In this document: positions 1 to 64,000 of the stretch, piece by piece | How the letters are laid out: each line of letters opens with the position of its first letter | How positions within the stretch are numbered: position 1 is the stretch's first letter | From: Actinomycetota bacterium | GTDB taxonomy: Bacteria > Actinomycetota > Acidimicrobiia > IMCC26256 > PALSA-610 | Assembly: GCA_052390615.1 (NCBI GenBank) | Contig: JBQTGT010000017.1 | Location: 70,536-134,535 of the forward strand | Length of the DNA stretch: 64,000 bases | Direction of reading: 5' to 3' | The notes under the pieces: generated by a model | The model's database searches: none | What the model was told of the DNA's origin: nothing | The model's input: only the letters and a program-made list of their open reading frames with translations | Translations under genes and position numbers: made by a program

Positions 1-174
1 GTGGCCGAACGGAGGCTGCTCGAGCACGACCGCCGCGTCTTGCAGTCCGAGAGTGGTGACGAATTCGTCGAGCAGCGTGTACAGCAACTGCAACCCGCCG
101 GCGTGCTCGGCCAACAAGTGCACGAGCCGCGGGGACGTCAATGTCGACGAGCTCCTCGAGTGCGTCTCAGTCAT
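1..174 (-). CDS. 5' end of a hypothetical CDS running off the left edge (58 codons visible)
   Basis: ATG at 172-174 on the minus strand, open to base 1. Codon position 3 is almost all G/C in this frame. TAATG overlap with the stop of the upstream gene. Too short for the ORF track. Confidence 0.4.
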   Translation of the reverse strand, partial: MTETHSRSSSTLTSPRLVHLLAEHAGGLQLLYTLLDEFVTTLGLQDAAVVLEQPPFGH

Positions 175-544
175 TACGGTGCGCAGACCTCGGCCGACAT
201 CGGACCTTCGAGGCCGTGCGTCGACACCGCGCCGACCGCGTAGCAGCGCTGCGCGACCCCGCCGATGGCCACGGCCAGAAGTCGGCGGCGTCGACCAGGC
301 CGAGCCGCCCCGGCGCGAGCACCCCGAGCGCCGCGTCGGTGACGACGGCGAGCTGCCACGTCCCGACCTGCTTGCGTTCGCACACGCGGTAGTGCGCGAC
401 GTTCGCGGACGCGGGCAACGGATTCCATGTCAGCACGATCTCGCCGCTTCCGCCGCCGGGTACCGCCGTCAGTCCAGTCACCGCGGGCGCGCAACACCGC
501 GCGAGCTTGAATCGGTCGAAGAAACCATCAAGGAGCCGAGCCAC
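174..544 (-). pseudogene. FN3-like hypothetical protein with apparent frameshift near 265-285
   Basis: N-terminal part lies in ORF 167..544 (..PAVTGLTAVPGGGSGEIVLTWNPLPASANVAHYRV..). C-terminal part (..AVAIGGVAQRCYAVGAVSTHGLEGPMSAEVCAP*) lies in ORF 174..497. GC3 drops in the first frame and rises in the second past the junction. Confidence 0.35.
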
Positions 545-744
545 GCCCAGACGTTACCCAGCTCTCGCTATTTCGTCTCGAGCGCCGCGTTCATGCGCTG
601 GTGGCGTCGATCCATTCCTCGACAATTTGGTACACGACGTCTTTCGCGGACCTGACGCGGTCGACTGGTCCCACAATTTGGCCGACCGGTGAACCCGACA
701 ATGCTCAGCCAAATCGACCCGTCCACGCGCTTCGACGCCGGTTG

Positions 745-785
745 ATGCGTCGATAGACCTAAGAATTTAGGGTCTATCGACGCAT
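745..785. repeat. Palindromic repeat family A, copy 1 (15-bp arms atgcgtcgatagacc / ggtctatcgacgcat, 11-nt AT-rich loop)
   Basis: Perfect inverted repeat read directly. The same arms recur at 44851-44894. Sits 8 nt downstream of the minus-strand stop at 793. Confidence 0.7.
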
Positions 786-792
786 TGGGGGG

Positions 793-1962
793 CTACGGCA
801 GGCGCTCGCTGGGGACGTCGAAGTAGTCCCGATAGCGGTGGGCGCGGTCGCGCCACTCGCGCTCGTCGAGTTCCGTCGCCGCGAACGTATAGGAGTGTTT
901 GCCGTGCTTGTCTTGGGGATTGGCGGCGAGGAACGCTCGCATACGGCGCTCGGTCGCGTCGGTAAGCACCATCCCGAGCCGATCGTAGATCCCACGGATA
1001 GTCACGAACGGGTCGGCCATGAACTCGGCGAACTGCACGTCGATCACGCAGTCGGCTGGGACAGTGCCGTCCTCGCGCGCCTTCACCGACCGGTCGAGCC
1101 CCTCGATCACGTACTCGGCGAACTCGGCCGCGACAGTAGGGATCGATGTGTCGTCGGTCGCGAGTGAGCGCAGGGTCGATACGAGCGAACCGAGCGATGC
1201 GATGATGCGCAGCGGGTCGCGGTGCGTCTGCACGAGCAACGACTCGGAGTATTCCCCCATCAGTGCGTTGAGACTCCAGATATGCCCCGGCGACTTAACG
1301 ACCCAGCGATCGGTCGGGTGCCGCGACTGGAGATGCTGCAGAAACAGCCGGTGCCAGCGGTAGGCGGGCGCCATGTCGGCTTCGAACAGCAGCCACTTCG
1401 CGTACGACGGCACTCGGAACTGCGTCGGGAAAATCATGCTCCGAAAGTCCAGCGCCGTGATGCGCACGCACTCCTGTGGGAGCAGTGCTCCCATCGGATG
1501 CATCGCCCGGAAGTTCGGGATCACGAGGTCGACCATCGACGACGCCGACTCGCTCTCGACGATTCGCGCGTCGGTGTCGTAGGTGAGCGCGTCGGGGGGC
1601 GGACAGGGTTTGTCGACCTCCCACGTGAGCGGGACGCGCGTCGCCGGGTCCTGGGCGAGCAGGTCATGGAGGATCGTGGTGCCTGTACGCCCCTGCCCGA
1701 TGATCACGATCGGCGGGACAACGTCGGCACGCGCATTCTCCGGATGGGCGCAGTGTTCGGCCATGACCTGCAAACGCGTCGAGAGGTAGCCGATGATCTC
1801 ACCCTCGACGATCGTGCGACCGAGGTCGTTCAGCGCGGCTTCGTGCGCGAGCGCGGCCAGCAACCGGTCGAGTCCCTCCTGCCATGTGTCCTCGCCGAAG
1901 TCGTCGAGGTCCGTTGCGGCGCGCGCCGCGTCGACGAACTGCTCGGCGCGCCACTCAGCCAC
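793..1962 (-). CDS. Sulfotransferase family protein
   Basis: 389-aa ORF. PAPS-binding P-loop-like IIGQGRTGTTILHDLL and overall sulfotransferase-like layout. Confidence 0.75.
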   Translation of the reverse strand: MAEWRAEQFVDAARAATDLDDFGEDTWQEGLDRLLAALAHEAALNDLGRTIVEGEIIGYLSTRLQVMAEHCAHPENARADVVPPIVIIGQGRTGTTILHDLLAQDPATRVPLTWEVDKPCPPPDALTYDTDARIVESESASSMVDLVIPNFRAMHPMGALLPQECVRITALDFRSMIFPTQFRVPSYAKWLLFEADMAPAYRWHRLFLQHLQSRHPTDRWVVKSPGHIWSLNALMGEYSESLLVQTHRDPLRIIASLGSLVSTLRSLATDDTSIPTVAAEFAEYVIEGLDRSVKAREDGTVPADCVIDVQFAEFMADPFVTIRGIYDRLGMVLTDATERRMRAFLAANPQDKHGKHSYTFAATELDEREWRDRAHRYRDYFDVPSERLP

Positions 1963-3061
1963 GGAGGTCGGATCTCTTCACCACGGTCGCGGCGGGGGTC
2001 TCGACGTCACCCTCCGGCAAGAAGAACCGCCAGAAGACCATGCCGAACGCACGCCCCTCGGTGTCGATCCAGTTCGGAACGCCCGGGTCCTCGTGCGCGA
2101 TCACGATGCGAAAGCTGCCATCGGGTTCGAGCGTCGTGTTGGCGCGGTTGCGACCGACCGGTCGGTGCGCGTAGTCGTAGGTTTGCAAGTACCGGGTCCA
2201 CACGGTGACGTTCGCGAACGCGCATTCCGGCCAGCGGCCCGCCATCACCAGTGCTTCGTCCGGCGCGAGCAGGTATGGCGCCATCGAATACGCGGCGTCG
2301 GCGGCGGCGAACGCGAACGCGCCGGGCAACTCGGGCTTGGGGAACTCGTTGGGTGTCGTCGAGACCCACGCCGGCTGCTGGCCTTCGCCGGGCTTGGCCT
2401 GGTCGAGCGTGCGGCCGCGCACGAAGTGCGCAACGCGGCGCCAGGCCGCCGCAACCCGCGCATCGTCCCACGCTGGAGGCGGTCCGACCGGCGCGAGCGG
2501 TTCGATCGTGAGCGGCACTCGCCGGTTGGGATCGGCCGCCGCCGGCTCCGCGTCCTCGAAGTAACAGCGCACGATCACCTCGGACGCACCCGCGGCGAGC
2601 GCGAGCCAGTTGCGATCCTGCGCCTCACCGCCGAGGTCGAACCCGAAGCTGCCGTCGGCCGCGACATCGAAATCCCGGTTGTTCAACCCGCCGGCGGTCT
2701 GGCTGCTGTAGCCGCCTTTCTCGCTCCCAACCTCGACCGTGAACGAGAGGTAGACCGCGCCCGCCATGTTCCCGGTGACGCGGTACGCGCGGTCGGGGCG
2801 CACCGGCGCGGTGTAGTAGATCGCGTCTGGGTTGTCGCCCAGCATCTTGCGGGTGCGGCTCACGATGCGTCGAAAGAACGGCCGGTCGGGATCGCAGTCG
2901 AACATCAAATACAGCGCGCCCTCGAGCGTGTTGGCAAGGCTGCGATACCCATCGGGCAAGTCGCCGAAGCCGGCCGCGCCCCACTCGTCACCGAGGTAGC
3001 GATCGTCGACTTCCTCGAGGAGCGCGATCAGCTCGCGCAACGACTCTTTCGATTCGCTCAT
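1955..3061 (-). CDS. DUF1214-like hypothetical protein
   Basis: ORF 1955..3511 trimmed to the internal ATG (MSESKESLRELIALLEE..). The upstream extension is Arg-rich shadow sequence. C-terminal ..GVPNWIDTEGRAFGMVFWRFFLP.. resembles the DUF1214 end. 8-nt overlap with the next gene. Confidence 0.6.
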   Translation of the reverse strand: MSESKESLRELIALLEEVDDRYLGDEWGAAGFGDLPDGYRSLANTLEGALYLMFDCDPDRPFFRRIVSRTRKMLGDNPDAIYYTAPVRPDRAYRVTGNMAGAVYLSFTVEVGSEKGGYSSQTAGGLNNRDFDVAADGSFGFDLGGEAQDRNWLALAAGASEVIVRCYFEDAEPAAADPNRRVPLTIEPLAPVGPPPAWDDARVAAAWRRVAHFVRGRTLDQAKPGEGQQPAWVSTTPNEFPKPELPGAFAFAAADAAYSMAPYLLAPDEALVMAGRWPECAFANVTVWTRYLQTYDYAHRPVGRNRANTTLEPDGSFRIVIAHEDPGVPNWIDTEGRAFGMVFWRFFLPEGDVETPAATVVKRSDLRG

Positions 3062-3786
3062 ATATCGCGCTCTCGCAGCACGACCTGCTCGCACCGCTCG
3101 CGCGCGGCATAGGCCGCGTTGGTCGCGGCCACCGTCGAGCCCTTGGCGAGTTTGGCGAGCATCGGGATCCGCCACGGCTTCGTGAGCATGAACTTGGCGA
3201 TGTTCTTGACGTTCGGGCTGCCGTCCTGATTGGCGAGCGCGAGGACCGATTGGTCCATCCCCGGATCGCCGGCGCGATCGCTGATCGCGCGAAACGCTGT
3301 CCACGGACAGCCCGCGGCGTCGCACACGGCCGCGACCGCGGCGGTCTCCATGTCGACCGCAAGCACGCCGGCTGCGATCATCTGACTGATCTCCTCGGCA
3401 TCGACCGTGAAGTCGTCGGAGCAGACCAGCCGGCCGTTCGGTGTGACGCCCGGCAGCGGCGACGGTCGGTGCTCGGTGTCCGCGTGCTTGTCGACCACGA
3501 CCTCGGGCCAAATCATGTCGCCGATACCCACATCGGGGCTGATTCCGCCCGCGATGCCGACGATCATGAGATGGTCGATGGGTCCGGACGCGAGCGCACG
3601 CTCGGTGGCCATCTTCGCGGGACCCATGCCGATGCCGGTGAGCGTGGCAACGATGTCGACCCCGCCGACCCGACCTTCGTGCAGCCCGTGGTCGGCGCCG
3701 ACGACGCGGTGCAAGGAAAAGGCTTTCACCACTGGCGCGAGCTCCGACTTCATCGGCGCCAGGACTGCGATCCGCGCTGCATCCAC
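3058..3786 (-). CDS. Nucleoside phosphorylase family protein (PNP_UDP_1, MTA/SAH-nucleosidase-like)
   Basis: ..IAVLAPMKSELAPV..GIGMGPAKMATERAL..MIVGIAGG..AVDMETAAVAAVC.. motifs. Start set at an in-frame GTG and is approximate. ATGA-type overlap with the downstream gene. Confidence 0.7.
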   Translation of the reverse strand: MDAARIAVLAPMKSELAPVVKAFSLHRVVGADHGLHEGRVGGVDIVATLTGIGMGPAKMATERALASGPIDHLMIVGIAGGISPDVGIGDMIWPEVVVDKHADTEHRPSPLPGVTPNGRLVCSDDFTVDAEEISQMIAAGVLAVDMETAAVAAVCDAAGCPWTAFRAISDRAGDPGMDQSVLALANQDGSPNVKNIAKFMLTKPWRIPMLAKLAKGSTVAATNAAYAARERCEQVVLRERDI

Positions 3787-3796
3787 GGGCCGGACG

Positions 3797-5062
3797 TTAC
3801 GCCACCCGTAGTTCCGCTGTCTCGAGCGCGACCGCGCCCGCGCGCGCCGCTGACCGCCGCGCCGCGGTCGCGCCGAACCCAGCCGCGGCGAGCGCCGACA
3901 ACCCGCCGACGGCGACACCGACGCGTGCGTTGAACGTCTCGCAGATCGCACCGAGCACCGGGCCGCCGATCGGAGTGCTCCCGAAGAACACGATTGCTTG
4001 GAGCGCAAGTACGCGGCCTCGCATCGCCGGATCGGCGCGCAGCTGCACGATCGCGGTCGAGGCGATCATGAACCCGATGCTGGCGGCGCCGATCGCAATC
4101 CCAATCGGGAACGCCATCCACATGCTCGGCGCAAGCGCCAGCGCGAGCATCGCGGCGCCGAACGCGGCGCTCGCCATTGCGACGTGCCGAACGCCCAAAT
4201 CGCGCCGTCGCGCCGTCGCGAGCGCCCCGACGAGGGAACCGATGCTCACAATCGAGAAGAAGGCGGTGAAGGTCTGGTCGGTCCCGCCGAACGTGCGCGT
4301 AATCAGCAATGGCATCACCGTCTGAAAGTTGAACGCGAACGTGCCGACGACGGACATCATCACCAGCGAGATCCAGAGCTCGGGCACGGTGCGCACGTAG
4401 CGCAACCCGGCACGTACTTGGCCACGTCCTCGTTCGGTGACGGGACCCGGTCGCAGCTTCGACGTATCCATCCGCGCGTACGCGAGGATGACCGCCGAGT
4501 AGGAAAGACCGTCGAGCGCGAAACACCACGCGTAGCCAACGGTGCCGATCAGTAGGCCGGCCAGCGCCGGGCCGACGACGCGTGCGCCGGTCATCAGCGC
4601 ACTGTTGAGGCTGACGGCGTTGTTGATCTCGTCTTCGGCGACCATTTCGTTTACGAACGCGCGCCGAGCGGGGTTGTCGAAGGCGAGCGCGAACCCGCCG
4701 GCCGCGGCGAGGAGGTAGATGGCCGCCAGCGGCGGGTCGCCCATCGTGGCGAGGAGGGCGAGCGCGAACGACTGCACCATTGCGAACGACTGCACGACGA
4801 TGAGCAGCTTGCGCTTGTCGGATCGGTCCGCGAGCAGACCGGCGAACGCGCCGAACAACAGCACCGGCAGGAACTGACACGCGGTGAGCAGGCCGATTGC
4901 GATGCCGCTGCCGGTGAGATGGAGCACGAATAGCGTCTGCGCGATCATCGTCAACCAGTTGCCGATCTGCGAGATCCACTGACCGGCGAAGAACAGCCGG
5001 AAATTGCGCCCGCGCAAGGCGCGGAACGTTTCGCGGGTCAGGACGCGCATGCGTTCGGTCAT
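3797..5062 (-). CDS. MFS transporter
   Basis: ORF trimmed to MTERMRVLTRETFRALRGRNFRLFFAGQWISQIGNW... Multiple hydrophobic helices, EntS/MFS_3-like. Confidence 0.85.
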   Translation of the reverse strand: MTERMRVLTRETFRALRGRNFRLFFAGQWISQIGNWLTMIAQTLFVLHLTGSGIAIGLLTACQFLPVLLFGAFAGLLADRSDKRKLLIVVQSFAMVQSFALALLATMGDPPLAAIYLLAAAGGFALAFDNPARRAFVNEMVAEDEINNAVSLNSALMTGARVVGPALAGLLIGTVGYAWCFALDGLSYSAVILAYARMDTSKLRPGPVTERGRGQVRAGLRYVRTVPELWISLVMMSVVGTFAFNFQTVMPLLITRTFGGTDQTFTAFFSIVSIGSLVGALATARRRDLGVRHVAMASAAFGAAMLALALAPSMWMAFPIGIAIGAASIGFMIASTAIVQLRADPAMRGRVLALQAIVFFGSTPIGGPVLGAICETFNARVGVAVGGLSALAAAGFGATAARRSAARAGAVALETAELRVA

Positions 5063-5511
5063 GACGTCACCCGAGACTTCGCGGTCGTGAGGTGCTCGAT
5101 GACGTCGATCGCGTTCGCGAGGCGCGCGACCTCGTCGGCGTCGAGGTCGCGGAGTTGCGCGGCGAGCCACGCAGTACGGCGCGTGCGGCTGGCGTCGAGC
5201 TGGCGCCGTCCCTTCGCCGTGATACGCACGCGCGACACGCGCCGGTCTCGGTCGTCGCGGGTGCGCTCGAGGAGGCCCCGCTCCTCCAGCGCCGCGACGA
5301 CCTTGGTGATCGTCGGCGGCGAGAGCTGCTCGCGCGCGGCGAGATCGCCGAGGCTGATCGGACCCTCGCGCTCGACGACCGCGAGTGCGGATACCAGCGC
5401 CGGCGCGAGACCAGTGTCGTCCTGTTGGCGCAGGAGCCGGGCGAGACGGAAGACCGAATAGCGCAACCGCCCGGCCAGTTCGGGCACGTCGGCAGGGTCC
5501 GCGGGAGGCAC
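5059..5511 (-). CDS. MarR family transcriptional regulator
   Basis: 150 aa. wHTH ..ISLGDLAAREQLSPPTITKVVAALEERGLLERTRDDRDRRVSRVRIT... ATGA overlap with the MFS gene. Confidence 0.9.
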   Translation of the reverse strand: MPPADPADVPELAGRLRYSVFRLARLLRQQDDTGLAPALVSALAVVEREGPISLGDLAAREQLSPPTITKVVAALEERGLLERTRDDRDRRVSRVRITAKGRRQLDASRTRRTAWLAAQLRDLDADEVARLANAIDVIEHLTTAKSRVTS

Positions 5512-5529
5512 GCATCCAGGCTAGCAGAT

Positions 5530-5550
5530 AGTTAGTATGATGAACTAACT
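5530..5550. promoter_or_regulatory. Candidate MarR operator (AGTTAGT-N7-ACTAACT) in an AT-rich island
   Basis: Perfect 7-bp inverted repeat about 20 nt upstream of the marR start, in the only AT-rich patch of this intergenic region. Confidence 0.4.
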
Positions 5551-5574
5551 GTTGTTCCCGGCCGAGCGCGCCAC

Positions 5575-5625
5575 CGAACTGGCGTGACTGAAGCGCGGCT
5601 CACGCGCCTTTGTCACGCCAGTTCG
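5575..5625. repeat. Structured repeat family B, copy 1 (14-bp outer stem cgaactggcgtgac / gtcacgccagttcg with an inner GC stem)
   Basis: Read directly. A 51-nt near-identical copy lies at 59340-59390 (4 differences). Begins 1 nt after the minus-strand stop at 5627. Confidence 0.7.
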
Positions 5626-5626
5626 C

Positions 5627-6832
5627 TCAGACGGCCCACATGTAGCCGTCGTCGGGCCAGTACACGACGCGGTCGTCCTTGAACTGTTGTTGTTGTGTCT
5701 CGTCGTAACCGAGCCAGCCGAGGATCTCGCGGGTGTGCTCCCCCACCATCGGCGGCGGGCCCTTGCTGCGGCCGGGCGTCTCCGAGAAGTCGATGAACGC
5801 GCCGAACTGCCGCATGCGACCCATCGTGGGGTGGTCGTACTCGGCGACCAGGCCGAGCCGCTCGTTGTCGGCATCGAAGAACACGCGCTCACCGCTGTTG
5901 GTGTCGACCGGGATCTCGTTGGGGACACGCGCGTCGGAGAGCAGCCGCGACCACACGAGCGACGTGCGCGACGCGCAGACAGGGATGAACAGGGCTTCGA
6001 GCTGTTGACGGTGCGTGCGGCGCGCGGCCGCGTCCGCGAAGCGAGCGTCGTCGACCAGTTCGGGCAACGCGAGCGCGTTGCACAGCCCGACCCACTGCTC
6101 GTGGGTGACCGCACAGACCTGGAGCCACCCGTCCTGCGTTCGATACAACCGGTAGCACGCGTCGATACCGGTCTGGTCGGCGTCGAGCTTCGGTCGTTCG
6201 ACGTAGTCGCCGTCGACGAGGAGCGCGTCCGAGGAGAGCATCGCCGCGCCATCGAGCAGCGACGTCCAGAGCTCCTGGCCCTCGCCGGTGCGCCGCTGGT
6301 GGTACAGCGCGGCAAGGGAGCCGACGACCGACAGCATCGCGTTGGCGGTGTCGGTCATCCCGAACCGGAGATACAGCGGCGGGTTGCCCGCCGAGACCGG
6401 TCCGGCTTCGTGTTCGATACCAGCTGCGGCTTGGAACAGCGGATCGAGACCGCCGAAATGCGACTGCGGGCCCTCGAGTCCGTAGGCATAGGTGTTGCAG
6501 TACACGATGTCGGACTTGACCCGCTTGCAGTCCTCGTAGCCGATACCGAGGCGATTGGCGACACCCTTCGTCATGTTGTGGTGCACGATGTCCGCGCGCG
6601 CGACGAGCTCGAGCGCGAGCTCCTTGCCGCGCGGCTTCTTGAGGTCGATGGCGATGTCGCGCTTGCCCCGCTGACACCCGAAGAACGGCTGGCTGACGTT
6701 GCGCATGCCATCCCCGGTCAGCGGCTCGACCTTGATGACGTCGGCGCCCATGTCGGCGATGATCATCGGGCCGAACGGTCCCGCGAGGTACTGGCCGAAG
6801 TCGACGAGCACGACTCCCTCGAGCGCGTTCAT
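5627..6832 (-). CDS. CoA-transferase family III (CaiB/BaiF) protein
   Basis: Trimmed to MNALEGVVLVDFGQYLAGPFGPMIIADMGADVIKVEP.., the typical family III N-terminus. Confidence 0.85.
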   Translation of the reverse strand: MNALEGVVLVDFGQYLAGPFGPMIIADMGADVIKVEPLTGDGMRNVSQPFFGCQRGKRDIAIDLKKPRGKELALELVARADIVHHNMTKGVANRLGIGYEDCKRVKSDIVYCNTYAYGLEGPQSHFGGLDPLFQAAAGIEHEAGPVSAGNPPLYLRFGMTDTANAMLSVVGSLAALYHQRRTGEGQELWTSLLDGAAMLSSDALLVDGDYVERPKLDADQTGIDACYRLYRTQDGWLQVCAVTHEQWVGLCNALALPELVDDARFADAAARRTHRQQLEALFIPVCASRTSLVWSRLLSDARVPNEIPVDTNSGERVFFDADNERLGLVAEYDHPTMGRMRQFGAFIDFSETPGRSKGPPPMVGEHTREILGWLGYDETQQQQFKDDRVVYWPDDGYMWAV

Positions 6833-8031
6833 CAGCCGGCCCCTGCAAACGCGGCGATCTGGTCGGCCGAGTAGCCGAGCGCGCCGAAGATCTCGGCGTT
6901 GTGCTGTCCGGGCGCGGCGCGCGGCCCTTGGACCGCACCCGGCGTCCCGGCGAGGTGCAGCGGGACGCCGACCTGCGTGGTCGGGCCGTACTCCGGGTCG
7001 TCGACGGCGGCGATCATGCCGTTGGCCAACAGCTGCGGGTTGGGCGCGCCCGTCGCGCCGAGCGTCTCCTCCATCGGGACGATCGCTTCGACCGCGTGGT
7101 TGTTCTGGCGCATCTCCGCGATGAGCTTCTCGCGGTCGTGCTCCTTGTACGCGGCCCGGCGCTTCGGCGTGAGCGCCGCGCGCTCTTCGGGCGACAGCAG
7201 CGGATAGCGCGACGGATCGGTCGCTTCCGGCAGCCCCAGGATCTCGTCTTGACTCTTGATCGGTGCGAGGCCGCTCATGATCGACGTGTGCACCCACTGG
7301 TCGCCGGCCACGGCGAACACCATCTCCTGGTGTACGCCCGGCGGATACGACTTCACCATCCCGCCGTAGTACGCGGACGTCGCGCGCGGAATCCACGTCC
7401 AGATCTGCGTCGTGAACAAGCACGCGCCCTGGAACAGCGACGTGCGGACGTGCTGGCCCCGCCCGGTGGTTTCACGCGCGATCAGCGCGCTGAGAATGCC
7501 GGTCGGCACGAGGAACATCGCGGCCATGCTCGGCAGCGGCACGTGCAAGAAGATCGGCCCCATGCGCCACCCCGGCTGCTCCCACTGCTGGCCGCTGCTC
7601 GCCTGCACGAGGGCATCCCAACCCGGGCGGTCCGCGAGCCGGTGCCCTTCGGGATAGGCGGGACAGCTCGCGTACACGAGCCACGGGTTGCGTTCATGCA
7701 GCGCGTTGAATCCGATACCGAGCCGCTCGGTGACGCCGGGTCGGAACGTCTCCACAAGCACGTCGGCGGTGTCGACGAGCGTGCGGAACGCGTCGAGGCC
7801 GGCGGGGTTCTTCAGGTCGACCGTGACCGAGCGCTTCGAGCGGTCCCAGACGACAAACCCGCTGTAGTCGCGCAGCGGGCATCCGCCGGGCGGCTCGACC
7901 TTGACGACATCGGCGCCCTGCTCGGCGAGGAGCTGCACACCGAGCGATCCGGCGATCCCCCAGGACAGGTCCAACACTCGCAGTCCGTCGAGGGCGCCCG
8001 GCACGAGCGGGGATCTTACGCTTGGGCCCAT
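6832..8031 (-). CDS. CoA-transferase family III (CaiB/BaiF) protein
   Basis: ..LDGLRVLDLSWGIAGSLGVQLLAEQGADVVKVEPPGG... Start at MGPSV is approximate. Stop/start overlap with the downstream paralogous-family gene. Confidence 0.8.
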   Translation of the reverse strand: MGPSVRSPLVPGALDGLRVLDLSWGIAGSLGVQLLAEQGADVVKVEPPGGCPLRDYSGFVVWDRSKRSVTVDLKNPAGLDAFRTLVDTADVLVETFRPGVTERLGIGFNALHERNPWLVYASCPAYPEGHRLADRPGWDALVQASSGQQWEQPGWRMGPIFLHVPLPSMAAMFLVPTGILSALIARETTGRGQHVRTSLFQGACLFTTQIWTWIPRATSAYYGGMVKSYPPGVHQEMVFAVAGDQWVHTSIMSGLAPIKSQDEILGLPEATDPSRYPLLSPEERAALTPKRRAAYKEHDREKLIAEMRQNNHAVEAIVPMEETLGATGAPNPQLLANGMIAAVDDPEYGPTTQVGVPLHLAGTPGAVQGPRAAPGQHNAEIFGALGYSADQIAAFAGAG

Positions 8032-8486
8032 GGATGCCGTCCGCCGTCTCGAGATCATGGAAGCCGTGCGCGTCGTGAAGGCGCGCTACTTCCGTCACAT
8101 GGACCGCAAGGAGTGGGACGATTTCCGGGAGTTGTTCACGGACGACTTCGAGGCTGACGTCACCGACGACATGGTCGCCGCCGGGCTATCGCGCGATTCG
8201 GGGATACGCATCGGCGCCGACCGGTTCGTGCGCGGTGTCGTGCGCGCGCTCGAAGGCGTCCGCACGGTGCATCACGGACACATGCCCGAGATCGAGGTGC
8301 TCGACGACGAGCACGCGAGTGCGGTCTGGGCGATGGAGGACCGCCTGGATTATCCCGACGGCCGCGTGGTTACCGGCGGCCGGCCACTACTTCGAGGAGT
8401 ACCGCGTCGACGCGCGCGCCTGGCGCATGTCCACGATGCGCCTCTCCCGCCTCCGCATCGTCACCATTCCTTCACCCGAGCGCTGA
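8030..8486 (+). pseudogene. SnoaL_4/NTF2-like protein with apparent +1 frameshift near 8375-8384
   Basis: N-terminal part MDAVRRLEIMEAVRVVKARYFRHMDRKEWDDFRELFTDDF.. is in the frame of ORF 7901. The conserved C-terminal part ..GHYFEEYRVDARAWRMSTMRLSRLRIVT is in the frame of ORF 8235. The switch falls in the run ggcggccggcc. Confidence 0.55.
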
Positions 8487-8503
8487 ACGGGTCGGTGAAA
8501 TAC

Positions 8504-8558
8504 CCATCTGTTGGGTATCTCACGCACCGCTCCGGTGCGTGAGATACCCAACAGATGG
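8504..8558. terminator. 26-bp perfect hairpin with a 3-nt loop between convergent genes
   Basis: ccatctgttgggtatctcacgcaccg-ctc-cggtgcgtgagatacccaacagatgg read directly. Lies between the stops at 8486 (+) and 8571 (-). Confidence 0.5.
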
Positions 8559-8570
8559 TGCACTCGGCGA

Positions 8571-10850
8571 CTATTCGCTCTTGAGGGCGATGGCGATCTC
8601 GGCGCGGGCGGCGGTGTCGTCAGGGGGCGCGAGGGCGGGGATCTCGAACGTCACATGGTGCAGTGTCGCCGAGAATGGGAACGGCGGCTCGTACTCTCCG
8701 ACGACGGGGAACCCGCGGTCGTAGCCAATCGTCAGGCCCGCGCCGCCAATCTGCCAGCGAAATGGCAGCGTGTGCGCGACCTCGGCGCGCGCGACCTCGG
8801 CGCCGTCGACACACAACGTCCCGACGCCGCAGTCGTACGCGAACGACAGTTCGTGCGCGCCGGGTCCGATCGCGAGCGGTCCGTCGATCACTTGCGGGTG
8901 GCCGAACGCGTTGAACACGTGCACGAGCCGACCGTCCTTGACGTAGAACGCGATGCCGTTCGTCCAGTTGCCGAGCGCGTACAGGATCCCGCCGAGCGGC
9001 GAACCGTTCGCACCGACGTCAACCGCGGCCGTCGCGACGAACCCCGCGCCCAACGGCGGCATCAAGTCCTCTTGCACCGGTCCGCCTCCGGGCCGGTACA
9101 CCGTGCGATGGCGGGGCGCGTAGCGAGGCCGGAACATCGCCGATACCCGCCCGATGAACGTGTCGTCGAGTGGCAGTACGCCGTTGCGCCCGGCCTCGGT
9201 CCACCACCGGTCGACGAGCAGGCGCACGCGTTCGGGCTCGGCGGCCGCGAGGTCGTTGGCTTCCGAGAAGTCCTCGTCGATGTGAAAGAGCAACCATCGG
9301 TCTTCGCCGAAGTCGCCCCTGCTGCCTTCGACGAGTTCTTGTTCGACCGGGAGCTGCCGGCCGACATGGTCGGTGGTCGCCTTCCAACCGTCGTGGAAGA
9401 TCGCGCGGCTCCCCATCAGCTCGAAATACTGCGTGTCGCGCGGGGCGGGCACCGCCGCGTCCGCGAACGTCGCGGTCAGCGACGCGCCGTCGACACGAAG
9501 CTGTTCGACGCCGTCGACAATCGGCGCGGGCTCGATCCGCGCCGCGTCGAGAATCGTGGGCGTGAGATCGACCGCGTGGCAGAACTGGCTGCGCAGCTCG
9601 CCGCGCGCGTCGATGCCGTTCGGCCAGTGGACGACGAGCGGCGTGCGCGTCCCGCCGAGCCAGGTGTAGCGCTTCCACAGGCGCAGCGGTGTGTTGCCGG
9701 CCCACGCCCAACCCCACGCGTAGTGGTTGTACGCGCGAAACCCACCGAGCTCGTCAATCTTCGCGATGTTCTCGGCGAGGTCCTCGTGCAGGCCATGGAC
9801 GAACCGGTGCTCGTTCACCGAGCCGTACGGCCCGCCCTCGGCGCTCGTGCCGTTGTCGGAGATGAGCAACACGAGCGTGTCGTCGAGCACATCAGTGATG
9901 CGAAGGAAGTCGACGATGCGCCCGATCTGGCGGTCGGTGTGGGTCAGAAACCCGGCGAAGACCTCCATCATCCGCGCGTACACGCGGCGTTCGTCGGCCG
10001 CGAGTGAGTTCCACTCCTGCACCCATGACGGACGCGCGGTGAGCGTCGTTTCGGCCGGCACGACGCCGCTCGCGATCTGACGTTCGAAGACGCGTGCTCG
10101 CCACGAGTCCCAGCCGTCGTCGAAGGCGCCGCGATAGGGCTCGATCCATTCGGCGCCGACCTGGTGCGGCGCGTGCATTGCGCCCGTCGCGAAGTACAGA
10201 AAGAACGGCTTGCCCGGCGTCGACTGTTGTTGGTCCTGCACCATGCGAATGGTGCGATCGGCGAGATCTTCGGTGAGGTGGTAGCCGTCGGCCGCCGAAC
10301 GGGACGGCTCGACAGAGTGGTTGTCACATACCAGTTCGGGCGTGTACTGGTTGGTGTCGCCGCCGAGGAAGCCGTAGTAGCGCTCGAACCCCATCCCGAG
10401 CGGCCAGCGGTCGAACGGCCCCGACGCGCCCCACTCGTCGCGGGGCGCGAGATGCCACTTACCGACGGCGTAGGTCGAATAACCCGCGTCGCGCAAGTGG
10501 CGCGCCACCGTCGCGGCCGAGCGCGGCATCCGGCTGTGATACCCGGGAAACCTCACCGCGACTTCGGGGAGCAACCCCATCCCGACGGCATGGTGGTTGC
10601 GGCCGGTGAGCAGCGCCGCGCGCGTCGGCGAGCACATCGCCGTGACGTGAAAGCGGTTGTACCGCAACCCGCCCGCCGCCAGCGCGTCGATGTTCGGCGT
10701 CGCGATGTCGGAACCGAAGCAACCGAGCTGGCCGAAGCCGAGATCGTCGAGCACGACCACCATCACGTTCGGACCCGACGTGCGCCCGCGCGACGGCTGT
10801 GGGAACGGCGTCGATTCGGCGATTGTCGGTCCGATGTGCACGCGACTCAC
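8571..10850 (-). CDS. Arylsulfatase (Cys-type, formylglycine-dependent) with C-terminal extra domain
   Basis: 759 aa. ..VVVLDDLGFGQLGCFGS.. and the CSPTRAALLTGR signature. Confidence 0.9.
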   Translation of the reverse strand: MSRVHIGPTIAESTPFPQPSRGRTSGPNVMVVVLDDLGFGQLGCFGSDIATPNIDALAAGGLRYNRFHVTAMCSPTRAALLTGRNHHAVGMGLLPEVAVRFPGYHSRMPRSAATVARHLRDAGYSTYAVGKWHLAPRDEWGASGPFDRWPLGMGFERYYGFLGGDTNQYTPELVCDNHSVEPSRSAADGYHLTEDLADRTIRMVQDQQQSTPGKPFFLYFATGAMHAPHQVGAEWIEPYRGAFDDGWDSWRARVFERQIASGVVPAETTLTARPSWVQEWNSLAADERRVYARMMEVFAGFLTHTDRQIGRIVDFLRITDVLDDTLVLLISDNGTSAEGGPYGSVNEHRFVHGLHEDLAENIAKIDELGGFRAYNHYAWGWAWAGNTPLRLWKRYTWLGGTRTPLVVHWPNGIDARGELRSQFCHAVDLTPTILDAARIEPAPIVDGVEQLRVDGASLTATFADAAVPAPRDTQYFELMGSRAIFHDGWKATTDHVGRQLPVEQELVEGSRGDFGEDRWLLFHIDEDFSEANDLAAAEPERVRLLVDRWWTEAGRNGVLPLDDTFIGRVSAMFRPRYAPRHRTVYRPGGGPVQEDLMPPLGAGFVATAAVDVGANGSPLGGILYALGNWTNGIAFYVKDGRLVHVFNAFGHPQVIDGPLAIGPGAHELSFAYDCGVGTLCVDGAEVARAEVAHTLPFRWQIGGAGLTIGYDRGFPVVGEYEPPFPFSATLHHVTFEIPALAPPDDTAARAEIAIALKSE

Positions 10851-12043
10851 GCGGTCACGCCGATCGGGACTTCGAGCCAGCCCCGAACCGTGCTGGTGTG
10901 CAGACGGACGGCCCGATCCAGGTCGACCTCCCAGCGTGGGAATCGCACGAGCGTTTCCTCCAGTCCGATGCGTCCCTCGAGCCGCGCCAGCGCGGCACCG
11001 AGGCAGAAGTGGATGCCGTAGCCGAACGACAGGTGGTGGTCGATGCGACGGCGGATGTCGAAGCGATCGGGATCGGCGAACTTACGCTCGTCGCGCCCGG
11101 CGGCGCCGGTCAGCAACAGCACCTTCGCGTCGACCGGAATCGTCTGTCCGTGCAGCTCGACCGCGCGCGTCGTCCATCGGCCCTGCACTGGCGACGGTGC
11201 CTCGTAGCGCAACAACTCCTCGATCGCGTTCGGGATCAGCGCGTGGTCGGCGGCGACCTCGGATCTCTGGTCGGGAGACGCGCCGAGGACCACCGCCGCG
11301 TTTCCAAGGAGGCGCGCAACCGTCTCGGTGCCGGCCGCGATCAGCAGGTTGGCGAACGAGGTGGCTTCGTGCACGGTCAGGTTGCGGGTGCTCCCGGCGT
11401 CATCCGTGATCTCGGCCTGTACCAGCGCGGTCAGCATGTCATCGCGCGGCACCTTCCGCCGATCCTCGAGTTGTTGGCCCATGTACTCGAAGATGGCGAC
11501 CTGGGCGCGCAGCGACGTGTCGTTGATCATGCCGACACCCGGCTCGATGTGGAACATCTGATCGATGTGGTGTCGCGCGAATGCTCGATCGGACTCGGGA
11601 ACGCCGAGCAGCAACGAAATCACTTCGGACGGCAGTCGCGCACCGAAGTCCTGGACATAGTCGAACGTGTCCTCGCCCGCGACGGCATCGAACAGCTCCG
11701 CGCAGAGCTCCCGGATCCGCGATTCGAGCTGTGCGACCCGCCGGGGTGTGAACGCGCGCGACACGAGCGCGCGCAGCTGCGCGTGCTCGGGCGGGTCCAT
11801 GAAGATGATCGAGCTCCCAAAGTCACCGACGTCGGCATGCATGATTTCGAGCACCGTTCCGTGGGCCGAGCTGAACGTGACGGGGTCTCGGTGCGCGGCC
11901 TCGACGTCGTCGAATCGGCTCAGCGCATAGAAGTCATACCGCTCGTTGCGGTACACGGGTGCGTCATCGCGCAGCCGTCGCCAGACCGGATGGGGATCGC
12001 GGTCGATATCCGTGTCGAAGGGGTCCCAGGCGAGATCGGACAT
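10847..12043 (-). CDS. Cytochrome P450
   Basis: 398 aa. Heme-binding FGYGIHFCLGAALAR and EELLRYE. 4-nt overlap with the sulfatase start. Confidence 0.9.
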   Translation of the reverse strand: MSDLAWDPFDTDIDRDPHPVWRRLRDDAPVYRNERYDFYALSRFDDVEAAHRDPVTFSSAHGTVLEIMHADVGDFGSSIIFMDPPEHAQLRALVSRAFTPRRVAQLESRIRELCAELFDAVAGEDTFDYVQDFGARLPSEVISLLLGVPESDRAFARHHIDQMFHIEPGVGMINDTSLRAQVAIFEYMGQQLEDRRKVPRDDMLTALVQAEITDDAGSTRNLTVHEATSFANLLIAAGTETVARLLGNAAVVLGASPDQRSEVAADHALIPNAIEELLRYEAPSPVQGRWTTRAVELHGQTIPVDAKVLLLTGAAGRDERKFADPDRFDIRRRIDHHLSFGYGIHFCLGAALARLEGRIGLEETLVRFPRWEVDLDRAVRLHTSTVRGWLEVPIGVTA

Positions 12044-12083
12044 GGCCGCCCGATCGTACGCACCCCGTCCGCGACCGTGCCCA

Positions 12084-12125
12084 GGCGCCGAATTGCATCG
12101 CGAGAATTCGACTCTGTGGAGGAAA
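12084..12125. repeat. Repeat family C, degenerate copy (right arm tcgactctgtgga plus inner cgaatt/aattcg hairpin)
   Basis: A 13-nt core identical to 18993-19005. Located in the divergent P450/acyl-CoA ligase intergenic region. Confidence 0.5.
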
Positions 12126-12177
12126 TGAGACAGCTCGGGCGCGGGCGCGAGGGCACGGATCAGCTAGAACTCGGGGC

Positions 12178-13833
12178 ATGTCCGACCGCATTTGGCTGGG
12201 GGGCGAGCGGCACACCATCACGGCGTTGCTCGACCGGCGGTTGGATACCGATCCCGACAGCCAGTACCTCGACGTGTGCGGCGCGACGTTCACGGCCGCC
12301 GGCGTCGACGCCACCGCCAACCGGATCGCGAACGCGCTGCGCGGTCTCGGCCTCGCGCCGGCCGATCGGGTCGCGATCCTGATCGAGAACTCCCCCGAGG
12401 CAATGCTCGCATGGTGGGGCGCCGTCCGCGGTGGCATGATCGCAGTGCCGATCAACACCGCGTACAAGGGTCAGTACCTGCACCACCAGCTCGGCGACTC
12501 CGGCGCGCGCGTCGTCATCGTCCAGCGCACGCTCGCCCACCGCGTCGACGCCGTGCTCGGCGAACTCCCCGATCTCGAACACGTCGTCGTGGTCGACGAG
12601 CACGAAGCACCCGGCGAGGGCCACACGATCTCGACCGGCGCAACACCGAAGGTGCACGAGTGGTCGGAGCTGTTCACCGGCGACGCGTCGCGCCCCGCGG
12701 TCACCGCCGCACCGTCAGATCTCGCGACGTTCATCTACACCGGCGGCACGACCGGCCCATCGAAGGGGTGCATGCTCAGCCACAACTACCACGCGGCGCT
12801 CACCCGTCAGATCGGGACCTGTTGGCAGCGCACCGCCGACGACGTCGTGTGGACTCCGCTGCCGCTGTTTCACTACAACGCGCTCGTCACCGCAGTGATC
12901 GGCGCGCTCGCGTTCGGAGGGCGCGCCGCGATCTACCGGCGGTTCTCAGTATCGAGCTTCTGGACCGAGATGAACCGCGTCGGTGCGACGATCACCTCGA
13001 CGCTCGGCACGATGGCCTACTTGCTGGCCAACGACGAGGACCGGCCCGAGATGCCGCGGTCGGGTGCGGCCGAAGCCAACACGACACTGCGGCTCTTCGC
13101 CGCGGTCCCCCTGCCAACCGAAGTCGACAACAACTTGCGCGAACGATTCGACGTCGAGACGTTCAGCGGCGCGTTCGGCCTCACCGAAGCCAGCCTGGTG
13201 TCGTGGCAACCGCCCGGCGTTCGCAACAAGCCCAACGCAGCCGGCGTGCTCAACGATGAGTACTTCGACGTGCGTCTTTTCGACGACGACGACGACGAAG
13301 TGGCGGGCGGCGAGAAAGGTGAAGTCGTCGTTCGCCCGAAGCGGCCGCACGTCATGTTCGAAGGGTACTGGGGCAACCCGACCGCGACCGTGGCCGCGAC
13401 GAAGAACATGTGGTTTCATACGGGTGACATCGGCCGCGTCGACGAGGACGGATACCTGTTCTTCGTCGACCGCAAGGCCGACTACCTCCGGCGTCGCGGC
13501 GAGAACATCTCGAGCTTCGAGGTCGAGAGCATTTTGATGGGCCACGGCGCGCTCGCGGACGTCGTCGTCCACGCGGTTCCGAGCGACATGAGCGAGGACG
13601 ACCTGAAGATCACCGCGACCGTGAAGCCGGGCGCCGCCATCACCGAGGAAGAGCTCTTCCGCTGGTGCATCGATCAGCTTCCGTACTTCGCGCTCCCGCG
13701 CTACGTCGAGTTCCGCGCCGAGCTGCCGCGCAGCCCGGTGGGCCGAGTGCTGAAGCGGACGCTGCGCGACGACGGCGTGACCACCTCGACGTGGGACGCC
13801 GACGCCGCCGGCGTGAAATACGACAAGCGCTAG
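12178..13833 (+). CDS. AMP-dependent synthetase/acyl-CoA ligase
   Basis: Trimmed to MSDRIWLGG... Motifs IYTGGTTGPSKG, ..FHTGDIGRVDEDGYLFFVDRKAD.., ..GRVLKR... Confidence 0.85.
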   Translation: MSDRIWLGGERHTITALLDRRLDTDPDSQYLDVCGATFTAAGVDATANRIANALRGLGLAPADRVAILIENSPEAMLAWWGAVRGGMIAVPINTAYKGQYLHHQLGDSGARVVIVQRTLAHRVDAVLGELPDLEHVVVVDEHEAPGEGHTISTGATPKVHEWSELFTGDASRPAVTAAPSDLATFIYTGGTTGPSKGCMLSHNYHAALTRQIGTCWQRTADDVVWTPLPLFHYNALVTAVIGALAFGGRAAIYRRFSVSSFWTEMNRVGATITSTLGTMAYLLANDEDRPEMPRSGAAEANTTLRLFAAVPLPTEVDNNLRERFDVETFSGAFGLTEASLVSWQPPGVRNKPNAAGVLNDEYFDVRLFDDDDDEVAGGEKGEVVVRPKRPHVMFEGYWGNPTATVAATKNMWFHTGDIGRVDEDGYLFFVDRKADYLRRRGENISSFEVESILMGHGALADVVVHAVPSDMSEDDLKITATVKPGAAITEEELFRWCIDQLPYFALPRYVEFRAELPRSPVGRVLKRTLRDDGVTTSTWDADAAGVKYDKR

Positions 13834-13851
13834 CCCTGTAATCTCGGCGTC

Positions 13852-15138
13852 ATGCGCGTCGAGGACATGGTGTTCATCAGCGTCGACGACCACGTGGTCG
13901 AGCCGCCGCACCTGTTCGAAGGCCGACTCCCCCAGAACTACGCCGACCGCGCGCCTCGCGTCATTAGCACCGACTCGGGTGACGACGTGTGGACGTTCGA
14001 GGGCGCGCGGATCCCGAACATCGGGCTGAACGCAGTGGCGGGCCGCCCGAAAGAAGAGTACGGCGTCGACCCCACCGCCTTCGACGAGATGCGACCGGGC
14101 TGCTACGACGTGCACGAGCGCGTGAAGGACATGAGCGCGGGCGGCGTACTCGCGACGATGAACTTCCCGTCGTTCCCGTCGTTCTCCGGCCGCCTGTTCG
14201 CGAACTGCGACGACAAGGACCTCGCGCTTGCCGTGACGCGCGCGTACAACGACTGGCACATCGACGAGTGGTGCGGCAGCTATCCCGGCCGCTTCATCCC
14301 GATGGCGTTACCGGTGCTGTGGGACCCGGAGTTGAGCGCAGCCGAGATCCGGCGGGTCGCCGCGAAGGGGTGCCACTCGATCACGTTCACCGAGAATCCG
14401 GCCGCGCTCGGCCTGCCGAGCTTCCACGACGCGCACTGGGATCCGATGTGGCGAGCGCTGGTCGATGAAGGCTCGGTGCTCAACATCCACCTCGGGTCGT
14501 CGGGCCAGCTCGCCGTCACCGCGCCCGACGCGCCGATGGACGTGATGATCACGCTCCAACCGATGAATATCTGCGCGGCGGCTGCCGATCTCGTGTGGTC
14601 CCGCATCTTCAAGGCGTTCCCCACACTTCGCGTCGCGTTGTCGGAAGGCGGCACCGGCTGGATCCCGTACTTCCTGGATCGACTCGACCGCACCTACGAC
14701 ATGCACCACCTCTGGACCGGCCAGGACTTCGGTGACCGGCTCCCATCGGACGTGTTCCGCGACCATATCTTGACGTGCTTCATCGCGGACCCAATCGGGA
14801 TCGCGCTGCGCCACGAGATCGGCATCGACAACATCTGCTGGGAGCAGGACTACCCGCACTCCGACTCGTCCTGGCCGAACGCCCCGGAGGAACTGCATCG
14901 CGTCGCGGCCCGCTACGACGTACCCGACGACGAGCTCGCCAGAATCACGCACGAGAACGCGATGTGTTGGTATCGCTTCGACCCGTTCGCCCACCGCCCG
15001 AAAGAACGCGCCACCGTCGGCGCTCTCCGTGCCGAGGTGGCGGGCCACGACGTCGCGATTCGCGCGATGGACAAGGGCCGCCACACCAACACCGAGCGCG
15101 TCAGCCTCGGCCAGCTCGCCCGCAACGCAACCGCTTAG
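13852..15138 (+). CDS. Amidohydrolase family protein (Amidohydro_2-like)
   Basis: 428 aa. ..FISVDDHVVEPPHLF.. and ..ICWEQDYPHSDSSWP.. are typical of this metal-dependent hydrolase family. Confidence 0.8.
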   Translation: MRVEDMVFISVDDHVVEPPHLFEGRLPQNYADRAPRVISTDSGDDVWTFEGARIPNIGLNAVAGRPKEEYGVDPTAFDEMRPGCYDVHERVKDMSAGGVLATMNFPSFPSFSGRLFANCDDKDLALAVTRAYNDWHIDEWCGSYPGRFIPMALPVLWDPELSAAEIRRVAAKGCHSITFTENPAALGLPSFHDAHWDPMWRALVDEGSVLNIHLGSSGQLAVTAPDAPMDVMITLQPMNICAAAADLVWSRIFKAFPTLRVALSEGGTGWIPYFLDRLDRTYDMHHLWTGQDFGDRLPSDVFRDHILTCFIADPIGIALRHEIGIDNICWEQDYPHSDSSWPNAPEELHRVAARYDVPDDELARITHENAMCWYRFDPFAHRPKERATVGALRAEVAGHDVAIRAMDKGRHTNTERVSLGQLARNATA

Positions 15139-15464
15139 GGTTGCGACGCGAGCATCGTCACGCGACTCGTCAGGTCCGCGAGATCGAGAATGCGCCGGAT
15201 CGGTGCGTCGCCCAGAACGAATAGGTACAGCACTCGACCGCGCGCGCGGAGTCGCTCCTCGATCGAGAACAAGAGCCGGATACCCGAACTGTCGAGGTAG
15301 GTCGTTTCGGACAGGTCGATGACGTGGCGACCGACGGCGTCGTCGACGCCGGATTCGATCTCTTGGCGCACGCGGTCGACGTTCGAGATGTCGACCTCAC
15401 CGGCGATGCGGACGATGGTCCCGTCATCGCCCTCGACGATCTGGACTCGCGCGAGATCATCCAT
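15135..15464 (-). CDS. STAS-domain anti-sigma-factor antagonist
   Basis: 109 aa. ..IAGEVDISNVDRVRQEI..VIDLSETTYLDSSGIRLL.. contains the conserved phosphorylatable DSSG. Confidence 0.85.
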   Translation of the reverse strand: MDDLARVQIVEGDDGTIVRIAGEVDISNVDRVRQEIESGVDDAVGRHVIDLSETTYLDSSGIRLLFSIEERLRARGRVLYLFVLGDAPIRRILDLADLTSRVTMLASQP

Positions 15465-17469
15465 GGGGCACCGCCACTTCGACCCGCCGCCGGAGGCAGA
15501 CCTCTGTGCCGGCGGCGCTCGACGCGACGTCGACGGCGTCCATCAGCGCGCGCATGATCATCACGCCGTTTCCACCGTATGTGGGTTCGGACCGATCTGG
15601 GACGCGCCACCGGCCGCGGTCGCGGATCGTGATCACGAGCTCGTCGCCGACGATGTACGCGTCGATCTCGATCGTGCCTTCGGCGATGCCATACGCATGC
15701 TGCACCGCGTTCGCGCAGGCCTCGCTCGCGGCAACGAGGACCTCGAACGCCTGCTCGGAATCGATCTGATTCTGGAACAGCCACCGCGAGATCGCGTGCC
15801 GGGTCGCGGGCACGGACTCAGGAGTCGCGGGCGCGCGCAGGCTGAGGCGGTCGGGAGCGCTCGCCACCGCGCAGAGCTGGACCGCAAGCAGCGCCACGTC
15901 GTCGGAGGGACCGTCGGGCAGGAGCGTGTTCACCACGCGATCGCACAACTCATCGACATCGCGCGGCCCCGCCGCGGCGATCCGGCGGAGAAGTTCGAGT
16001 CGGTCGTCGATCGACTCGGTGCGCCGTTCGATCAACCCGTCGGTGTAGAGGACGAGCGTCGCGCCCGCCGGGAGCTGCACCGTGGCCTCTTGGAACTCGA
16101 TGTCGGCGGCGACACCAAGTGGCACCGAGCGTCCTCCGTTCGCGTAGCTGGCTGCGGCTCTCGTATCGATGACCAGCGGCGGAAGATGTCCCGCGCTCGC
16201 GAACCGGACTCGGCCGCTGGCGGGTTCGAGGTGCGCGTAGAGCACCGTCGCCATTGCGGTCGGGTTCAGCTCGCGGATCACGCGATTGAGGCGGGCCAGT
16301 GCCTGCGCCGGGCCGAGCGCTTCGAGCGCGTACGCGCGCAAGGCCATGCGGATATGCCCCATCGTGGCCGCCGATCCGATTCCGTGGCCGGCGACGTCGC
16401 CGATCACGAGTCCAAGCCGGTTCTCCGAGAGCGTGATGATGTCGTACCAGTCGCCGCCGACCGCGACTTCGGAGGTGGCCGGGATGTAACGGGTCGCGAG
16501 CGCGACATCGGCGGCATGCGGAAGTCGTTCGGGGAGCAGGCTCCGCTGCAGCGTCTCCGCGACCCTGTGTTGGCGTTCGGCCATGTGACGACGTTCCGTC
16601 ACCGCGGCCGCGAAGAAAAACGACGTGAACGCGACCGCGGCGTTGAACGTATGAAGGAACACCATCTGACCGAGCAGTGTCTCGCCCTCGAACGGCCCCG
16701 CGTCACGCGCGGCGGCCGAGATGACGATCAGGGACACGAGCAGACCGGCGGGGGCGGCGCCGCGTTGCTGAAAGCGCCAGGCGATCCCTCCGAGCAACGG
16801 CAACGTGACGAAGAGCATTTCGTGTTCGCTGTACACCGCGACCAGGCACGAGCCCGCGAGCAGGGCGAACAGGCTGCACGCCTCGATCACGCGCGCGGCG
16901 CGGATGTTCGATCTGCGGCCGACCGCCAGCGACCGCAGCGACCAGAGGAACGGCGCGACGATGAGTACGCCCATCGCGTCGCCCGTCCACCACACCGACC
17001 AGGTCTCGAGGAAGTCACGGCGTTCGATCTCGTCGGCCAACAGGAGCGTCGTCGATCCGATGGTCGCGCTGATGACCATCGCTCCCAATGCGCCGACAAA
17101 GACGATCGCCAGCGCGTCGCGGACTCGGTCGAGCTGGGTCCGCAGGCCCGTGTGGCGGAGAAGGTACGCCGCGGTCAACGGCGCCAGCGTGTTGCCAACC
17201 GCGATGCCGGCGGCGGCGAGCGGCGGGCTGCTCGTCAAGTTGGCCGCGAAGGCGCCAACCGCGATCGCCGGCCAGGTCGGAGGGCCGAACGCGAGGAAGG
17301 CGACGAGCGCGACTCCGGTGGGCGGCCAGAGCGGCGTGACGTCGTTGCCGACCACCGCCAGTGCGAGTCCGAGACGCGCCGCGAGGTAATAGCCCGTCGC
17401 GACCGCCAAGAGTCGCAGCGGCACTTCCCACCGTCCGCCCGGGTCGCCTCGAATCGCGATCGTTCTCAC
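15457..17469 (-). CDS. MASE1 membrane sensor fused to a PP2C/SpoIIE phosphatase and an RsbW-like HATPase kinase
   Basis: 670 aa. N-terminal multi-TM region with LWPPTG and WWTGDAMGVL. SpoIIE core GGDWYD..GDVAGHG..LYTDGL. C-terminal ..ASEACANAVQHAY..GGNGVMIMRALMD... Confidence 0.85.
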   Translation of the reverse strand: MRTIAIRGDPGGRWEVPLRLLAVATGYYLAARLGLALAVVGNDVTPLWPPTGVALVAFLAFGPPTWPAIAVGAFAANLTSSPPLAAAGIAVGNTLAPLTAAYLLRHTGLRTQLDRVRDALAIVFVGALGAMVISATIGSTTLLLADEIERRDFLETWSVWWTGDAMGVLIVAPFLWSLRSLAVGRRSNIRAARVIEACSLFALLAGSCLVAVYSEHEMLFVTLPLLGGIAWRFQQRGAAPAGLLVSLIVISAAARDAGPFEGETLLGQMVFLHTFNAAVAFTSFFFAAAVTERRHMAERQHRVAETLQRSLLPERLPHAADVALATRYIPATSEVAVGGDWYDIITLSENRLGLVIGDVAGHGIGSAATMGHIRMALRAYALEALGPAQALARLNRVIRELNPTAMATVLYAHLEPASGRVRFASAGHLPPLVIDTRAAASYANGGRSVPLGVAADIEFQEATVQLPAGATLVLYTDGLIERRTESIDDRLELLRRIAAAGPRDVDELCDRVVNTLLPDGPSDDVALLAVQLCAVASAPDRLSLRAPATPESVPATRHAISRWLFQNQIDSEQAFEVLVAASEACANAVQHAYGIAEGTIEIDAYIVGDELVITIRDRGRWRVPDRSEPTYGGNGVMIMRALMDAVDVASSAAGTEVCLRRRVEVAVPHG

Positions 17470-17537
17470 CCCCGCGGTCGGTACACCGCGAGGCTAGATC
17501 GGATTTCGGAGGGTGCCGTCCGACGGAGTCCGCCGCG

Positions 17538-18881
17538 CTAGGTGGCCGCTCGGTTGGATGGCCACTCGGGCCGGTAGTAGCCGTCGAAACGCAGCTCGCC
17601 CCCGCGCAGCTCGCGGATGGTCAGGAAGTCGCCCTTGTAACCCTTGTGGTCTCCTGGCCAGAACTGCACGTACGTCCCGGGGCCACCGTTGGTCGCGGGC
17701 ATCCACCGGATCCGCTCCAGACCGTCTCTCACGTCGCGCGGCGTGGGGATGCGCGCATTGGCGATGCCGTGAATCGCGGCGCGCGCGGTGTCGTAGGCGA
17801 GCGCAACAACGACATTGCGCGTCGCCCGGCCGAATCGCTGCTCGAACCGGCGGATCATCGCGTCGTAGTTCGCGTTGGTGCCCTCTTCGCCCAGCTGGTC
17901 GACGCCGTGCCATCCTTCGAGCCCTTCGGCCCACTTGTTGGAGTTCGAATAGAACATGAACGCGGTTCCCATCACCCGCGGCGGATCCCAGTCGAGCGCG
18001 CGGAACGCATCCGCGAAATGAAATGTCGAGTAGCCGTACCCGCCGTAGTAAATGCCTTCGGTGCCCATGTCGCGCATCTCGCCGAGCTGCTCCTTGAGGT
18101 TGCGAGGATTCGGCTCCAGCATCACCTCGCGCGTCACGATCAGGCCGAGGCGCATCGCGGTGTCGCGAAAGAAGTCGGCGTAGTCACGACCGGACGATCC
18201 CGCCTCCCAGAAGAGACCCACCTTCCTCAGGCCCTGCTGGTGCAGCCAGTTGGCGCACATGACGCCTTCGGTCGGGATGTCGCCGTTGGCGACGGTGAAG
18301 CAGTAATCGCTGGCGAACCGGTGCGCGCCGGTCCGGCCGATGACCGACACGCCGGTCTCGTCGGCGATCGGCTGGAGCGTCAGGCAGTTGTCGGAGATCA
18401 TTGGCTCGAGAACGATGACGCAACCCTGCTCGACGAGCCAGCGATAACCGGCGATGAGCTTGCGGTAGTTCTCGCGCGGCAGCCCGCGTGCGTCGCACGT
18501 GACGATCGCGACGGGGCTACGCCCCCACACGCCCTCGTTGAGCGCGTCCTCGAGCGCGAGGATCGTCGGATCGATCCAATCGGCGAGCAGCTGGCCGAGA
18601 TCCATGTCGACGAGCACACCGATCTTCACGGGCTCGAACGGATCGCCTTGCGTTGCGAGGCCTCGCGTCGGTGGGTACACGACGATCTCGGCGACCGCCT
18701 TTTCGCTCGCGCTTCCGCCACCCTCGTACCAAGCGTTCCCGTCACCGCCGCGGCCTTCCAGGTGCGAGCTCGTGCCGAAGGCAACGCTGCACACCGCGCG
18801 ATCAGGCGCGATCCCGTGGTCGACGGGCGCGGGAAACATCCGCTGCGCGTAGTGGTACCTGGGCGTTGCATCTCCGGCCAT
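17538..18881 (-). CDS. Solute-binding-like protein (Peripla_BP_6 / branched-chain amino-acid-binding fold), no obvious signal peptide
   Basis: ..VKIGVLVDMDLG..IAGYRWLVEQGCVIVLEPMISDN.. layout. Start at MAGDATPRY is approximate. No hydrophobic N-terminus is visible from any candidate start. Confidence 0.65.
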   Translation of the reverse strand: MAGDATPRYHYAQRMFPAPVDHGIAPDRAVCSVAFGTSSHLEGRGGDGNAWYEGGGSASEKAVAEIVVYPPTRGLATQGDPFEPVKIGVLVDMDLGQLLADWIDPTILALEDALNEGVWGRSPVAIVTCDARGLPRENYRKLIAGYRWLVEQGCVIVLEPMISDNCLTLQPIADETGVSVIGRTGAHRFASDYCFTVANGDIPTEGVMCANWLHQQGLRKVGLFWEAGSSGRDYADFFRDTAMRLGLIVTREVMLEPNPRNLKEQLGEMRDMGTEGIYYGGYGYSTFHFADAFRALDWDPPRVMGTAFMFYSNSNKWAEGLEGWHGVDQLGEEGTNANYDAMIRRFEQRFGRATRNVVVALAYDTARAAIHGIANARIPTPRDVRDGLERIRWMPATNGGPGTYVQFWPGDHKGYKGDFLTIRELRGGELRFDGYYRPEWPSNRAAT

Positions 18882-18950
18882 GACTCGATGCGACGTACGC
18901 CTGCCGGCGCGGCGACAGCCGGCTGCCGACGCGCCCGGCCGACCTCCTGA

Positions 18951-19011
18951 TTTCTCCACAGAGTCGATTCGCGGTCGCCGAGCGACCGGAACTCGACTCT
19001 GTGGACAGAAA
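18951..19011. repeat. Repeat family C, intact copy: ~61-nt nested hairpin
   Basis: Outer arms ccacagagtcga / tcgactctgtgg (12 bp perfect, extendable). Inner stem cggtcgc-cga-gcgaccg. Located in a divergent intergenic region. Confidence 0.7.
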
Positions 19012-19038
19012 CGCGGCGCGTTTGGCACCCTTCGGGCC

Positions 19039-19647
19039 ATGACCGACACGTTCCACGACGACCACCGCTACTGGCAGGACCGGTTCGACTCGCGCCGGAT
19101 CGCCGACCGGATCGACTCGCTCCTCGTCGTCGACCATGTCGACGCGCACGCCAAGCAGTTCATCGAGTCGCGCGACATGTTCTTCCTAGCGACGTGCGAC
19201 GACGACGGTCATCCGCAGTGCTCGTACAAGGGCGGTGACCCCGGTTTCGTGCGCGTGGTTGACGATCGAACGCTCGCGTTCGCCGTGTACGACGGCAACG
19301 GCATGTTCTTGTCGCTGGGCAACATCCGCCAGCACGCGAACGTCGGCATGTTGTTCGTCGACTTCGAACATCCGAACCGGCTGCGCGTCAACGGCGTTGC
19401 GACGGTGGACGAGCGCGACCCGCTGTTGTCCGAATTCGCCGGCGCGCGCCTTGTCGTGCGGGTGCAAACGACGCACGTGTTTCCGAATTGCTCGCGCTAC
19501 ATCCACCAGATGCAGCTCGTCGGGCGCTCGAAGTTCGTTCCGAAAGCGGACGTGGAGCCGCCAATCCCGGACTGGAAGCGCACGACGTGGGCGCGGGAGC
19601 ATCTGCCGGCGGGCGACCCGGCCAAGGACGCGGATCCGATCGCGTAA
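19039..19647 (+). CDS. Pyridoxamine 5'-phosphate oxidase family (FMN-binding split-barrel) protein
   Basis: Trimmed to MTDTFHDDHRYWQDRF... ..MFFLATCDDDGHPQCSYKGG..FVRVVDDRTLAFAVYDGNGMFLSLGNI... Confidence 0.75.
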   Translation: MTDTFHDDHRYWQDRFDSRRIADRIDSLLVVDHVDAHAKQFIESRDMFFLATCDDDGHPQCSYKGGDPGFVRVVDDRTLAFAVYDGNGMFLSLGNIRQHANVGMLFVDFEHPNRLRVNGVATVDERDPLLSEFAGARLVVRVQTTHVFPNCSRYIHQMQLVGRSKFVPKADVEPPIPDWKRTTWAREHLPAGDPAKDADPIA

Positions 19648-19841
19648 TCGCAATCCGAACGAACGCGCGCGCCCGGAGAACAAAAGAGCTCGGGTCGCCG
19701 GGCGGCGGCGGGCGGTCCGACCGGCCAGCGACCCGAGCAACCGCATCGGCACGGGGCGCCACGGGCCGACACGGCAGAACTTCGCAGGGGTACGGACCAG
19801 TCTCGCCTGATTTGGGCGGATGTCAAGCCGGAGTCACGGCG

Positions 19842-20234
19842 TCACTCGCGGATGTTCGGGGACAGCGCGTAGCCCTCCGCGCGCCAACCCGCGATCCCAC
19901 CGAGCATCTCCTTCACCGCGTGGCCGAGCGCCGCGAGCTTGGCCGCGGCGTGCGTCGCCGCGTTGCAGTGCGGACCCGCGCAGTACGTGACGACGACCGC
20001 GTCGCGTGGGATCCATGCCGTTGTTTCGACACTGATCGTGCAATGCGGCAGGCTGCGCGCGCCGGGGATGTGGCCGGCTGCGTACTCCCGTTCACTGCGC
20101 GCGTCCACGACAACGAACTTCGCGACGCCACCGGCCAGATCCATCCAGACGTCGGCGCAGTCGGTTTCGAAGCGCGCCCGTGCCGCGAAGTGGCGCGCGG
20201 CCTCGTCGGCCGGTGCCGCGGGCGTCGCGCTCAC
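19842..20234 (-). CDS. Rhodanese-like domain protein
   Basis: ..FVVVDARSEREYAAGHIPGARSLP..VVVTYCAGPHCNAA..LGGIAGWRAEG... The start is uncertain. Confidence 0.7.
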   Translation of the reverse strand: MSATPAAPADEAARHFAARARFETDCADVWMDLAGGVAKFVVVDARSEREYAAGHIPGARSLPHCTISVETTAWIPRDAVVVTYCAGPHCNAATHAAAKLAALGHAVKEMLGGIAGWRAEGYALSPNIRE

Positions 20235-20511
20235 GCGCGATCGGTGGACGGGTGTCGCGTCGGTCCTGCTCACCGGGTCGAACGCACGCACGCAGCGTGT
20301 TGGTGTCCGCACCAGCACGAGAAGCGGACCTCGAAGCCGCCAGTGGTTCGGTGCATGTCGAGGATGCGACCGGTGGGTATCAGCACGGTGCGATCCTGGG
20401 TTGGGCAGCGGGCGTCGAACATTCGTCGATCGTGCGCCCGACCGGGCTGGACACGAGTGGCGAGAACGACCATCATCGCGAGAATCCTGCCAGCTCCAAA
20501 GGGGGCGTCAG

Positions 20512-21507
20512 ATGCCGACCGGCTCGCACGCCGTCGTCGCGGTGGCCCTGCCGGGCGACCACGCGTTCGAGCTCGGAATCGCGTGTGAGGTGTTCGGCCT
20601 CGACCGGCCCGAGCTCGGCGTGTCGTGGTACGAGTTCCGCGTCTGCGCGCCCGAGGGCCGCGTCGACATGGGCGGGTTCTGGCTCGACACGCCGCACCGC
20701 CTCGACGTGCTCGCCGACGCGGACACGATCATCGTGCCGGTCGCCGCGACGGAGGCCGAACTGCCGGCGCCGCTCGTCGAGGCACTCGCCGCTGCGCACG
20801 CGCGGGGGGCGCGGCTGGTGTCGTACTGCAGCGGCGCGTTCGCGCTGGCCGCGGCGGGCGCCCTCGACGGGCGTCCCGCTACCACGCACTGGATGTACGC
20901 CCGCCGCCTCGCGGAGCGGTATCCGGCCGTACGCGTGCTTCCCGACGTGCTGTACGTCGACGACGGGCAAGTGCTGACCTCGGCCGGAACGTCGGCGGGC
21001 ATCGATCTGTCGCTGCACATCGTGCGCAACGATTACGGCAGCGCTGTCGCGAACGCGGTGGCGCGCCGCATGGTCGTGCCCCCGCACCGAGACGGTGGGC
21101 AGGCCCAGTTCGTCGACCAGCCGCTCCCCGCCGACGCGGGCGCGACGCTCGGTCCGACGCTGGAGTGGATCGTCCACAACATGGCGGAGCCGCTCACGGT
21201 CGAGCACATGGCCGCCCATGCACTCATGAGCACGCGCACGTTCATGCGCCGGTTTCGCGCGGTCGCGGGCACCACGCCGTTGCGGTTCCTCCTGCAACAG
21301 CGCGTCGGGCACGCCCGACGCCTGTTGGAGACGACCGCCGAGCCGGTCGAGCGCATCGCGCAGGAGTGCGGCTTCGGCACCGCGGCCAACCTGCGGCTCC
21401 ATTTCCAACGCGCGGTCGCGACGACGCCGACGCGCTACCGCCGCTCGTTCCGCGGCGGTGACGACCCGTTCGCGGACGACACCATCGCCGCCGCGAGCGC
21501 GGGCTGA
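20512..21507 (+). CDS. GlxA-type AraC family regulator (DJ-1/PfpI domain plus AraC HTH)
   Basis: Trimmed to MPTGSHAVVAVALPGDHAFELG... ..SYCSGAFALAAAGALDGRPATTHW.. followed by ..LSTRTFMRRFRAVAGTTPLRFL..IAQECGFGTAANLRLHF... Confidence 0.85.
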   Translation: MPTGSHAVVAVALPGDHAFELGIACEVFGLDRPELGVSWYEFRVCAPEGRVDMGGFWLDTPHRLDVLADADTIIVPVAATEAELPAPLVEALAAAHARGARLVSYCSGAFALAAAGALDGRPATTHWMYARRLAERYPAVRVLPDVLYVDDGQVLTSAGTSAGIDLSLHIVRNDYGSAVANAVARRMVVPPHRDGGQAQFVDQPLPADAGATLGPTLEWIVHNMAEPLTVEHMAAHALMSTRTFMRRFRAVAGTTPLRFLLQQRVGHARRLLETTAEPVERIAQECGFGTAANLRLHFQRAVATTPTRYRRSFRGGDDPFADDTIAAASAG

Positions 21508-21525
21508 GTGCGAGGATCGCGCCCG

Positions 21526-22101
21526 ATGTTGTGGCCCGACGAGCCGACAATCGGAGGTATCCCGCTGCGCGGTCGTCTCCTCGTCGCGGCGCCGCCCCTC
21601 GTCGACCCCAACTTCGATCGCACGGTCGTGCTCGTGCTCGAACACGGCGAGGACGGCGCGCTCGGCGTCGTGCTCAATCGCCCGAGCGGCACCGAGCTCG
21701 AGGAGGCGCTCCCCGACTGGGATGCGTTCGCGACCAAGCCGTCGGTCGTTTTCGTCGGTGGACCCGTGTGCCGCGACAGCGTGATCGCGCTGGCTCGCCG
21801 CGGCGCGACAGCCGCAGGCTGGGTGTCGGTGGTCGGCGATCTCGGCACGATCGACCTCGGCGTCTCACCGAGCGACGGTGCGGCAGGCTTGGCGGCGCTG
21901 CGGGTCTTCGTCGGCTACTCCGGTTGGAGCCCGGGACAACTCGAAGCCGAGATCGAGCAGGGCGGGTGGTTCATCGTCGACGCGGAGCCCACTGATCCGT
22001 TCGCGGCGCATCCCGACACCCTGTGGCGCGACGTGCTCCGGCGTCAGCGCGGACGGCTTCGCATCTTCGCGATGTGTCCGGAAGACCCGAGCACGAATTA
22101 G
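21526..22101 (+). CDS. YqgE/AlgH family protein (UPF0301)
   Basis: ..GRLLVAAPPLVDPNFDRTVVLVLEHGEDGALGVVLNRP..GYSGWSPGQLEAEI... A GTG at 21508 is an alternative start. Confidence 0.8.
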   Translation: MLWPDEPTIGGIPLRGRLLVAAPPLVDPNFDRTVVLVLEHGEDGALGVVLNRPSGTELEEALPDWDAFATKPSVVFVGGPVCRDSVIALARRGATAAGWVSVVGDLGTIDLGVSPSDGAAGLAALRVFVGYSGWSPGQLEAEIEQGGWFIVDAEPTDPFAAHPDTLWRDVLRRQRGRLRIFAMCPEDPSTN

Positions 22102-22147
22102 TGCTCCGTCCGCCAACGCGACAATCGTTGCCGGACGAAGCGTTGCA

Positions 22148-24913
22148 CTAGCCGCCCAAACGCAGGGGCGTGCTCTCCGAAACGGTCCAGGGCCCGGTGA
22201 GGTTGATGTAGGCCTGGTCGACCGAATCGCGCGGCATGGCACCGGCGGCGCCCCGAACCAGACCCTCCATGTCCTTCACCGACTGCGTCGTCACCATGGG
22301 GGCGGGCAGCTCGTTCTTTTCAGTGCCCCGCGCATTGTCGGTCGTCTTGGCTGCGCCGCGGTACTCGACCCCTGCCACATATACCAGCTCGTCGGCGGTA
22401 TCGACGTTCAGCCCGTTGCCCGGCTTGCGGAACGTCGAGTTCGCGTAGCTGCCGTACCCGAAGATCGAGTTGACGACGTTGCCAGACGCGTCGTTCTCGT
22501 AGCGCACGCCCCAGAGGACCCAGTCCTCGACGATGTTGTTCCGGAAGTCGACGAAGGCTTCGTTGGCGAGCGGGCCACGGACCCACTGCTTCTGCACCCA
22601 GTTGTGGTGCAGCGTCACGTTGTCGACGCCCTTGTACTTGATGAAGATGGACCGGGTGTTGCCGGCGAAGAACGAGTACTGGACGGTGACGTTCTTCGCG
22701 CCGTAGCCGATCGAGATTCCGTCGTCCTTGGCGCCCGTCGACGAGATGTGGCTGAACACGATGTTCTTCGCACCCTCGCCTTGAGCGCGGACGTTGTCGC
22801 CGCCGTTGCGGAACCGCATGTCACGCACGATCACGTTCTGGCTCCCGACGGCGAACGTCGCACTCTGCGAGAAGGCCAACGACGGCCCGCCGACGAGCGT
22901 GACGCCGTTGCCTTCGACCGTGACGTTGTTCGCCGTCAAGTTGAGCGGCGAGTTCACCGTGATCGGACCACGGGTCGTGAAGACGATCCGAGACTTCTTG
23001 CCTGCATTGCTGTTCGTCTTGGCCTTCGCGAGCGCCGCCTTGACCGCGGCTTCGGTCGGCGTGCACACGATGATCAGCTCGCCACCGTTGCCACCGGAGG
23101 TGACGCCGAAGCCTTGCAGGGGCTCGCTCGAGGGCGGCGCGGGTGCGTTCGTGCACGACCCCGGGCCGGATGGCGTCGTACTTCCGGGCGTCGTCGTCGT
23201 CGGCGTCGTGTCGCCCGGTTCGCGCACGGTGATCTGGACGGTGGCCGTGTCGGTCGCCGTGCCGTCGCTCACCGTGACCCGTGCGCTGTAGGTGCCGGCA
23301 CGACCGTAGGTGTGGGTCGCGCGGGCTCCAGTCGTCGGCGCCCCGGGCCCGACGGGCAGCATCGGACGGTAGGCCGGCACCGTGCACTTCCGGCGCTGGA
23401 GTTCCAACTTGGCTTCGCCCACGTTCTCGGCCGTCCTGTTGGCGTCAGTTCGACCCGGGAAGCCGCCGAGGCGCGCTTGCTCCTCGCTCTCGCGGCTGTA
23501 GAGGTATGCGAACGCGTACCGCGCGCAGCCGTCGAGGTCGTGCACGTCGGCGTCGTTGTACAGGTAGAGCGCGCCGAGGTCGTGGCCGATGCGCATCAGG
23601 AACAAGCGTGAGATCTGGTCGATACGCCGAAAGTTGCTGTCGGTGAACGGCGCGTTCGAAGTAATCCCGGTCAGCGGCGCGAACTTGGCCGCCGCCGCGA
23701 GGTACATCGGGACCGACGACCGCTTGTTCGCGTCGCCGCCCTTCTCGCGTACCTCGTCGGCGGCGCGGTACGCGACGCGCGCGTCTGTGACGGCTTGGCC
23801 GGCGTCGGCCGCGGCGGCCGTACCGGCAGTACCGTCGCCGAAGTCGAACGTGTACGTGAGCGGGTCGCGGTCGGCGTCCGCAGACGTAGACGCGTCGAGC
23901 GTGACCTGGAGCGGCCCGACACCGCTCGCCGGTGTCGCCGCGATGCGGGCGTCGGGCGCGTGGTTGCCGTTGGGGCCGGTCGTCGGTGGCGTCGTGTTCG
24001 GAGGACGCGTCGTCGGCGGCGTCGAGCTGCCGCCCGCGGCACGGAGGATCGCAATTCCGCCTGGTCCCGAACCGGCGTTGAGTTGGGTGACCCAGCTTGT
24101 CTGCGCCGCGAAGCCGTTTCCTGTGTTGCGGAACGCCTTCTTGAGCTGGGCACCGGTATTGATGACGAGCAGGTCGGGACGGCCGTTGCCGTCGACGTCG
24201 GCCGCACCGGGTATGGCGTCGCTGCCGACATCGGGCGTGTCCCACTGCGGCGCGCGGGTGAAGGGCGCGGTTGCGTTCCCGGTACCGAGGAATGCGGAGA
24301 TGCTCCCGTCGCGCAGTCCGACGACGAGATCGGTCTTGCCGTCGCGGTTGAAGTCGGCAGTGGCGGGGCGAGGGTACGAACCGTTCAGGTTCTGGTTCCA
24401 CTGCGGCTTCTTGGCCCACGCGGGTGCGTTCCGTGTGCCGACGTTCTCGAGCGCGACGACGTCGAACTGACCGGCGGAGACGCCGACGAGCAGGTCCTGG
24501 TCGCCGTCGCGGTCGAGGTCGGCCGTCGCGGGTGCGGGGACTGAATCGAAGTCGAACTTCGGGTCCCAGTTGCTGGCGGGTGCCCAGCGCGGCGCGCCGT
24601 CGCTGCCGTCGTTGCGGAACGCGCGTACGTATCCACCGCTCTCACCGACGAGAGCATCGAGGTCGCCGTCGCCGTCGAGGTCGGCCAGCGTCGGGTGCGC
24701 GTTCGAGCCCGCGTCCGGAATGTCCATGGCCGAGTCGCGCGCCCAGTCGCCGCCGATGTGCGCGCTGCGGTACGCCCAGCTCTTGCCGTCGGAGCGACCG
24801 AGGTACGCGATCAGTGCGTCGTCGGCGGCTGCCCCCGCGGGCACCAAGCTCGCGAACGTGCTGAACGCCAACACTGCGCCGAGCGCAGCTCCGCTACCCC
24901 GCCGTACGTCCAT
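22148..24913 (-). CDS. Secreted multidomain protein: FG-GAP/VCBS repeats, PKD domain with a large insert, pectate-lyase-like beta-helix (paralog 1)
   Basis: Trimmed to MDVRRGSGAALGAVLAFSTFASLVPAGAAA. Repeated ..DLDGDGDLDALVG.. / ..DLDRDGDQDLLVG.. motifs. ..YTFDFGDG.. and ..THTYGRAGTYSARVTVSDG... C-terminal ..NTRSIFIKYKGVDNVTLHHNW..RGPLANEAFVDFRNNIVEDW... Confidence 0.85.
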   Translation of the reverse strand: MDVRRGSGAALGAVLAFSTFASLVPAGAAADDALIAYLGRSDGKSWAYRSAHIGGDWARDSAMDIPDAGSNAHPTLADLDGDGDLDALVGESGGYVRAFRNDGSDGAPRWAPASNWDPKFDFDSVPAPATADLDRDGDQDLLVGVSAGQFDVVALENVGTRNAPAWAKKPQWNQNLNGSYPRPATADFNRDGKTDLVVGLRDGSISAFLGTGNATAPFTRAPQWDTPDVGSDAIPGAADVDGNGRPDLLVINTGAQLKKAFRNTGNGFAAQTSWVTQLNAGSGPGGIAILRAAGGSSTPPTTRPPNTTPPTTGPNGNHAPDARIAATPASGVGPLQVTLDASTSADADRDPLTYTFDFGDGTAGTAAAADAGQAVTDARVAYRAADEVREKGGDANKRSSVPMYLAAAAKFAPLTGITSNAPFTDSNFRRIDQISRLFLMRIGHDLGALYLYNDADVHDLDGCARYAFAYLYSRESEEQARLGGFPGRTDANRTAENVGEAKLELQRRKCTVPAYRPMLPVGPGAPTTGARATHTYGRAGTYSARVTVSDGTATDTATVQITVREPGDTTPTTTTPGSTTPSGPGSCTNAPAPPSSEPLQGFGVTSGGNGGELIIVCTPTEAAVKAALAKAKTNSNAGKKSRIVFTTRGPITVNSPLNLTANNVTVEGNGVTLVGGPSLAFSQSATFAVGSQNVIVRDMRFRNGGDNVRAQGEGAKNIVFSHISSTGAKDDGISIGYGAKNVTVQYSFFAGNTRSIFIKYKGVDNVTLHHNWVQKQWVRGPLANEAFVDFRNNIVEDWVLWGVRYENDASGNVVNSIFGYGSYANSTFRKPGNGLNVDTADELVYVAGVEYRGAAKTTDNARGTEKNELPAPMVTTQSVKDMEGLVRGAAGAMPRDSVDQAYINLTGPWTVSESTPLRLGG

Positions 24914-24992
24914 GTACGGGCCCCCTGTCCGTGTTTTCGCCCACGGCATGTATATCGCCCGGTCGGCGGGGGCCGATATGGGTCTTTTGACG

Positions 24993-27791
24993 CTACGGCA
25001 CGAGGCGCAGCGGGTTCCCGTCGCCCGTGTGCCACTCACTGTGGCGGTTGATGTACGTTGCGTCGATTGCATCGCGGGGCAGTGCCCCGGCGCCGCCCCG
25101 CACCAGACCCTCCATCTGGGCAACCGATTGCGTCGTGACACCGGCCGCGGGCAGTTCGCGCGCTTCGGTTCCCCGCGCCGAGTTGGCGGCCTTGGCCGCG
25201 CCGCGGTATTCGATGCCGGTCACGTACACGCGCGCCTCGTTGGTCTTGACGTTGAGTGCGTTGGCCGGCTTGCGGAACCTCTCGTTCGCATAGTCGCTGT
25301 ACCCGAAGATCGAGTTGACCACGTTGCCGGACGAGCCGTCTTCGTACCGAACGCCCCACATCGTCCAGTCCTCGACGATGTTGTTGCGGAAGTCGACGAA
25401 CGCGCCGTTCGCCAGGGGACCGCGAATCCACTGCTTCATCACCCACGTGTGGTGAATCGAGACGTTGGTCACGCCGTCGTACTTGATGAAGATCGACCGC
25501 GTGTTCCCCGCGAGAAACGAGTACTGCACGGTGACGTCGTGCGCGCCGTACCCGATCGATATCCCGTCGTCATACGCGCCCGTCGAGGAGATGTGGCTGA
25601 ACACGACGTGATGCGCACCGGTCCCCTGGGCGCGCAGATTGTCGCCGCCGTTGCGCACCCGCATGTCGCGCACGATGACATCGTGGCTCCGAACGTCGAG
25701 CACGGCCGCGGCCGAGCGCGAGAGCGACGGACCGGCGATCAGGGTGACGCCGTTCCCTTCGATTGTCAGGTTGTTCGCTTCGACCTTGAGGGTGGAGTTC
25801 ACCACGATCGGACCCATGACGGCGAAGACGACCCGCGACTTCTTTCCCGCCTTGCTGTTGACCTTCGCCTTCGCGAGCGCGGCCTTGACTGCGTCGCTCG
25901 TCGGCGCGGCCACTGTGACAACCTCCCCGCCCGCGCCACCGGCGGTCGCGCCGAAACCCTCGAGCGGCTCGCTCCCCGTTGAGCCGGGTGGCGCAGCCGG
26001 CGGCGCGACCGTGCCGACCACGACCGTCGTCGTCGCTGTCGTCGAGTGCACCCCCGCGCGCATGGTCACCGTCACGGTGTACGTCCCGGCCTTCGCGTAC
26101 GTGTGGGTTGTCAAAGGTCCGTTCGACGGTTCCGCCGCGCCCGGCTTCTTGAACATCGGTTGGTACGCGGGAATCGCGCACTTGTACTTGGAGAGCTTCG
26201 CCTTGGCTTCGTCACGGTTCTCCGACGTCCCGTTCGCGCTCGCCAGTGATCCGAACCCGCCGAGCTCGGCTTGCTTCATGCCGTCGAGGCTGTACAGAAA
26301 CGCCTTCTCGTAGCGCGCGCACCCGTCGAGACCGTGGACCGAAGCGCTGTTGTACAGGTAGAGCGCGCCGAGGTCGTGGCCGAGCTTCATCAGGTAGTAG
26401 CGCGACACCTCGTCAATGCGCGTGAACTTCCCGCTCTTCGCGCTGAACGGCGACGTCGCCGTCACTGCCGTGAGCGCATCGAACTGGTACGCGGCGTCGA
26501 GATACATGACGATCGACGCGCCCTTGTGACCGTCCTCGCGTACGTCGTCGGCACGATCGTACGCATCGCGAGCGGACCTGATCGCGGCGGCCGGATCGGC
26601 GGGCACGGGGGGTAGCGGTGCGCTCGCGGTGCCGTCGCCGAAGTCGAACGCGTACGAGAGCGCGTCGCCGTCGGGATCGGAGGACGCCGACGCATCGACG
26701 GTGACGTTGATCGGCGCGGCCCCGCCCGGCGGCGTGACGGTCACGACCGCGATTGGCGGCCGGTTCCCGGGCGGCACGGTGGTCGGAGGCGGTGGCGCGG
26801 TCGTGGTTGTCGTGGTGGCGGGAGCCGTTGTGGTCGTCGGCGCCACGGTGGTGGTCGTCGTCGAAGTCGGCGGGGAGGTCGTGGGGGAAGTCGTCGGGGA
26901 AGTCGCGGGGGAAGTCGTCGGCGACGAGGGGGCGCGTCGCCACGCGACCGCGATGCCGCCCGGGCCGGAACCGGCGTCCAGCGGTACCAGCCACGACGGT
27001 TCCGCGACAAACGCCGCACCCGCATTGCGGAACGCGCCGACGAGCTGGGCACCGCTGTCGACAACGAGTGCGTCGGCGCGGCCGTCGCCGTCGAGCGGCA
27101 CGAGCGCGACCGCGACGTTGGTGCCAAGGACTGGCAGGTCCCATGCGGGCGTGAGCACGAACGGATTCGGCGCGGCGCCGGTGTTGAGATAGCCGATTGG
27201 GTTCCCGGAGCGACCGACCAACAGGTCGGCGCGGCCGTCGCCGTCCAGATCGCCCGCGCCCGGCCGCGCGAAGCCGCCGAGATCACCGAGGCTCCACGCA
27301 GGTTGGTCGACCCATACTGGTGCCGACACGCTGCCGGTGTTCTGCAGCGCGTCGACGACCCCGGTCGAGTTGCCGACGAGCGCGTCGAGGTCACCGTCGC
27401 CGTCGACGTCGATGAGGGCCGGCGCGGCCTGCGTCCCGAAGTCGATTCCCGGCTCCCACGCCGGTGTTGCGCTCCATGCCGGCGCGGCCGCGCTGCCGGT
27501 GTCGCGGTACGCGCGCACGAGACCCCCGGCTTCTCCGATCAGCGCGTCGAGGTCCCCGTCGTCGTCGAGGTCGCCGAAGGTCGGGAACGCGGACGAGCCG
27601 ATATCGGGGAGGCCGAGTGCAGGCGAGGCCGTCCACGCTCCGCCTGGGCCCGCGCTCGTGAACGCGAGGCTGTTCCCGGAGGACATCCCCACGTAGACGA
27701 CGAGGGAGGATCCCGGTGATGGGCTGGATTCAAGCGCACCACCGGCGAGTGGCAGCGCGACGAGTACCGCCACGAGGGATCCGACTTGCAT
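24993..27791 (-). CDS. Secreted multidomain protein, paralog 2 (same architecture)
   Basis: Signal ..RHRGRRMQVGSLVAVLVALPLAGGA, with a possible GTG start at 27827. FG-GAP motifs, long Pro/Thr linker, ..YAFDFGDG.. and ..THTYAKAGTYTVTVT.., and the same beta-helix motifs as paralog 1. Confidence 0.85.
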   Translation of the reverse strand: MQVGSLVAVLVALPLAGGALESSPSPGSSLVVYVGMSSGNSLAFTSAGPGGAWTASPALGLPDIGSSAFPTFGDLDDDGDLDALIGEAGGLVRAYRDTGSAAAPAWSATPAWEPGIDFGTQAAPALIDVDGDGDLDALVGNSTGVVDALQNTGSVSAPVWVDQPAWSLGDLGGFARPGAGDLDGDGRADLLVGRSGNPIGYLNTGAAPNPFVLTPAWDLPVLGTNVAVALVPLDGDGRADALVVDSGAQLVGAFRNAGAAFVAEPSWLVPLDAGSGPGGIAVAWRRAPSSPTTSPATSPTTSPTTSPPTSTTTTTVAPTTTTAPATTTTTTAPPPPTTVPPGNRPPIAVVTVTPPGGAAPINVTVDASASSDPDGDALSYAFDFGDGTASAPLPPVPADPAAAIRSARDAYDRADDVREDGHKGASIVMYLDAAYQFDALTAVTATSPFSAKSGKFTRIDEVSRYYLMKLGHDLGALYLYNSASVHGLDGCARYEKAFLYSLDGMKQAELGGFGSLASANGTSENRDEAKAKLSKYKCAIPAYQPMFKKPGAAEPSNGPLTTHTYAKAGTYTVTVTMRAGVHSTTATTTVVVGTVAPPAAPPGSTGSEPLEGFGATAGGAGGEVVTVAAPTSDAVKAALAKAKVNSKAGKKSRVVFAVMGPIVVNSTLKVEANNLTIEGNGVTLIAGPSLSRSAAAVLDVRSHDVIVRDMRVRNGGDNLRAQGTGAHHVVFSHISSTGAYDDGISIGYGAHDVTVQYSFLAGNTRSIFIKYDGVTNVSIHHTWVMKQWIRGPLANGAFVDFRNNIVEDWTMWGVRYEDGSSGNVVNSIFGYSDYANERFRKPANALNVKTNEARVYVTGIEYRGAAKAANSARGTEARELPAAGVTTQSVAQMEGLVRGGAGALPRDAIDATYINRHSEWHTGDGNPLRLVP
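26864..26923. repeat. Five tandem 12-nt units (gaagtcgNSggg-like) encoding the TSP[TA] linker of paralog 2
   Basis: Units gaagtcggcggg/gaggtcgtgggg/gaagtcgtcggg/gaagtcgcgggg/gaagtcgtcggc read directly. The minus strand encodes ..TTSPATSPTTSPTTSPPTS... Confidence 0.7.
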
Positions 27792-28122
27792 TCGCCGTCC
27801 GCGATGACGAGCGCGAGCGCCAGGCACAAAGTCCCCCCATCTCGTGCCTCGCAGCTCGGTCCCGCTGTGGTTATCGTCACATCGCGTCGCGATGCTTGAA
27901 TGGCGCGTGGTCTGGATCACCGACATGGGTGTCCCCATCTCGGCTGGGACCTCGCCGAGGCGCTCGTCGTCGAAGACGAGCTCGTCCGCCCGGGACACGG
28001 CTGGCCGTTCGACTGTGCCGGACGCGCGCAGAAACGCGCTCGAGGGCCCGGTTCCGACGGTCCGCATCGACAGCGTCGGTGACGACGCGCGCGTCTGCGC
28101 GCAGAACTCGTGACCGCGGCCG

Positions 28123-29376
28123 TCAGTTCGGCGTGAACACCACCGGTAAGTGCGATACGGTCGTCACGAGCGAGTTCGGCGCGCGCTCGGCCGAGGCATC
28201 GGGTCCCACCCGCAGATCGGGCAGTCGCGTGAACAGCTCCTCCAGGAGGATCCGAATCTCGGTCCGAGCCAGGTTGGCGCCCAGACAGAAATGCGGCCCG
28301 GTGCCGAACGCGAGATGCAGGTTAGGAGCTCGATCGACGCGGAACTCGTGCGGATCGTCGAACACGTCCGCATCACGATTTGCCGACGGATAGACGTTCA
28401 GGAGCACGTCGCCCTCGCGCAGCGCCCGACCGCGGAGTTCGGTCGCGGCCGTGACCGTGCGAGAAAAGCTGATCACCGGCGAGACGTAGCGCAGGATCTC
28501 TTCGGTCGCGCTGTTCACGAGCGAGAGGTCGGCGACAAGCCGCGCGCGTTGGTCCGGAAAGGTCGAAAGCGCTTCGATTCCGCCCGACAGCGCGTTGCGT
28601 GTCGTCTCGTTCCCGGCAACAAGCAGGAGCACGCAGAACGCGAGCACGTGGTCGCCTTCCAGGCCCATGTCGGTGACCGCGCCGGATTGCAGCTGCTCCT
28701 GGAGCCGATCCTCGTTGAATTCGATCTCGCCCGCGTCGGCCGAAGACAGCAACACCGAGATGAGGTCGTCGCGCGGGTGACGGCGGCGTTCCTCGACGAG
28801 CACCATCAGGTATGTGACGTAGTCGGCCCACGCTTCGCCGGCGGCCACGATGCGCGGGTCCTCACCCTCGGCACCTTCGGCGCTCATCATCGTGTCCGAC
28901 CAGCGGCCCAACTGTTCGCGGTCCGCGGGCGGCAAGCCGAGCAGCTCGGCGATGACGATCAGCGGCAGCGGCCGGGCAATGTCGACGACGAAATCACACT
29001 CACCGCGCCCGGCAACCGCGTCGACCAGCGCGCGGGCGACTTCGCGGATGTGGTCGAACATTTCGTTGATTCGCGACGGCGTGAACCCTCGGCTGACGAG
29101 CTTGCGGTGGCGGGCGTGCTCGGGGTCGTCCATCGACACGATCGACAGGTCACCACCGCCGCCACCCTTCGGTCGCACGCCTTGTGCACTCGAGAACAGC
29201 TCCGGATGTCGTTCGACGTGCGCGACGTCGTCGTACTTGGAAACGACCCAGATTCCGTTGCGGTCGTCCCAGTGCACGGGATCGTTGGCCCGCAGCCAAT
29301 CGAACACGTCATGGGCCACGCCCCGCACGTAGAGCGTGGGGTCGAGCGCGTCGGGCTCGAATGCAGACGTCGTCAT
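28123..29376 (-). CDS. Cytochrome P450
   Basis: Trimmed to MTTSAFEPDALDPTLY... AGNETTRN, EEILRY, heme motif FGTGPHFCLGANLAR. Confidence 0.9.
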   Translation of the reverse strand: MTTSAFEPDALDPTLYVRGVAHDVFDWLRANDPVHWDDRNGIWVVSKYDDVAHVERHPELFSSAQGVRPKGGGGGDLSIVSMDDPEHARHRKLVSRGFTPSRINEMFDHIREVARALVDAVAGRGECDFVVDIARPLPLIVIAELLGLPPADREQLGRWSDTMMSAEGAEGEDPRIVAAGEAWADYVTYLMVLVEERRRHPRDDLISVLLSSADAGEIEFNEDRLQEQLQSGAVTDMGLEGDHVLAFCVLLLVAGNETTRNALSGGIEALSTFPDQRARLVADLSLVNSATEEILRYVSPVISFSRTVTAATELRGRALREGDVLLNVYPSANRDADVFDDPHEFRVDRAPNLHLAFGTGPHFCLGANLARTEIRILLEELFTRLPDLRVGPDASAERAPNSLVTTVSHLPVVFTPN

Positions 29377-29954
29377 CCGTGATCCTTGTCGAGTCGAGCG
29401 AAGACCTGGCCCAGCTCGCGCGCACTCGCCGCGAGCGCGCGCCGCCGGCCGTCGGGTTGCGGGAGGTGTTCGAGCATCACGCCGTAGAGCGCGTGGCGCA
29501 GCGCGCGAACGACGGCCCGGTCGTGCAATACCGGCGCGTCCGGCAGCAGCTGGCGAATCCACGTCGCCAACGCGCTCTCGAACGCAGCGCTCGTTTCGAG
29601 CAAGGGTTGGAGGACATCGTCGTCGCCGTGGATTGCCTCGGCGAGCAGTGTGCGCCAGAGGTCGTCGTCCGCGGCCATGCCGATGAACAGGTGGTCGACC
29701 AACGCGCCCAGGCGCTCGGCGACCGTGCCGGGGAGCCCTTCGGGGAAGGGGACCGTGAACAGCTCGCCCGCCAGCCGGTGCGCGATCGCGGCCTGGCAGA
29801 GGTCGCGCTTGGACGAGAAATAGTGGTAGAGCGTGGCGACGTTGCAGCCGCACCGCTGCGCGACAGCCCGCATGCTGGTGCCGCGCGCGCCGTGCTGGGC
29901 CATCAGGCCGAGGGTGGCGTCGAGGATGCGCGCCGGCTGATCCACACCCGGCAC
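29373..29954 (-). CDS. TetR family transcriptional regulator
   Basis: 193 aa. ..ILDATLGLMAQHGARGTSMRAVAQRCGCNVATLYHYFSSKRDL... ATGA overlap with the P450. Confidence 0.85.
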   Translation of the reverse strand: MPGVDQPARILDATLGLMAQHGARGTSMRAVAQRCGCNVATLYHYFSSKRDLCQAAIAHRLAGELFTVPFPEGLPGTVAERLGALVDHLFIGMAADDDLWRTLLAEAIHGDDDVLQPLLETSAAFESALATWIRQLLPDAPVLHDRAVVRALRHALYGVMLEHLPQPDGRRRALAASARELGQVFARLDKDHG

Positions 29955-29961
29955 TCTCTAT

Positions 29962-29975
29962 CAAACGTTCGTTTG
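29962..29975. promoter_or_regulatory. Candidate TetR operator palindrome caaacgttcgtttg
   Basis: 6-bp arms with a 2-nt centre, 8 nt upstream of the TetR GTG start in the divergent TetR/Nudix intergenic region. Confidence 0.35.
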
Positions 29976-30035
29976 GGTCAAGGCCTGGACCAGGCACCTT
30001 GTTTCCGCTCAGAATGAGTATTAGACCGGCGAGCC

Positions 30036-30761
30036 GTGGAGGAATTTCCTTCGATCGCGGTGACGGTCGACGCCGTCGTGTGCACCGTCGCGGGCGGGCG
30101 GCTCGCGGTGCTGCTCGTGCAGCGCGCCAACGACCCGTTCCGCGGCGGCTGGGCGCTGCCCGGCGGCTTCGTCGAGCCCGACGAGGATCTCGACGTCGCG
30201 GCGCGCCGCGAGCTCGCCGAGGAAACGGGCGTGTCGATCGGCGGCGAAATGTCAGCGCCACACGCGGGCGGTCTCGGACACATCGAACAGCTCCGCACTT
30301 ACGGCGCGCAAGGTCGCGATCCACGCGGGCGCACGGTGTCGGTCGCGTACGTGGGATTCACTGCCCGTACCGACGTCGTCGCCGGTTCCGACGCGGCCGA
30401 CTCGCGCTTTTGGGCGGTCGATGACCTCTCGATCCCGTCGATCGGCACGGCGGATGGCGTTCCGCTCGCGTTCGACCATGCGCGGATCGTTGCCGACGGT
30501 GTCGAGCGGGCGCGTTCCAAGCTCGAATACACGACGCTGGCGACCGCATTCCTCGACGAGCCGTTCACACTCGGCGAACTGCGCCGCGTGTACGAAGCGG
30601 TGTGGGGCGATGCGCTGCACGAAGGGAACTTTCGCCGCAAAGTGTTGTCGACGCAGGGCTTCGTCGAGCCCACTGGCGAAACCGCGCCGACTGAGGGCCG
30701 CCCGGCCGCGCTGTACCGCCGTGGCGCGGCGACGCGACTGCACCCGCCGATCCTGCGCTGA
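30036..30761 (+). CDS. NrtR-like protein: Nudix hydrolase domain plus C-terminal winged-helix domain
   Basis: Intact Nudix box GGFVEPDEDLDVAARRELAEETGV. C-terminal ..YTTLATAFLDEPFTLGELRRVYEAVWG..GNFRRKV.. is typical of NrtR wHTH. Confidence 0.75.
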   Translation: MEEFPSIAVTVDAVVCTVAGGRLAVLLVQRANDPFRGGWALPGGFVEPDEDLDVAARRELAEETGVSIGGEMSAPHAGGLGHIEQLRTYGAQGRDPRGRTVSVAYVGFTARTDVVAGSDAADSRFWAVDDLSIPSIGTADGVPLAFDHARIVADGVERARSKLEYTTLATAFLDEPFTLGELRRVYEAVWGDALHEGNFRRKVLSTQGFVEPTGETAPTEGRPAALYRRGAATRLHPPILR

Positions 30762-31633
30762 TGCGTTCCGGGGCCTTTCCGGGTTCGTTCGATCCACCGA
30801 CGATCGCGCACCTCGCGATCGCACACGCAGCGGTGGACGCCGCGCGCCTCGATCGTCTCGACTTCGTCCTGTCGCGTGTCGCCCTCGGCAAGGAGAACCG
30901 GGGCGAGGCCGACAGCCGCGCCGCGACCCTCGAACAGCTCGCGACAACACGGCCGTGGCTCGGCGTACGCATCACCGACGACCAGCTCATCGTCGACATC
31001 GCGCGCGGCTACGACGTCGTCGTGATGGGCGCCGACAAGTGGACAGAAGTGCGGGATCCCGCGTGGTACGGGTCCGCGGCGGCCCGGGACGACGCGCTCG
31101 CTCGGCTGCCACGCGTTCTCGTCGTGCCCCGGTCGGGAATCGCGATCGAGGCGGCGGAGGTGCTCGACCTCGCCGATGACTTGGATCATGTCTCTTCGAC
31201 GGCCGCGCGCGCGGGCGCGCAGGTCCTGGTGGCGCCCGAGCTGCGGTCCCGGTTGCTCGTCGACGTCATGAACGTCATCGGGAGCCGGCCCGACGGCTGG
31301 TGGAAGGACCGGGACGGCGCCGCGCGCCGGTTGATCCGCTCGCTCCAAGCGCGCGCCCGTCGCACAGGCGAACGGATTGCGGCCGTACTCGACGGCCGCG
31401 CCCTGCCGGACCTTCCCGAAGGGGTCCACGACGGCGTGCTCGTGGCGTACGCGACGCGCCGCGGCCGCGATGCGGCCGACGACCGCATCGTTTCGGAGGT
31501 CGAACGCGACCGCGACCCTGCGTCGTTGACGGTTGTGACGTCGGATAGAAGGCTGCGCGAACGGGTGCAGGCGCTGGGCGCACAGGTCGCGCCAGCCAGC
31601 TCCGTCATCGATCGGGGATCGGCATCCCGGTAA
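30761..31633 (+). CDS. Fusion protein: NadD/NMNAT-like nucleotidyltransferase plus YacP/NYN-like domain
   Basis: N-terminal GSFDPPTIAHL (HxGH-type) and VSSTAAR (ISSTxxR-type) motifs. C-terminal ..VMNVIGSRPDGWW..VLDG..DAADDRIV..LTVVTSDRRLRERV..GAQV.. is NYN_YacP-like. TGATG overlap with the Nudix gene. Confidence 0.7.
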   Translation: MRSGAFPGSFDPPTIAHLAIAHAAVDAARLDRLDFVLSRVALGKENRGEADSRAATLEQLATTRPWLGVRITDDQLIVDIARGYDVVVMGADKWTEVRDPAWYGSAAARDDALARLPRVLVVPRSGIAIEAAEVLDLADDLDHVSSTAARAGAQVLVAPELRSRLLVDVMNVIGSRPDGWWKDRDGAARRLIRSLQARARRTGERIAAVLDGRALPDLPEGVHDGVLVAYATRRGRDAADDRIVSEVERDRDPASLTVVTSDRRLRERVQALGAQVAPASSVIDRGSASR

Positions 31634-32162
31634 CGCCGTCGTCGCGCTCGACGCGGAACGCATTCAGCGCCATCGAGACGAGGTGGTACTGACCGACGGT
31701 GAACACGACGTCGAGTAGCTGCTGCGCGTCATAGCGCGCGGCGAGGGCGGCGTACGTGGCGTCGGTGAGCGTCATCTTGTCGTGGAGCTCGTCCGCGGCC
31801 CGCACGAGCATCGCATCGAAGGGATCCCATCCCGGCGTCTCCGGGCCGATCGCGATGCGCTCGATCTCGTCGTCAGTGATTCCTGCGGCACGCGCGATGA
31901 CGATGTGCTGGCCCCACTCGTACGGCGCCCGGCACCGCCAACCGGTGCGCAAGATCAGTATCTCTCGATCGCGCGCCGACAATGTGCTCTTGCCGAGCAC
32001 GTGCGTTCCGAACACAAGCCAGCGCTTCAACAACTTCGGATGGTGCGCGAGCGTGCCGAAGATGTTGAGCACCTTCCCGCCGCCCTCGTCGGGCGCGAGG
32101 ATGGCATGGACCTCGGCGTCCCACTCCTCGGGGGGCAGGGGCTCGAGCCGCGGGTCAGACAC
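31605..32162 (-). CDS. Carboxymuconolactone decarboxylase (AhpD-like) family protein
   Basis: 185 aa. ..FGTLAHHPKLLKRW..REILILRTGWRCRAPYEWGQH... Confidence 0.85.
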   Translation of the reverse strand: MSDPRLEPLPPEEWDAEVHAILAPDEGGGKVLNIFGTLAHHPKLLKRWLVFGTHVLGKSTLSARDREILILRTGWRCRAPYEWGQHIVIARAAGITDDEIERIAIGPETPGWDPFDAMLVRAADELHDKMTLTDATYAALAARYDAQQLLDVVFTVGQYHLVSMALNAFRVERDDGVTGMPIPDR

Positions 32163-33159
32163 GCACCACCAACTTGCCGATGTTCTCGCCGGTAAACAGC
32201 ATGTTGATGGCCCGCGGTGTCTTCAAGAGACCCTCGACGACGTGCACGCGGTTTTGCAGCTTGCCGGCGGCGACCCACTCCCCGAGCTTCTCGATTGCTT
32301 CGGGAAAGCGGGCGAGGTAGTCGAGGATGATGAACCCCTCCATACGAAGCCGCTGCACGACGACACGGTTGAGATTGCGCGGGCCGGGAGGCGGTTCGGT
32401 GTCGTTGTACTGCGCGATCATTCCGCACGCGGCGATGCGTCCCCGCAAGTTCATGAGGCCGAGCGCCGCGTCGAGGATATCGCCGCCGACGTTATCGAAG
32501 TACACGTCGATCCCGTTCGGGCACGCGGCCGAGAGCGCCTTCGAAACATCCTCGGTCTTGTAGTTGATGCACGCGTCGAACCCAAGATCGTCGACAACCC
32601 ACCCACACTTCTCGTCGCGTCCCGCGAGACCGACGACATGGCAGCCGATAATCTTACCGATCTGCCCCGCGATGCTGCCGACCGCGCCCGCCGCGCCCGA
32701 CACGACGAGCGTGTCACCCGCGACCGCGCGACCAACGTCGAGGAGACCGAAGTACGCGGTGATACCGGTCACCCCGAACACGCTCACCGCCTCGAGCGCG
32801 TCGATGCCGGGCGGCGCCGGCTGCACGAGCGCACCCGTCGTTCCACCGATCACCGCGTAGTCCTGCCATCCCGTAAGACCAGTGACAATCATTCCGACCG
32901 GCAGCGTGTCGTTCTCCGACGCGACGATGCGCCCGACGCCGGCACTGCGCACAATCTCACCGATCCCGACCGGCGGGAGATAGCTCGGTTCGTCGCGCAG
33001 CCAACCGCGAATCGTCGGATCGAGCGACAGGTACTCGACCTTCACGACCGCCTCGCCATCGCCCGGTTCGGGAACCGGCTCCTCGGCGATCTCGAAGCAG
33101 TCGTCACCGATCATCCCGATCGGCCGCTTCGCGAGCAGAATCCTTCGGTTCATCGTCAT
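32155..33159 (-). CDS. NADP-dependent oxidoreductase (MDR superfamily, YncB/CurA-like)
   Basis: Trimmed to MTMNRRILLAKRP... ..VSGAAGAVGSIAGQIGKIIGCHVVG.. Rossmann motif. Confidence 0.85.
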   Translation of the reverse strand: MTMNRRILLAKRPIGMIGDDCFEIAEEPVPEPGDGEAVVKVEYLSLDPTIRGWLRDEPSYLPPVGIGEIVRSAGVGRIVASENDTLPVGMIVTGLTGWQDYAVIGGTTGALVQPAPPGIDALEAVSVFGVTGITAYFGLLDVGRAVAGDTLVVSGAAGAVGSIAGQIGKIIGCHVVGLAGRDEKCGWVVDDLGFDACINYKTEDVSKALSAACPNGIDVYFDNVGGDILDAALGLMNLRGRIAACGMIAQYNDTEPPPGPRNLNRVVVQRLRMEGFIILDYLARFPEAIEKLGEWVAAGKLQNRVHVVEGLLKTPRAINMLFTGENIGKLVVRV

Positions 33160-33340
33160 CGTCGATCCCATCCCGTCGCTGCAACGCGAGGACTTCGGCG
33201 GGAGGTTCCACTCCTCCCGCGCTGACGGCGACACTACGCTCCTCCGGTTGTCCGACGCCCGTGACCTGCGCGCCGACACCACGCTCACTCGCGATCTCGC
33301 GGTACCCAACCGGTTCCTCGGCACGATCGACGAGGGCTAG

Positions 33341-33717
33341 AAGGTCGTGTACGTGTTCGGCGGCGTCACGATGTACACCGCGCTGCGCGCGATGCAGGAG
33401 GCACTCGGTCGACCCGAGCTGCCACTGGTGACCGCGAACGCGATCTTCCTCGCGCCGGTGCCGCCGGGCCGGTCGCGGTCGGGCGCGCCATCGGTCCCCG
33501 AGAGGATCCATGCATGGTGCTCTCGCTGGAGATCGGCATCCGTTTCGTCGCGGTGCCGGTCACGCAGTGGGTGCTCCAAGAGATCGAGGCGTGGCACGTC
33601 GGCGACGGCTACTCGACCGGACCCGCGCGCTTGCGGGACGAGGCCGGCCGGCTCTGCGCGATCGCCCATCAGAGGGCCAATGTGCGAGTGATCCCCACCC
33701 CATCAGAACCGGCGTGA
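33341..33717 (+). pseudogene. Degenerate acyl-CoA thioesterase-like remnant (two frames)
   Basis: Frame of ORF 33347: VFGGVTMYTALRAMQEALGRPELPLVTANAIFLAPVPPG resembles LFGGAGLGAAIEVMEQVTGRP..YLSYASPPS of the intact gene at 44899. Frame of ORF 33514: SLEIGIRFVAVPVTQWVLQEIEAWHVGDGYSTGPARLRDEAGRL resembles its C-terminal SLDNTLRVAHRVESDWVLADIRVHAVADGFGHGLVHLWADDGTL. A stop lies immediately upstream at 33338. Confidence 0.4.
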
Positions 33718-33808
33718 CGTTCGGGGCCGTGAGCCTCGTGTGTTCTTGCAAGACACGGGGCCGTGAGCCCCGCCACGCACGCACGTTGGCGCCGCGGGGC
33801 GAGATCCC

Positions 33809-35410
33809 CTACGCCGGGCGCTCGACTGCGAGGATCGTGCGGTCGCGCGGGAGGCTGGCGTAGAGATCGTCGACGAGGTCGTCACGGATCGCCTTGTACT
33901 CAGGGTCGTCCCAGCGGTTCACCCACTGGTGCGGGTCCTCGGCGACGTTGTACAGCTCGCCTTCGCTACCGCCGTACGCGATCGGACTGGTTGGACCGAT
34001 GCCACCGCCGAACATGCCCGTTGTCGCGAAGAACTTCTCGAGGCCGTTGGGCGTGCCGACCGTCGACGGCTCATACGCAGTGCAGAGCCATCCGTCGCGA
34101 TAGATGGAGCGCATGTGCATCCCGTAGCCGGGGAACTGCGAGTCCCATTCGCACAGCACCCGTTCGCGACCCGAGGCGGGCGCCACCGGGAGCGCCGCGC
34201 CCTGCATCCAATCCGCGACGGGCACACCGGCGATCTCGCAGAACGTCGGCGCGAGGTCGAGCTGGCCGACCGGTTCGGGGACGACGGCGGGCGTCACCCC
34301 GGCCGAAGGTGCGGGTCGCCAGACCATTGGCAGTCGCATCAGCGCGTCGACGTGGAATGGACCCTTGAAGAGCAATCCGAAGTCGCCCTGGAGCTCCCCG
34401 TGGTCGGTCGTGAACACCACGTCGGTGTCGCTTTCCCAGCCGCGCTCCGCGACACGGCGTAACACGCGGCCGCACGCTTCGTCGATCAACTCGTTCATGA
34501 CGTGAGTCATCGCGTTGATCTCGCGCAGGCTGTCGGCGCTCACTCCTTGCGGCCGGTACGAGCCCGGTCCGCCTTCCACGTTGATGAACTTTCCCTGCCA
34601 CAGTGCGAGCCAGTGCGCGGGTTTTGTCTCGAGCACCCGCTCGATTGCCTCCGGCGAACCAGGATGACCGGCCGGAAGGTCGAGGTCGCGCCAGTTGCAA
34701 CGGTGCAACTCCGACGCGGGCGGATCCCACGGGTGGTGTGGGTCGGGGAACGACATCCACACGAACCAGTCGGCGTCGTCGTGAAGCGAGTCGAGATACG
34801 CGATCGTGCGATCGGCAATCCAGTCAGTGTGGTACCAGTCGCGCGGGATCGGGTTGATGCGCGTCTCGGGTGCGCCGGTCTCACCGCCCGGTTCGGCCGA
34901 CAGCAGCGGCGAGAATCCGCGCGTTGCCTCGATGCCGTGCGTGTCGATGAGCCAACGCCCGTAGTGTTGCAGTGCTCGCTCGGCGACGGACGGCACGTGC
35001 ATCGCCAGTTCCGCGTGTTCGAAGCCGCGGTACGGCCCGGTCAGCCCGCGCTCGGACATGAAGTTCTCGGTCCACCGCAACTCGAGGTCGAAGCCCGGCT
35101 CGAAGTGGGCTTTGCCGAGCAACGCGGTGTTGTACCCCGCGTGGTCGCGGAGGTAGGCCGCGATGCTTGGGGCGTCCGCCGGCAGCGGCACACCGTTGGC
35201 GACGACGCCGTGCGTACGGACGTATTGCCCGGTGAGCATCGTCGAGCGCGCCGGCATGCAGACCGTGTTCTGGTTGTACGCGCGTTCGTAGCGAACACCA
35301 TTGGCGGCCAACTGGTCGACAACTGGCGTGCGGGCGATCGCACCGCCATTGCAACCGAGCGCGTCATACCGCTGTTGGTCGGTCGTGATGAACAGGATCT
35401 TGCGTCCCAT
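33809..35410 (-). CDS. Sulfatase (Cys-type)
   Basis: ..KILFITTDQQRYDALGCNG.. and the CMPARSTMLTGQ signature. Start at MGRKILF is approximate. Confidence 0.85.
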   Translation of the reverse strand: MGRKILFITTDQQRYDALGCNGGAIARTPVVDQLAANGVRYERAYNQNTVCMPARSTMLTGQYVRTHGVVANGVPLPADAPSIAAYLRDHAGYNTALLGKAHFEPGFDLELRWTENFMSERGLTGPYRGFEHAELAMHVPSVAERALQHYGRWLIDTHGIEATRGFSPLLSAEPGGETGAPETRINPIPRDWYHTDWIADRTIAYLDSLHDDADWFVWMSFPDPHHPWDPPASELHRCNWRDLDLPAGHPGSPEAIERVLETKPAHWLALWQGKFINVEGGPGSYRPQGVSADSLREINAMTHVMNELIDEACGRVLRRVAERGWESDTDVVFTTDHGELQGDFGLLFKGPFHVDALMRLPMVWRPAPSAGVTPAVVPEPVGQLDLAPTFCEIAGVPVADWMQGAALPVAPASGRERVLCEWDSQFPGYGMHMRSIYRDGWLCTAYEPSTVGTPNGLEKFFATTGMFGGGIGPTSPIAYGGSEGELYNVAEDPHQWVNRWDDPEYKAIRDDLVDDLYASLPRDRTILAVERPA

Positions 35411-35736
35411 CAGGGCAACCGGTCGATCCGCGGACTGCACGCGACGACGATCGTCCGCTCCAGCCCGGCCTCGCGGTGACCGTGCGTTCGCTCGTATGCG
35501 TCTGACGTCGTCATCTCGACGAACGCCTTGCGACTCGGATACTGAACGAGGACCACTGAGTCCCAGTCCTTGGTCGCGTCCCCGATGAGCACCTGCTCAG
35601 CCCGGCCTTGCCAGATCACCTTGCCGCCGCGCGCCTCGACCATCTGCACGACCGCATCTCCATACTTCTGATACTCCTCGCCACCGGTGGCGGCGCCGTC
35701 GTCGGTCCGAGTCTTGAACTTCAACAGGTTCAGCAT
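35410..35736 (-). CDS. DUF1330 domain protein
   Basis: 108 aa. MLNLLKFK..YQKYGDAVVQMVEARGGKVIWQG..VVLVQYPSRKAFVEM... Confidence 0.75.
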   Translation of the reverse strand: MLNLLKFKTRTDDGAATGGEEYQKYGDAVVQMVEARGGKVIWQGRAEQVLIGDATKDWDSVVLVQYPSRKAFVEMTTSDAYERTHGHREAGLERTIVVACSPRIDRLP

Positions 35737-35803
35737 GACGACTGGTCCGCGTCCGGTGCATGAATCAGTTCGAGGAACTGCTCGCGGTCCGGTCGGATAT
35801 CAC

Positions 35804-36391
35804 TCATCGGGATCCCGCCTCCAGCATCATGAGGATGCTCCTTGTGAGTATTCGACGCGCGCGCGGAGGCGAGCAGCCCTGTGCGGTTCGCAGTCGGTTC
35901 CAACCGTCGAAGGAGAGCAGGGCGTCGATGGCGTCGAGTACGTCGTCATCATCGCCGTTGGCAAGTTCGTCCGTGAACGCGAGTTCGATAACCCGTCGCA
36001 AACGACGGTCGATGCGCGCGAAGTTGGCGGTGATCGTGGGCGAGCTGTGCACCGCAAGCAGCGCCGCGCGCCGTACCGGCGTCACGGCGTCCCAGAGCCC
36101 TCCGCGTCCGTCGACGACGTGCGCGACGCGAGCTTCCAGGTCGAGCGAAGGGTCGGGAACTGTGACGACGTCCGTGTAGCGCGACCATTGCCGGCGCGCC
36201 GCTTCGGCCCGCAATGTCTCCATGTCGGCGAAGTGGTTGTGGACCGAGCGGGCCGAAACTCCGGCGCGCTCGGCAACCTGCGTGGCACTGGGCCGGAGAA
36301 TCCCCTCTTCGTAGCAACGCAGCAGCGCGTCCGCGATTGCCTCGCGATTGCGTGCACCCCGCAGGACTCGTCCGTCGACCGCCGCCGTCAT
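35804..36391 (-). CDS. TetR family transcriptional regulator
   Basis: 195 aa. ..REAIADALLRCYEEGILRPSATQVAERAGVSARSVHNHF... Confidence 0.85.
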   Translation of the reverse strand: MTAAVDGRVLRGARNREAIADALLRCYEEGILRPSATQVAERAGVSARSVHNHFADMETLRAEAARRQWSRYTDVVTVPDPSLDLEARVAHVVDGRGGLWDAVTPVRRAALLAVHSSPTITANFARIDRRLRRVIELAFTDELANGDDDDVLDAIDALLSFDGWNRLRTAQGCSPPRARRILTRSILMMLEAGSR

Positions 36392-36397
36392 TCGCTT

Positions 36398-36421
36398 CCA
36401 GTGGATACTAGTTTCAGGTGG
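36398..36421. promoter_or_regulatory. Imperfect 24-bp palindrome centred on ACTAGT (candidate TetR operator)
   Basis: ccagtggatACTAGTttcaggtgg. About two thirds of positions are symmetric. Located in the divergent TetR/P450 intergenic region. Confidence 0.3.
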
Positions 36422-36482
36422 TCTGCAAGTAGATTCGGCCGCCTCGGCCGGTGAGGCGCCGCGATCCGGAGCCCTGTGACCG

Positions 36483-37778
36483 ATGTCACGCTGCCCGCCG
36501 GGAGGAATCGGGCGTAAGTTGCGGCGCGTGGCGACGACCGAAGACAGCTATCTCCCCCCGATGCTCAACCCGTTCGAGCCCGACTTCTTCAAGGATCCGT
36601 ACTCGCAGTACCGGGCCGTACGCGAACAAGATCCGGTACACCTCAGCCCGATCGGCGCGTGGGCGTTGTTCCGGTACGAGGACGTGCACCGCGTGCTGCG
36701 CGATCCGCACCTCAGCGTCGAGGAACGCAACACGACCCTGACTCCGCCGCCGCTTCCCCCCGACCTCCAGGCCCAGTTGGAAGTTCGCGAGGCGCGCGGC
36801 AGCCACACGATGCTCAACCTCGACCCGCCCGATCACCACCGGCTGCGGCGGCTCGTCTCGAAAGTGTTCACGCCCCGCACGGTCGAGAAGCTACGCCCGC
36901 GTGTGCGCCAACTCGTCGACGAGTGTCTCGAAGACGTCGCGGCGCGCGGCACCGGCGAGATCGACGTGATCGGCGACCTCGCGTTCCCGCTGCCGTTCAC
37001 GGTGATCTCCGAGATGCTGGGCATTCCTGAGTTCGTCGACCGCGCCGAGCTGCGCGAGTGGTCGGGCGCTATCGTCAAGCAGTTCGATCCCATCCTTACC
37101 GAGGACGAGATCCGTGCCGCGTTCTCCGCCGGCGACCGCTTCTGGGAACTGATGAACGAGGTCATCGAGTGGAAGCGTGCCCACCCCGGCGACGACCTCC
37201 TCACCGGGATGATCGCCGCCGAAGACGATGGCGACCGTTTGTCACTGGAAGAACTTATCGAGCAGAGCCTGCTGTTGTACGTCGCCGGCCACGAGACGAC
37301 GGTTAACCTTATTGGCAACGGCACCTTGGCGCTGTGTCGCCATCGCGACCAACTCGAGCAGCTGGTGCGTGACCCTGCGCTCGACATCAACGCGATCGAC
37401 GAGTTGCTGCGGTACGACAGCCCGGTACAGATGTCGCGCCGGATCACGTTGGCCGAGGACTACGAGATCGGCGGCAAGCACATGGAAGCCGGCACGATGT
37501 TGATGACGTGCCTCGGTTCTGCGAACCGCGACCCGCAGAAGTGGGGCGCGGACGCCGATCGGCTCGATCTTTCCCGCGCTGACGCGGCCCAGCACGTCTC
37601 GTTCGGCGGTGGGTTCCATTCGTGCCTCGGTGCGCACCTTGCGCGCGTCGAAGGTCAAGTGGCGATCGGAACACTCGTGCGCCGCTTCCCGAACCTTGCG
37701 CTCGCGACGGACCAGGTCGAATGGAACGGTCGCATCGTGTTGCGCGGCCTCGTTCGCTTGCCGCTGACCCTCAACTGA
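36483..37778 (+). CDS. Cytochrome P450
   Basis: AGHETTVN, DELLRYDSPV, heme motif FGGGFHSCLGAHLAR. The true start may be GTG 36528 or ATG 36561. Confidence 0.9.
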   Translation: MSRCPPGGIGRKLRRVATTEDSYLPPMLNPFEPDFFKDPYSQYRAVREQDPVHLSPIGAWALFRYEDVHRVLRDPHLSVEERNTTLTPPPLPPDLQAQLEVREARGSHTMLNLDPPDHHRLRRLVSKVFTPRTVEKLRPRVRQLVDECLEDVAARGTGEIDVIGDLAFPLPFTVISEMLGIPEFVDRAELREWSGAIVKQFDPILTEDEIRAAFSAGDRFWELMNEVIEWKRAHPGDDLLTGMIAAEDDGDRLSLEELIEQSLLLYVAGHETTVNLIGNGTLALCRHRDQLEQLVRDPALDINAIDELLRYDSPVQMSRRITLAEDYEIGGKHMEAGTMLMTCLGSANRDPQKWGADADRLDLSRADAAQHVSFGGGFHSCLGAHLARVEGQVAIGTLVRRFPNLALATDQVEWNGRIVLRGLVRLPLTLN

Positions 37779-37800
37779 CATCATGAGGTAGTGGACAGTA

Positions 37801-38490
37801 TTGCCGTCGAGGTTCCTGCTGGTGATGGGGGCGGGGTTGAGCGAGCTCGTCGGCGACCGGGGCGCAGCCGGCGTCGACTACCAGGTGTTCTTGTTCCCCG
37901 GGATCCTCGCGATGTCGATCATCACGTCGTCACTTTTCGGCGCGGTCGGAATCGTATGGGACCGCGAGTTTGGTTTCATGCGCGCGATGCTCGTGGCGCC
38001 CGTCTCGCGGACGTCGCTCGTGCTCGGCAAGGCCGTTGGTGGCGGCACGGTCGCAGTCGCGCAGGGCCTCGTGCTGATCGTCATCGCGCCGTTCATCGGC
38101 GTGGACCTGACCGTGGTACGCGTCGTCGCGCTGTTGGGCGCGCTGCTGCTGCTTGCGTTCGCGCTGACCTCGTTCGGCATCGTGCTCGCCAGCCGGATGC
38201 AGCGCATGGAGTCGTTCCAGATGGTCATGGCGTTGGTGATGCAGCCCATGATCTTCCTGTCGGGCGCGGTGTTCCCGTTGCAGAATCTCCCCGGTTGGCT
38301 CTCAATACTGACCCGCGTGAACCCGGCGACCTATGGCGTCGACCTGTGTCGGCGCGCGGTGCTCGACGACGCGGTAGCGTTGACGTTCGGAGACTGGGTC
38401 GTGCCGATCTGGTTCGACGTGATCGTCGTGCTCGCGCTCGGTTCGATGATGCTCGGCATCGCGGTGAAGCTTTTCAGCCGCGTCGACTAG
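37801..38490 (+). CDS. ABC-2 type transporter permease, apparently 5'-truncated and without an ATPase partner
   Basis: ..GVDYQVFLFPGILAMSIITSSLFG..REFGFMRAMLVAPVSR..VNPATYGVD... Only ~24 aa precede the conserved Y..FL.PG loop, so TM1 is largely missing. TTG start directly after the P450 stop. Confidence 0.6.
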   Translation: MPSRFLLVMGAGLSELVGDRGAAGVDYQVFLFPGILAMSIITSSLFGAVGIVWDREFGFMRAMLVAPVSRTSLVLGKAVGGGTVAVAQGLVLIVIAPFIGVDLTVVRVVALLGALLLLAFALTSFGIVLASRMQRMESFQMVMALVMQPMIFLSGAVFPLQNLPGWLSILTRVNPATYGVDLCRRAVLDDAVALTFGDWVVPIWFDVIVVLALGSMMLGIAVKLFSRVD

Positions 38491-38559
38491 ACCCCATCGA
38501 GTAAACGCGCGTCGCAGTCGCGCCGAGCGCGGCGCCACCCGCGCCGACGAGGATCGCTT

Positions 38560-39306
38560 CTAGAACAGCCGACCGTCGTGCCACAGCGCGCACACGTCCA
38601 TCGTTAGCGCGATCGAGATGTGCAAGGCGGCGCCCCACCAGATCGATCGCGTGCGATAACTCAAGGTTCCCAATACGAGCCCGCCGACGATCGCGGCGAG
38701 CGCCTCGGGCATCGGCTTGCCGTAGTGGATCATGTTGTACGGCACGACCATCACGCACACCGAGAGCCATCCGAATCGGGGCGCGAGCCCGTGGACGATG
38801 AACCCGCGGAAGAAGAACTCCAAGGAAACGAACTGGGCGCAGTACAGGAACCACCAGATCCACAGGTTCGGCCAGAACGACTCGCCCGGGGCCAGGTCGT
38901 AGAACGGATACTTGTCCTGAAAGCCGTCGGCGAAGGACGCGAGCACCACGATCGGCAAGGAGACGGCGAAGAGCGCGGCGTAGACGCGTGCGTGCTCACC
39001 GATGCCGGCGACGCGTAGCCCGAGGTCACGGACTGGTCGATGCAGCACGAAGCGGGCAACCACGAGCGCCGGCACGACGTACGCGACAATCGTCACGATC
39101 GCCCACGCCGACAGCCGACCGAGCTGAGTATCGGCCGCGACGATGCCCGTGCCGTCGCGCCGTCCCCAATACTCGATCACCGTGAGGCACAACGCGACTG
39201 TCACCAAGACGACTGCGACGTCGCGGTCCTCGCGCGAGAGCCGGGGAACAACGGTTAGGGTCGACGAGGCCGGTTCGTCCACCCACCCTCCTCGGTTAGG
39301 AACCAT
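38560..39306 (-). CDS. CPBP family intramembrane glutamic endopeptidase (CAAX protease-like)
   Basis: ..VSLEFFFRGFIVHGL.. and ..GAALHISIAL.. motifs. The start is uncertain (ATG 39306 or GTG 39282) and overlaps the SDR 3' end. Confidence 0.7.
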   Translation of the reverse strand: MVPNRGGWVDEPASSTLTVVPRLSREDRDVAVVLVTVALCLTVIEYWGRRDGTGIVAADTQLGRLSAWAIVTIVAYVVPALVVARFVLHRPVRDLGLRVAGIGEHARVYAALFAVSLPIVVLASFADGFQDKYPFYDLAPGESFWPNLWIWWFLYCAQFVSLEFFFRGFIVHGLAPRFGWLSVCVMVVPYNMIHYGKPMPEALAAIVGGLVLGTLSYRTRSIWWGAALHISIALTMDVCALWHDGRLF

Positions 39307-40073
39307 CCACTGGAGGCGTAGGTACCGCCGTCGACGTGCACCGTCGTCCCGGTCACGAACGCCGAGAGGTCGGACGCTAGGAACACCGCGACCCCCGCGG
39401 TGTCGGCGGGCCGACCGAAACGACCGAGCGGTACCCACGCTGGGATGAGGTGTTGTTCGTGTTCCCCGACCCACCGGGCGTACGGCACCTGCGGGGTCTC
39501 GGTGACGTCGGGCGCGATGGCGTTGACACGGATGCCGTGGCGGGCGTACTCGACCGCGATGCTCCGAGTGAACCCGGTAATTGCGCTCTTGAATGCCGAG
39601 TACACGGCCCGCGTCGGTATGGCACGAAACGCTTCGATCGTCGACACGTTGACGACGCTGCCGCCCGCGCCCTGCGCGATCAATCTCGGGAGCACGGCGC
39701 GCGTGCAGCGCAGGACATGCTCGAGGTTGATGCGATAGAGGTCATCCCACTCGTCGTCGGTCTGCTCGTGAAAGGCCTTGCGCGCACCGCCGTAGTGGCC
39801 GACGTTGTTCACGAGCAGGTCGACGCTTCCGAACTCGTCGATCGCGGCAGTGACGAGCGCCTGCGCCGCCTCGGGCTCCGTGACGTCGCATACGACCGCG
39901 ACCGCACCCTCGCCGATACCGGTCTGCGTATCGCGCGCGCGATCGCCGTCGATTTCGGCGAATACCACACGCGCGCCTTCGGCGAAGAAGCGCTCCACAA
40001 TTCCGCGACCGATACCGGCACCGCCGCCCGTCACGATCGCGACCTTCCCGGCGAGGAGGCGCGACGCGATCAT
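39255..40073 (-). CDS. Short-chain dehydrogenase/reductase (SDR)
   Basis: Trimmed to MIASRLLAGKVAIVTGGGAGIGRG... NNVG. YSAFKSA catalytic motif. Confidence 0.9.
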   Translation of the reverse strand: MIASRLLAGKVAIVTGGGAGIGRGIVERFFAEGARVVFAEIDGDRARDTQTGIGEGAVAVVCDVTEPEAAQALVTAAIDEFGSVDLLVNNVGHYGGARKAFHEQTDDEWDDLYRINLEHVLRCTRAVLPRLIAQGAGGSVVNVSTIEAFRAIPTRAVYSAFKSAITGFTRSIAVEYARHGIRVNAIAPDVTETPQVPYARWVGEHEQHLIPAWVPLGRFGRPADTAGVAVFLASDLSAFVTGTTVHVDGGTYASSGWFLTEEGGWTNRPRRP

Positions 40074-40708
40074 GCCCCGCGCGCGATCCGCCGCAGCGCG
40101 TCGAGCCGCTGCGAGATCGGCCAACCGGGGAAGTGCGCGATGCGCGGCACGGGCGCGGGATCGTCGGGAATGCTGTTCCACGCACGGTCGAGCAGTCCGG
40201 TTCCGAGCCGCGACACCGTGAGTCGTATCGGTCGTACCTGCGGTGCCAGCCGGTACCCGAGCAGCCGGATGATCGCGGCGTTCACCCACCACGGATGTTG
40301 TCGGCTCGCGGCGTGGTGCCAGACCCGCTCGAGGAACCGCGACGCTCGCGGACCGCCTCGCAGGACCATGACACCCGAGTTCGGAATCCGATGGCCGTGG
40401 ATGCGGTGCTCGACAAGATGGAGAAAACGCTGCGCCGTCAGTGCTCCTTCGATGTCGGGCGCGTCGTCGAGAACGCACGCATCGGCATCGATCCAGCACA
40501 CGATCCCGGGCTGGGCTACGAGCGAGTGCAAGAGCGCGATCTTCTCCCACGCGGCCGGGCGCCCCGGCGCAATCCGACGATCAACGACCAGCAGCTCGTA
40601 ATTGTGGCGCGCCGCGTAGCGTTCGAGCGCGGGTCCCGTGATCTCGAGGAGCTCCCGGTACGGCCCGTGCGCGATCGTGCATAGCACTCGGCGCGCCGAC
40701 GCGGTCAT
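40070..40708 (-). CDS. Putative GT-A fold glycosyltransferase (nucleotide-diphospho-sugar transferase-like)
   Basis: Trimmed to MTASARRVLCTIAHGPYRELL... DxD-like WIDADACV. ..NSGVMVLRGG... The family call is tentative. Confidence 0.5.
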   Translation of the reverse strand: MTASARRVLCTIAHGPYRELLEITGPALERYAARHNYELLVVDRRIAPGRPAAWEKIALLHSLVAQPGIVCWIDADACVLDDAPDIEGALTAQRFLHLVEHRIHGHRIPNSGVMVLRGGPRASRFLERVWHHAASRQHPWWVNAAIIRLLGYRLAPQVRPIRLTVSRLGTGLLDRAWNSIPDDPAPVPRIAHFPGWPISQRLDALRRIARGA

Positions 40709-40953
40709 CGATCGTCCGTCACAATGTGGCTCACTACTCGCCGGCGGTGCGTCTGGCAATCGTCTTCTCGCGGACGTACCGGTATGCCGCGCACGCGCAG
40801 ATCGCACGCGTCGAGGCCGACGTACAGCGTTCTCGCGGGGGACTTCATCTCCCGGACGCTACTGCGCGGGCCCGCTCCCCAGTCGGCACGCAAATGGGGC
40901 GCGGAGCGTCCATGAACGTGCCGACTGTTGGGATAGTTCTGGGCGATGGACGG

Positions 40954-43260
40954 CTATGCGAGCGCGATCGTGAGTGCGTCTCGCACGTCGCGCACCGCGT
41001 GGAACTGCATCTCGGCGCGGACGCTCTCGGGGACGTCGTCGAGGTCGGCTTCGTTGTCGGCCGGGAACACGACGTCGGTGAGCCCCGCGCGGTGCGCAGC
41101 GAGCGCCTTCTGCTTGAGACCGCCGATTGGCAGCACCCGACCCTGCAGCGTGACCTCGCCGGTCATGCCGACGCCAGGCTTGACCGGTCGATCGGTGAGC
41201 AGGCTCGTCAGCGCGGTCGTCATCGTGATGCCAGCCGACGGTCCGTCCTTCGGGACGGCGCCCGCGGGCACGTGCAGATGGAACCGGCGCTTCTCGAACC
41301 GCTCGGGCGCGATACCGAGCTCGGCGGCGTGCGCGCGGACGTACGACAGCGCGATGTGCGCCGACTCGGACATCACCTCGCCGAGCTGACCCGTGACGTG
41401 CAGCCCCGCATCGCCGGCCATTCCGGTGACTTCGATTGTCAGCACGTCGCCACCGGCGCCGGTGACCGCGAGGCCGGTCGCCAGGCCGGGTATCGGCGCG
41501 CGCGTCGCGTCTTCGGGCCGGAAGCGCACGCGCCCGAGGAACTCGGTCATGTCGGATTCGTCGACGACCACCGGCGTCGGGCCGCCTTCGGCGACGCGTC
41601 GGGCGGCCTTGCGCGCAATCGTGCCGAGCTGCCGTTCGAGGCCGCGGACACCCGCTTCGCGAGTCCAGCCGCTTACGATCGCGTGGAACGCGGCGGCGGT
41701 GACCTCGAGCTCGTCGGCGCGCAGGCCCGCCTTTTCCTTCTGGCGCGGAAACAGGTAGTGCGTGCCGATCGCGACCTTCTCGTCCTCGGTGTAGCCGTCG
41801 AGCTGCACGATCTCCATGCGGTCCAGCAACGGCGCCGGGATCGTCTCGAGCACATTCGCGGTCGCGAGGAACAACACGTCGGAGAGGTCGAGGTCGAGCT
41901 CGAGGTAATTGTCGCGGAACGTGTGGTTCTGGGCGGGGTCGAGGACTTCGAGCAGCGCCGAGGCGGGGTCACCCGACCAGCCGCCGGCCTGGAGCTTGTC
42001 GATCTCATCGACGAGTACGACCGGATTCATAGCGCCGGCATCGGTCAGCGCGCGGACGATCCTTCCGGGACGCGATCCGACGTAGGTGCGCCGGTGACCG
42101 CGAATCTCGGCTTCGTCGCGCACTCCTCCGACTGCGATGCGAACGAACGGACGACCGAGAGCGCGCGCGACCGACTCACCAAGCGAGGTCTTGCCGACTC
42201 CCGGAGGACCGGCGAGCGCGAGGATCGCGCCGCTGCCGCGCCCGCTCACCCGACCGAGACCACGGTCGCGCCGGAGTACGCGCACCGCGAGAAATTCGAG
42301 GATGCGTTCCTTGACTTTGTCGAGGCCCTCGTGGTCCTCGTCAAGCACCCGCCGGGCGTCGGTGAGGTCGGCGTGCTCGTCCGCGTACACGCCCCACGGC
42401 AGATCGAGCACGGAATCGAGCCACGTACGGACCCAGCTGTGCTCAGGATGCTGCGGGCCCATGCGCTCGAGCCGGTCGATCTCCTTGGCGAGCGCGGCGC
42501 GCACCGCTTCGGGCAACTCGCGTTCGGCGACGCGCGCGCGGTACTCGCCGACGACGTCATCGTCACCGTCGCCGAGCTCCTTGCGAATCGCGTCGATCTG
42601 GCGGCGCAGTAGCATCTCGCGCTGTTGCTTTTCGAGGTCGTCGCCTACCTCGGTGCGAATCCTGTCCTTGAGTTGAAGATCGGCGAGCACTTCGCGCGCC
42701 CAGCCGATCGCCAGCGTGAGGCGCGCTTCGACGTCGATTGCTTCGAGTAGCTGCACGCGCTGTTCCATCGTGAGGTCGGGCGCATAGGCGGCCGTGTCGG
42801 CGAGCGGGCCGGGCTCGTCGATGTCCTGGAGGACGTCGGCGAGACGGCGGGCGCCGCGGTGTTCGAAGATCGCATCGACGATCGCGCGGTACTCGCGCGC
42901 GAGCTCGCGGGCGCGATCGGTCGCGGGCGGGTCGTCGACCGGCTCGACCTCGACATGGAGCGCGCCCTCGGCGCCGGCTTCGCCGCGCCCGATCCGCGCT
43001 CGGCCGATGCCGCGGATCACGAGGGCGCGCGCACCGCCCGGAAGCTCGCCGGTGCTTTCGATCTGGGTGATCGTGCCCACCGTGGCGTAGCGCCCGTCGA
43101 CGCGGGGCACGAGGACCATCCGGCCCGTACCGGTCTCGGCCGCGGCGGCGGCGCGCTTGGCTTCCTCGCTGTCCAACGTGAGTGTGACCACCATCTGTGG
43201 CAGCACGACACCCGTCGTGAGCGGGAGAACGGGGAGCAGCTCGGTTCGCGTGTCTGACAT
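40954..43260 (-). CDS. lon: ATP-dependent Lon protease (endopeptidase La)
   Basis: LON N-domain, Walker A GPPGVGKTS, and C-terminal protease ..PKDGPSAGITMTTAL.. with the catalytic Ser. Confidence 0.95.
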   Translation of the reverse strand: MSDTRTELLPVLPLTTGVVLPQMVVTLTLDSEEAKRAAAAAETGTGRMVLVPRVDGRYATVGTITQIESTGELPGGARALVIRGIGRARIGRGEAGAEGALHVEVEPVDDPPATDRARELAREYRAIVDAIFEHRGARRLADVLQDIDEPGPLADTAAYAPDLTMEQRVQLLEAIDVEARLTLAIGWAREVLADLQLKDRIRTEVGDDLEKQQREMLLRRQIDAIRKELGDGDDDVVGEYRARVAERELPEAVRAALAKEIDRLERMGPQHPEHSWVRTWLDSVLDLPWGVYADEHADLTDARRVLDEDHEGLDKVKERILEFLAVRVLRRDRGLGRVSGRGSGAILALAGPPGVGKTSLGESVARALGRPFVRIAVGGVRDEAEIRGHRRTYVGSRPGRIVRALTDAGAMNPVVLVDEIDKLQAGGWSGDPASALLEVLDPAQNHTFRDNYLELDLDLSDVLFLATANVLETIPAPLLDRMEIVQLDGYTEDEKVAIGTHYLFPRQKEKAGLRADELEVTAAAFHAIVSGWTREAGVRGLERQLGTIARKAARRVAEGGPTPVVVDESDMTEFLGRVRFRPEDATRAPIPGLATGLAVTGAGGDVLTIEVTGMAGDAGLHVTGQLGEVMSESAHIALSYVRAHAAELGIAPERFEKRRFHLHVPAGAVPKDGPSAGITMTTALTSLLTDRPVKPGVGMTGEVTLQGRVLPIGGLKQKALAAHRAGLTDVVFPADNEADLDDVPESVRAEMQFHAVRDVRDALTIALA

Positions 43261-43317
43261 AGTGCTCGTGTAACGAATCCGGGCCATTCCCGATTCCCAG
43301 GGTCAGATTTCGATTTC

Positions 43318-44838
43318 GTGCCGGTGCGACCGAACCTTCTCTTTGTGACCGCGGACCAATTCCGTGGCGACTGCCTGTCGGCGGCCGGGCACTCGGTGGT
43401 GCGCACTCCGAACCTGGACCGGCTCGCGGCCGGTGGCGTGTCGTTCCGCCGCCACTTCGCGAACGCGGCGCCGTGCGAGCCGAGCCGGGCGTCGCTGTAC
43501 ACCGGCATGTACTTGTGCAACCACCGCGCGGCGATCAACGGATCGCCGCTCGACAACCGCCACACGAACGTCGCCCGGCAGGCGCGCGCCATTGGCTACG
43601 AACCGGCATTGTTCGGCTACACGGACATTGGCGTGGATCCCCGCACGGTCGGGCCCGACGACCCGCAGCTCTATAGCTACGAGGGGGTGCTGCCGGGATT
43701 CGATCCGGTGTGCCATCTGCCCGAGGGCGATCCAGCGGTTTGGCTAACGTGGATGCGCAAGGGCGGCGTCGCGGTTCCCGACAACTGGCGGGAGCTCGTC
43801 GACCATCCCGTCGAGGGGACCTACGGGCGCACGCGGTACGGCGCCCAACACTCGCAGACGAAGTTCTTGACCGACCGCGTGCTCGACTATGTCGACGAGG
43901 CACGCGACGTCCCCTGGTTCGTGCACCTCTCGTACCTGCGGCCGCACCCGCCGTACCTCGCGCCCGCGCCGTACGACACGATGTACGACCCCGCGTCGGT
44001 CCCCGGCCCGGTGCGCGCGCCCTCGCGCTTCGAAGAAGGCCAACAGCATCCGCTGCTCGGCGTGATGATCGACCATCCGTTGATCAAGTCGCCCGACGAC
44101 GACCAGGCCCAGCGCGAGTTCCAAGCGACGTACTACGGGATGGTGTCCGAGGTCGACGCGCAACTCGGGCGCATCTTCGACTGGCTCGCCGAGTCCGGCC
44201 GCGCCGACGACACGATCGTCGTATTCACATCCGATCACGGCGAACTGCTGGGTGACCACTGGCTGGTGCAGAAGATCGGCTGGTTCGATACCGCCTATCA
44301 CGTTCCGCTGATCGTGCGCGACCCTCGCTCGGACTTCGACTCGACGCGCGGCACGACCGTCAGCGCGTTCACCGAGCACGTTGATGTGACGCCGACGATC
44401 TGCGAGTTGATCGGTGCGGACGTGCCGCTGCAGTGCGACGGGCGGCCGCTCACACCGTGGCTCGACGGAGACGAGCCCGATGACTGGCGCGCGGCGGCGC
44501 ACTTCGAGCTCGACTTGCGCGATCCTGACAGCCGGTTCCTCGAGGACGCGTTCGGCCTCACGATGGAGGAGTGTTCGGTCGCGATCTTGCGCGACGACCA
44601 CGGCAAGTACGTGCAGTTCGCGGGTCATCATGCGTTCCCGCCGATGTTCTTCGACATCGACAACGATCCCGCGCAGCTCGTGAACTGCGCCGACGATCCC
44701 GCGTACGCCGGCCGCGTGCTCGAGTACGCACAGCGAATGCTGTCCTGGCGGATGCGCCACAATGAACGCACGCTCGCCGGCATGAAGCTCACCGGCCACC
44801 GCGGGCTCGTCGAGTACCGCGCGCCCCGCGTCCGCTAA
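43318..44838 (+). CDS. Sulfatase (Cys-type)
   Basis: MPVRPNLLFVTADQFRGD.. and the CEPSRASLYTGM signature. Confidence 0.85.
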   Translation: MPVRPNLLFVTADQFRGDCLSAAGHSVVRTPNLDRLAAGGVSFRRHFANAAPCEPSRASLYTGMYLCNHRAAINGSPLDNRHTNVARQARAIGYEPALFGYTDIGVDPRTVGPDDPQLYSYEGVLPGFDPVCHLPEGDPAVWLTWMRKGGVAVPDNWRELVDHPVEGTYGRTRYGAQHSQTKFLTDRVLDYVDEARDVPWFVHLSYLRPHPPYLAPAPYDTMYDPASVPGPVRAPSRFEEGQQHPLLGVMIDHPLIKSPDDDQAQREFQATYYGMVSEVDAQLGRIFDWLAESGRADDTIVVFTSDHGELLGDHWLVQKIGWFDTAYHVPLIVRDPRSDFDSTRGTTVSAFTEHVDVTPTICELIGADVPLQCDGRPLTPWLDGDEPDDWRAAAHFELDLRDPDSRFLEDAFGLTMEECSVAILRDDHGKYVQFAGHHAFPPMFFDIDNDPAQLVNCADDPAYAGRVLEYAQRMLSWRMRHNERTLAGMKLTGHRGLVEYRAPRVR

Positions 44839-44850
44839 CCCCAAAGGAAC

Positions 44851-44894
44851 GATGCGTCGATAGACCCCAAGTGCTTAGGGTCTATCGACGCATC
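44851..44894. repeat. Palindromic repeat family A, copy 2 (16-bp arms, 12-nt loop)
   Basis: gatgcgtcgatagacc-ccaagtgcttag-ggtctatcgacgcatc. Arms are identical to the copy at 745-785. Confidence 0.7.
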
Positions 44895-44898
44895 GGTA

Positions 44899-45807
44899 GT
44901 GTGCGCCGGAATGGACGCGCGCACGTTTTACGGCCTCGAGGAGACCGAGGATCCGAACCGGTGGCGGATGCCGATCGTGCCCGGACTCACGTCCGGCCGC
45001 CACGCGTTGTTCGGTGGCGCGGGGCTCGGCGCCGCGATCGAGGTCATGGAACAGGTGACCGGTCGGCCGTGCATCTGGGCGACGGCGCAGTATTTGTCGT
45101 ACGCGTCGCCGCCGTCGGTGCTGGAGCTCGACATGACCGAAGTCGTGCGCGGCCACCAGATCAGTCAGGCACGCGTGCTCGCACACGTCGGCGACACCGA
45201 GGTGCTCACCGTACTCGCCGCGCTCGGCGACCGGCCGTTGCCGTACGAGGGCCAGTGGGCGGTGCGACCGGACGTGCCGTTACCGGGTGACTCACCGCCG
45301 CGCCCGCTGCAGCACCATCATGAAGGCACGATCAGCAGCCGTCTCGAAGCCCGGATCGCGGCGGGACGACCGTTCTGGGAGCTGCCCGGCGACCAGGGCT
45401 CCGGAACCGCGGCGCTATGGGTGCGCATGCCGGAACTGCTCGAGATGTCGGCCGCCGCGCTCGCGATCATCGGCGACTTCGTCCCGTTCGGTATCGGGCA
45501 AGCGCTCGGCCGACGCGCCGGCGGGAACAGCCTCGACAACACACTGCGGGTCGCGCACCGTGTCGAGAGCGACTGGGTGTTGGCCGACATTCGCGTCCAC
45601 GCGGTCGCGGACGGGTTCGGACACGGCCTCGTGCACCTGTGGGCCGACGATGGCACGCTGCTCGGCACTGCGAGCCAGTCGACGATCGTGCGAGCATGGC
45701 GAGACGACAGCGAAGCGACCGGAGGGGAGCGGAGCGTGGAGTCGACCCGTGAACAAGGTCGAGACCAACCGCCCGAGAGTGACGAAGAACCGGAGACGAC
45801 GCGATGA
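44899..45807 (+). CDS. Acyl-CoA thioesterase (double hotdog, TesB-like)
   Basis: 302 aa. ..LFGGAGLGAAIEVMEQ.. and the second-half ..IIGDFVPFGIGQAL... An ATG at 44911 is an alternative start. Confidence 0.7.
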   Translation: MCAGMDARTFYGLEETEDPNRWRMPIVPGLTSGRHALFGGAGLGAAIEVMEQVTGRPCIWATAQYLSYASPPSVLELDMTEVVRGHQISQARVLAHVGDTEVLTVLAALGDRPLPYEGQWAVRPDVPLPGDSPPRPLQHHHEGTISSRLEARIAAGRPFWELPGDQGSGTAALWVRMPELLEMSAAALAIIGDFVPFGIGQALGRRAGGNSLDNTLRVAHRVESDWVLADIRVHAVADGFGHGLVHLWADDGTLLGTASQSTIVRAWRDDSEATGGERSVESTREQGRDQPPESDEEPETTR

Positions 45808-46760
45808 CGGTTCCCCAGCGTTACGGCATCACGTTCCCCTTCGACGGCATCCCGCTGGTCGACCAGCGCGAGATCGTCACCGAGATCGCCGACCTCGGCT
45901 ATACCGACCTGTGGTCAGCGGAATCGGGCGGCTACGACGCGTTCATACCGCTCGCCGCGGCTGCCCAATGGTCACCTACCCTGCGGTTCGGCACCGCGAT
46001 CGTGCCCGCGTACACGCGCGGCGCCCACACGCTGGCGTCGACGGTCGCGAGCATGTGCCAGGCCGCGCCCGGGCGGTTCGCACTCGGGATCGGTTCGTCG
46101 TCGAACGTGATCGTCGAGCGATGGAACGGCATGTCCTTCGACAAGCCGTATCAGCGCGTGCGCGACACAATCAGGTTCCTGCGCGCCGCGCTCGCGGGCG
46201 AGAAGGTCACGGAGGAATACGAGACGTTCGCGGTGAATGGCTTCCGGCTCGGCATCCCGGTGCCGGAGCCGCCGCCGATCCTCGTCGCCGCGTTGCGCGA
46301 GGGAATGCTGCGGCTGGCCGGGCGTGAGGGCGACGGCGCGATCATCAACTGGCTGTCGGCCGACGACGTGAAGACCGTCGTGCCGCATGTCGGCACCGGA
46401 AAGGAGATCGCGGCGCGCATTTTCGTGTTCCCCGTCGATGACGCGGGCATGGCGCGCGCGGTCGGCAAGCGCGCGATCGCGTCGTACCTAACCGTGCCGG
46501 TGTACGCCGCCTTCCACGAATGGCTCGGTCGCGGCGACGAGCTCGCCGACTTGTGGCGACTGTGGAAGGAGGGCGACCGCAAGGCTGCGGCCGACAGCAT
46601 CCCCGATCACGTCGTGGACCAGCTGCTCGTGTGGGGAAAGCCGGAAGCGTGCCGCGAACACATCCGGCGCTACATCGACAACGGCGTGACCACCCCCGCT
46701 CCGGCATTGTTCGCGGGACCCGATCAGCTGCGCGACGTCATCCGTGCACTGAAGCCGTAG
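45804..46760 (+). CDS. LLM-class (luciferase-like) F420/flavin-dependent oxidoreductase
   Basis: 318 aa. ..RYGITFPFDG..LGYTDLWSAES..RFGTAIVPAYTR..FALGIGSS... ATGA overlap with the thioesterase. Confidence 0.8.
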   Translation: MTVPQRYGITFPFDGIPLVDQREIVTEIADLGYTDLWSAESGGYDAFIPLAAAAQWSPTLRFGTAIVPAYTRGAHTLASTVASMCQAAPGRFALGIGSSSNVIVERWNGMSFDKPYQRVRDTIRFLRAALAGEKVTEEYETFAVNGFRLGIPVPEPPPILVAALREGMLRLAGREGDGAIINWLSADDVKTVVPHVGTGKEIAARIFVFPVDDAGMARAVGKRAIASYLTVPVYAAFHEWLGRGDELADLWRLWKEGDRKAAADSIPDHVVDQLLVWGKPEACREHIRRYIDNGVTTPAPALFAGPDQLRDVIRALKP

Positions 46761-46766
46761 CTCGCG

Positions 46767-47522
46767 CTACGCCACGATCTCGAGCTTGGCGTCCTCGTGA
46801 CGCACGCGCGCCAAGCGCAGCGCGACAAGGACCTTCACGAGGAACCACCCGGGATCGATCTCGCGCTTGCGGAGCGCAAACCGCGCCGATGTCGGCGCCG
46901 CATGATGATTGTTGTGTAACCCTTCGCCGCCGGTTACCAGGGCGAGGAGTTGTCCGTTGGTCGCCGAATTCGCATAGGGCTGGGTGCCGTACTTGTGGCC
47001 GATCGCGTTGATCGCGCCCGACAGCATCACGTAGACGACGGCATGAAGCCCGGACGCGAGGAATCCCACCCACACGGGAAAGCCAAGCGCCCACATCGTC
47101 ACGACGAGGATCGTGATTCCGACGCCCAGGCCCAAGAACGCGTGGTCGAACGCGATGCGATCGAGTCGACTGGCCGGGAGATCGCGCGCGTACTTGTGCG
47201 TGGTCGTTGGGTCCTTGGCCGAGCGACGGTACAACCCGACGTTGCCGAGCTGCACCCGCCAAAACCCGAGGATCGCGGGGCTGTGCGGGTCGTCACTGGT
47301 GTCGGTCGCGGCGTGGTGGCGCCGGTGCACCGCCACCCACTCGCGCGGGCGCATGCCCGACGTGATCCAGATGACGAAGCGGCACGGCAGCGCCGCGACC
47401 GGATGCACCGCCAAAGCCCGGTGTGATAGCGCCCGGTGGAGGTAGACAGTGGTCGCCGCGATCGCGAGCTGGGTGACGAGCGTCGCGGCGGCGACGGCCG
47501 CCAGCAGATCCGTCCACGACAT
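46767..47522 (-). CDS. Membrane fatty-acid (acyl-CoA) desaturase
   Basis: Trimmed to MSWTDLLAAV... Three histidine boxes: HRALSH, HRRHH, HNNHH. Confidence 0.85.
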   Translation of the reverse strand: MSWTDLLAAVAAATLVTQLAIAATTVYLHRALSHRALAVHPVAALPCRFVIWITSGMRPREWVAVHRRHHAATDTSDDPHSPAILGFWRVQLGNVGLYRRSAKDPTTTHKYARDLPASRLDRIAFDHAFLGLGVGITILVVTMWALGFPVWVGFLASGLHAVVYVMLSGAINAIGHKYGTQPYANSATNGQLLALVTGGEGLHNNHHAAPTSARFALRKREIDPGWFLVKVLVALRLARVRHEDAKLEIVA

Positions 47523-47532
47523 CGAACGCACG

Positions 47533-47560
47533 ATACTACCTACCAGTCGGTAGGTAGTAT
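47533..47560. promoter_or_regulatory. Perfect 12-N4-12 palindrome atactacctacc-agtc-ggtaggtagtat (candidate TetR operator)
   Basis: Read directly. Lies 11 nt from the desaturase start codon and ~45 nt upstream of the divergent TetR gene. Confidence 0.6.
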
Positions 47561-47604
47561 TGATCCCAACCCTCATCCCTGCCGCCGAGACACGAGCATC
47601 GGAC

Positions 47605-48228
47605 ATGGCCCTGCCGGAAACGCCGACGTCGACCAAGGAGCAAATCATCGACGTGGCGCGGCGCCGCTTCTCCGATCACGGCTACGCGGGAACGAGCCTG
47701 ACCGAGATCGCGGACGAAGTCGGGATCCGCCGGCCGAGCCTCCTCTATCACTATCCGTCGAAGGAAGCGCTGTACCGCGCGGTACTCCTGGAGTCGTTCG
47801 CGGAATGGGTCGACCTCGTCGACCAGGCGATCGAGGGGCCGCGCGAAGGATGGCCGCAAGTCGAACGGATGTTGCGCGCCGCGTTCCGGTTCTTCGAGGA
47901 ACGGCCCGACTTCGTACGTCTCGTGCGCTGGGAAGCGCTCGAAGGCGGCCTGTTCCTGCGCAATGAACTCGCGGTGTTGCTGCGCCCGCTGTTCGATCGC
48001 GGCGCCGACTTCCTCGAGCGCGAGATGGAAGCGGGCCGGCTCCGCCACTACGACGCCCGCCAACTGCTCTTGACCGGGTACGGCGCGGTGTTGTCGTACC
48101 TGTCGGACGCGCCGCTGATGACCGGCTTGCTGGACGCCGACCCGCTCTCGCCGATGGCGTTGCGGGCGCGTCAGGAACACGTCATCGAAGTGCTCCGGAA
48201 CGCGGTCGCGCCGAACGAGGCCGCCTAG
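47605..48228 (+). CDS. TetR family transcriptional regulator
   Basis: Trimmed to MALPETPTSTKEQIIDVARRRFSDHGYAGTSLTEIADEVGIRRPSLLYHY... Confidence 0.85.
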   Translation: MALPETPTSTKEQIIDVARRRFSDHGYAGTSLTEIADEVGIRRPSLLYHYPSKEALYRAVLLESFAEWVDLVDQAIEGPREGWPQVERMLRAAFRFFEERPDFVRLVRWEALEGGLFLRNELAVLLRPLFDRGADFLEREMEAGRLRHYDARQLLLTGYGAVLSYLSDAPLMTGLLDADPLSPMALRARQEHVIEVLRNAVAPNEAA

Positions 48229-48953
48229 AGTCGGGCGTTGCGGAAGCGACGCAGCAGATCGGCGTCGCCGAACACTTCGAGCTGTTCGGGCGGGTACCGG
48301 CCCCACAACACCAAGAGCAAGTCGGACGCGGTGCCGCGCGCGGCGACGTCGCCCTTGGCGTGCTCGCGTGTGACTTCGAGACGCTCGGCACCGATGCGCA
48401 ACAGCCATTCGCCGTCGTCGCTGTCGGTGCAGTGCAGGTGGATCGTCTCGTCATTGCCGCCCGGATACTTCGCGCCGAGTCGGAACGGCAGAATGTCGAA
48501 CACCTCTTGGATGCCGTCGACGGCGAGTGCGCGTTCGATGGGCTGGGGGATTCCGCCGGCCAGCTGCGCGTCCCAGCGATGCACCGCGAGCTCGTGCGCC
48601 TGGCGGCGGGCCCAGAAGCCGGCGGTGCGGTCGTCGGTCCACGACCACATCGGCTCCGTCGGCGCGACGGTGCCAAGCGCGTCGGCCATCGGCGCGTATC
48701 CCGACTCGAGGAAGTCGAGCAGCGCGCCGCCGTCCGGGGTATCGATCGTTTCCCAGTAGCGCTCGAACGGCTTCGGCCGCAGCTCGATCACCTCGACGAC
48801 CCAACGATGCAGTCGCCCGAGGTGTGAACACAGATCGGCGACGGTCCAGTCGGCGCACGAGGGCACCTTCGCGTCGACGCCCGTCGCGCGCGCGGCGCGC
48901 ACACAGTCGGCACCCTCACGGCGTATGGCGGCGACAAAGTCGTCGTAGTGCAT
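48225..48953 (-). CDS. Maleylpyruvate isomerase family mycothiol-dependent enzyme (DinB-fold, MDMPI_N)
   Basis: Trimmed to MHYDDFVAAIRREG... ..CADWTVADLCSHLGRLHRWV..RRQAHELAVHRWD... Confidence 0.75.
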   Translation of the reverse strand: MHYDDFVAAIRREGADCVRAARATGVDAKVPSCADWTVADLCSHLGRLHRWVVEVIELRPKPFERYWETIDTPDGGALLDFLESGYAPMADALGTVAPTEPMWSWTDDRTAGFWARRQAHELAVHRWDAQLAGGIPQPIERALAVDGIQEVFDILPFRLGAKYPGGNDETIHLHCTDSDDGEWLLRIGAERLEVTREHAKGDVAARGTASDLLLVLWGRYPPEQLEVFGDADLLRRFRNARL

Positions 48954-49654
48954 CAGGGGGAGGCTACCGGAGTTGGTTCGAGCAGTTCCGCGCCATTGTT
49001 CGCAGCGGCATTGACACGCGTCGAGACCTCCCACGCCTCGAACTGGTCGCCGGGCGCGGGAATCAACAGCTGTTGGAGTGCGGTGATGTCGGAGAAATCG
49101 GGGTCCAGCCACCGGTCCCAGTGCTCCTCGGGGAGCACGACCGGCATGCGATCGTGGATCGGCCGCACGACGTCGTTCGCGTCGGTCGTGATGATCGTGC
49201 AGCTGCGGATGCGCGGCGCGTCGTCGCCTTCCTCGGGGTCGTGCCAGATCTCCCACAGACCTGCGAACGCGAGCGGCTCGCCGTCACGGCTACGGATGAA
49301 CCACGGCTGCTTCTTCTTTTGCCCTGCGCGCGCTTGCCATTCGTAGAATCCGTCGGCGGGAACGATGACGCGGCGCTTGAGGAACGCGCGCTTGTACGCG
49401 GGCTTGGTCGCGACGGTGCTGGCGCGCGCGTTGATCTGGCGGTCGCCAATCGCGGCGCTCTTCGCCCACGACGGGATCAGTCCCCAACGCACGAGGTCGA
49501 GCGTGCGCGCGCCCTGGCTCACGGCCACAACGGGGACCTCGGTGCGGGGCGCAACATTGTAGTTTGGTTCGGTCGCGTCGATGCGGACCTCCTCGACGCC
49601 GAACCGCTCGGCCAGGATCGTCGGCGACGAGACCGTCACGTATCTCCCACACAT
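48953..49654 (-). CDS. SOS response-associated peptidase (SRAP/YedK/HMCES family)
   Basis: Trimmed to the canonical MCGRY N-terminus with catalytic Cys2. ..PNYNVAPR..FYEW..HDRMPVVL... Confidence 0.9.
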   Translation of the reverse strand: MCGRYVTVSSPTILAERFGVEEVRIDATEPNYNVAPRTEVPVVAVSQGARTLDLVRWGLIPSWAKSAAIGDRQINARASTVATKPAYKRAFLKRRVIVPADGFYEWQARAGQKKKQPWFIRSRDGEPLAFAGLWEIWHDPEEGDDAPRIRSCTIITTDANDVVRPIHDRMPVVLPEEHWDRWLDPDFSDITALQQLLIPAPGDQFEAWEVSTRVNAAANNGAELLEPTPVASP

Positions 49655-49713
49655 CGGAGGCGACCGTACCCAGCCGCCGCGACTCGGACCGACGCAATCC
49701 CCACAGTCCGAAC

Positions 49714-49744
49714 TCTCCACAGGGTCGATTTCGAGCGACCGGAT
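49714..49744. repeat. Repeat family C, degenerate copy (left arm ctctccacagggtcgatt plus gagcgaccgga)
   Basis: Matches the left arm and the inner-stem right half of the copy at 18951-19011, with one substitution and an internal deletion. Located in the divergent SRAP/TetR intergenic region. Confidence 0.5.
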
Positions 49745-49805
49745 GGGGTGGGGCGCGGCCCATGTGACCACGGTCACGTTGACGACCGACCCGCTGGCCG
49801 GTTAT

Positions 49806-49827
49806 AAACCAACCGAACGGTCGGTTT
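49806..49827. promoter_or_regulatory. Candidate TetR operator aaaccaaccg-aa-cggtcggttt
   Basis: 10-bp arms, 9/10 symmetric. Sits 17 nt upstream of the TetR GTG, just before the aggggaggg Shine-Dalgarno. Confidence 0.5.
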
Positions 49828-49843
49828 TCTAGGGGAGGGACAG

Positions 49844-50470
49844 GTGGCTGTCACCAAGGGGGCCCAGACCCGCCAGCGAATCCTCGAGCTGGCGGCGCCC
49901 GTGTTCAACGAGCGCGGCTACATCGGCGCCACGATGCGCGATCTCGTCGAGGCCACCGGGCTCGAAAAGGGCGGCATCTACAACCACTTCGGCTCCAAGG
50001 ACCAGCTCGCGCTCGAGGCGTACGACTACGCGATGACGCTCGTCACGAACGCGCTCGCCCGCTCCCAAAAGACCGAGATGGACGCGGTGGATCGGTTCCG
50101 GGCGTTGATCCGCGCCCATGCGACCGGCGCCCGCACGCCCGTCATCTCCGGGGGCTGTCCGATCATGAACACCGCGATCGAAGCCGACGACACGCACCCT
50201 GAGCTGCGCAATCGCGCGCGTGAGTCGATGACCTTCTGGCATCGCCTGATCGGCCGCATCGTGAAAGACGGCATCGCGGCCGGTACCCTCGACCCCGCGA
50301 CCGATCCGTATGATCTCGCGTCGTATCTCACCGCATCGCTCGAGGGCGCGTTGATGCTCTCTCGCCTCTACGACGACCCGAGTCACACCGACCGCGTCGT
50401 CAAACACCTCGTCGCCGACGTCGAGGACCTGCGCGCTGCCCCCCACTCCCCCCAGGAGGACACCGAATGA
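49844..50470 (+). CDS. TetR family transcriptional regulator
   Basis: 208 aa. ..RQRILELAAPVFNERGYIGATMRDLVEATGLEKGGIYNHF... Confidence 0.9.
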   Translation: MAVTKGAQTRQRILELAAPVFNERGYIGATMRDLVEATGLEKGGIYNHFGSKDQLALEAYDYAMTLVTNALARSQKTEMDAVDRFRALIRAHATGARTPVISGGCPIMNTAIEADDTHPELRNRARESMTFWHRLIGRIVKDGIAAGTLDPATDPYDLASYLTASLEGALMLSRLYDDPSHTDRVVKHLVADVEDLRAAPHSPQEDTE

Positions 50471-50997
50471 CTGCGCTCCCTGTGTTCGAAGAAGGCGTCC
50501 GCTCGCGCGTCGTGAGTTGGGCCGATCCCGCCCGCGGCCGGTTTCAGCTGCGCCGTCGCGACGGCTTCGCTCAGCTGAATGCCATCGTCGCCGGCGAAGT
50601 TCCGCCGCCGCCCGCCGCGGCGCTGCTCGGCATGGAGATCACCGAGGTCGAGCGCGGCCGAGTCGTGTTCTCGCTCGTCGCCGACGAGATCCACGAGAAC
50701 CCCATGGGAACGATGCACGGCGGCATCATCGCCACGCTCGTCGACAGCGCGATGGGGTGCGCGGTCGCGTCGATCCTTCCCGTCGGCACCACGTACACGA
50801 CGCTAGAGCTGAAGACGAACTACATCCGCCCGATCGTGCAAACGACGGGGCGGCTGCGCGCCGAAGGTCGCGTCGTCCACATCGGTGGACGCGTCGCGAC
50901 CACCGATGCGCAGGTCGTCGACGACGACGGCACGCTCTATGCGCACGCGACGTCGACCTGCTTGGTCACGCGTCCGGCGAAGGCAACGGTCCGGTGA
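50467..50997 (+). CDS. PaaI family (hotdog) thioesterase
   Basis: 176 aa. ..NPMGTMHGGIIATLVDSAMGCAV... ATGA overlap with the TetR gene. Confidence 0.85.
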   Translation: MTALPVFEEGVRSRVVSWADPARGRFQLRRRDGFAQLNAIVAGEVPPPPAAALLGMEITEVERGRVVFSLVADEIHENPMGTMHGGIIATLVDSAMGCAVASILPVGTTYTTLELKTNYIRPIVQTTGRLRAEGRVVHIGGRVATTDAQVVDDDGTLYAHATSTCLVTRPAKATVR

Positions 50998-51494
50998 GCG
51001 AGCTCTGGTTCGACGAGGGCGCGGTGCTCTACGTGCGTCCGATCCGTCCTGACGACGTCGACCGGCTCGAGCGCATGTTCTACCGGCTGTCGCCGGAGAC
51101 CGTGTACCGGCGGTTCTTCTCGCCGATCCAACGGCCGCCCCGCAAGATGCTGGCGTGGCTGACGACGGTGGATCACGACCGCCGCGAGGCGCTGGTCGCG
51201 CTCGAAGGCGACGAGATCGTGGCGGTCGCCCGCTACGACGGCCGCCCCGACGGGCAGCACGCCGAGATCGCGGTGACCGTCGAAGACGCGTGGCAGCATC
51301 ACGGCGTCGGGCGCCGGCTGGCGCGTCGGCTCGCCGCCGAGGCCGCGAGTCACGGGTACGAACGCTTCGTCGCGACGATGCTGCCCGGCAACCGTCCCGC
51401 GCTCGGCCTCGTCCGCACGCTGTCGCCCCACGCGGCGCTGCGCTTCGAGGACGGCAGCTACGAGGCCACGATGCAGATCGCGCGGGCGAGCTAG
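50994..51494 (+). CDS. GNAT family N-acetyltransferase
   Basis: GTG start in a GTGA overlap. ..VRPIRPDDVDRLERMFY..VTVEDAWQHHGVGRRLARRLAAEAASHGYERF... Confidence 0.75.
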   Translation: MSELWFDEGAVLYVRPIRPDDVDRLERMFYRLSPETVYRRFFSPIQRPPRKMLAWLTTVDHDRREALVALEGDEIVAVARYDGRPDGQHAEIAVTVEDAWQHHGVGRRLARRLAAEAASHGYERFVATMLPGNRPALGLVRTLSPHAALRFEDGSYEATMQIARAS

Positions 51495-51916
51495 CGCTTG
51501 CGCGCCTTCGCGGGCCGATCCTTGAGGCGGTAGACGAACCGCAGCCCCGACCACGTCTCGTCGACTGCGCAGACTTTGTTGTCGACGAGGCCGTGGCTCA
51601 GGCCGACGCCGCGCACAACATTCTCGGTGAGGTCGGTCGCCACGCATGACGTGCGCTTCGGCCAAGCGATCCACAGTCCGCCCGCCGGTGTGATGGTCCG
51701 GGCGAACGCATCGAATCGGCGCTCGAGTTCGGCGCGTCGCGTCGCGAAGAACACAACGACGTCTTGTGCGCCGCGCGCCTGCGGTCGCACCTGTACTCCA
51801 GAGGGGAGAGGCGCCAATGTGCGTTCGAAACCGTCGGGTGCGCGCACCAACGCGACGCGCGCGCCTCCCTTGATCCCGAGTTTCTGGGCGAGAGGAGTTC
51901 CTGAGTACCCCGCCAC
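51491..51916 (-). CDS. DUF3052 domain protein
   Basis: 141 aa. MAGYSGTPLAQKLGIKGGARVALV..GGLWIAWPKR... Confidence 0.7.
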   Translation of the reverse strand: MAGYSGTPLAQKLGIKGGARVALVRAPDGFERTLAPLPSGVQVRPQARGAQDVVVFFATRRAELERRFDAFARTITPAGGLWIAWPKRTSCVATDLTENVVRGVGLSHGLVDNKVCAVDETWSGLRFVYRLKDRPAKARKR

Positions 51917-51952
51917 GAGCGGCAGTCAATCGCGCGACGGGTCGGCGGTCAA

Positions 51953-52177
51953 TCAGGGAGGGTCGCCGCCGCGCCAGCGCGTGAACTGCGGGACGAGGAT
52001 CGCGATCACACCCACGCCGGCCAGGCACAACGCACCGCCGGAGACAACGGAGAAGGTCGGCGAGACGACGGCGGAGACGGCACCCGCTTCGGCGTCACCG
52101 AGACGCGGCCCGCCCGAGACGATCAAGAGGTTGAACGCAGACACGCGGCCGCGCAATTCGTCGGGCACGATCGTACC
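51953..52177 (-). pseudogene. 3' remnant of an MFS transporter gene (last ~2 TM helices only)
   Basis: ..GTIVPDELRGRVSAFNLLIVSGGPRLGDAEAGAVSAVV..GGALCLAGVGVIAILV.. resembles the C-terminus of the MFS_3 transporter at 3797-5062. The upstream part of the ORF is not MFS-like. Confidence 0.45.
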
Positions 52178-52250
52178 GCTCGACTTTGGAATACGCCGGC
52201 CATAGCCTGCTGTTCCTGTTCGAACGATCCCGTGACGGAGAGGTATTGCG

Positions 52251-52886
52251 ATGGCACTGCGCCTGGGTGACGAAGCCCCCGACTTCACAGCCGAGTCTAC
52301 CGACGGCACGATCAACTTGTACGACTACCTGGGTGAGGGCTGGGGCATCTTGTTCTCGCACCCGAAGGACTTCACGCCGGTCTGCACAACTGAGTTGGGC
52401 TACATGTCGAAGCTCAAGCCCGAGTTCGACAAGCGCAACGTGAAGGTGCTCGGCCTTTCGGTGGACCCGATCGACAGTCACCGCGGCTGGGTCGGCGACA
52501 TCGAGGAGACACAGGGCACAAAGCTCAATTTCCCTTTGATCGCCGACCCCGATCGCAAGGTTGCGGACCTGTACGACATGATCCACCCCAACGCGAGCGA
52601 CACGATGACGGTGCGTTCGGTGTTCATCATCGGCGCCGACAAGAAGGTGAAGCTGATCATCACGTACCCGGCGTCGACCGGCCGCGACTTCGACGAGATC
52701 TTGCGCGTCGTCGACTCGCTCCAGCTGACGGCGAATTACAGCGTGGCGACGCCGGTCAACTGGAAGGAAGGCGAGGACGTCATCATCGTCCCCGCGGTTT
52801 CCGACGAGGACGCCAAGGCCAAGTTCCCGAAGGGCTGGAAGGCACTCAAGCCGTACTTGCGCGTCACGCCGCAGCCCAACAAGTAG
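52251..52886 (+). CDS. Peroxiredoxin (1-Cys, Prx6-type)
   Basis: 211 aa. ..WGILFSHPKDFTPVCTTELG..VLGLSVD... Confidence 0.95.
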   Translation: MALRLGDEAPDFTAESTDGTINLYDYLGEGWGILFSHPKDFTPVCTTELGYMSKLKPEFDKRNVKVLGLSVDPIDSHRGWVGDIEETQGTKLNFPLIADPDRKVADLYDMIHPNASDTMTVRSVFIIGADKKVKLIITYPASTGRDFDEILRVVDSLQLTANYSVATPVNWKEGEDVIIVPAVSDEDAKAKFPKGWKALKPYLRVTPQPNK

Positions 52887-52894
52887 CGCTCTCT

Positions 52895-52937
52895 GTTTGT
52901 ACCTGGATGGCTGCCCCGCAGCCATCCAGGTACAAAC
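52895..52937. terminator. 20-bp perfect hairpin with a 3-nt loop between convergent genes
   Basis: gtttgtacctggatggctgc-ccc-gcagccatccaggtacaaac. Lies between the stops at 52886 (+) and 52941 (-). Confidence 0.6.
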
Positions 52938-52940
52938 GCT

Positions 52941-53609
52941 TCATTCGGACCGGATGTACTGCCAGCCGGTGTCGCGCAGGTAGAGCCGGTGACGAGGGCC
53001 CTCGGCTTCGAGCAGACCGCGGTCGGCATAGCCGACGTCTTCTTTGTAGATGCAGATCGCGCCGCCGCCTTCGAGAAACTGGAAGCGCGGCAAGAAGTCG
53101 TCCACCTCCGCCTGGCGGATCGCAGCGATCGCGTCGGCGGCGGTCGGGTGATCCTGCAGCTGGTACAGCGTCACCCACTGCGGCGGCGCCAGCTCGATCT
53201 CGCTCGCGTCGCGCGCGCCGAGCGCGTCGGCCGGGCGGAACCAGCGCACCTCTTCGGTCTCGCCGCCATCGGCGACTTCGTAGCCACCCGCAACCAACCC
53301 CGCGAAGAACCACGTCGCGAATCGTTTCGGCGCGATTTCGGGGGTCGTCCAGTTGGAGAGGTGCACCAGCGCGGCCGCGTCGACGTCGACTCCGGCTTCC
53401 TCCTTCGCCTCGCGGGCGGCGGCCCGCCGCGCCGCGCATTCGAGATCGGCGGGATCGTTGCCATAGTCCTCGGGATCGATGCGACCGCCGGGGAATACCC
53501 ATGCGCCGCCGTGGAACGCGAGCTGTGACGACCGACGCGCGAGTAGGACCTCGAGACCGGACTTGCCGTCACGCAACAGCACGACCGTCGCCGCGGGCGC
53601 CGCGTCGAC
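52941..53609 (-). CDS. NUDIX hydrolase
   Basis: ..GGAWVFPGGRIDPED..AAREAKEEAGV.. is a Nudix box with an extended spacer. The start is uncertain (GTG 53609 or TTG ~53660). Confidence 0.7.
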   Translation of the reverse strand, partial: VDAAPAATVVLLRDGKSGLEVLLARRSSQLAFHGGAWVFPGGRIDPEDYGNDPADLECAARRAAAREAKEEAGVDVDAAALVHLSNWTTPEIAPKRFATWFFAGLVAGGYEVADGGETEEVRWFRPADALGARDASEIELAPPQWVTLYQLQDHPTAADAIAAIRQAEVDDFLPRFQFLEGGGAICIYKEDVGYADRGLLEAEGPRHRLYLRDTGWQYIRSE

Positions 53610-53643
53610 GCCGCTCGGTTCCCCGCTCGCAGCCTTGCGCTGC

Positions 53644-55269
53644 TCAATCCAGTTGTTCAACCGTGAGGTCGCCCTTCTCGTGGGCTGCCCGCAGCACCTT
53701 CTTGTCGAACTTGCCGACCGATGTTTTCGGCACCTCGTCGACAAAGCTCCACCGCTCGGGCACCTGCCACTTTGCCACTCGCACACCGAGGAACCGCGCC
53801 AACTCGCCCGCGCCAACCTCGGAGCCGCTCCGGCGTACGACGCACGCCAGCGGACGCTCGTCCCAACGAGGGTCGGGCACGCCGATCACACTGGCCTCGA
53901 ACACATCCGGGTGCGCCATCAAGAGATTCTCGAGCTCGACCGAGCTGATCCACTCACCGCCGGACTTGATGACATCCTTGGCGCGGTCGGTGATCTGGAC
54001 GAAGCCAAGCGCGTTGACGCTCCCGACGTCGCCGGTGCGCAGCCAGCCGTCGTCGAACTTCTCCGGAGAGTCGTCCTCGTAGTACGCGCCGGTGATCCAC
54101 GGGCCGCGCACCTCGATCTCGCCCACCGCTTCGTCGTCCCACGGCAGCGCGTCGCCCCGGTCGTCGACAATACGCAGCTCGACACCGCCGACGATACGGC
54201 CGGTCTTCGAGCGCCAGTCCATCTCCTCCATCGATCCCGGCGCGATGGACGCGGGCGGGTGCGCGACCGCGGCGAGCGGCGAGGTCTCCGTCATTCCCCA
54301 TGCCTGAACGATGCGCACGCCGTACCTGTCCTCGAACTTCTCCATCAGCACGCGCGGCACCGCCGATCCACCGCAGATGATCATGCGCACCGAGGACAGG
54401 TCGATCTCGTTCTCCTCGCCGTAGCGGAAGATATCGGCCCAGATCGTCGGGACCGCGCCCGAGAACGTGACGCGCTCCTCCTTGACCATCCGAGTGAGCG
54501 GCTCCGCCTGCAGGAATCGGCTCGGCATCACGAGCGAGGCGCCGCTCAAGAACGCGGCGTACGGAAGTCCCCACGCGTTGGCGTGGAACATCGGGACGAT
54601 CGCGAGCACACGGTCGCGCTCGGACAGGCCCATCGCCGCCGGCGTCGTCGCCGCGAGCGAATGCAGATACGACGACCGGTGCGAGTATGCGACACCCTTC
54701 GGGTGCCCGGTGGTGCCCGACGTGTAACACATCGCGGCCGCGTGTTGTTCGTCGATCTCCGGGTAATCGAACCCCGGCGACTCCACGTCGAGAAGGTCGG
54801 CGTAGCGCAGGATCTCGACATCGCCGAGTGCCGACACGTCACCGTCGCCGACCACAACGAACTGCTCGACGGTCTTCAGCTCGTGTGCGACTTTCGCCAG
54901 AACAGGGACGAGCGAGTCGTCGACAATCACGATCTTGTCCTGCGCGTGATTGATGACGTACGCGAGCTGTTCGGGAAACAACCTGATGTTCAAGGTGTGC
55001 AGGACCGCGCCGATGCACGGGATCGCGAAGTACGCCTCGAGGTGTTCCTGGGTGTTCCAGCAGAATGTGGCGACGCGCTCGCTCGAGCGGATTCCGAGCT
55101 TCGTGAGCGCGGCCGCAAGGCGGTCGGCATTGTCAGCGACCTCCGCGAACGACGCGCGGCGCGCGCCGGCGTCGGTCCACGTGACGCATTCGCTCCCGCC
55201 GTACACGCGCCGGCCGTGACGCAAGATGGAGGTGATCGTGAGGGGGAAGTCCTGCATCGTGCTGGTCAT
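53644..55269 (-). CDS. Long-chain acyl-CoA synthetase (AMP-binding)
   Basis: Trimmed to MTSTMQDFPLTITSILRHG... Motifs YTSGTTGHPKG, ..WLRTGDVGSVNALGFVQITDRAKD.., ..GKFDKK... Confidence 0.9.
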   Translation of the reverse strand: MTSTMQDFPLTITSILRHGRRVYGGSECVTWTDAGARRASFAEVADNADRLAAALTKLGIRSSERVATFCWNTQEHLEAYFAIPCIGAVLHTLNIRLFPEQLAYVINHAQDKIVIVDDSLVPVLAKVAHELKTVEQFVVVGDGDVSALGDVEILRYADLLDVESPGFDYPEIDEQHAAAMCYTSGTTGHPKGVAYSHRSSYLHSLAATTPAAMGLSERDRVLAIVPMFHANAWGLPYAAFLSGASLVMPSRFLQAEPLTRMVKEERVTFSGAVPTIWADIFRYGEENEIDLSSVRMIICGGSAVPRVLMEKFEDRYGVRIVQAWGMTETSPLAAVAHPPASIAPGSMEEMDWRSKTGRIVGGVELRIVDDRGDALPWDDEAVGEIEVRGPWITGAYYEDDSPEKFDDGWLRTGDVGSVNALGFVQITDRAKDVIKSGGEWISSVELENLLMAHPDVFEASVIGVPDPRWDERPLACVVRRSGSEVGAGELARFLGVRVAKWQVPERWSFVDEVPKTSVGKFDKKVLRAAHEKGDLTVEQLD

Positions 55270-55461
55270 GTCAACGGCTCCTCGACGGTTCCAAATGCCC
55301 GGTGCATAGGTTCGCTGCGCCAGCCCGGTTGGATCATGGACCGAGCGTAGGCGCCGCGTCCTGACGGGTTCCACCGACCTCGACGCCGCGCTGGCGCAGG
55401 GAAGCGCGCGTTGCGCCGCGATTCCAGCAGGTCGTCGTCGTGAAGTCACGCCACGTCGACG

Positions 55462-56499
55462 TCACCAGCCGAGTATCGCCCCGAGGATCATCCCCACAAC
55501 GAGCAGGCCGCCGGCGCGGCGCGTGACGAGGAACGACGCGGCCGCGAACCACAACGGCCAGACCGGGTTGGGGACCGGCGAGACCTCCGGCTTCGGTCGC
55601 GAGTACGCCTGCCACGTCTTCACCAGAATGGGCAGTGAGAGCGCGACGAGCAATGACGCGATCGGCAGCACCTGAGCGATCACCAGCGCGATCACCGAGA
55701 CGTAGAAGCCGACGAACATCGCTTGGGTCAGACGCCGCGCGCGCGAGTCGCCGAGGAGCACGGGGAGCGTATGCGTGCCGTCGGGCGCGTCCCACGGGAT
55801 CTTGTCGATGTGCTTGCCCATGAGCACGGTCGTGCAGAGGAGCGCGTACGGCAGCGACGCGAGGATCACGGCGCCGGGGATCTCGCCGGTCGCGGCGTAG
55901 TAGGTGCCGCCGACCATCAACGGTCCCCACACGACGAGGACTGTCGGCTCGCCGAGGCCGTGCTTCTTCAGGCGGAGCGGCGGCGCGGTGTACGCGGCCG
56001 ACAGGAGGAACCCGCCCAGCGCGAACCCGACGATCGCCCAGCCCCGCGCTACCGTGAGAACGATCATGATCGCCAGACAGATGGCGTTGACGATCAGCGC
56101 GTAGGTGGCGAGCTGGCGGCGCGTCACCAAGCCGGCCAAGACCGGGTGCGGCGAATAGAGATTGCGCGGGTACTGCTTGGTGTCGGTACCGACCTGGAGG
56201 TCGAACAGGTCGTTCATGAGGTTGTTCGCCATGTGCGCGCCGACGATGCCCGCGGCCGACAGCGCCAACCAAACCCACGCGATGTCGGCGTCGCGGAACG
56301 CGGCGAGCAGCCCCGCGAGCGCGGCCGCGACGAGCGTCATAGGGAGGACGCCCGCGCGCGTCAAGTACAGCCACTTCGAGACAGGATCCATGCGGCCCCG
56401 GGGCGGGTTCGTCGTCGCGAGCACGTGGCGCCAGTTGTGCCAGACGCTGTCGCGCCGAACATCCGGGGTCGTCGTACCCGGGGTGGTGGTCGTCGTCAT
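55462..56499 (-). CDS. UbiA family prenyltransferase
   Basis: 345 aa, polytopic. Asp-rich NNLMNDLFD motif. Confidence 0.8.
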   Translation of the reverse strand: MTTTTTPGTTTPDVRRDSVWHNWRHVLATTNPPRGRMDPVSKWLYLTRAGVLPMTLVAAALAGLLAAFRDADIAWVWLALSAAGIVGAHMANNLMNDLFDLQVGTDTKQYPRNLYSPHPVLAGLVTRRQLATYALIVNAICLAIMIVLTVARGWAIVGFALGGFLLSAAYTAPPLRLKKHGLGEPTVLVVWGPLMVGGTYYAATGEIPGAVILASLPYALLCTTVLMGKHIDKIPWDAPDGTHTLPVLLGDSRARRLTQAMFVGFYVSVIALVIAQVLPIASLLVALSLPILVKTWQAYSRPKPEVSPVPNPVWPLWFAAASFLVTRRAGGLLVVGMILGAILGW

Positions 56500-56537
56500 G
56501 CCCGCAACATTACGGCGAGCGTGACGAGAATGACGAC

Positions 56538-57116
56538 GTGCGGAGATTTTCGGCTCGAAGTGCGGCGCTCGGTGGGATCGTGGGACCGGTCGGGTTCGTC
56601 GCTGCCTGGGCGATCGCGGGCGTGCTCGCCGAGGACTCCTCCCCCGTCGACGACGCGATCAGCCGGTTGGCGGCGGTCGACGCCTCGACCCGTGTGCTGA
56701 TGACCGCGGGGTTCGTTGCGTTCGGACTTGGTGTGCCGCTGTACGCATGGGCGCTGCGCGCGTCGGGTTCGGGCCACGCATGGGTGACGGCGACGATCGC
56801 GGGGCTGACGACGCTCGGCGTCGCGGTGACGCCGCTCGATTGGTCGGAGCCCGTCGACACGATCCACGGGCTACTCGCGGGCACGGGGTATATCGCGCTC
56901 GCGCTGACACCGATCCTCGCGTCTCGTCCGCTCCGAGACGCGGGCAAGGCACGCGCGGCGACGGCGAGTGTCGCGATCGGTATCGTCGCCGGCGCATGTC
57001 TCGCGCTAACTGCCGTGAGCGACGCTAACGGGCTGTTCCAGCGGGTCGGGCTGACCCTCTGCGACGTGTGGATCGTCGCCAGTACCCGCTACGTGCGCCA
57101 GGTGGGCGGCGTGTGA
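56538..57116 (+). CDS. DUF998-like membrane protein
   Basis: 192 aa with ~6 hydrophobic segments. ..SPVDDAISRLAA.. is typical of DUF998. Confidence 0.65.
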   Translation: MRRFSARSAALGGIVGPVGFVAAWAIAGVLAEDSSPVDDAISRLAAVDASTRVLMTAGFVAFGLGVPLYAWALRASGSGHAWVTATIAGLTTLGVAVTPLDWSEPVDTIHGLLAGTGYIALALTPILASRPLRDAGKARAATASVAIGIVAGACLALTAVSDANGLFQRVGLTLCDVWIVASTRYVRQVGGV

Positions 57117-57319
57117 CCAACGGCACAGCGACTCACGGGGGCTCCACAGCAACCTCCCGGGAACGGCTCAGGCGCGCTTCCGTTATCACCGCATGTACCT
57201 CGACGGAAACCTCGACTTCAGGATCATCTCGATGCGGGTGGTGGAAGACAAGCGCCCGCGCCGACGGCTGCGCTGGGGGCGCCCTCGGCGGCAACTCGGC
57301 GTCGAATAGCCCTTGCGGT

Positions 57320-57868
57320 TCAGCCGCCGTAGTTCATGCGCGTGTCTTCCATTCGCAGCACCGGTGTTTCCTCGTCCTTCAGGAACGCAGCGTTCACGAC
57401 CGCGCCGAGGAACAGCGTGTGGTTGCCGATCTCCACCGGCTGGCGAACATCACATTCGACGTACCCGACCGACTGCGCGAGCACCGGCGCGCCGGTTGCC
57501 GGTCCGTCGAAATAGGCGAAACCATTGAGCGTGCGCGCGTCGAGGTCAAACTCGACCGGCTTCGTGAACTTGCGGACGATCGCGCGGTCGTCTCGGTCGA
57601 TCAGGCACAGCGCGAAGACACCGCTCGCTCTGATTAGCTCGTGGGTCAACGCGTCCTTCTCGACTCCTATTCCGAGCCACTTCGGATCGAACGACACCTG
57701 CGTCGCCCAGCTCAACGTCATCCCGTTGCGGCGCTGACCTCTATCGGTCGATCCGACGACGTAGAGCCCCGACGGCATCTTCCACAACACCCGGCGACGC
57801 AACCGGTCGAACTCGTCGGCGTCCGCGTCCGCGGGAAACGGCGGGACCGGTCCTTCTTTCATGGGCAT
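57320..57868 (-). CDS. Flavin reductase-like FMN-binding protein
   Basis: Trimmed to MPMKEGPVPP... ..MPSGLYVVGSTDRGQRRNGMTLSWATQVSFDP... Confidence 0.8.
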   Translation of the reverse strand: MPMKEGPVPPFPADADADEFDRLRRRVLWKMPSGLYVVGSTDRGQRRNGMTLSWATQVSFDPKWLGIGVEKDALTHELIRASGVFALCLIDRDDRAIVRKFTKPVEFDLDARTLNGFAYFDGPATGAPVLAQSVGYVECDVRQPVEIGNHTLFLGAVVNAAFLKDEETPVLRMEDTRMNYGG

Positions 57869-57979
57869 GCGAGCAGCGTACGCGCGATGAGCGTTCGTAC
57901 TTTGTGCGAGATCGGTCGAATTCCGCACGATCTCGCACCGAGAAGCTCAACCCTACCGCGGTGCCGTCGATCGGGTCGC

Positions 57980-58189
57980 GTGCGTCTGAACCGAAGAGTG
58001 CTGCTGGCAGTCGGCCTCCTCACGTTGAGCGCGTGCGGCGGTAGCGGGGACGATGACGCCACGGAAGAGCCGGAAACCGAACCCGATGCCTCGAGCGATG
58101 TCGCCGACACGACTCCTGCCACAGCGACCGAGGCACCGAGCGAAACCCCAACCGAACCCGCGCCGACCGAGAGCGTCGCATGGGAGTAG
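57980..58189 (+). CDS. Lipoprotein signal peptide plus acidic Thr/Pro linker, ending at an in-frame TAG (small lipoprotein or 5' fragment)
   Basis: GTG start, then RLNRRVLLAVGLLTLSA-C lipobox followed by GGSGDDDATEEPETEPD..TPTEPAPTESVAWE*. Confidence 0.5.
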   Translation: MRLNRRVLLAVGLLTLSACGGSGDDDATEEPETEPDASSDVADTTPATATEAPSETPTEPAPTESVAWE

Positions 58190-58298
58190 AACGGCTCCGC
58201 GTGGGCAGCGATGGGTGACGCACCCGACTGCCCCGACCCGGTCACGCTCGCGCCGCCCGCGGATCTGCCGCTCGCGACCGCGACCCTCTCTCCGGCAG

Positions 58299-58844
58299 GT
58301 GCGCGGCGGTGACTACAAACCCCACGGCGGCTTCCTGTTTGCAGGCCAGCCGAACGACGCCGTGAGCGTCTCGACACCCATGGATGCAACCCTCATGCGC
58401 GGCAGCCGGTACATCGAGCAGGGCGAAGTGCAATACATGTTCGACTTCGTCAGCTCCTGCGGCATCATGTTCCGGTTCGACCACCTCCTGACGCTCACGT
58501 CCGAGTTCGAGGCGTACGCCGGCCAACTGCCGGAGCCCATGGTCGACGACTCGCGCACGAACCAGCTGCCGAACGATCCGATAGCAGCGGGAACCGCGGT
58601 CGCGACCGCGGTCGGCTTCGCCGACGCGGGCAACACATTCTTCGACTTCGGCGTCTACGACCTGCGCGCGCAGAACGCCGCATGGCAGGACTCGGCGTTC
58701 GCGAGCCAGTACGCCGGTGAGATCGAGCAGGCCGCGCACGCGGTGTGCTGGTTCGACCTGCTCGAAGTCGAGAGCGCCGCGCTCGTCCGGAGCCTCCCCC
58801 CTGGCGATCAATCCGCGGGAGCGACGAGCGCGTACTGCTCCTAG
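58299..58844 (+). CDS. Hypothetical globular protein (possible 3' part of the lipoprotein gene)
   Basis: Frame of ORF 58053. The protein-like part starts around (V)RGGDYKPHGGFLFAGQPNDAVSV... GTG 58299 is the first plausible start. No family recognised. Confidence 0.5.
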   Translation: MRGGDYKPHGGFLFAGQPNDAVSVSTPMDATLMRGSRYIEQGEVQYMFDFVSSCGIMFRFDHLLTLTSEFEAYAGQLPEPMVDDSRTNQLPNDPIAAGTAVATAVGFADAGNTFFDFGVYDLRAQNAAWQDSAFASQYAGEIEQAAHAVCWFDLLEVESAALVRSLPPGDQSAGATSAYCS

Positions 58845-58918
58845 CGTCTCCCCGGCTCGCGGGCCTACGCTCGCCCGTCCGCGTGCGCGAGCGTCGTGTT
58901 CCGCGGTTTGGGGGAACC

Positions 58919-59323
58919 ATGGCCGAACACCCGAACGTCGCCCGAGTCCGCGACGCGTACGCCGCGTTCGCGAAGGGCGATCTCGACACTGCCCTCGCCG
59001 ATCTGGCGAAGAATGCGGTGTTCCACTTCCGGGGCGAGGGCCCGCTCAGCGGCGACGCCGAGGGCGTCGACGCGATCAGCAAGTCACTCATCGGAGGCTT
59101 CGAGCTGACCGGCGGTTCGCAGGTCCTCGACATCAAGGGCATCTACGCCGACGACGAACACGCCGTTGTCGTGCTGCACGAGACCGCGACCCGCACCGAC
59201 GGCGCGACCCTCGCGGTCGACGAGGTCCATGTGCTGAAGTTCGACGCGGCCGGCAAGATCACCGATCTCTGGGATCTGCCCGCGGATCCGAACCTGCACG
59301 ACACGTTCTTCGACGGCCGCTAG
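58919..59323 (+). CDS. SnoaL-like / NTF2 family protein
   Basis: Trimmed to MAEHPNVARVRDAYAAFAKGDLDTALADLAKNAVFHF... Confidence 0.8.
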   Translation: MAEHPNVARVRDAYAAFAKGDLDTALADLAKNAVFHFRGEGPLSGDAEGVDAISKSLIGGFELTGGSQVLDIKGIYADDEHAVVVLHETATRTDGATLAVDEVHVLKFDAAGKITDLWDLPADPNLHDTFFDGR

Positions 59324-59337
59324 TAGGCCCCGCTGCT

Positions 59338-59390
59338 CCGAACTGGCGTGACAGAAGCGCGGCTGGCGCGCCTTTGTCACGCCGGTTCGG
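59338..59390. repeat. Structured repeat family B, copy 2
   Basis: ccgaactggcgtgac..gtcacgccggttcgg. The single stem change relative to copy 1 gives a G-U pair in RNA. Lies between the convergent stops at 59323 (+) and 59397 (-). Confidence 0.7.
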
Positions 59391-59396
59391 CTGGGG

Positions 59397-62204
59397 CTAG
59401 TCGATCACGCGCAGCGTCGCGGCGGGCGTCAGCCGTGACGCAGAGTACGCGGGCAACAGCGCGGCGATAATCGCGGCCGTGACAGTTCCGCCGATGACAA
59501 CAGCGAGCGGCACCACCGGCAGCACCCACGGAAACCCGTCGGCAATAGCAGAGTTCGCGTCGATCGACACGATCACGGCCAAGACCGTGCCGACACCGAC
59601 GCCGAGCAGCGCGACGAACCCGGCTTCGAGGAGGACCGCGAGCCGCGCCGTACGCGCCCGTAGGCCGACGCTGCGCAACATTCCGAATTCGCGTCTTCGA
59701 TCCCGTACCGATCGCGCCATGACGACCGCCAACCCCGCGATCCCGGTTACGAGCGCGGTCGCTTGGGTCGCTTGCAGCGCGCGCACGAACATCGACCATA
59801 CACCGTTCATGCGATCGATCGCATCCGATATTCGCTCGACCTCGACACCATGCGCGCGCAGTTCGACCGGCAGGTCGGCGACGAGCGAACCGACGTCGCC
59901 GTCGGCCGCAGCCAAGAAGTGCACATTCGGCACGAGCGACGGTCCGAAGAAGTCCTGCGCGCCGTCGCTCCCGTAGAACACGCCGAGTCGCAGGTAGTCC
60001 CAGTGGCGCAACGCCGCAATCGTGACCGTGCGACGCTCGCCGGTTGTCGGGTTCTCGATCACGAGCTGGTCGCCCACTTCGAGCTGATCGCTCGTGCGCG
60101 GCACGAGCGGTTGGAGCAACGTGCTCGTCACGATGACGAGATCGGGATCGCTCACGACGGCTCGGTACGCGGCCTCGTCGGTGGCATATCTCCCGCGGTC
60201 TCGCAATCGCGGCGCGCCACCATCGATCAGTCGCTCGTCGAACGAGCTCAGTCGGCGCGCGGCGTCGCGAGTCCTGCCGCCCGACACGCGAACCGGTTGC
60301 GTCGCGAGTGGCGCCGCCGCAACAACTCGCGCATCGGTGTCGAATACGCCCTCCGGCAGCGGTGCCGCCGTGCTCGACCGGAGGAGCGCGTCAAAACCGC
60401 CGCGCGCGTACTCCGTTCCGAGCGCGTCCTGGGAGCCGAATTCCTCCGCCGCGATCACCGCGAACGCGACCGTAAACGAGACGAGTGCGAACGTCCCGAT
60501 CATGACGCCGGTCCGTACGGGGTGGGCTGCCGGAGAGGAGAACGCGATGCGTGCCGCTGCCGAGCTGGGACGTACGCGCTGCACCAACGCTCCGAGCTCC
60601 ACCTGCCAAAACGACACGAGCACGACCGCGAGGCTCGTTAGGACGAGCCCTTGCACACCGAAGATCTGCGCGTCGGGGATCACACCAGCGTCGTTGATGA
60701 GCGGCACTGCGGCGGCCGTCCACACCATCGCCGCGCCCGAGACGACGGACATCGCTGTCCGACGCGAGAATCTCGTTGCGAGAGCCGGCTCCAACGCAAC
60801 GATCGCGACCGCGGGCGCGAGCAGCACGCCCCACGGTTCCGTGGCCGCGATGCTCACGATCCCCACCACCGCCGCCACCGCGCTGACCACGAGACCAACC
60901 GCAACCCAAGCGCGCGCTCGTGTTCGCACCGGCGTCGCGTGTGAGGTTTCGCCGCGAATCGCGCCCACGATGTTGCGGCGGGCGACGTGCGCACCCGTCG
61001 CGACGACAGTCGCCAGCGAGACCGCCAACCCGACCGTGAGACCGAGCACCACGGGTTGGGGCGCCGCATCGTACACGACCCGTACCGAACCGGAGCCGAC
61101 ACCCTCGTCGAAGTACCGGCCGAGAACCCCGATCGCGACGCGCGCGAAACCCATCCCGAGCACGGCGCCGACGACCGCGGCCGCCGCGCAATAGCACCAA
61201 CCTTCGAGCGCGAACACCGCGACCAACGTTCGGCGTCGCATTCCCACCGCACGCATCACCGCCAGCTCGCGCGACCGCTCCTCCGCCAACATCAACACGA
61301 TGCTCGACAACAGGAGCAGGCCGGCCGCGACCCCGAAGATCGCGCCGTTCTGGAACTGTTGCGACATAACCGTGCTTTCCTTCTCGGCAGTATCGAGCAC
61401 GGCTTGCTTCGCGGCGAGCCTCCCGACCGGGAGCCCCTCGAGATGATCGTCGAGCAATGCCATGACCGCCGCGCTCAAGTCGGCGCCGCCTTCGGCGTCG
61501 CCCTCGTTCGATATGGCGAACACGTGGCGTGCACCTTCGGCCGCCAGCGTCCCGGGAGGCACGATGATGTTGCGCGTGGCGGCTTCGATCTCGAGCCCGA
61601 GACCTGCGATGCCGCGCGCGGCGACGATTGCGCCGACCCGCAGCTCGCGAGGTTCGCCGGCGACGAGCACGCGTACCGTATCCCCCACCCCGACGTCGAG
61701 CAGGCGCGCAACCTCGTCGACGAGTACAGCTGTGTCCGGTTCCGCGCGCACGCCGCGCAGACCGGACGAGTCAACATCGTCACCGAACTCACGCGCGCGG
61801 TCGATGTCGACCTCGACGACCTGCACTCGCGGCACGATCGCCGACGAATCCGATCCCGCGTCGACGGCGGACTCGGCGAGCAACAGGGCCAACTGGCCGT
61901 CGACGAGCTCGTCATCGAGCACGGCGAGACGTTCCGCGACACGAGCGGCCACCGCACGATCGTCGGTCACGACGACCTCGTCGATCGGACCGAGGCGCGC
62001 CGCCGCGAGGTCGCGCAGCGACGTCTCGAAGCTATGACCCACGACGAACGCCGCCGTGAACATGGCGGTTCCGAGCGCGGCGCCGAGCACGACGAGCAAC
62101 GACTCGCGGGGCCGGCGAACGGCGTTGCGAATGGCGAGGCGACGCAGCACCGGCCTGGTGGCAAGCGCCGCCGCGAACAGCAGGGTGAGGACGAGGACCG
62201 GCAC
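59397..62204 (-). CDS. ABC transporter permease with two FtsX/MacB-type domains
   Basis: 935 aa. Two blocks of 4 TM helices, each preceded by a large extracytoplasmic region. FtsX-like ..RRREFGMLRSVGLR.. and ..RSRELAVMRAVGMR... Confidence 0.85.
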   Translation of the reverse strand: MPVLVLTLLFAAALATRPVLRRLAIRNAVRRPRESLLVVLGAALGTAMFTAAFVVGHSFETSLRDLAAARLGPIDEVVVTDDRAVAARVAERLAVLDDELVDGQLALLLAESAVDAGSDSSAIVPRVQVVEVDIDRAREFGDDVDSSGLRGVRAEPDTAVLVDEVARLLDVGVGDTVRVLVAGEPRELRVGAIVAARGIAGLGLEIEAATRNIIVPPGTLAAEGARHVFAISNEGDAEGGADLSAAVMALLDDHLEGLPVGRLAAKQAVLDTAEKESTVMSQQFQNGAIFGVAAGLLLLSSIVLMLAEERSRELAVMRAVGMRRRTLVAVFALEGWCYCAAAAVVGAVLGMGFARVAIGVLGRYFDEGVGSGSVRVVYDAAPQPVVLGLTVGLAVSLATVVATGAHVARRNIVGAIRGETSHATPVRTRARAWVAVGLVVSAVAAVVGIVSIAATEPWGVLLAPAVAIVALEPALATRFSRRTAMSVVSGAAMVWTAAAVPLINDAGVIPDAQIFGVQGLVLTSLAVVLVSFWQVELGALVQRVRPSSAAARIAFSSPAAHPVRTGVMIGTFALVSFTVAFAVIAAEEFGSQDALGTEYARGGFDALLRSSTAAPLPEGVFDTDARVVAAAPLATQPVRVSGGRTRDAARRLSSFDERLIDGGAPRLRDRGRYATDEAAYRAVVSDPDLVIVTSTLLQPLVPRTSDQLEVGDQLVIENPTTGERRTVTIAALRHWDYLRLGVFYGSDGAQDFFGPSLVPNVHFLAAADGDVGSLVADLPVELRAHGVEVERISDAIDRMNGVWSMFVRALQATQATALVTGIAGLAVVMARSVRDRRREFGMLRSVGLRARTARLAVLLEAGFVALLGVGVGTVLAVIVSIDANSAIADGFPWVLPVVPLAVVIGGTVTAAIIAALLPAYSASRLTPAATLRVID

Positions 62205-62214
62205 TGTTGTCCGA

Positions 62215-62900
62215 TCAGGTCACGACGACGGGGTCCACAATTGCGCCGTCGCGCATGGCGATCTCGCGCGGTGCCGCGGCCGCGATCCCCCGATCGTGCG
62301 TGACGACGACGAGCGTGAGGCCGCGCTCGTGCAGTCCGAGCAACAACTGCATCACCGACTCCGCGCTCTCGGAGTCGAGGGACCCAGTGGGTTCGTCGGC
62401 CCAGACGATCCTGGGTTCGCCGGCAACCGCGCGCGCGACCGAGACTCGTTGCTGCTCGCCGCCGGAGAGCTGTCCCGGGCGGTGTCGGGCACGCGCGCCC
62501 AAGCCCACCCGATCGAGGGTGTCCGCGGCGCGGCGGCGGGCCGCCCCCGCGCGCATCCCGCTCAACAGGAGCGGGAGCTCCACGTTCTCGACCGCCGTCA
62601 TCACCGGGATGAGATCGAACGTCTGGAACACGAAGCCCATCGTTCGCGCCCGGCGCTGCGTGCGTTCGTCATCGGACAGCCGGTGGATCGACTCGCCGTC
62701 GACGACAACCTCACCCGCGTCGACGGAGTCCAACCCGCTGAGACAGTTCAGCAACGTCGTCTTGCCCGAACCCGATGGTCCGGTGACCGCGACGAACTCG
62801 CCGGCGCGAAGGGTCAGGTCGACGCCGCGCAGCGCCGCGACTTCGACGCTTCCGGCTCGGTACGACTTCGCAACCCCCGCCGCCACGAGGAGCTCCCGCA
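62215..62900 (-). CDS. ABC transporter ATP-binding protein (MacB/LolD/FtsE-like)
   Basis: Trimmed to [14 protein letters not shown].. with a gggcgggagg SD upstream. Walker [10 protein letters not shown], signature LSGGEQQRV, Walker B IVWADEPT. Confidence 0.9.
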
Positions 62901-62999
62901 TCTGGCCTCCCGCCCTCGACCACAGTTGTACACGGCCGCCGCGTGCGTCCGCTACGAACGACGTCGTCGACGTCCCGGGCGGCACCCGAGCGCTGACCG

Positions 63000-64000
63000 C
63001 TACGCGCCGGGTGCGGGCGGCTGGGTGGCCGCGAACTCCACCATGCGCATGTAGAGGTCGTACACACGAATGCCGTAGTCGTTGGCGGTCGCCCACGTCC
63101 CCGTGAGATCCCACCAGGACTGGACTTTGCCCCGGAAACCCAGGCGCAGCGTGCCCTTCAGGACGATCTCGTCGGGAAGCGAGTCGAGCGTCACCGACTT
63201 GTCGGTGTAGATGCGCAGCAGCTGTACCTGCGCCCGCACACCGGTGCGCGCATCCGGGAAGATGAAGCCGCGGGTGCACGAGTCGCAGGCGCCCACACCG
63301 GCGTAGTTGTTGTCCTCGGGCTCGACCATGCTGCCCGCGAACCCGAACCCGCCGGTTTCGAGGATCGACTGCGCCCACGCGACGTCGCCGCGCACTCCGA
63401 CCTTCGCGCTCTCGTCGAAGAACAGCTGCGCGAGCTCGTCGATCGTGACGCTGATGCGCGGCGTGTAGCCATTCGCACGGATGAAGTCCGCCATCTGGCG
63501 CGCCGTGAGCTGGTTGGGCCCGAGGATCGGGCTGCCGGCGGTCGTGGCCGCCTTGTAGAAGCGGAGAATCGTGGCTTCAGCCTTCATCAGCCGCACCTGC
63601 GCGTCCTCGAGGAAGGCCCGCGTGTTCGCCACGCGCGTGTTCGCGGCGTCGAGCTGTTTGCGAACGTCGGCACGCGCGAGCGAGACGTCGAGGATCGTGC
63701 GATCGAGCTGTGCCTTCTGCACCTCGAACTGTTCGACCTGGCCCATCTCGAACTCGCCGAAGGTGGAGATGAGGTGCAGGTCGCGGCTGACCTCGAGGAA
63801 GTCGTCCGCTTCGCCCATCGCGCCGATCGCGGCATCCATACGGCCCGTGCCCGAGTGGATGTACGCGGCGGCGGCGCTCGCCGCGACGTGGGCGCGCGCA
63901 GTCGCGAGATGGGACATGGTGCGCTGGCGCGCGCTGTCGAGCTGGACGAGCTCGGCTGTGAGCCCGTTCCAGCGGTACTGGAGCTCGTCGCGTTGCGCGA
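63000..64000 (-). CDS. Coiled-coil protein with C-terminal glucosaminidase-like (peptidoglycan hydrolase) domain, 5' end outside the window
   Basis: The frame stays open to base 64000. Heptad-rich ..[55 protein letters not shown]... C-terminal ..[32 protein letters not shown].. resembles the PF01832 catalytic region. Confidence 0.7.

Follow-up and report, generated by a model that had tools for sequence, protein, structure and literature searches.

Two intact open reading frames, referred to below as genes A and B, lie next to each other on the minus strand of a 64,000-nt stretch of DNA (the window) from an uncultured soil actinobacterium; all features described here lie on that strand. Gene A (22148–24913, stop codon 22148–22150) encodes a protein of 921 aa from an ATG with a Shine–Dalgarno-like ACAGGGGG run upstream, and is recorded at NCBI as MGQ0824533.1, an 'FG-GAP-like repeat-containing protein'. 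Gene B (24993–27827, stop codon 24993–24995; NCBI MGQ0824534.1) encodes about 944 aa if read from the GTG at 27827, the start chosen in the initial annotation, which has GGGGGGA upstream and yields a charged n-region; the NCBI start (GTG 27773, 926 aa) removes this n-region, and an ATG at 27791 is a possible alternative. Because GC3 is 0.85–0.86 for both genes and because their architecture is conserved across 23 full-length homologue clusters, A and B do not represent a chance pair of reading frames. The domain order is the same in both proteins: a signal peptide, FG-GAP repeats, a Pro/Thr linker, a split PKD domain, a second linker and a right-handed β-helix.

As first proposed, A and B are same-strand tandem paralogs, with a relationship extending along their entire length (58% identity over 611 aa in BLASTP). 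Amino acid identity is lowest for the propeller (48%), slightly higher for the helical domain (52%) and highest for the β-helix (69%), so the N-terminal parts are more diverged yet clearly homologous. The early impression that the DNA still aligns over the C-terminal thirds and has diverged elsewhere was therefore correct for the C-terminal part (74% nucleotide identity in the β-helix) and for the direction of the difference. The same tandem pair is found in two further soil metagenome contigs (JGI 3300056388 and ENA ERZ1760698), which have in common with the A/B locus the synteny with DUF179, AraC/DJ-1 and TetR–P450 genes. Since both the pair and its surroundings recur in these contigs, the duplication is old, in agreement with the initial proposal; the two copies would have been kept, with asymmetric divergence, within this actinobacterial lineage.

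The N-terminus of gene A consists of a Sec-like signal peptide (residues 1–30, 24824–24913; MDVRRGSGAALGAVLAFSTFASLVPAGAAA, with the predicted cleavage site before DD; pLDDT <50), which combines a positive n-region, a hydrophobic core (KD 2.06) and an A-x-A site. Signal-peptide-like N-termini are present in both A and B, as first noted, and in about 20 of the 23 family members. The accompanying suggestion that the twin arginines might denote Tat export is disfavoured: the residues around them (VRRGSGA in gene A, GRRMQVG in gene B) do not correspond to the Tat consensus S/T-R-R-x-F-L-K, a loose Tat pattern fits only 2 of the 23 family members, and RR is absent from most of them. Judging from these sequences, Sec export is therefore more likely than Tat export.

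The FG-GAP/VCBS-type calcium repeats recognized by eye in the initial annotation proved real. In gene A, the propeller (residues 31–293, 24035–24823), which was delineated by Pfam, AF2/DSSP and Foldseek, exceeds the gathering scores of both FG-GAP_3 (E 2.8e-19, 69.9 bits for a cutoff of 26.9) and FG-GAP (56.4 bits for a cutoff of 22.1); in gene B, it spans approximately residues 41–296 (26940–27707), as judged from the FG-GAP_3 match (E 3.3e-15) and motif positions. The AF2 model of the gene A propeller (pLDDT ~90) comprises five repeats and 20 predicted strands (DSSP), with DxDxDGxxD loops in four of the five repeats, and in this model strands from the N-terminus seem to complete the fifth blade. 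Foldseek matches include ITFG2, integrin alpha (alpha4) and CRTAC1. The likeness to these proteins, to the PL11 lyase YesW and to tachylectin-2-like lectins lies in the FG-GAP/FG-GAP_3 matches and in the Dx[DN]xDG loops of four blades, whereas the modeled five repeats contrast with the seven blades of the integrin propeller and the eight blades of the PL11 propeller, built likewise from these 'calcium blades' (PMC3123361). VCBS/FG-GAP propellers, which are kin of tachylectin-2 and PL11 lyases, are typically tied to carbohydrate recognition (PMC9218822), and the five-repeat propeller of A and B would most likely be a Ca2+-stabilised carbohydrate-recognition or attachment module.

Downstream of the propeller and of a Pro/Thr linker (gene A residues 294–317, 23963–24034), which has a pLDDT <50 and varies in length in the family alignment, lies the PKD region. 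PKD and PKD_4 are matched above their gathering scores, yet in two pieces: in gene A, PKD_4 matches residues 317–367 (profile positions 1–50 of 85) and PKD matches residues 522–563 (profile positions 37–80 of 80). The two pieces are separated by about 155–165 residues. A contiguous PKD domain of about 85 residues is thus ruled out: the AF2 model displays four strands in the N-terminal half (residues 318–365, 23819–23962, with FDFGDG at its end) and three in the C-terminal half (residues 531–566, 23216–23323, with HTYxxxGxYxxxVTVSDG), arranged around a helical bundle (residues 366–530, 23324–23818). In gene B, the bundle covers approximately residues 403–565 (26133–26621), between PKD halves at 355–402 and 566–604. 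The initial reading of a PKD-like domain followed by a second linker was right as to the PKD elements and overlooked the nested domain of about 165 aa, which is autonomous and specific to the family. The PKD domain itself may act as a spacer.

The helical bundle is predicted with high confidence in gene A (pLDDT 93.5, pTM 0.88) as five long helices and a β-hairpin, and carries an IGHDLGAxYLY motif. It contains an invariant Cys pair (Cys463/Cys510 in gene A), whose counterparts in gene B are Cys503 and Cys550, and the gene B protein has no other cysteine; to go by this conservation, a disulfide would fit in an exported protein. The bundle has no match in Pfam at E up to 10, none among PDB sequences and none among PDB structures at E <0.001 with Foldseek (best E 0.08, designed repeat proteins). 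Searching 1.84 billion representative proteins returned 26 matches, each of them beside an A/B-type β-helix only. The bundle is placed either within the PKD loop or directly after the signal peptide, the latter in intermediate forms (P0126 and P0262) made of a signal peptide, the bundle and the β-helix, without PKD. Altogether, the helical insert and the domain combination of A and B are the undescribed part of these proteins. We also considered a PMEI-like inhibitor or PRO domain and rejected it, as the insert has no such Pfam match and no PMEI structure is present in the Foldseek top 50. The bundle could be an accessory module, possibly involved in substrate selection or groove gating.

The C-terminal part of both proteins (gene A residues 599–921, 22151–23119, delineated by phmmer, a family profile and Foldseek; gene B residues 619–944, 24996–25973, delineated by identity to gene A and motif positions) is a right-handed β-helix, as initially annotated, and its resemblance to pectate lyases is borne out. 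The gene A β-helix alone retrieves VexL (E 5e-7) and PfPL1 (4e-6) with phmmer, and a profile built from 21 family sequences retrieves VexL (PL1_13; E 6e-21), PfPL1 (PL1_2; 7e-12), Xanthomonas pectate lyase II (4e-5) and Jun a 1 (1.5e-4). The AF2 model of this region has a pLDDT of ~90 (residues 601–906), and the 15 best Foldseek matches of the gene A model in the PDB consist solely of PL1 pectate lyases and VexL (TM-scores normalised to the target, 0.50–0.73). Pfam is less clear-cut: Pectate_lyase_4 (PF00544; cutoff 24) reaches 19.7 bits with full-length gene A and 23.5 bits with the domain alone, does not match gene B and matches 2 of the 21 family members; Beta_helix lies slightly under its gathering score, and the generic Beta_helix and NosD/CASH models match weakly. 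The β-helix is thus related to CAZy family PL1 but divergent, and VexL is its closest characterised relative. The statement that the combination does not belong to a described enzyme class was accordingly too strong, while it is true that the architecture is not the common form of any well-characterised family.

The same β-helix also exists on its own, in about 130 clusters of unannotated proteins of 330–420 aa, a few of which are labelled 'pectate lyase' by JGI. These stand-alone homologues, which occur in the same phyla as the A/B family and at times in the same genomes, display 45–64% identity across the whole β-helix and identical invariant residues, but they have neither the propeller nor the PKD domain, and most are devoid of the helical bundle as well. 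From their sequences, some have lipoprotein-like N-termini, with a canonical lipobox in just one.

The candidate active-site residues of gene A are D706, D730, R754 and R779 (codon 22577–22579); the candidate catalytic base of gene B is R802 (codon 25422–25424). Seven residues (D706, D730, R754, K759, R779, P781 and R791) do not vary among the 23 fused proteins, nor among 21 sequences in which stand-alone homologues (39–53% identity) are represented. HMMER pairs R779 with the R-V-P-L Arg of Xanthomonas pectate lyase II and with Arg232 of VexL, the proposed base of that enzyme, whose activity is abolished by the substitutions R232A and R232K (PMC6003464). The initial annotation had questioned the lyase chemistry because the RxPxxR-like stretch reads RGPLAN. 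This doubt is only partly relevant, since the first Arg, the candidate base R779, is invariant and since VexL, a proven lyase, reads RNPRAQ and also lacks the last Arg: that position is N784 in gene A, Ser in most of the family and Gln237 in VexL. Part of the doubt stands, as Arg235, which is needed for VexL activity (PMC6003464), is replaced by a Leu in the A/B family (L782 in gene A).

VexL (PDB 6fi2), the Vi-antigen lyase of Achromobacter denitrificans and a member of PL1 subfamily 13, is the best sequence match of the family. Its fold is the same right-handed β-helix (Foldseek E 5e-8), and it aligns with the family at the N-terminal G-[FY]-G-x-x-T-x-G-G motif, at the HHN rung and at the R-x-P catalytic turn. 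Both VexL and the A/B family also lack part of the classical Ca2+ site. In the alignment with Xanthomonas pectate lyase II, D706 and D730 fall at two of the Ca2+-ligand positions, and the third is an invariant Ser (S734); the two Asp distinguish A and B from VexL, as do the propeller, the PKD domain and the helical bundle. VexL, by contrast, is periplasmic and has a single domain, with a length of about 400 aa; the loop that carries its Lys195 is shortened by 10 residues in A and B. Note that VexL catalysis is proposed to be metal-independent (PMC6003464); the same has been proposed for PfPL1. Classical PL1 lyases (PelC, BsPel, Xanthomonas pectate lyase II, the Bacillus clausii enzyme 7xks) and PfPL1 (9buj, PL1_2; PMC11229556) have the same fold as A and B, the R-x-P-L turn retains its base Arg, and in the alignment with Xanthomonas pectate lyase II, Asp residues of the family line up with two Ca2+ ligands; nevertheless, sequence identity is only 13–19%, A and B carry other residues in place of the third Ca2+ ligand and of the second Arg, and the FG-GAP, split-PKD and helical architecture is absent from all of these enzymes. 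Finally, Ser721 replaces the Asp of the vWiDH motif, and the placement of R754 (the Lys equivalent) differs between alignments.

Several of these features speak against a lyase: the sub-threshold PF00544 scores, L782, N784, S734, S721, the ambiguity of R754 and the lack of linked polysaccharide genes (see below). Replacement of canonical PL1 residues (L782 for VexL R235, S734, S721), together with the weak Pfam score and the missing catabolic context, would be in line with A and B being non-catalytic adhesins or surface proteins in which a degenerate lyase fold binds polysaccharides or surfaces without cleavage. FG-GAP and PKD modules are typical of such proteins, and Jun a 1, a PL1 member best known as an allergen, is among the profile matches. 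We nevertheless consider this improbable, because the base Arg and the charged cluster on successive rungs are invariant in fused and stand-alone proteins alike (~40–50% identity), a conservation that exceeds the usual needs of mere binding. Besides, most homologues are small, stand-alone secreted β-helices (330–420 aa) devoid of adhesin modules, some of them lipoprotein-like, and the C-terminal sequence of A and B contains no cell-wall anchor.

The altered Ca2+ site and second Arg are also compatible with another chemistry on a uronate or glycan, be it C5-epimerisation of the AlgG/AlgE type, glycoside hydrolysis or de-esterification. AlgG/AlgE epimerases have a proton-abstraction step in common with lyases, the generic Beta_helix and NosD/CASH models do match weakly, and further invariant features of the family (the H769/H770 pair, H722 and a DDG motif) could suit different mechanisms. 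Such activities seem quite unlikely, however, in view of the best sequence and fold matches, which are PL1 lyases and not epimerases, GH28 or CE8 enzymes (pectinesterase E 0.07 only), and of the invariant R-x-P turn with its base Arg, a lyase hallmark.

The complete domain arrangement is uncommon, occurring at about 24 loci, all of them in metagenome-assembled genomes, and the clade is limited to members of the Actinomycetota, Binatia, Polyangiaceae and Thermodesulfobacteriota, all of them uncultured soil bacteria. None of the members of the A/B β-helix clade is characterised. Genes A and B are flanked by P450, TetR, DUF179 and AraC/DJ-1 genes, and their relatives lie amid housekeeping genes. 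Genes for uronate catabolism, sugar transport or polysaccharide biosynthesis are not linked to the pair, whether in the window or in relatives. The location among housekeeping genes and not in catabolic loci, together with the nature of the nearest characterised relative, VexL, a capsule-locus depolymerase, and the lipoprotein-like N-termini of some stand-alone homologues, might indicate that A and B trim the acidic polymer of the producer itself, as VexL or AlgL would, instead of foreign polysaccharides used for feeding. However, capsule or EPS biosynthesis or export genes do not adjoin the pair here or in relatives, so that the context does not match that of a VexL-type (PL1_13) capsule-locus depolymerase, and we give the broader idea of processing the producer's own capsule or EPS little probability. 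It would in any case be a sub-case of the lyase reading, with identical chemistry and a different biological role.

We favour, with a probability of roughly 0.55, the view that A and B are Sec-exported, extracellular, modular polysaccharide lyase-like enzymes, probably acting on an acidic polysaccharide. The genes, domain folds, PL1 homology, residue conservation, distribution and synteny are observed directly; from them we infer the lyase chemistry, export route, metal use, substrate and roles of the accessory domains. The catalytic module would be the divergent PL1 β-helix, in which R779 (A) or R802 (B), an invariant arginine of the conserved HH-x8-W-x-R-G-P turn, would serve as the base that takes the C5 proton from a uronic acid residue. 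The carboxylate would be neutralised by the invariant R754 and K759 and possibly by Ca2+ bound to D706 and D730, and the 4-O-glycosidic bond of the polysaccharide would be cleaved by β-elimination.

A more specific version of this lyase reading, which we regard as rather unlikely in its entirety, is that the clade forms either a new subfamily of PL1 or a family that is sister to it, acting on a non-pectin acidic substrate (e.g. a bacterial or soil exopolysaccharide), that the helical bundle is a new regulatory module which gates or auto-inhibits the groove, and that the propeller is a new minimal FG-GAP lectin. By analogy, the bundle might then play the part that PMEI-like PRO domains have in plant pectin methylesterases, to which they are fused.

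A and B thus represent an uncharacterised form of a known enzyme type, and not a new kind of system; no concept is overturned. They would add a confidently predicted helical domain without Pfam or PDB counterpart, a clear example of a domain nested within a PKD fold and an unusually small, five-repeat FG-GAP propeller, and they would help to annotate 'FG-GAP-like repeat-containing proteins' better, as well as the unannotated stand-alone β-helices (about 130 clusters). If the prediction is true, A and B would be an uncharacterised branch of PL1 lyases restricted to uncultured soil bacteria, would add a further substrate specificity to PL1 and would be a candidate new depolymerase for acidic polysaccharides.

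The two genes lie in long minus-strand ORFs spanning 22148–25141 (gene A) and 24993–28067 (gene B) and have a coding-type GC3 of 0.85–0.86 in a window of high GC content (about 68%). Their products are 58% identical across the C-terminal 611 residues (BLASTP), in keeping with the same-strand tandem paralogs described in the initial annotation. Since both ORFs are intact and conserved, we rejected the idea that they are decayed pseudogene copies. Judging from the sequence, the most plausible start codon of gene A (22148–24913) is the ATG at 24913 (MDVRRGSG..., 921 aa), upstream of which lies a ACAGGGGG run. Gene B, which ends at 24993, was initially assigned the GTG at 27827; this codon is preceded by GGGGGGA and provides a charged n-region (RHRGRR) ahead of the hydrophobic core, which the alternative ATG at 27791 also restores. 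The start deposited at NCBI (GTG at 27773, 926 aa) is probably too short, because it deprives the signal peptide of this charged n-region. The NCBI entries (MGQ0824533.1 and MGQ0824534.1, on a 136.9-kb contig) are both named 'MAG: FG-GAP-like repeat-containing protein [Actinomycetota bacterium]', and an NCBIfam search of the proteins gave no meaningful match. An Rfam search across 20–31 kb of the window found no matches, and a promoter/terminator scan gave no signal above shuffled expectation. A codon-level comparison by domain yielded amino-acid and nucleotide identities between A and B of 48% and 60% for the propeller, 52% and 65% for the helical domain, and 69% and 74% for the beta-helix: the N-terminal parts have diverged more than the C-terminal ones, as had been noticed by eye, while remaining clearly homologous.

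In both proteins, the Pfam FG-GAP_3/FG-GAP and PKD/PKD_4 matches exceed the gathering scores, confirming the predicted FG-GAP repeats and PKD domain, while Beta_helix and Pectate_lyase_4 stay slightly under theirs. An AlphaFold2 model of the gene A protein, built from a 23-sequence family alignment (mean pLDDT 81.5; about 85–95 for the domains), displays a signal peptide (residues 1–30), a propeller of 20 beta-strands comprising five FG-GAP repeats (33–292), a disordered Pro/Thr linker (294–317), four PKD strands (318–365), a helical bundle with a beta-hairpin (371–507), three further PKD strands (531–564), a second linker (568–600) and a right-handed beta-helix (601–906). DxDxDGxxD loops are present in four of the five propeller repeats, and in the model N-terminal strands seem to make up the remainder of the fifth blade. 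The initial domain reading was thus largely right, except that the PKD domain is not contiguous: its Pfam match in gene A is split around the helical bundle into residues 317–367 (profile positions 1–50) and 522–563 (positions 37–80). We found no literature on FG-GAP, pectate lyase and PKD domains together, and the publications that we found to mention both 'polysaccharide lyase' and 'FG-GAP' describe no such fusion.

In A and B, the helical bundle is inserted into the PKD loop that links the FDFGDG element to the HTY element. Folded alone, it was predicted with very high confidence, at a pLDDT of 93.5 and a pTM of 0.88; it carries a conserved IGHDLGAxYLY motif and an invariant cysteine pair (C463/C510 in A, C503/C550 in B, the latter being the sole cysteines of the protein), which, going by its conservation, would fit a disulfide of an exported protein. 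The insert had no match in Pfam even at E 10, no significant one in a sequence search of the PDB (best E 0.087, an unrelated acetyltransferase) and, in a Foldseek search of the PDB, nothing beyond designed TPR-like repeat proteins (E-values of 0.08 and above). A 20-insert profile run exhaustively against 1.84 billion representative proteins retrieved only 26 matches, and every one inspected was a member or fragment of the same protein family. Among the relatives, P0126 and P0262 lack PKD strands altogether: their signal peptide leads into the helical bundle, which a linker connects to the beta-helix; therefore, the bundle can exist outside the PKD frame. These two proteins and the family-restricted matches establish the bundle as a separate, autonomous, family-restricted domain that travels with this beta-helix. 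No earlier description of a PKD domain nested in this way came to our notice.

We identify the C-terminal beta-helix as a divergent lyase domain of PL1 type, which bears out its initially noted resemblance to pectate lyase. The gene A beta-helix alone matched VexL, the Vi-antigen lyase of Achromobacter denitrificans (PDB code: 6fi2; E 5e-7), which belongs to PL1 subfamily 13 (PMC6003464), and 9buj (4e-6), which is PfPL1 of subfamily PL1_2 (PMC11229556). With a 21-member family profile, the E-values were 6e-21 for VexL, 7e-12 for 9buj, 4e-5 for Xanthomonas pectate lyase II and 1.5e-4 for Jun a 1. In a Foldseek search with the full model, VexL and pectate lyases of family PL1 made up the top 15 matches, with E-values between about 1e-8 and 1e-6 and target-normalised TM-scores of 0.50–0.73. 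In the HMMER alignments, R779 of the gene A protein pairs both with the R-V-P-L turn Arg of Xanthomonas pectate lyase II and with Arg232 of VexL, the proposed base, whose R232A and R232K mutants are inactive (PMC6003464). D730 aligned with D171 of VexL, and D706 and D730 with two Asp residues of the Xanthomonas enzyme. Eight residues (D706, D730, D731, R754, K759, R779, P781 and R791) show no variation, either among the 23 fused proteins or in an alignment that includes stand-alone homologues (39–53% identity).

Several positions nevertheless differ from those of known lyases: the essential Arg235 of VexL is replaced by Leu782, the third classical Ca2+ ligand by the invariant S734, and the Asp of vWiDH by S721, while the equivalent of the Lys is R754, whose placement varies between alignments; the Pfam PF00544 match stays marginally below the cutoff. 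A mapping of the residues onto PelC and BsPel numbering serves only as a lead. It is these altered canonical residues, together with the adhesin-type modules, that would speak for the pair being non-catalytic adhesins, a reading that we disfavour in view of the invariant R-x-P turn and of best matches that are exclusively PL1 lyases. The same two observations argue against a beta-helix with a related but different chemistry, e.g. that of a C5-epimerase or a hydrolase, which we likewise disfavour. The Asn at the end of RGPLAN (N784) had initially cast doubt on lyase chemistry. The turn reads R-N-P-R-A-Q in VexL and R-G-P-L-A-[NS] here, and since VexL also lacks an Arg at the last position, N784 is no argument against lyase chemistry.

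Whereas the folds, the homology and the conservation of residues are established, the lyase mechanism that follows is inferred throughout. After Sec export, the beta-helix would take an acidic polysaccharide into a basic groove, for which we propose the invariant residues R700, R702, R709, R754, K759, K775, R779 and R791. R779 would abstract the proton at C5 of a uronate; R754/K759 or a Ca2+ ion held by D706/D730 would neutralise the carboxylate, and beta-elimination would ensue. The calcium-blade propeller would probably ensure Ca2+-stabilised carbohydrate recognition, by analogy with the literature on VCBS/FG-GAP propellers and on their kinship to tachylectin-2 and PL11 lyases. Regarding export, nearly all family members display a positive n-region, a hydrophobic core of at least 12 residues and an A-x-A-like site, consistent with the export signal noted initially as of Tat or Sec type. 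Sec is the better guess from these N-termini because only the actinobacterial subset has twin arginines, and no Tat consensus comes after them; Tat export was rejected for lack of this motif.

The full architecture is rare: we found 23 clusters among 5.8 billion proteins and, in 185,579 species-representative genomes, about 24 loci, all of these loci lying in metagenome-assembled genomes. The hosts are uncultured Actinomycetes, Candidatus Binatia, Polyangiaceae, Thermodesulfobacteriota and 'delta proteobacterium' bins, and the source samples look like soil surveys, judging by their names. Several host genomes contain two dispersed copies, or carry copies of the beta-helix alone as well. Such stand-alone beta-helices are commoner (about 130 clusters, mostly 330–420 aa); they start with signal-peptide or lipoprotein-like sequences and lack any Pfam annotation. 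An identical tandem pair arrangement and synteny occur in a JGI soil contig (3300056388), with a partner copy of 933 aa, and in an ENA forest-soil contig (ERZ1760698), supporting the old tandem duplication proposed initially. The B-type copies are 61–62% identical between genomes, whereas P0006 (L082:1809-4703), which occupies the A position in the syntenic forest-soil contig, shares only 46% identity with gene A and has W-S-R-C-P-H as its conserved turn. The duplication is therefore old, retained and asymmetrically diverged. For the beta-helix, the A–B identity (69%) matches that between B and its ortholog (68%), which could reflect either some gene conversion or stronger constraint.

P450 and TetR genes lie upstream of the pair; downstream are a convergent gene for an AlgH-like DUF179 protein and one for an AraC/DJ-1 regulator. 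In other lineages, the gene is single and placed among housekeeping genes. Neighbour clustering over 36 related loci detected no recurrent polysaccharide-related or conserved functional partner; the only recurring neighbours, an AMP-dependent ligase and an aldehyde dehydrogenase, are confined to the Binatia/delta-proteobacterial clade, which we read as lineage synteny rather than functional linkage. A rival to the use of an external substrate is that the pair trims the producer's own polymer, as VexL or AlgL do; a VexL-like role in a capsule locus was rejected, no such locus surrounding the pair.

The window also contains at least three cytochrome P450 genes (10847–12043, minus; 28123–29370, minus; 36483–37778, plus). 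Of these, the gene immediately upstream of B is paired with a TetR regulator (29373–29954); the JGI contig has two TetR–P450 pairs at the same place. On the plus strand, 30036–31633 holds a NUDIX/NrtR-type regulator gene and, after it, a gene whose product combines cytidylyltransferase-like and YacP-like NYN domains; in the JGI contig, NrtR adjoins NAPRTase and isochorismatase genes, a NAD-salvage context. Three sulfatase-family genes lie within the 64 kb (8571–10850, minus; 33809–35440, minus; 43318–44838, plus; Pfam Sulfatase E-values 9e-62, 3e-30 and 6e-47), scattered among P450/TetR pairs and AMP-dependent ligases. They may hint at the use of sulfated substrates; none adjoins the lyase-like pair.

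In conclusion, the pair represents an uncharacterised, rare architectural variant of PL1-like lyases, a known kind of enzyme. Two of its features are of structural interest: the new helical domain inserted into a PKD fold and the FG-GAP propeller of five repeats.

Follow-up and report, generated by a model that had tools for sequence, protein, structure and literature searches.

A helical module nested in the PKD fold of two tandem, putative polysaccharide lyases

PKD domains rank with the modules met most often in secreted bacterial enzymes. They are generally taken for inert spacers, and a short loop of about 8–10 residues between their FGDG and HxY motifs is one of their traits. Two adjacent paralogs in the window, the whole 64,000-nucleotide stretch of DNA analyzed here, depart from this pattern. 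In the encoded proteins, hereafter p1 and p2, the FDFGDGT motif (p1, 23848–23828; p2, 26648–26628) is separated from THTY (p1, 23317–23306; p2, 26108–26097) by 170 and 173 residues respectively, consistent with the gap of roughly 170 residues recorded in the initial annotation, whose insert limits agree with ours to within about 9 nt. The corresponding gap is 168–175 residues in other family members and about 8 residues in P0034, an ordinary tandem PKD protein (FGDGTTGSGKVKTHTY). Is this one PKD domain split by a guest, and if so, what is the guest and what might it do?

The two genes are tandem neighbors on the minus strand and share an identical architecture: signal peptide, FG-GAP propeller, Pro/Thr linker, PKD domain with insert, a second linker, and a PL1-like beta-helix. 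From the open reading frame list, its translations and Pfam, we assign p1 to 22148–24913 (921 amino acids from MDVRR; stop codon 22148–22150; open reading frame 22148–25141), with the likely start at 24913 inferred because the resulting N-terminus is signal-peptide-like. The p2 gene, at 24993–27791, encodes 932 amino acids from MQVGS; its open reading frame covers 24993–28067 and its likely start is 27791 or 27773, the latter being where the NCBI entry for this protein, MGQ0824534.1, begins. Pfam finds FG-GAP_3, FG-GAP, PKD_4 and PKD in p1. The FG-GAP/VCBS repeat region of p1, a putative beta-propeller with approximate limits of 24014–24826 (minus strand; about residues 30–300), scores over the curated cut-offs with FG-GAP_3 (E = 2.8e-19) as well as with FG-GAP (E = 2.4e-15). 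Repeated profile matches mark this N-terminal domain (FG-GAP_3, 69.9 and 56.9 bits, gathering cut-off 26.9; FG-GAP, 56.4 and 29.7 bits, cut-off 22.1). The linker between PKD and beta-helix measures about 35 residues in p1, where it is Pro/Thr-rich, and about 15 in p2, and is poly-Pro in other members. We read p1 and p2 as secreted, putative enzymes of the beads-on-a-string kind. Their gene neighborhood gave no functional clue, the flanks being unrelated and not conserved between the loci compared.

The C-terminal domain, at 22151–23122 in p1 and 24996–25967 in p2 (both minus strand), is a right-handed PL1-like beta-helix and a putative polysaccharide lyase. The p2 copy is 69.5% identical to that of p1 and falls within the same beta-helix alignment. 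Searched against PDB sequences, the p1 domain matches VexL, the Vi-antigen depolymerase (6fi2, E = 2.1e-7), and a pectate lyase (9buj, E = 4e-6); the C-terminal 320 or so residues align to VexL 45–316, HHN motif included, and the catalytic Arg232 of VexL (PMC6003464) aligns with the R of WVRGPL. Similarity to PL1 lyases is low, however: the second Arg of their RxPR motif is Leu here, and neither Pectate_lyase_4 (19.7 bits, cut-off 24) nor Beta_helix (23.2 bits, cut-off 25.9) reaches its Pfam gathering threshold. VexL has no propeller, PKD domain or helical module.

On either side of the insert lie two incomplete but matching portions of a PKD domain. In p1 the N-terminal half (23828–23965, minus strand), comprising strands A to C' and ending in FDFGDGT, covers PKD_4 positions 1–50 (residues 317–367), and the C-terminal half (23216–23317, minus strand; THTY...VTVSDG...), comprising strands E, F and G, covers PKD positions 37–80 (residues 522–563). 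In p2 the halves lie at 26628–26765 (PKD_4 positions 1–47 at residues 343–390) and 26007–26108 (PKD positions 43–80 at residues 554–592), again on the minus strand. The native proteins score above the gathering cut-offs for both PKD_4 (52.5 bits in p1 and 49.0 in p2, cut-off 27) and PKD (42.5 and 49.1 bits, cut-off 23.5), each time as two complementary stretches. When the insert is excised in silico, p1 yields a single PKD_4 match over positions 3–85 of 85 (62.9 bits) and p2 a single PKD match over positions 4–80 of 80 (59.3 bits). An AlphaFold2 (AF2) model of the p1 PKD domain with its insert (pLDDT 83.6, pTM 0.64) places the strands of the two halves at 12–52 and 218–251 in model numbering, and the PKD crystal domains of ColG, the Clostridium histolyticum collagenase (85–87 residues), superpose on it with TMt 0.86–0.88 and rmsd 1.4–1.6 Å over about 250 alignment columns; the AF2 structures used here are predictions, and the alignments behind them are shallow (7 and 24 sequences). 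The p1/p2 family shares the motifs WDFGDG and HxY...G.Y.v.l.V.D with canonical PKD domains (PF00801/PF18911; ColG 4aqo, 4tn9, 2y72), is predicted to adopt the same seven-strand sandwich as ColG, and likewise uses it as one module of a secreted multidomain enzyme; the difference lies in the loop after FGDG, about 8 residues in an ordinary PKD domain and here an insert of 170–173 residues with a folded helical domain inside. Profile matches and models together give good support to a single Ig-like sandwich whose C'-to-E loop, from the FGDG strand to the HxY strand, would carry the module.

The insert spans 23318–23827 in p1 (170 amino acids), with a folded helical module at about 23348–23815, and 26109–26627 in p2 (173 amino acids), both on the minus strand. 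As first described, the two are alignable (52% identity, BLASTP E = 6e-54) and have two cysteines in common. In p1 the first (LDGCARY, codon 23525–23527) stands at the start of helix 4 and the second (RKCTVPAY, codon 23384–23386) directly after helix 5; the p2 codons are 26319–26321 and 26178–26180. Cys 1 is invariant in a 24-sequence alignment, both are invariant among seven full-length sequences, and across 29 sequences the conservation of each is at least 90%. The helical character suspected from the sequence is also what AF2 predicts: modeled alone, the p1 insert (pLDDT 95.6, pTM 0.91) consists of five long helices and one beta-hairpin; beyond helix 5 the C-terminal tail, C-x-V-P-x-x-x-P-M, is conserved. 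The module is joined to the PKD halves by two short connectors, rich in Ala, Gly and Pro, which are of low complexity, variable sequence and low pLDDT. There is accordingly good support, from modeling, for a discrete module of about 155 residues predicted to fold independently. Judging from model topology and cysteine conservation, the cysteine pair may form a disulfide that pins the tail, which would run back along the bundle and so bring the N- and C-terminal ends of the module together, as insertion into a loop needs.

Conservation of the insert (mean pairwise identity 53% across 29 sequences) is on a par with that of the propeller (51%) and the PKD halves (53–59%). Both cysteines, R24, H79 and D80 vary little or not at all, and about 20 polar or glycine-rich positions are at least 90% identical across phyla, for example in RIDRVAR, HDLG, SRES, GGFP and NGT. 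With a net charge of −0.9 ± 4.2 the insert is close to neutral; it shows no obvious polyanion-binding signature, and we rejected the idea of an overall basic, polyanion-binding surface.

The initial annotation could not assign the insert to a family, and neither could we. It has no significant match in Pfam, NCBIfam or PDB sequences, and a Foldseek search with its model found no significant match in the PDB or among the viral structures of BFVD; the nearest neighbors, TPR regions of LGN and Ctr9 and designed TPR proteins, reach TM 0.46–0.47 at rmsd 6–7 Å, with E-values above 0.09 and none below 0.001. Like TPR/Sel1-like repeats, the insert is all-alpha with antiparallel helical hairpins, and helices 1–2 show the pattern Y..A..R(D).G......A...Y.....L.P; unlike them, it has a beta-hairpin, a cysteine pair and a wrap-around tail. 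With TPR_3, its best Pfam match, reaching only E = 0.077 in one of 24 members and Foldseek TM no higher than 0.47, we do not place it among the TPR/Sel1 families. Because an invariant H-D pair sits in a helical domain, we considered an HD-domain metal-dependent phosphohydrolase; this was rejected, as no match to its Pfam family, PF01966, appeared even at E-values up to 10 and no HD structure was among the Foldseek PDB matches. One family member, P0029, is without the HD pair. An intein was likewise rejected: it would have Cys or Ser at the N-junction and His-Asn plus Cys, Ser or Thr at the C-junction, residues that the junctions here (GDGT/AGT... and ...GARA/THTY) do not supply, and the fold is all-alpha and not a beta-rich HINT.

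The family is rare. When 1.84 billion representative proteins were searched with a profile built from the two inserts, 23 clusters came back, the lowest E-value being 6e-97, a similarity far beyond chance. The hosts are metagenome-assembled genomes (MAGs) labeled Actinomycetota, Binatia, Polyangiaceae and Thermodesulfobacteriota, so the family reaches well outside this genome, an observation that goes beyond the initial annotation. The architecture is always FG-GAP propeller, PKD domain with insert, and PL1-like beta-helix lyase, and among representative proteins and contigs we found the insert nowhere else. Apparent stand-alone forms (the short matches P0013, P0015 and P0067) proved to be pieces of genes that have the full architecture but are split over three open reading frames. 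A contig scan with a degenerate DNA pattern for L[QM][KR]x[GA]HDLG[GA]xY[LF] gave 16 matches, one of which (L007, 36% GC) is a chance match. Contig scans with poorly conserved peptide patterns, and contig searches for the exact p1, p2 and P0010 sequences, returned no match, and a word-index homologue search with PKD plus insert was dominated by ordinary PKD proteins and gave no long family members. Together, these searches lend good support to a previously undescribed domain family found only in this architecture.

Natural relatives cleanly without the insert also exist. In four metagenomic sequences (L020, L033, L034 and L056), FGDGT is followed by 18 residues and HVY, and L020 gives one continuous Pfam PKD_4 match over positions 1–83 of 85. 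Junction motifs (ADP.. and ..ARLTHVY) are kept in these variants, and alignment of the p1 junctions with L020 and L033 places the unit absent from them at about 23330–23791; the excisable unit in p2 is about 26124–26582. Local HMM mapping covered 70 loci. Each of the 31 insert-bearing loci with enough upstream sequence also has FG-GAP; the PKD-only and beta-helix-only loci have neither FG-GAP nor insert. In a beta-helix tree, the PKD-only group falls inside an insert-bearing clade with 96.5% support, a placement recovered in 98% of 200 bootstraps. The case for a joint loss of propeller and insert comes from a single lineage, and the losses that left only the beta-helix number few independent events, which weighs against a firm link between the two.

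This evidence bears on two readings that would do away with a nested domain. That p1 and p2 carry two independent Ig-like domains, or half-domains joined by a helical linker, might be read from the two separate Pfam stretches that each PKD model gives. We consider it very improbable: the stretches are complementary, non-redundant parts of the profile, each half is merely 35–45 residues long, a full-length match is regained once the halves are joined, AF2 and Foldseek show one sandwich (TMt 0.88), and relatives that naturally lack the insert carry a single normal PKD domain. An insert that is an artefact or selfish element, whether mis-assembly, frameshifted read-through, intein or mobile-element remnant, is hardly credible. 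Several database homologues are indeed fragmented open reading frames, but these are pieces of the same architecture; the reading frame runs uninterrupted along the entire gene in p1, in p2 and in numerous MAGs and metagenome contigs obtained independently by different studies, purifying selection acts on the insert, and it starts AGT or ASA with no His-Asn before THTY and is helical, not HINT-like. Thus neither two independent Ig domains nor a known PKD-associated domain within the insert emerged, and the flanks appear to complete one sandwich, as the initial annotation had supposed.

What the module does is a matter of more graded judgment. On balance we favor an enzyme built as beads on a string in which the PKD loop hosts a new accessory module, a putative tethered binder or adaptor working with the propeller. 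The insert would act outside the catalytic machinery, because close homologues of the lyase domain occur without it; most likely it is a binding or adaptor module borne on the tip of the PKD stalk, which together with the N-terminal FG-GAP propeller would probably position the lyase on a polysaccharide or cell-surface target. Cooperation with the propeller is proposed because the two always co-occur and are both absent where one lineage kept only the PKD domain. An extended form of this proposal, which we put forward tentatively as a possibility, takes the insert as an extracellular alpha-helical family with no detectable relative, whose TPR-like arm, reaching out from a PKD loop, might dock on the propeller or cooperate with it for composite capture of a specific glycan or protein on behalf of the lyase; it would also be a cassette that can be lifted out cleanly, given that precise excision in one lineage left behind a working PKD domain. 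The insert could instead be a rigid part of the catalytic unit, packed on the beta-helix or its groove as a groove extension, specificity lid or auto-inhibitory cap. VexL-type PL1 enzymes do set specificity through elaborations around the groove (PMC6003464), the polar cluster R24, H79, D80, R100 and E110 of the insert is invariant, and among the 54 loci that the beta-helix alignment retrieved, the insert occurs only beside this beta-helix subfamily. A rigid catalytic unit is nevertheless unlikely, given that the Pro/Thr- or Pro-rich linkers between PKD domain and beta-helix differ greatly in length, that the connectors at both ends of the insert are of low complexity and low pLDDT, and that close beta-helix homologues, with an intact PKD domain or without any, retain the HHxW...RGP catalytic-Arg motif. 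The pTM of 0.64 for the two-domain model does leave some room for rigid packing against the propeller or the lyase. PKD and Fn3 domains are frequent spacers in secreted carbohydrate-active enzymes, and the nearest folds of the insert include helical-repeat scaffolds and self-assembling designed helical proteins (TM 0.46–0.47), as would suit a strut or spacer, perhaps an oligomerization element, that enlarges or stiffens the PKD stalk and has no ligand of its own. We regard this too as improbable, since neither the strict conservation of some 20 polar or glycine-rich positions across phyla nor a presence that co-varies with the propeller is expected of a spacer. The accessory binder or adaptor remains our preferred reading.

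Nested domains are known elsewhere, for instance the alpha I domain of integrins, hosted by a loop of an FG-GAP propeller, and the PA domain in subtilases. As in those cases, a complete folding unit with adjacent termini appears to have been placed in a host loop as an added, here putative, binding module; here, by contrast, the host is a small PKD sandwich, the guest exceeds it in size, and the guest family is undescribed. A literature search for nested or inserted PKD domains gave none.

The finding neither opens nor settles a major question. It does show a PKD loop as host to a predicted folded domain bigger than the PKD domain itself, and it defines a new domain family that is fit for curation and predicted with high confidence despite few sequences. 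It also flags a putative polysaccharide lyase family in poorly known soil lineages (Binatia, Polyangiaceae and uncultured Actinomycetota). Proteins with and without the insert form a natural pair for studying how domain insertions arise and vanish and, if the module is indeed a removable cassette, would illustrate from nature how the nesting of a domain in an Ig-like fold can be reversed.

Both paralogs, tandem minus-strand genes for secreted multidomain proteins, carry a helical module of about 155 residues within the loop of a single PKD domain. Paralog 1 (22148–24913; 921 aa from MDVRR) and paralog 2 (24993–27791; 932 aa; NCBI MGQ0824534.1, 'MAG: FG-GAP-like repeat-containing protein [Actinomycetota bacterium]') together span 22148–27791, with 80 bp between them (24914–24992). 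Their lyase domains share 69.5% identity, but their propellers only 46%. Every other locus fetched holds one family copy, although in two MAGs a second copy lies on another contig (L005 and L016; L010 and L017). The start of paralog 2 is ambiguous (27773–28067, minus strand): a long ORF runs from 28067, and the NCBI start at 27773 yields a signal peptide without a charged n-region; a start no further downstream than 27791, keeping RHRGRR, would give a more typical one.

In both proteins, Pfam places FG-GAP/FG-GAP_3 repeats in the first 300 residues, and its Beta_helix and Pectate_lyase_4 matches to the last third of the protein are sub-threshold. A PDB sequence search matches the C-terminal domain to the PL1 lyase VexL, the Vi-antigen depolymerase (6fi2, E = 2e-7), and to pectate lyase 9buj; the catalytic Arg232 of VexL (PMC6003464) aligns to the Arg of HHNW..KQWVRGP. 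Pro/Thr-rich linkers of variable length set apart the propeller, PKD, and beta-helix. The propeller–PKD linker of paralog 2 (~26770–26950, minus strand) consists of a lengthy low-complexity repeat of Thr, Ser, and Pro (TTSPATSPTTSPTTSPPTSTTTTT...), and its counterpart in paralog 1 is shorter and different. Paralog 1 also has two Cys that are absent from paralog 2, one in GSCTN of the linker and one in IIVCTP, where the beta-helix starts (~23153–23155 and 23063–23065, minus strand), which may form a second, paralog-specific disulfide. The flanking genes (17538–22101 and 28123–31663) encode a Peripla_BP_6 periplasmic binding protein, PNPOx-like, rhodanese and AlgH-like proteins, a DJ-1/GlxA/AraC regulator, a cytochrome P450, and TetR, none with a link to polysaccharide metabolism; the neighborhoods of two homologs (L002, L003) likewise hold unrelated genes.

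The PKD motifs FDFGDGT and THTY are 170 residues apart in paralog 1 (23848–23828 and 23317–23306) and 173 in paralog 2 (26648–26628 and 26108–26097), compared with ~8 residues between the corresponding motifs of an ordinary tandem-PKD protein. The two inserts share 52% identity (E = 6e-54) and both of their Cys. The initial annotation, which had described widely separated PKD motifs around an alignable two-Cys insert and read them as one PKD split by a nested domain, was thus correct in its observation, with insert coordinates right to within ~9 nt, and its reading is borne out by four independent lines of evidence that place the insert in the C′–E loop of a single PKD. The Pfam matches are complementary, with PKD_4 positions 1–50 just N-terminal to the insert and PKD positions 37–80 just C-terminal to it. 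Deleting the insert in silico leaves one continuous match in each protein (paralog 1, PKD_4 positions 3–85 of 85, 62.9 bits; paralog 2, PKD positions 4–80 of 80, 59.3 bits). When the PKD and its insert were modeled together by AlphaFold2 from a 7-sequence alignment (pLDDT 83.6), strands at 12–52 and 218–251 enclosed helices at 58–194, and single 85–87-residue PKD crystal domains of the Clostridium histolyticum collagenase ColG superpose on this model by Foldseek (target-normalized TM 0.86–0.88, rmsd 1.4–1.6 Å). Because these alignments span ~250 columns across the insert, both halves are needed to complete one Ig-like sandwich. Together with natural relatives that lack the insert, these results led us to reject two separate Ig domains.

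The family is rare. When 1.84 billion representative proteins were searched exhaustively by HMMER with a profile of the two inserts, only 23 matched, and all sufficiently complete members have FGDG, 175–210 residues, HxY, and then the same beta-helix. No insert was found outside this architecture: the short 'stand-alone' proteins in databases are pieces of a full-architecture gene split into three ORFs, and they appear because family copies are broken. Copies frameshifted into two or three ORFs or, in L070, heavily degraded (L070, 2468–4899; L001, 1088–2123; L002, 6701–9448; L003, 6895–9451) represent pseudogenes or errors of assembly. Searching 185,579 GTDB species genomes with a degenerate DNA pattern based on the HDLG helix recovered 15 true loci, all with a motif span of 168–175 residues and all in MAGs labeled Candidatus Binatia, 'delta proteobacterium', Polyangiaceae, or Thermodesulfobacteriota.

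Scanning metagenomes with the beta-helix alignment gave 54 loci, and mapping five local HMMs over 70 loci showed three architectures. Every insert-bearing locus whose upstream sequence is long enough (31 of 31) has the propeller, PKD N-half, insert, PKD C-half, and beta-helix; four (L020, L033, L034, L056) have a signal peptide, an intact PKD, and the beta-helix, with neither propeller nor insert; and the beta-helix stands by itself in roughly a dozen close relatives and in some more distant loci. Accessory modules thus accompany the catalytic domain in full, singly, or not at all. Beta-helix-only proteins (L042, L043, L048, L049, L053, L058, L059–L063) are secreted or lipoprotein-like. Among distant relatives of the beta-helix (27% identity), L071 (4001–7474) has three such units in tandem, and L067–L069 (2597–7411) have a ~470-residue helical-repeat N-terminal region before it (1605-aa ORF).

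In the four insert-less PKD proteins, 18 residues separate FGDGT from HVY, and L020 gives one continuous PKD_4 match (positions 1–83 of 85). Their junctions align with insert-bearing relatives on both sides and keep both junction motifs (insert-bearing L009, FGDGTTPVGQPPADPGAA[~150 aa]PLPGARLAHVY; insert-less L033, FGDGTVAGGRTARDPAAS-SARLTHVY). In a neighbor-joining tree of the beta-helix (200 bootstraps) they are monophyletic in 100%, group with six insert-bearing sequences in one clade in 96.5%, and are nested in insert-bearing lineages in 98%. The simplest reading of these sequences would be a precise secondary loss of the insert together with the propeller, with recombination as the alternative.

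The insert modeled alone with 24 sequences (AlphaFold2, pLDDT 95.6, pTM 0.91) forms five helices (5–24, 28–48, 65–86, 96–116, 128–141), a beta-hairpin (54–64), and an extended conserved tail. Its Cys lie where helix 4 begins and just after helix 5, which by topology puts both at one end of the bundle; a putative disulfide between them would pin the tail, which would then run back so that the module's ends meet. Helices 1–2 carry a conserved TPR-like pattern, Y..A..R(D).G......A...Y.....L.PLT, and other conserved stretches are RIDRVARWYLQKI.HDLG..YL, C.RY, LQ.SRES..QA.AGGFP.LP..NGT, and C..P.P.P.F. Segments rich in Ala, Gly, and Pro, variable in sequence and low in pLDDT, connect the insert to the PKD. 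Neither Pfam and NCBIfam searches, single-sequence and profile searches of PDB sequences, nor Foldseek against BFVD gave a significant match, and Foldseek against the PDB gave no E-value below 0.001; the best TM scores, 0.46–0.47 to designed helical repeats and the TPR regions of LGN and Ctr9, are not significant. The initial annotation had called the insert helical and unassignable to a family, and both descriptions hold. An intein and an HD-type enzyme were rejected as its identity, and artefact as its explanation.

Across 29 full-architecture sequences, mean pairwise identity is 53% for the insert, 51% for the propeller, 53–59% for the PKD halves, and 63% for the lyase, so conservation of the insert matches that of the other accessory parts and falls below that of the lyase. 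It is well supported that the insert is a discrete, conserved unit outside the cytoplasm, that its folding is predicted with confidence, and that neither the PKD nor the lyase domain needs it to stay intact. We infer that it is a putative accessory binding or adaptor module on flexible tethers. It strictly co-occurs with the FG-GAP propeller and probably acts together with it to target the PL1-like lyase. Against a simple version of this story stand the co-loss of insert and propeller, seen in a single lineage only, and the near-zero net charge of the insert. That the insert instead extends the groove of the lyase or serves as its lid seems unlikely, and we think it equally improbable that it is an inert strut.

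Overall, the interpretation in the initial annotation stands. Nested domains, PKD modules, and PL1 lyases are already known; what is new is the insert itself, a previously undescribed family of helical domains lodged within PKD, rare but present in several phyla of uncultured soil bacteria, and a natural insert-less counterpart exists for this nested-PKD family.

Follow-up and report, generated by a model that had tools for sequence, protein, structure and literature searches.

A predicted NrtR-controlled operon joins a NadD/PPAT-like nucleotidyltransferase to a Rae1/YacP-type NYN domain in an uncultured soil actinobacterium

There is a good understanding of NrtR regulons and of NadD enzymes, and an adenylyltransferase of the NAD pathway often comes joined to a second functional module, as in NadM-Nudix (NMN adenylyltransferase/ADP-ribose pyrophosphatase; 2QJO, 2QJT) and the enterobacterial NadR. 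ADP-ribose is a breakdown product of NAD. Rae1/YacP of Bacillus subtilis (PDB 5MQ8/5MQ9) is a ribosome-associated endoribonuclease that has only recently been tied to mRNA cutting at stalled or collided ribosomes.

NrtR-controlled NAD operons include pncB-nadD-nrtR-nadE in cyanobacteria, nrtR-pncA-pncB-nadD-nadE in Clostridium and nrtR-nadD in Pseudomonas, nadD occupying a place equivalent to that of the transferase gene considered below (Rodionov et al., 2008; PMC2330246). A 21-bp palindromic symmetry is the hallmark of NrtR sites, and, among NrtR proteins, an intact Nudix signature has been linked to ADP-ribose pyrophosphatase activity (Rodionov et al., 2008; PMC2330246). The active site of NYN_YacP domains such as Rae1 is typified by four acidic residues that are conserved (Matelska et al., 2017; PMC5499597).

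The locus described here lies in a 64-kb stretch of DNA (64,000 nucleotides, hereafter the window) from an uncultured soil actinobacterium and is a two-gene operon in which nrtR is followed by a gene for a transferase-NYN fusion protein. The nrtR gene (ORF1, positions 30036–30761, plus strand) starts with GTG and encodes a Nudix-related transcriptional regulator of 241 aa; the fusion gene (ORF2, 30761–31633, plus strand) starts with ATG and encodes 290 aa comprising a nucleotidyltransferase domain and a NYN_YacP domain. The genes meet in the sequence TGATG (30759–30763, plus strand), where the nrtR TGA (30759–30761) and the fusion ATG (30761–30763) have the base at 30761 in common. The ORF calls thus bear out the earlier note as to the extent of both genes and their TGATG coupling. 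A search with the fusion protein found 756 homologues; the best 120 of these 756 have both domains, at 62–72% identity, and in the alignment of homologues the catalytic-type residues of both halves are invariant, hence the ORFs are genuine genes and not chance reading frames. The pairing of nrtR with the transferase-NYN gene is real and conserved.

The domain make-up proposed in the earlier note holds throughout: NUDIX, NrtR_WHD, CTP_transf_like and NYN_YacP all score above their Pfam gathering cut-offs, and the motifs that it quoted (GSFDPPTIAH, VSSTAAR, VIGSRPDGWW, VLDG, DAADDRIV, VVTSDRRL) are all present. Its view that the architecture is uncharacterised agrees with a full-text literature search, which yielded no paper describing a transferase-NYN fusion and returned automatic annotations only; the JGI annotation reads 'nicotinic acid mononucleotide adenylyltransferase/predicted RNA-binding protein with PIN domain'. 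A scan of positions 29850–31750 for sigma-70 promoters found none, and the fusion matched no defence system in PADLOC.

The regulator matches NUDIX (PF00293) at residues 13–131 (71.8 bits, cut-off 21.1, E 7e-20) and NrtR_WHD (PF21906), the NrtR winged-helix DNA-binding domain, at residues 172–228 (63.5 bits, cut-off 27, E 2e-17; positions 30549–30719, plus strand). Its Nudix box, read from the translation as GFVEPDEDLDVAARRELAEETGV (residues 44–66, positions 30165–30233, plus strand), is intact, with GX5EX7REUXEEXGU complete in G44, E50, R58-E59, E62-E63 and G65. The closest solved relative is the Shewanella NrtR (3GZ5/3GZ6), a full-length match over residues 4–228 with E 1e-29. The earlier claim of an NrtR whose Nudix box is intact and that has a C-terminal winged helix is supported by both the Pfam scores and the Shewanella match. 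Against the NCBIfam equivalog NF050029 (ADPR-responsive repressor) the protein attains 126 bits, short of the cut-off of 400; by sequence comparison it is a member of the NrtR family, yet not an equivalog of the NF050029 subgroup.

The search for an operator upstream of nrtR, which the earlier note had suggested, yielded a conserved 21-bp imperfect palindrome, TTCCGCTCAGAATGAGTATTA, at 30003–30023 (unstranded), 12 nt upstream of the nrtR GTG. The family consensus of this predicted NrtR operator is TTMYRCTCA-N3-YGAGYRGAA, and at up to three mismatches the site is the sole match in the 64-kb window, where 0.02 would be expected by chance. In nine loci, the window and eight related ones, the palindrome lies ahead of whichever gene opens the operon with nrtR: it stands just upstream of nrtR in L001, L002, L085, L086, L160 and L161, and in L078 and L162, which have pncB-pncA before nrtR, it stands upstream of pncB with no internal site before nrtR. 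Comparative genomics thus makes it a probable NrtR operator, with a CT-N7-AG core where the usual NrtR core is GT-N7-AC. The right arm of the palindrome overlaps a purine-rich, RBS- or -10-like sequence that could explain part of the conservation.

Three other candidates in this region were rejected. The palindrome CAAACGTTCGTTTG was tried as an NrtR box, but it is found only where a divergent TetR gene is present, is missing from L001 and stays beside TetR when pncB-pncA intervene. An RNA hairpin reading of the 21-bp palindrome fails in that the outer pairing is not kept in the window site and the variation is non-compensatory. A GCCTGG/CCAGGC palindrome between the two predicted operators, considered as a terminator, amounts to no more than chance.

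The N-terminal part of the fusion protein (residues 1–162, positions 30761–31246, plus strand) is a NadD/PPAT-like nucleotidyltransferase domain of about 160 aa, a PPAT size, and matches CTP_transf_like (PF01467) at residues 6–150 with 29.9 bits against a cut-off of 21. Its motifs are GSFDPPTIAH (residues 8–17, positions 30782–30811), LGK44, GADKW...W102Y and VSSTAAR (residues 144–150; SSTAAR at 31193–31210), all on the plus strand. T14, H17, K44, S145, S146 and R150 are invariant in the fusion homologues, and the transferase motif residues are invariant in fused, split and stand-alone relatives alike. In the first motif a PPAT-type Thr replaces the first His and Ala replaces Gly, giving TxAH in place of HxGH. 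The GADKW...WY segment recalls the GxD...W element of NadD/NMNAT, a likeness read from the alignment and unscored.

Comparisons of fold and profile place the domain between NadD and PPAT. NadD structures fill the first 17 places among the Foldseek matches (E 2e-7 to 4e-6, target TM 0.55–0.70; for 3dv2, 1kaq and 5deo at the top, E 2e-7 to 1e-6 and target TM 0.6–0.7), with PPAT close behind (E 5e-6, TM 0.67), and NadD models are the top-scoring NCBIfam models for the transferase family. The NadD equivalog TIGR00482 gives 37–40 bits, with only the first ~70 residues aligned, and its cut-off of 112.45 is not reached by the domain nor by its stand-alone homologues; the CoaD/PPAT equivalog TIGR01510 gives 28.6–30.6 bits against a cut-off of 103.3. 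In a profile search of the PDB, PPAT stands slightly above NadD (30 vs 27.6 bits), and a profile of the substrate-side half (residues 62–160) found no solved relative there. Since the scores are far below both equivalog cut-offs, the substrate is taken from context only. The earlier note had called this protein an NAD-synthesis enzyme: a nucleotidyltransferase with NadD as top fold match stands, but the domain falls below the NadD cut-off, and the (H/T)xGH and ISSTxxR motifs do not discriminate because they are common to the whole HxGH/TxGH superfamily, PPAT included. The domain is best described as an active-looking member of that superfamily which, judging from its fold and gene context, most probably adenylylates NaMN or NMN.

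An account in which the transferase is no NAD enzyme, being instead PPAT-like or a nucleotidyltransferase of another kind (such as a CoA- or acyl-CoA-related one), is in our estimate unlikely. It draws on the TxAH motif, on the PPAT chains that are the best PDB profile matches, and on a size and a short beta3-beta4 connection that on inspection of the alignment are PPAT-like. It is opposed by Foldseek and NCBIfam, which put NadD above PPAT, by the resemblance of GADKW...WY to the NadD/NMNAT element, and by the CoaD cut-off, which is missed by more than that of NadD (31 vs 103 bits).

The gene neighbourhoods of relatives bear on the same question. According to the non-NAD account, the ancestral unit was thioesterase-thioesterase-[transferase+NYN], beside which a p450-TetR-(pncB-pncA)-nrtR block was inserted in one sub-clade, so that NrtR control would be a read-through by-product. 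Upstream context could be read in 24 family loci; 10 of these contain no nrtR, and there the fusion follows two 4HBT thioesterase genes in a Rieske-4HBT-4HBT-fusion backbone, starting 0–40 nt after the second of them; in the other loci the p450/TetR/nrtR block is placed exactly between the thioesterase genes and the fusion. Stand-alone homologues of the N-domain have aminotransferase and CN-hydrolase genes as neighbours in place of NAD genes, and within the window operon the fusion is the only candidate NAD gene. Against this, the fusion and nrtR are tightly coupled in every nrtR locus, the junction in relatives being a 4-nt overlap or a gap of 2–17 nt, and in two independent genomes (L078 and L162) it closes a pncB-pncA-nrtR-fusion operon with overlapping stops and starts and a single upstream predicted operator. 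These two operons establish the linkage of NrtR to NAD genes. The earlier claim that the fusion is under NrtR accordingly holds for the tight coupling seen here but is clade-specific, given the ten loci without nrtR.

Besides the window, 14 further full-length loci have the two domains fused, and five (L003, L004, L005, L083, L089) have them split into adjoining genes, with a GTGA overlap in L005 and L089 and an overlap of ~26 nt in L003 and L004. The phyletic distribution of the fused form, a point raised in the earlier note, is confined to approximately one 50%-identity cluster, a narrow Acidimicrobiia-like clade. That evolution keeps the modules either fused or as adjoining, translationally coupled genes indicates that they work together. 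It also bears on the idea that the fusion is the only, housekeeping NadD of these organisms and the NYN a functionally unrelated passenger, to which we assign a very small probability. A scan for a second HxGH/TxGH motif found none, which would fit this idea within the 64-kb window that was scanned; the fusion is, however, very divergent from NadD equivalogs, its fused form is restricted to that one cluster, its locus architecture varies, and the split genes stay translationally coupled, which is not as expected of a passenger.

Two apparent three-part proteins were set aside. P0177 (554 aa) resembles a Nudix-transferase-NYN triple fusion, but its NrtR match is a 94-residue patch at 69% identity without the winged helix, and it comes from the same ENA assembly series (ERZ250395xx) as the L078 contig, in which pncB and nrtR are split; it is most likely a frameshift artefact. 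Fusions of an α/β-hydrolase to each domain (P0188, P0257) do not form a three-way link, the hydrolases being 26% identical and their neighbourhoods unrelated.

The C-terminal part (residues 163–285, positions 31247–31615, plus strand) is a Rae1/YacP-type NYN (PIN-like) domain, and the earlier assignment is confirmed by PF05991 (NYN_YacP; residues 165–281, 32.3 bits, cut-off 24.6), by the fold and by a family profile that matches Rae1 (E 5e-11) and aligns the Asp residues. The fold model of the domain has a pLDDT of 90.5, and Rae1/YacP (5mq9/5mq8; E 3.8e-6, query TM 0.73) is its only significant Foldseek match, with no other below 1e-2. A single-sequence PDB search gave only spurious lipoyl-domain matches; the family profile was needed to reach Rae1. 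The acidic residues D168, D211, D240/D241 and D262 do not vary among 37 fusion homologues and align with VDGYN, VFD, TADE and TSD of Rae1; the D211 position is Glu in some stand-alone relatives. Where the 'GYN' motif follows the first Asp, the window protein reads D-V-M-N against D-G-N-N or D-G-M-N in relatives, and of the motif the Asn alone is invariant; GSRPDGWW is specific to the family. The NYN_YacP match spans profile positions 1–122 of 166 and the protein ends ~8 residues past the domain; the C-terminal basic helix pair of Rae1 (residues 131–181) is without counterpart. Since the metal-binding aspartates are intact, the domain is predicted to be, probably, an active Rae1/YacP-type endoribonuclease.

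The short NYN module, without the Rae1 extension, might need a partner domain, and in the AlphaFold model of the whole protein (mean pLDDT 89.8) the two domains are placed relative to each other with fair confidence (pTM 0.77). Together with the conserved fusion and fission of both modules, these features would suit a transferase fold that serves mainly as a nucleotide sensor (for ATP, NAD, NaAD or ADP-ribose), making the protein a ligand-gated RNase that tunes RNA turnover or translation to NAD status. We regard this as improbable: no precedent was found, and T14, H17, K44 and SSTxxR are invariant even in stand-alone homologues, which favours catalysis over mere binding.

The reading that we prefer, with slightly better than an even chance, is a self-repressed nrtR-fusion operon whose N-domain is an NaMN/NMN adenylyltransferase coupled to a Rae1-type RNase. 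NrtR would sit on the 30003–30023 palindrome just upstream of its own start and repress the operon until released by ADP-ribose, the effector of characterised NrtR proteins and here family knowledge; both genes would then be expressed, translation of the fusion being coupled to that of nrtR through TGATG. The N-domain would adenylylate nicotinate or nicotinamide mononucleotide, the step after PncA and PncB in niacin salvage, and, as a best guess, pyridine-nucleotide or ATP binding by this domain may govern the activity or targeting of the RNase. As predicted from sequence and gene order, the transferase is most likely an NrtR-repressed, salvage-linked paralogue of NaMN/NMN adenylyltransferase. 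Several observations weigh against this main reading: the 40 bits of the N-domain vs the NadD cut-off of 112, its PPAT-type Thr and PPAT size; the ten nrtR-less thioesterase loci and the stand-alone homologues beside non-NAD genes; and the ranking of PPAT above NadD in the profile search, the substrate-side half without a solved match and the CT-N7-AG core.

A further proposal is that the enzyme acts on RNA 5' ends, with pppA-RNA replacing ATP for the addition of NMN or NaMN (post-transcriptional NAD capping), or with cofactor-capped ends being delivered to the NYN nuclease. In vitro, E. coli PPAT, of the same superfamily, accepts pppA-RNA as a substitute for ATP (PMC10761072), and the fusion described here links a member of that superfamily covalently to a predicted RNase. 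The case is nevertheless one of analogy, no sequence feature pointing to RNA binding by the N-domain, and we hold it to be very unlikely. A fuller version, slightly less probable again, would have NMN or NaMN joined to pppA-RNA, or the enzyme docking on NAD-capped ends, with the Rae1-like nuclease processing the same RNA and the ADP-ribose-sensing repressor switching the system on during NAD consumption.

The locus presents a conserved physical association of a NadD/PPAT-like transferase with a Rae1-like RNase, which in some genomes closes a niacin-salvage operon that an NAD-status repressor would control, and neither field explains it. The pairing suggests that NAD metabolism and RNA processing may be linked in an unexplored way, perhaps through NAD-dependent control of RNA decay or through the enzymatic making or the recognition of cofactor-capped RNA. 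It also brings to light two families left unnamed by current equivalog models, a divergent transferase (signature YPGSFDPPTIAH ... GADKWxQVxDPxWY ... VSSTxAR) and a short actinobacterial NYN (signature GSRPDGWW), and defines a new predicted variant of the NrtR operator. If the transferase proved to be an ordinary NaMN adenylyltransferase with an unrelated RNase as its passenger, the finding would shrink to an annotation note.

Compared with the described NrtR operons, the locus likewise has a Nudix plus winged-helix regulator in one operon with a predicted adenylyltransferase, a 21-bp palindrome before the first gene and, in two relatives, pncB and pncA in the operon as well. It differs in that the transferase is a non-canonical NadD (below cut-off, TxAH, ~160 aa) bearing a C-terminal NYN RNase domain, the predicted operator core is CT-N7-AG rather than GT-N7-AC, and the window operon has no further NAD gene; the intact Nudix box kept by its NrtR is also counted among the differences. 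With NadM-Nudix it shares a homologous Nudix domain, although this sits on a separate regulator protein, and, unlike NadM-Nudix and NadR, its transferase is from another branch (not GRFQPFHxGH) and is fused to an RNase domain.

The NYN domain shares with Rae1 the NYN_YacP fold and aligned acidic active-site residues, but the two are only 24% identical, the C-terminal basic helical extension of ~50 residues is absent, the RPDGWW insertion is family-specific, and DVMN or DGNN stands where Rae1 has DGYN. Rae1, moreover, is a stand-alone protein encoded in a tRNA/rRNA-processing operon, whereas the NYN here is fused or coupled to a nucleotidyltransferase. CoaD/PPAT resembles the transferase in size, in the Thr of the first motif and in comparable profile and fold scores; in contrast, the CoaD equivalog cut-off is missed, the GADKW...WY segment differs, and the gene context points to NAD.

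The two ORFs of the pair have the coordinates and lengths described in the earlier note, as judged by translation of the window: ORF1 (nrtR; 30036-30761, plus strand, GTG start, 241 aa) and ORF2 (the fusion gene; 30761-31633, plus strand, ATG start, 290 aa), coupled by a TGATG overlap in which TGA (30759-61) and ATG (30761-63) have one base in common. All four domain assignments proposed there were borne out by Pfam scores above the gathering cut-offs: NUDIX (71.8 bits) and NrtR_WHD (63.5 bits) in ORF1, and CTP_transf_like (29.9 bits, residues 6-150) and NYN_YacP (32.3 bits, residues 165-281) in ORF2. The pair is flanked by a TetR gene (29373-29954, minus strand) divergent from nrtR, with a P450 gene upstream of it, and by a CMD-family gene (31605-32162, minus strand) convergent with the fusion gene, the 3' ends of these last two overlapping by 29 nt (31605-31633). 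A similar overlap (22-32 nt) occurs in the homologue loci L078 and L160 and in three JGI contigs.

ORF1 belongs to the NrtR family, as supposed, on the basis of both Pfam domains and a whole-length alignment to Shewanella oneidensis NrtR (3GZ5/3GZ6; E 1e-29); it can also be aligned to 2FML, an NrtR-family structure from Enterococcus. Its score against NCBI's one NrtR equivalog model (126 bits) is below the cut-off of 400, and it is therefore a family member outside that model's subgroup. The Nudix box is indeed intact (G44, E50, R58-E59, E62-E63, G65), a feature that in some NrtR proteins goes along with a preserved ADP-ribose pyrophosphatase activity (Rodionov et al. 2008, PMC2330246). At its start (30036-30070) the protein lacks about 11 N-terminal residues with the motif FLAxYDPxxYP, which is found in all close relatives, and about 14 N-terminal residues of Shewanella NrtR (3GZ5) have no counterpart in it; a longer nrtR ORF is excluded by an in-frame stop at 30015-30017.

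Upstream of nrtR, where the earlier note had proposed looking for an operator, alignment of the window with related loci disclosed a conserved 21-bp palindrome (consensus TTMYRCTCA-N3-YGAGYRGAA) at 30003-30023 (TTCCGCTCAGAATGAGTATTA), 12 nt before the nrtR GTG. Allowing up to 3 mismatches, the pattern matches once in the 64 kb (0.02 expected by chance) and eight times in 1.29 Mb of fetched DNA, six of these directly upstream of nrtR or pncB, figures to be read bearing in mind that the pattern was built from the very sites on which it was scored. The palindrome stands at the operon front in nine loci including the window, L085, L160 and L162, a count that takes in the L085 site (4 mismatches) and the more degenerate L160 site. 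In L078 and L162, where the operon starts with the niacin-salvage genes pncB-pncA, the site lies before pncB, 9-20 nt from its start codon, and no palindrome site was found before nrtR. The palindrome thus tracks the first gene of the operon, the behavior expected of an operator for the operon's own repressor. Its 21-bp symmetry is a hallmark of NrtR sites, whose usual core is GT-N7-AC (PMC2330246), whereas the core here is CT-N7-AG; the right arm overlaps purine-rich, RBS- or -10-like sequence. From what is known of the family, NrtR would repress from this palindrome and be released by ADP-ribose. A second palindrome at 29962-29975 (CAAACGTTCGTTTG), the perfect inverted repeat CAAACG-TT-CGTTTG located 8 nt from the TetR gene start, is kept in every related locus having the TetR gene; L032 and L086 have two copies of it, L001 has none, and it probably serves a TetR-P450 unit as TetR operator.

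Among the best 120 of 756 homologues, which derive mainly from soil metagenomes and Acidimicrobiia or Actinomycetota MAGs, all have both domains (62-72% identity). In a library of 50%-identity representatives, 1615 proteins match and one full-length representative (P0121) has both, so that the fused form is phylogenetically narrow. Two further matches (P0122 and P0124) span both query halves and look partial, and Pfam, applied to P0124, detected no domain; the remainder consist of one module alone, either a transferase (165-250 aa) or a short NYN protein (120-180 aa). Other partnerships include transferase with α/β-hydrolase, transferase with GNAT acetyltransferase and α/β-hydrolase with NYN (P0188, L164 4001-5503; P0154; P0257, L166 191-1477), the two α/β-hydrolase domains being only 26% identical to each other. 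A 554-aa Nudix-transferase-NYN ORF (P0177, L163 6001-7665) looks like a frameshift error rather than biology, and pncB and nrtR of L078 (7358-8687 and 9238-10004), each in two pieces, are apparently split in the same way; these genes come from ENA assemblies of the ERZ250395xx series.

The gene order is of two types. In type A (10 loci) Rieske-4HBT-4HBT-fusion is followed by CMD on the opposite strand, and in type B (the window, 8 fetched loci and 3 JGI contigs) P450(-)-TetR(-)-nrtR(+) interrupts the same backbone directly ahead of the fusion gene, with pncB-pncA ahead of nrtR in L078 and L162. In a rival reading the transferase is a non-NAD, PPAT-like (phosphopantetheine adenylyltransferase) enzyme over which NrtR control arose by insertion. 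The Rieske-4HBT-4HBT block that relatives have ahead of the P450 gene is missing at this place in the window (24993-28123), its sole detectable trace being a 38-residue Rieske-like remnant (27927-28040, plus strand); the space is filled by a 1024-aa ORF (24993-28067, minus strand) whose product has repeats rich in Asp/Gly and a linker rich in Thr/Pro.

In five type-A loci of one sub-clade, from five independent assemblies, transferase and NYN are separate adjacent genes, with a GTGA stop/start overlap (L005 5241-5381; L089 1998-2138), an overlap of about 26 nt (L003 and L004, both 6420-6560) or a 90-nt gap (L083 3600-3800). This natural fission/fusion is the strongest evidence suggesting that the two modules work together; the rival here is a housekeeping NadD carrying a passenger domain. 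The linker between the two domains is length-variable, since some homologues (P0032, P0040, P0059, P0078, P0091, P0095, P0114, P0115; alignment A1, columns 175-200) have 1-4 extra tandem copies of the 8-residue unit PEAR(D/H)(V/L/F)(I/V)(V/A).

The 37 fusion homologues show no variation in the residues of the transferase motifs (P7, G8, F10, D11, P12, T14, A16, H17, K44, G90, D92, K93, W94, W102, Y103, S145, S146, R150), and relatives in which the domain is split off or stands alone preserve the motifs too. This speaks for a nucleotidyltransferase that is catalytically active, the rival being a pure sensor. The AlphaFold model of the fusion protein is confident (pLDDT 89.8, pTM 0.77); in PDB it comes closest to the NadD enzymes of Bacillus, Mycobacterium and Enterococcus (E 2e-7 to 1e-6, target TM 0.6-0.7), with PPAT following at a short distance. 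The sequence scores are ambiguous. NadD models rank first in NCBIfam (37-40 bits, cut-off 112), compared with 29-31 bits (cut-off 103) for CoaD, and the family profile gives PPAT chains (30 bits, over the N-terminal 90 residues) a slightly higher score than NadD of B. subtilis (27.6 bits, over residues 3-156). A profile of the substrate-side half (residues 62-160) found no solved relative in PDB. The domain thus forms a branch of its own within the HxGH/TxGH superfamily; "NadD-like" is a fair description, but identity as NadD is not established.

The YacP-type assignment of the C-terminal half holds. Modeled alone (residues 162-290, pLDDT 90.5), it matches only the B. subtilis endoribonuclease Rae1/YacP (5mq9_A, E 3.8e-6, query TM 0.73, 24% identity), the next match having E >1e-2, and a profile including stand-alone relatives aligns with Rae1 at E 5e-11 (residues 4-130). 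In this alignment D168, D211, D240/D241 and D262, invariant across the fusion family, fall on VDGYN, VFD, TADE and TSD of Rae1, and match the active site of four Asp residues put forward for NYN_YacP (PMC5499597); by conservation, the domain would be an active RNase. It differs from Rae1 in the missing C-terminal basic helices (the Pfam match ends at profile position 122/166), a family-specific GSRPDGWW insertion, and DVMN or DGNN where Rae1 has DGYN.

The distant stand-alone relatives of either module show no NAD signal in their gene context. Around stand-alone transferases of Acidimicrobiales (165-190 aa, 40-56% identity; L006-L034) no NAD genes were detected within 4.5 kb on either side; a CN-hydrolase gene is next in 9 loci (e.g., L016 823-1377 and 1421-2284), and class-III aminotransferase, alanine-dehydrogenase-like and ABC-permease-like genes, the latter two named from sequence only, occur nearby. 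Short NYN genes (~125 aa), mostly of Solirubrobacterales (L035-L074, L091-L158), directly follow a ribosome-rescue gene of the RF-1-domain (ArfB-like) kind in 14 loci (e.g., L067 5585-5998 and 5995-6372) and have a putative FtsH-like gene nearby in 18. This context suggests a ribosome-rescue role for the short family and is consistent with recent studies that locate Rae1 to ribosomes which have stalled or collided (PMC12407103, PMC13622287).

Given its context and fold, the transferase of the fusion probably adenylylates NaMN or NMN, the reaction that follows PncA/PncB; in known NrtR operons the equivalent position is occupied by nadD (PMC2330246). The favored purpose of the coupling is that nucleotides would control or direct the RNase. 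A rival is an enzyme that caps RNA 5' ends or recognizes caps, and PPAT using pppA-RNA offers a precedent for it (PMC10761072). The transferase-NYN coupling has no description in the literature searched and is recorded in automatic annotations only, in agreement with the view that the arrangement is not characterized; every module comes from a known family, and the nrtR-nadD linkage is already known.
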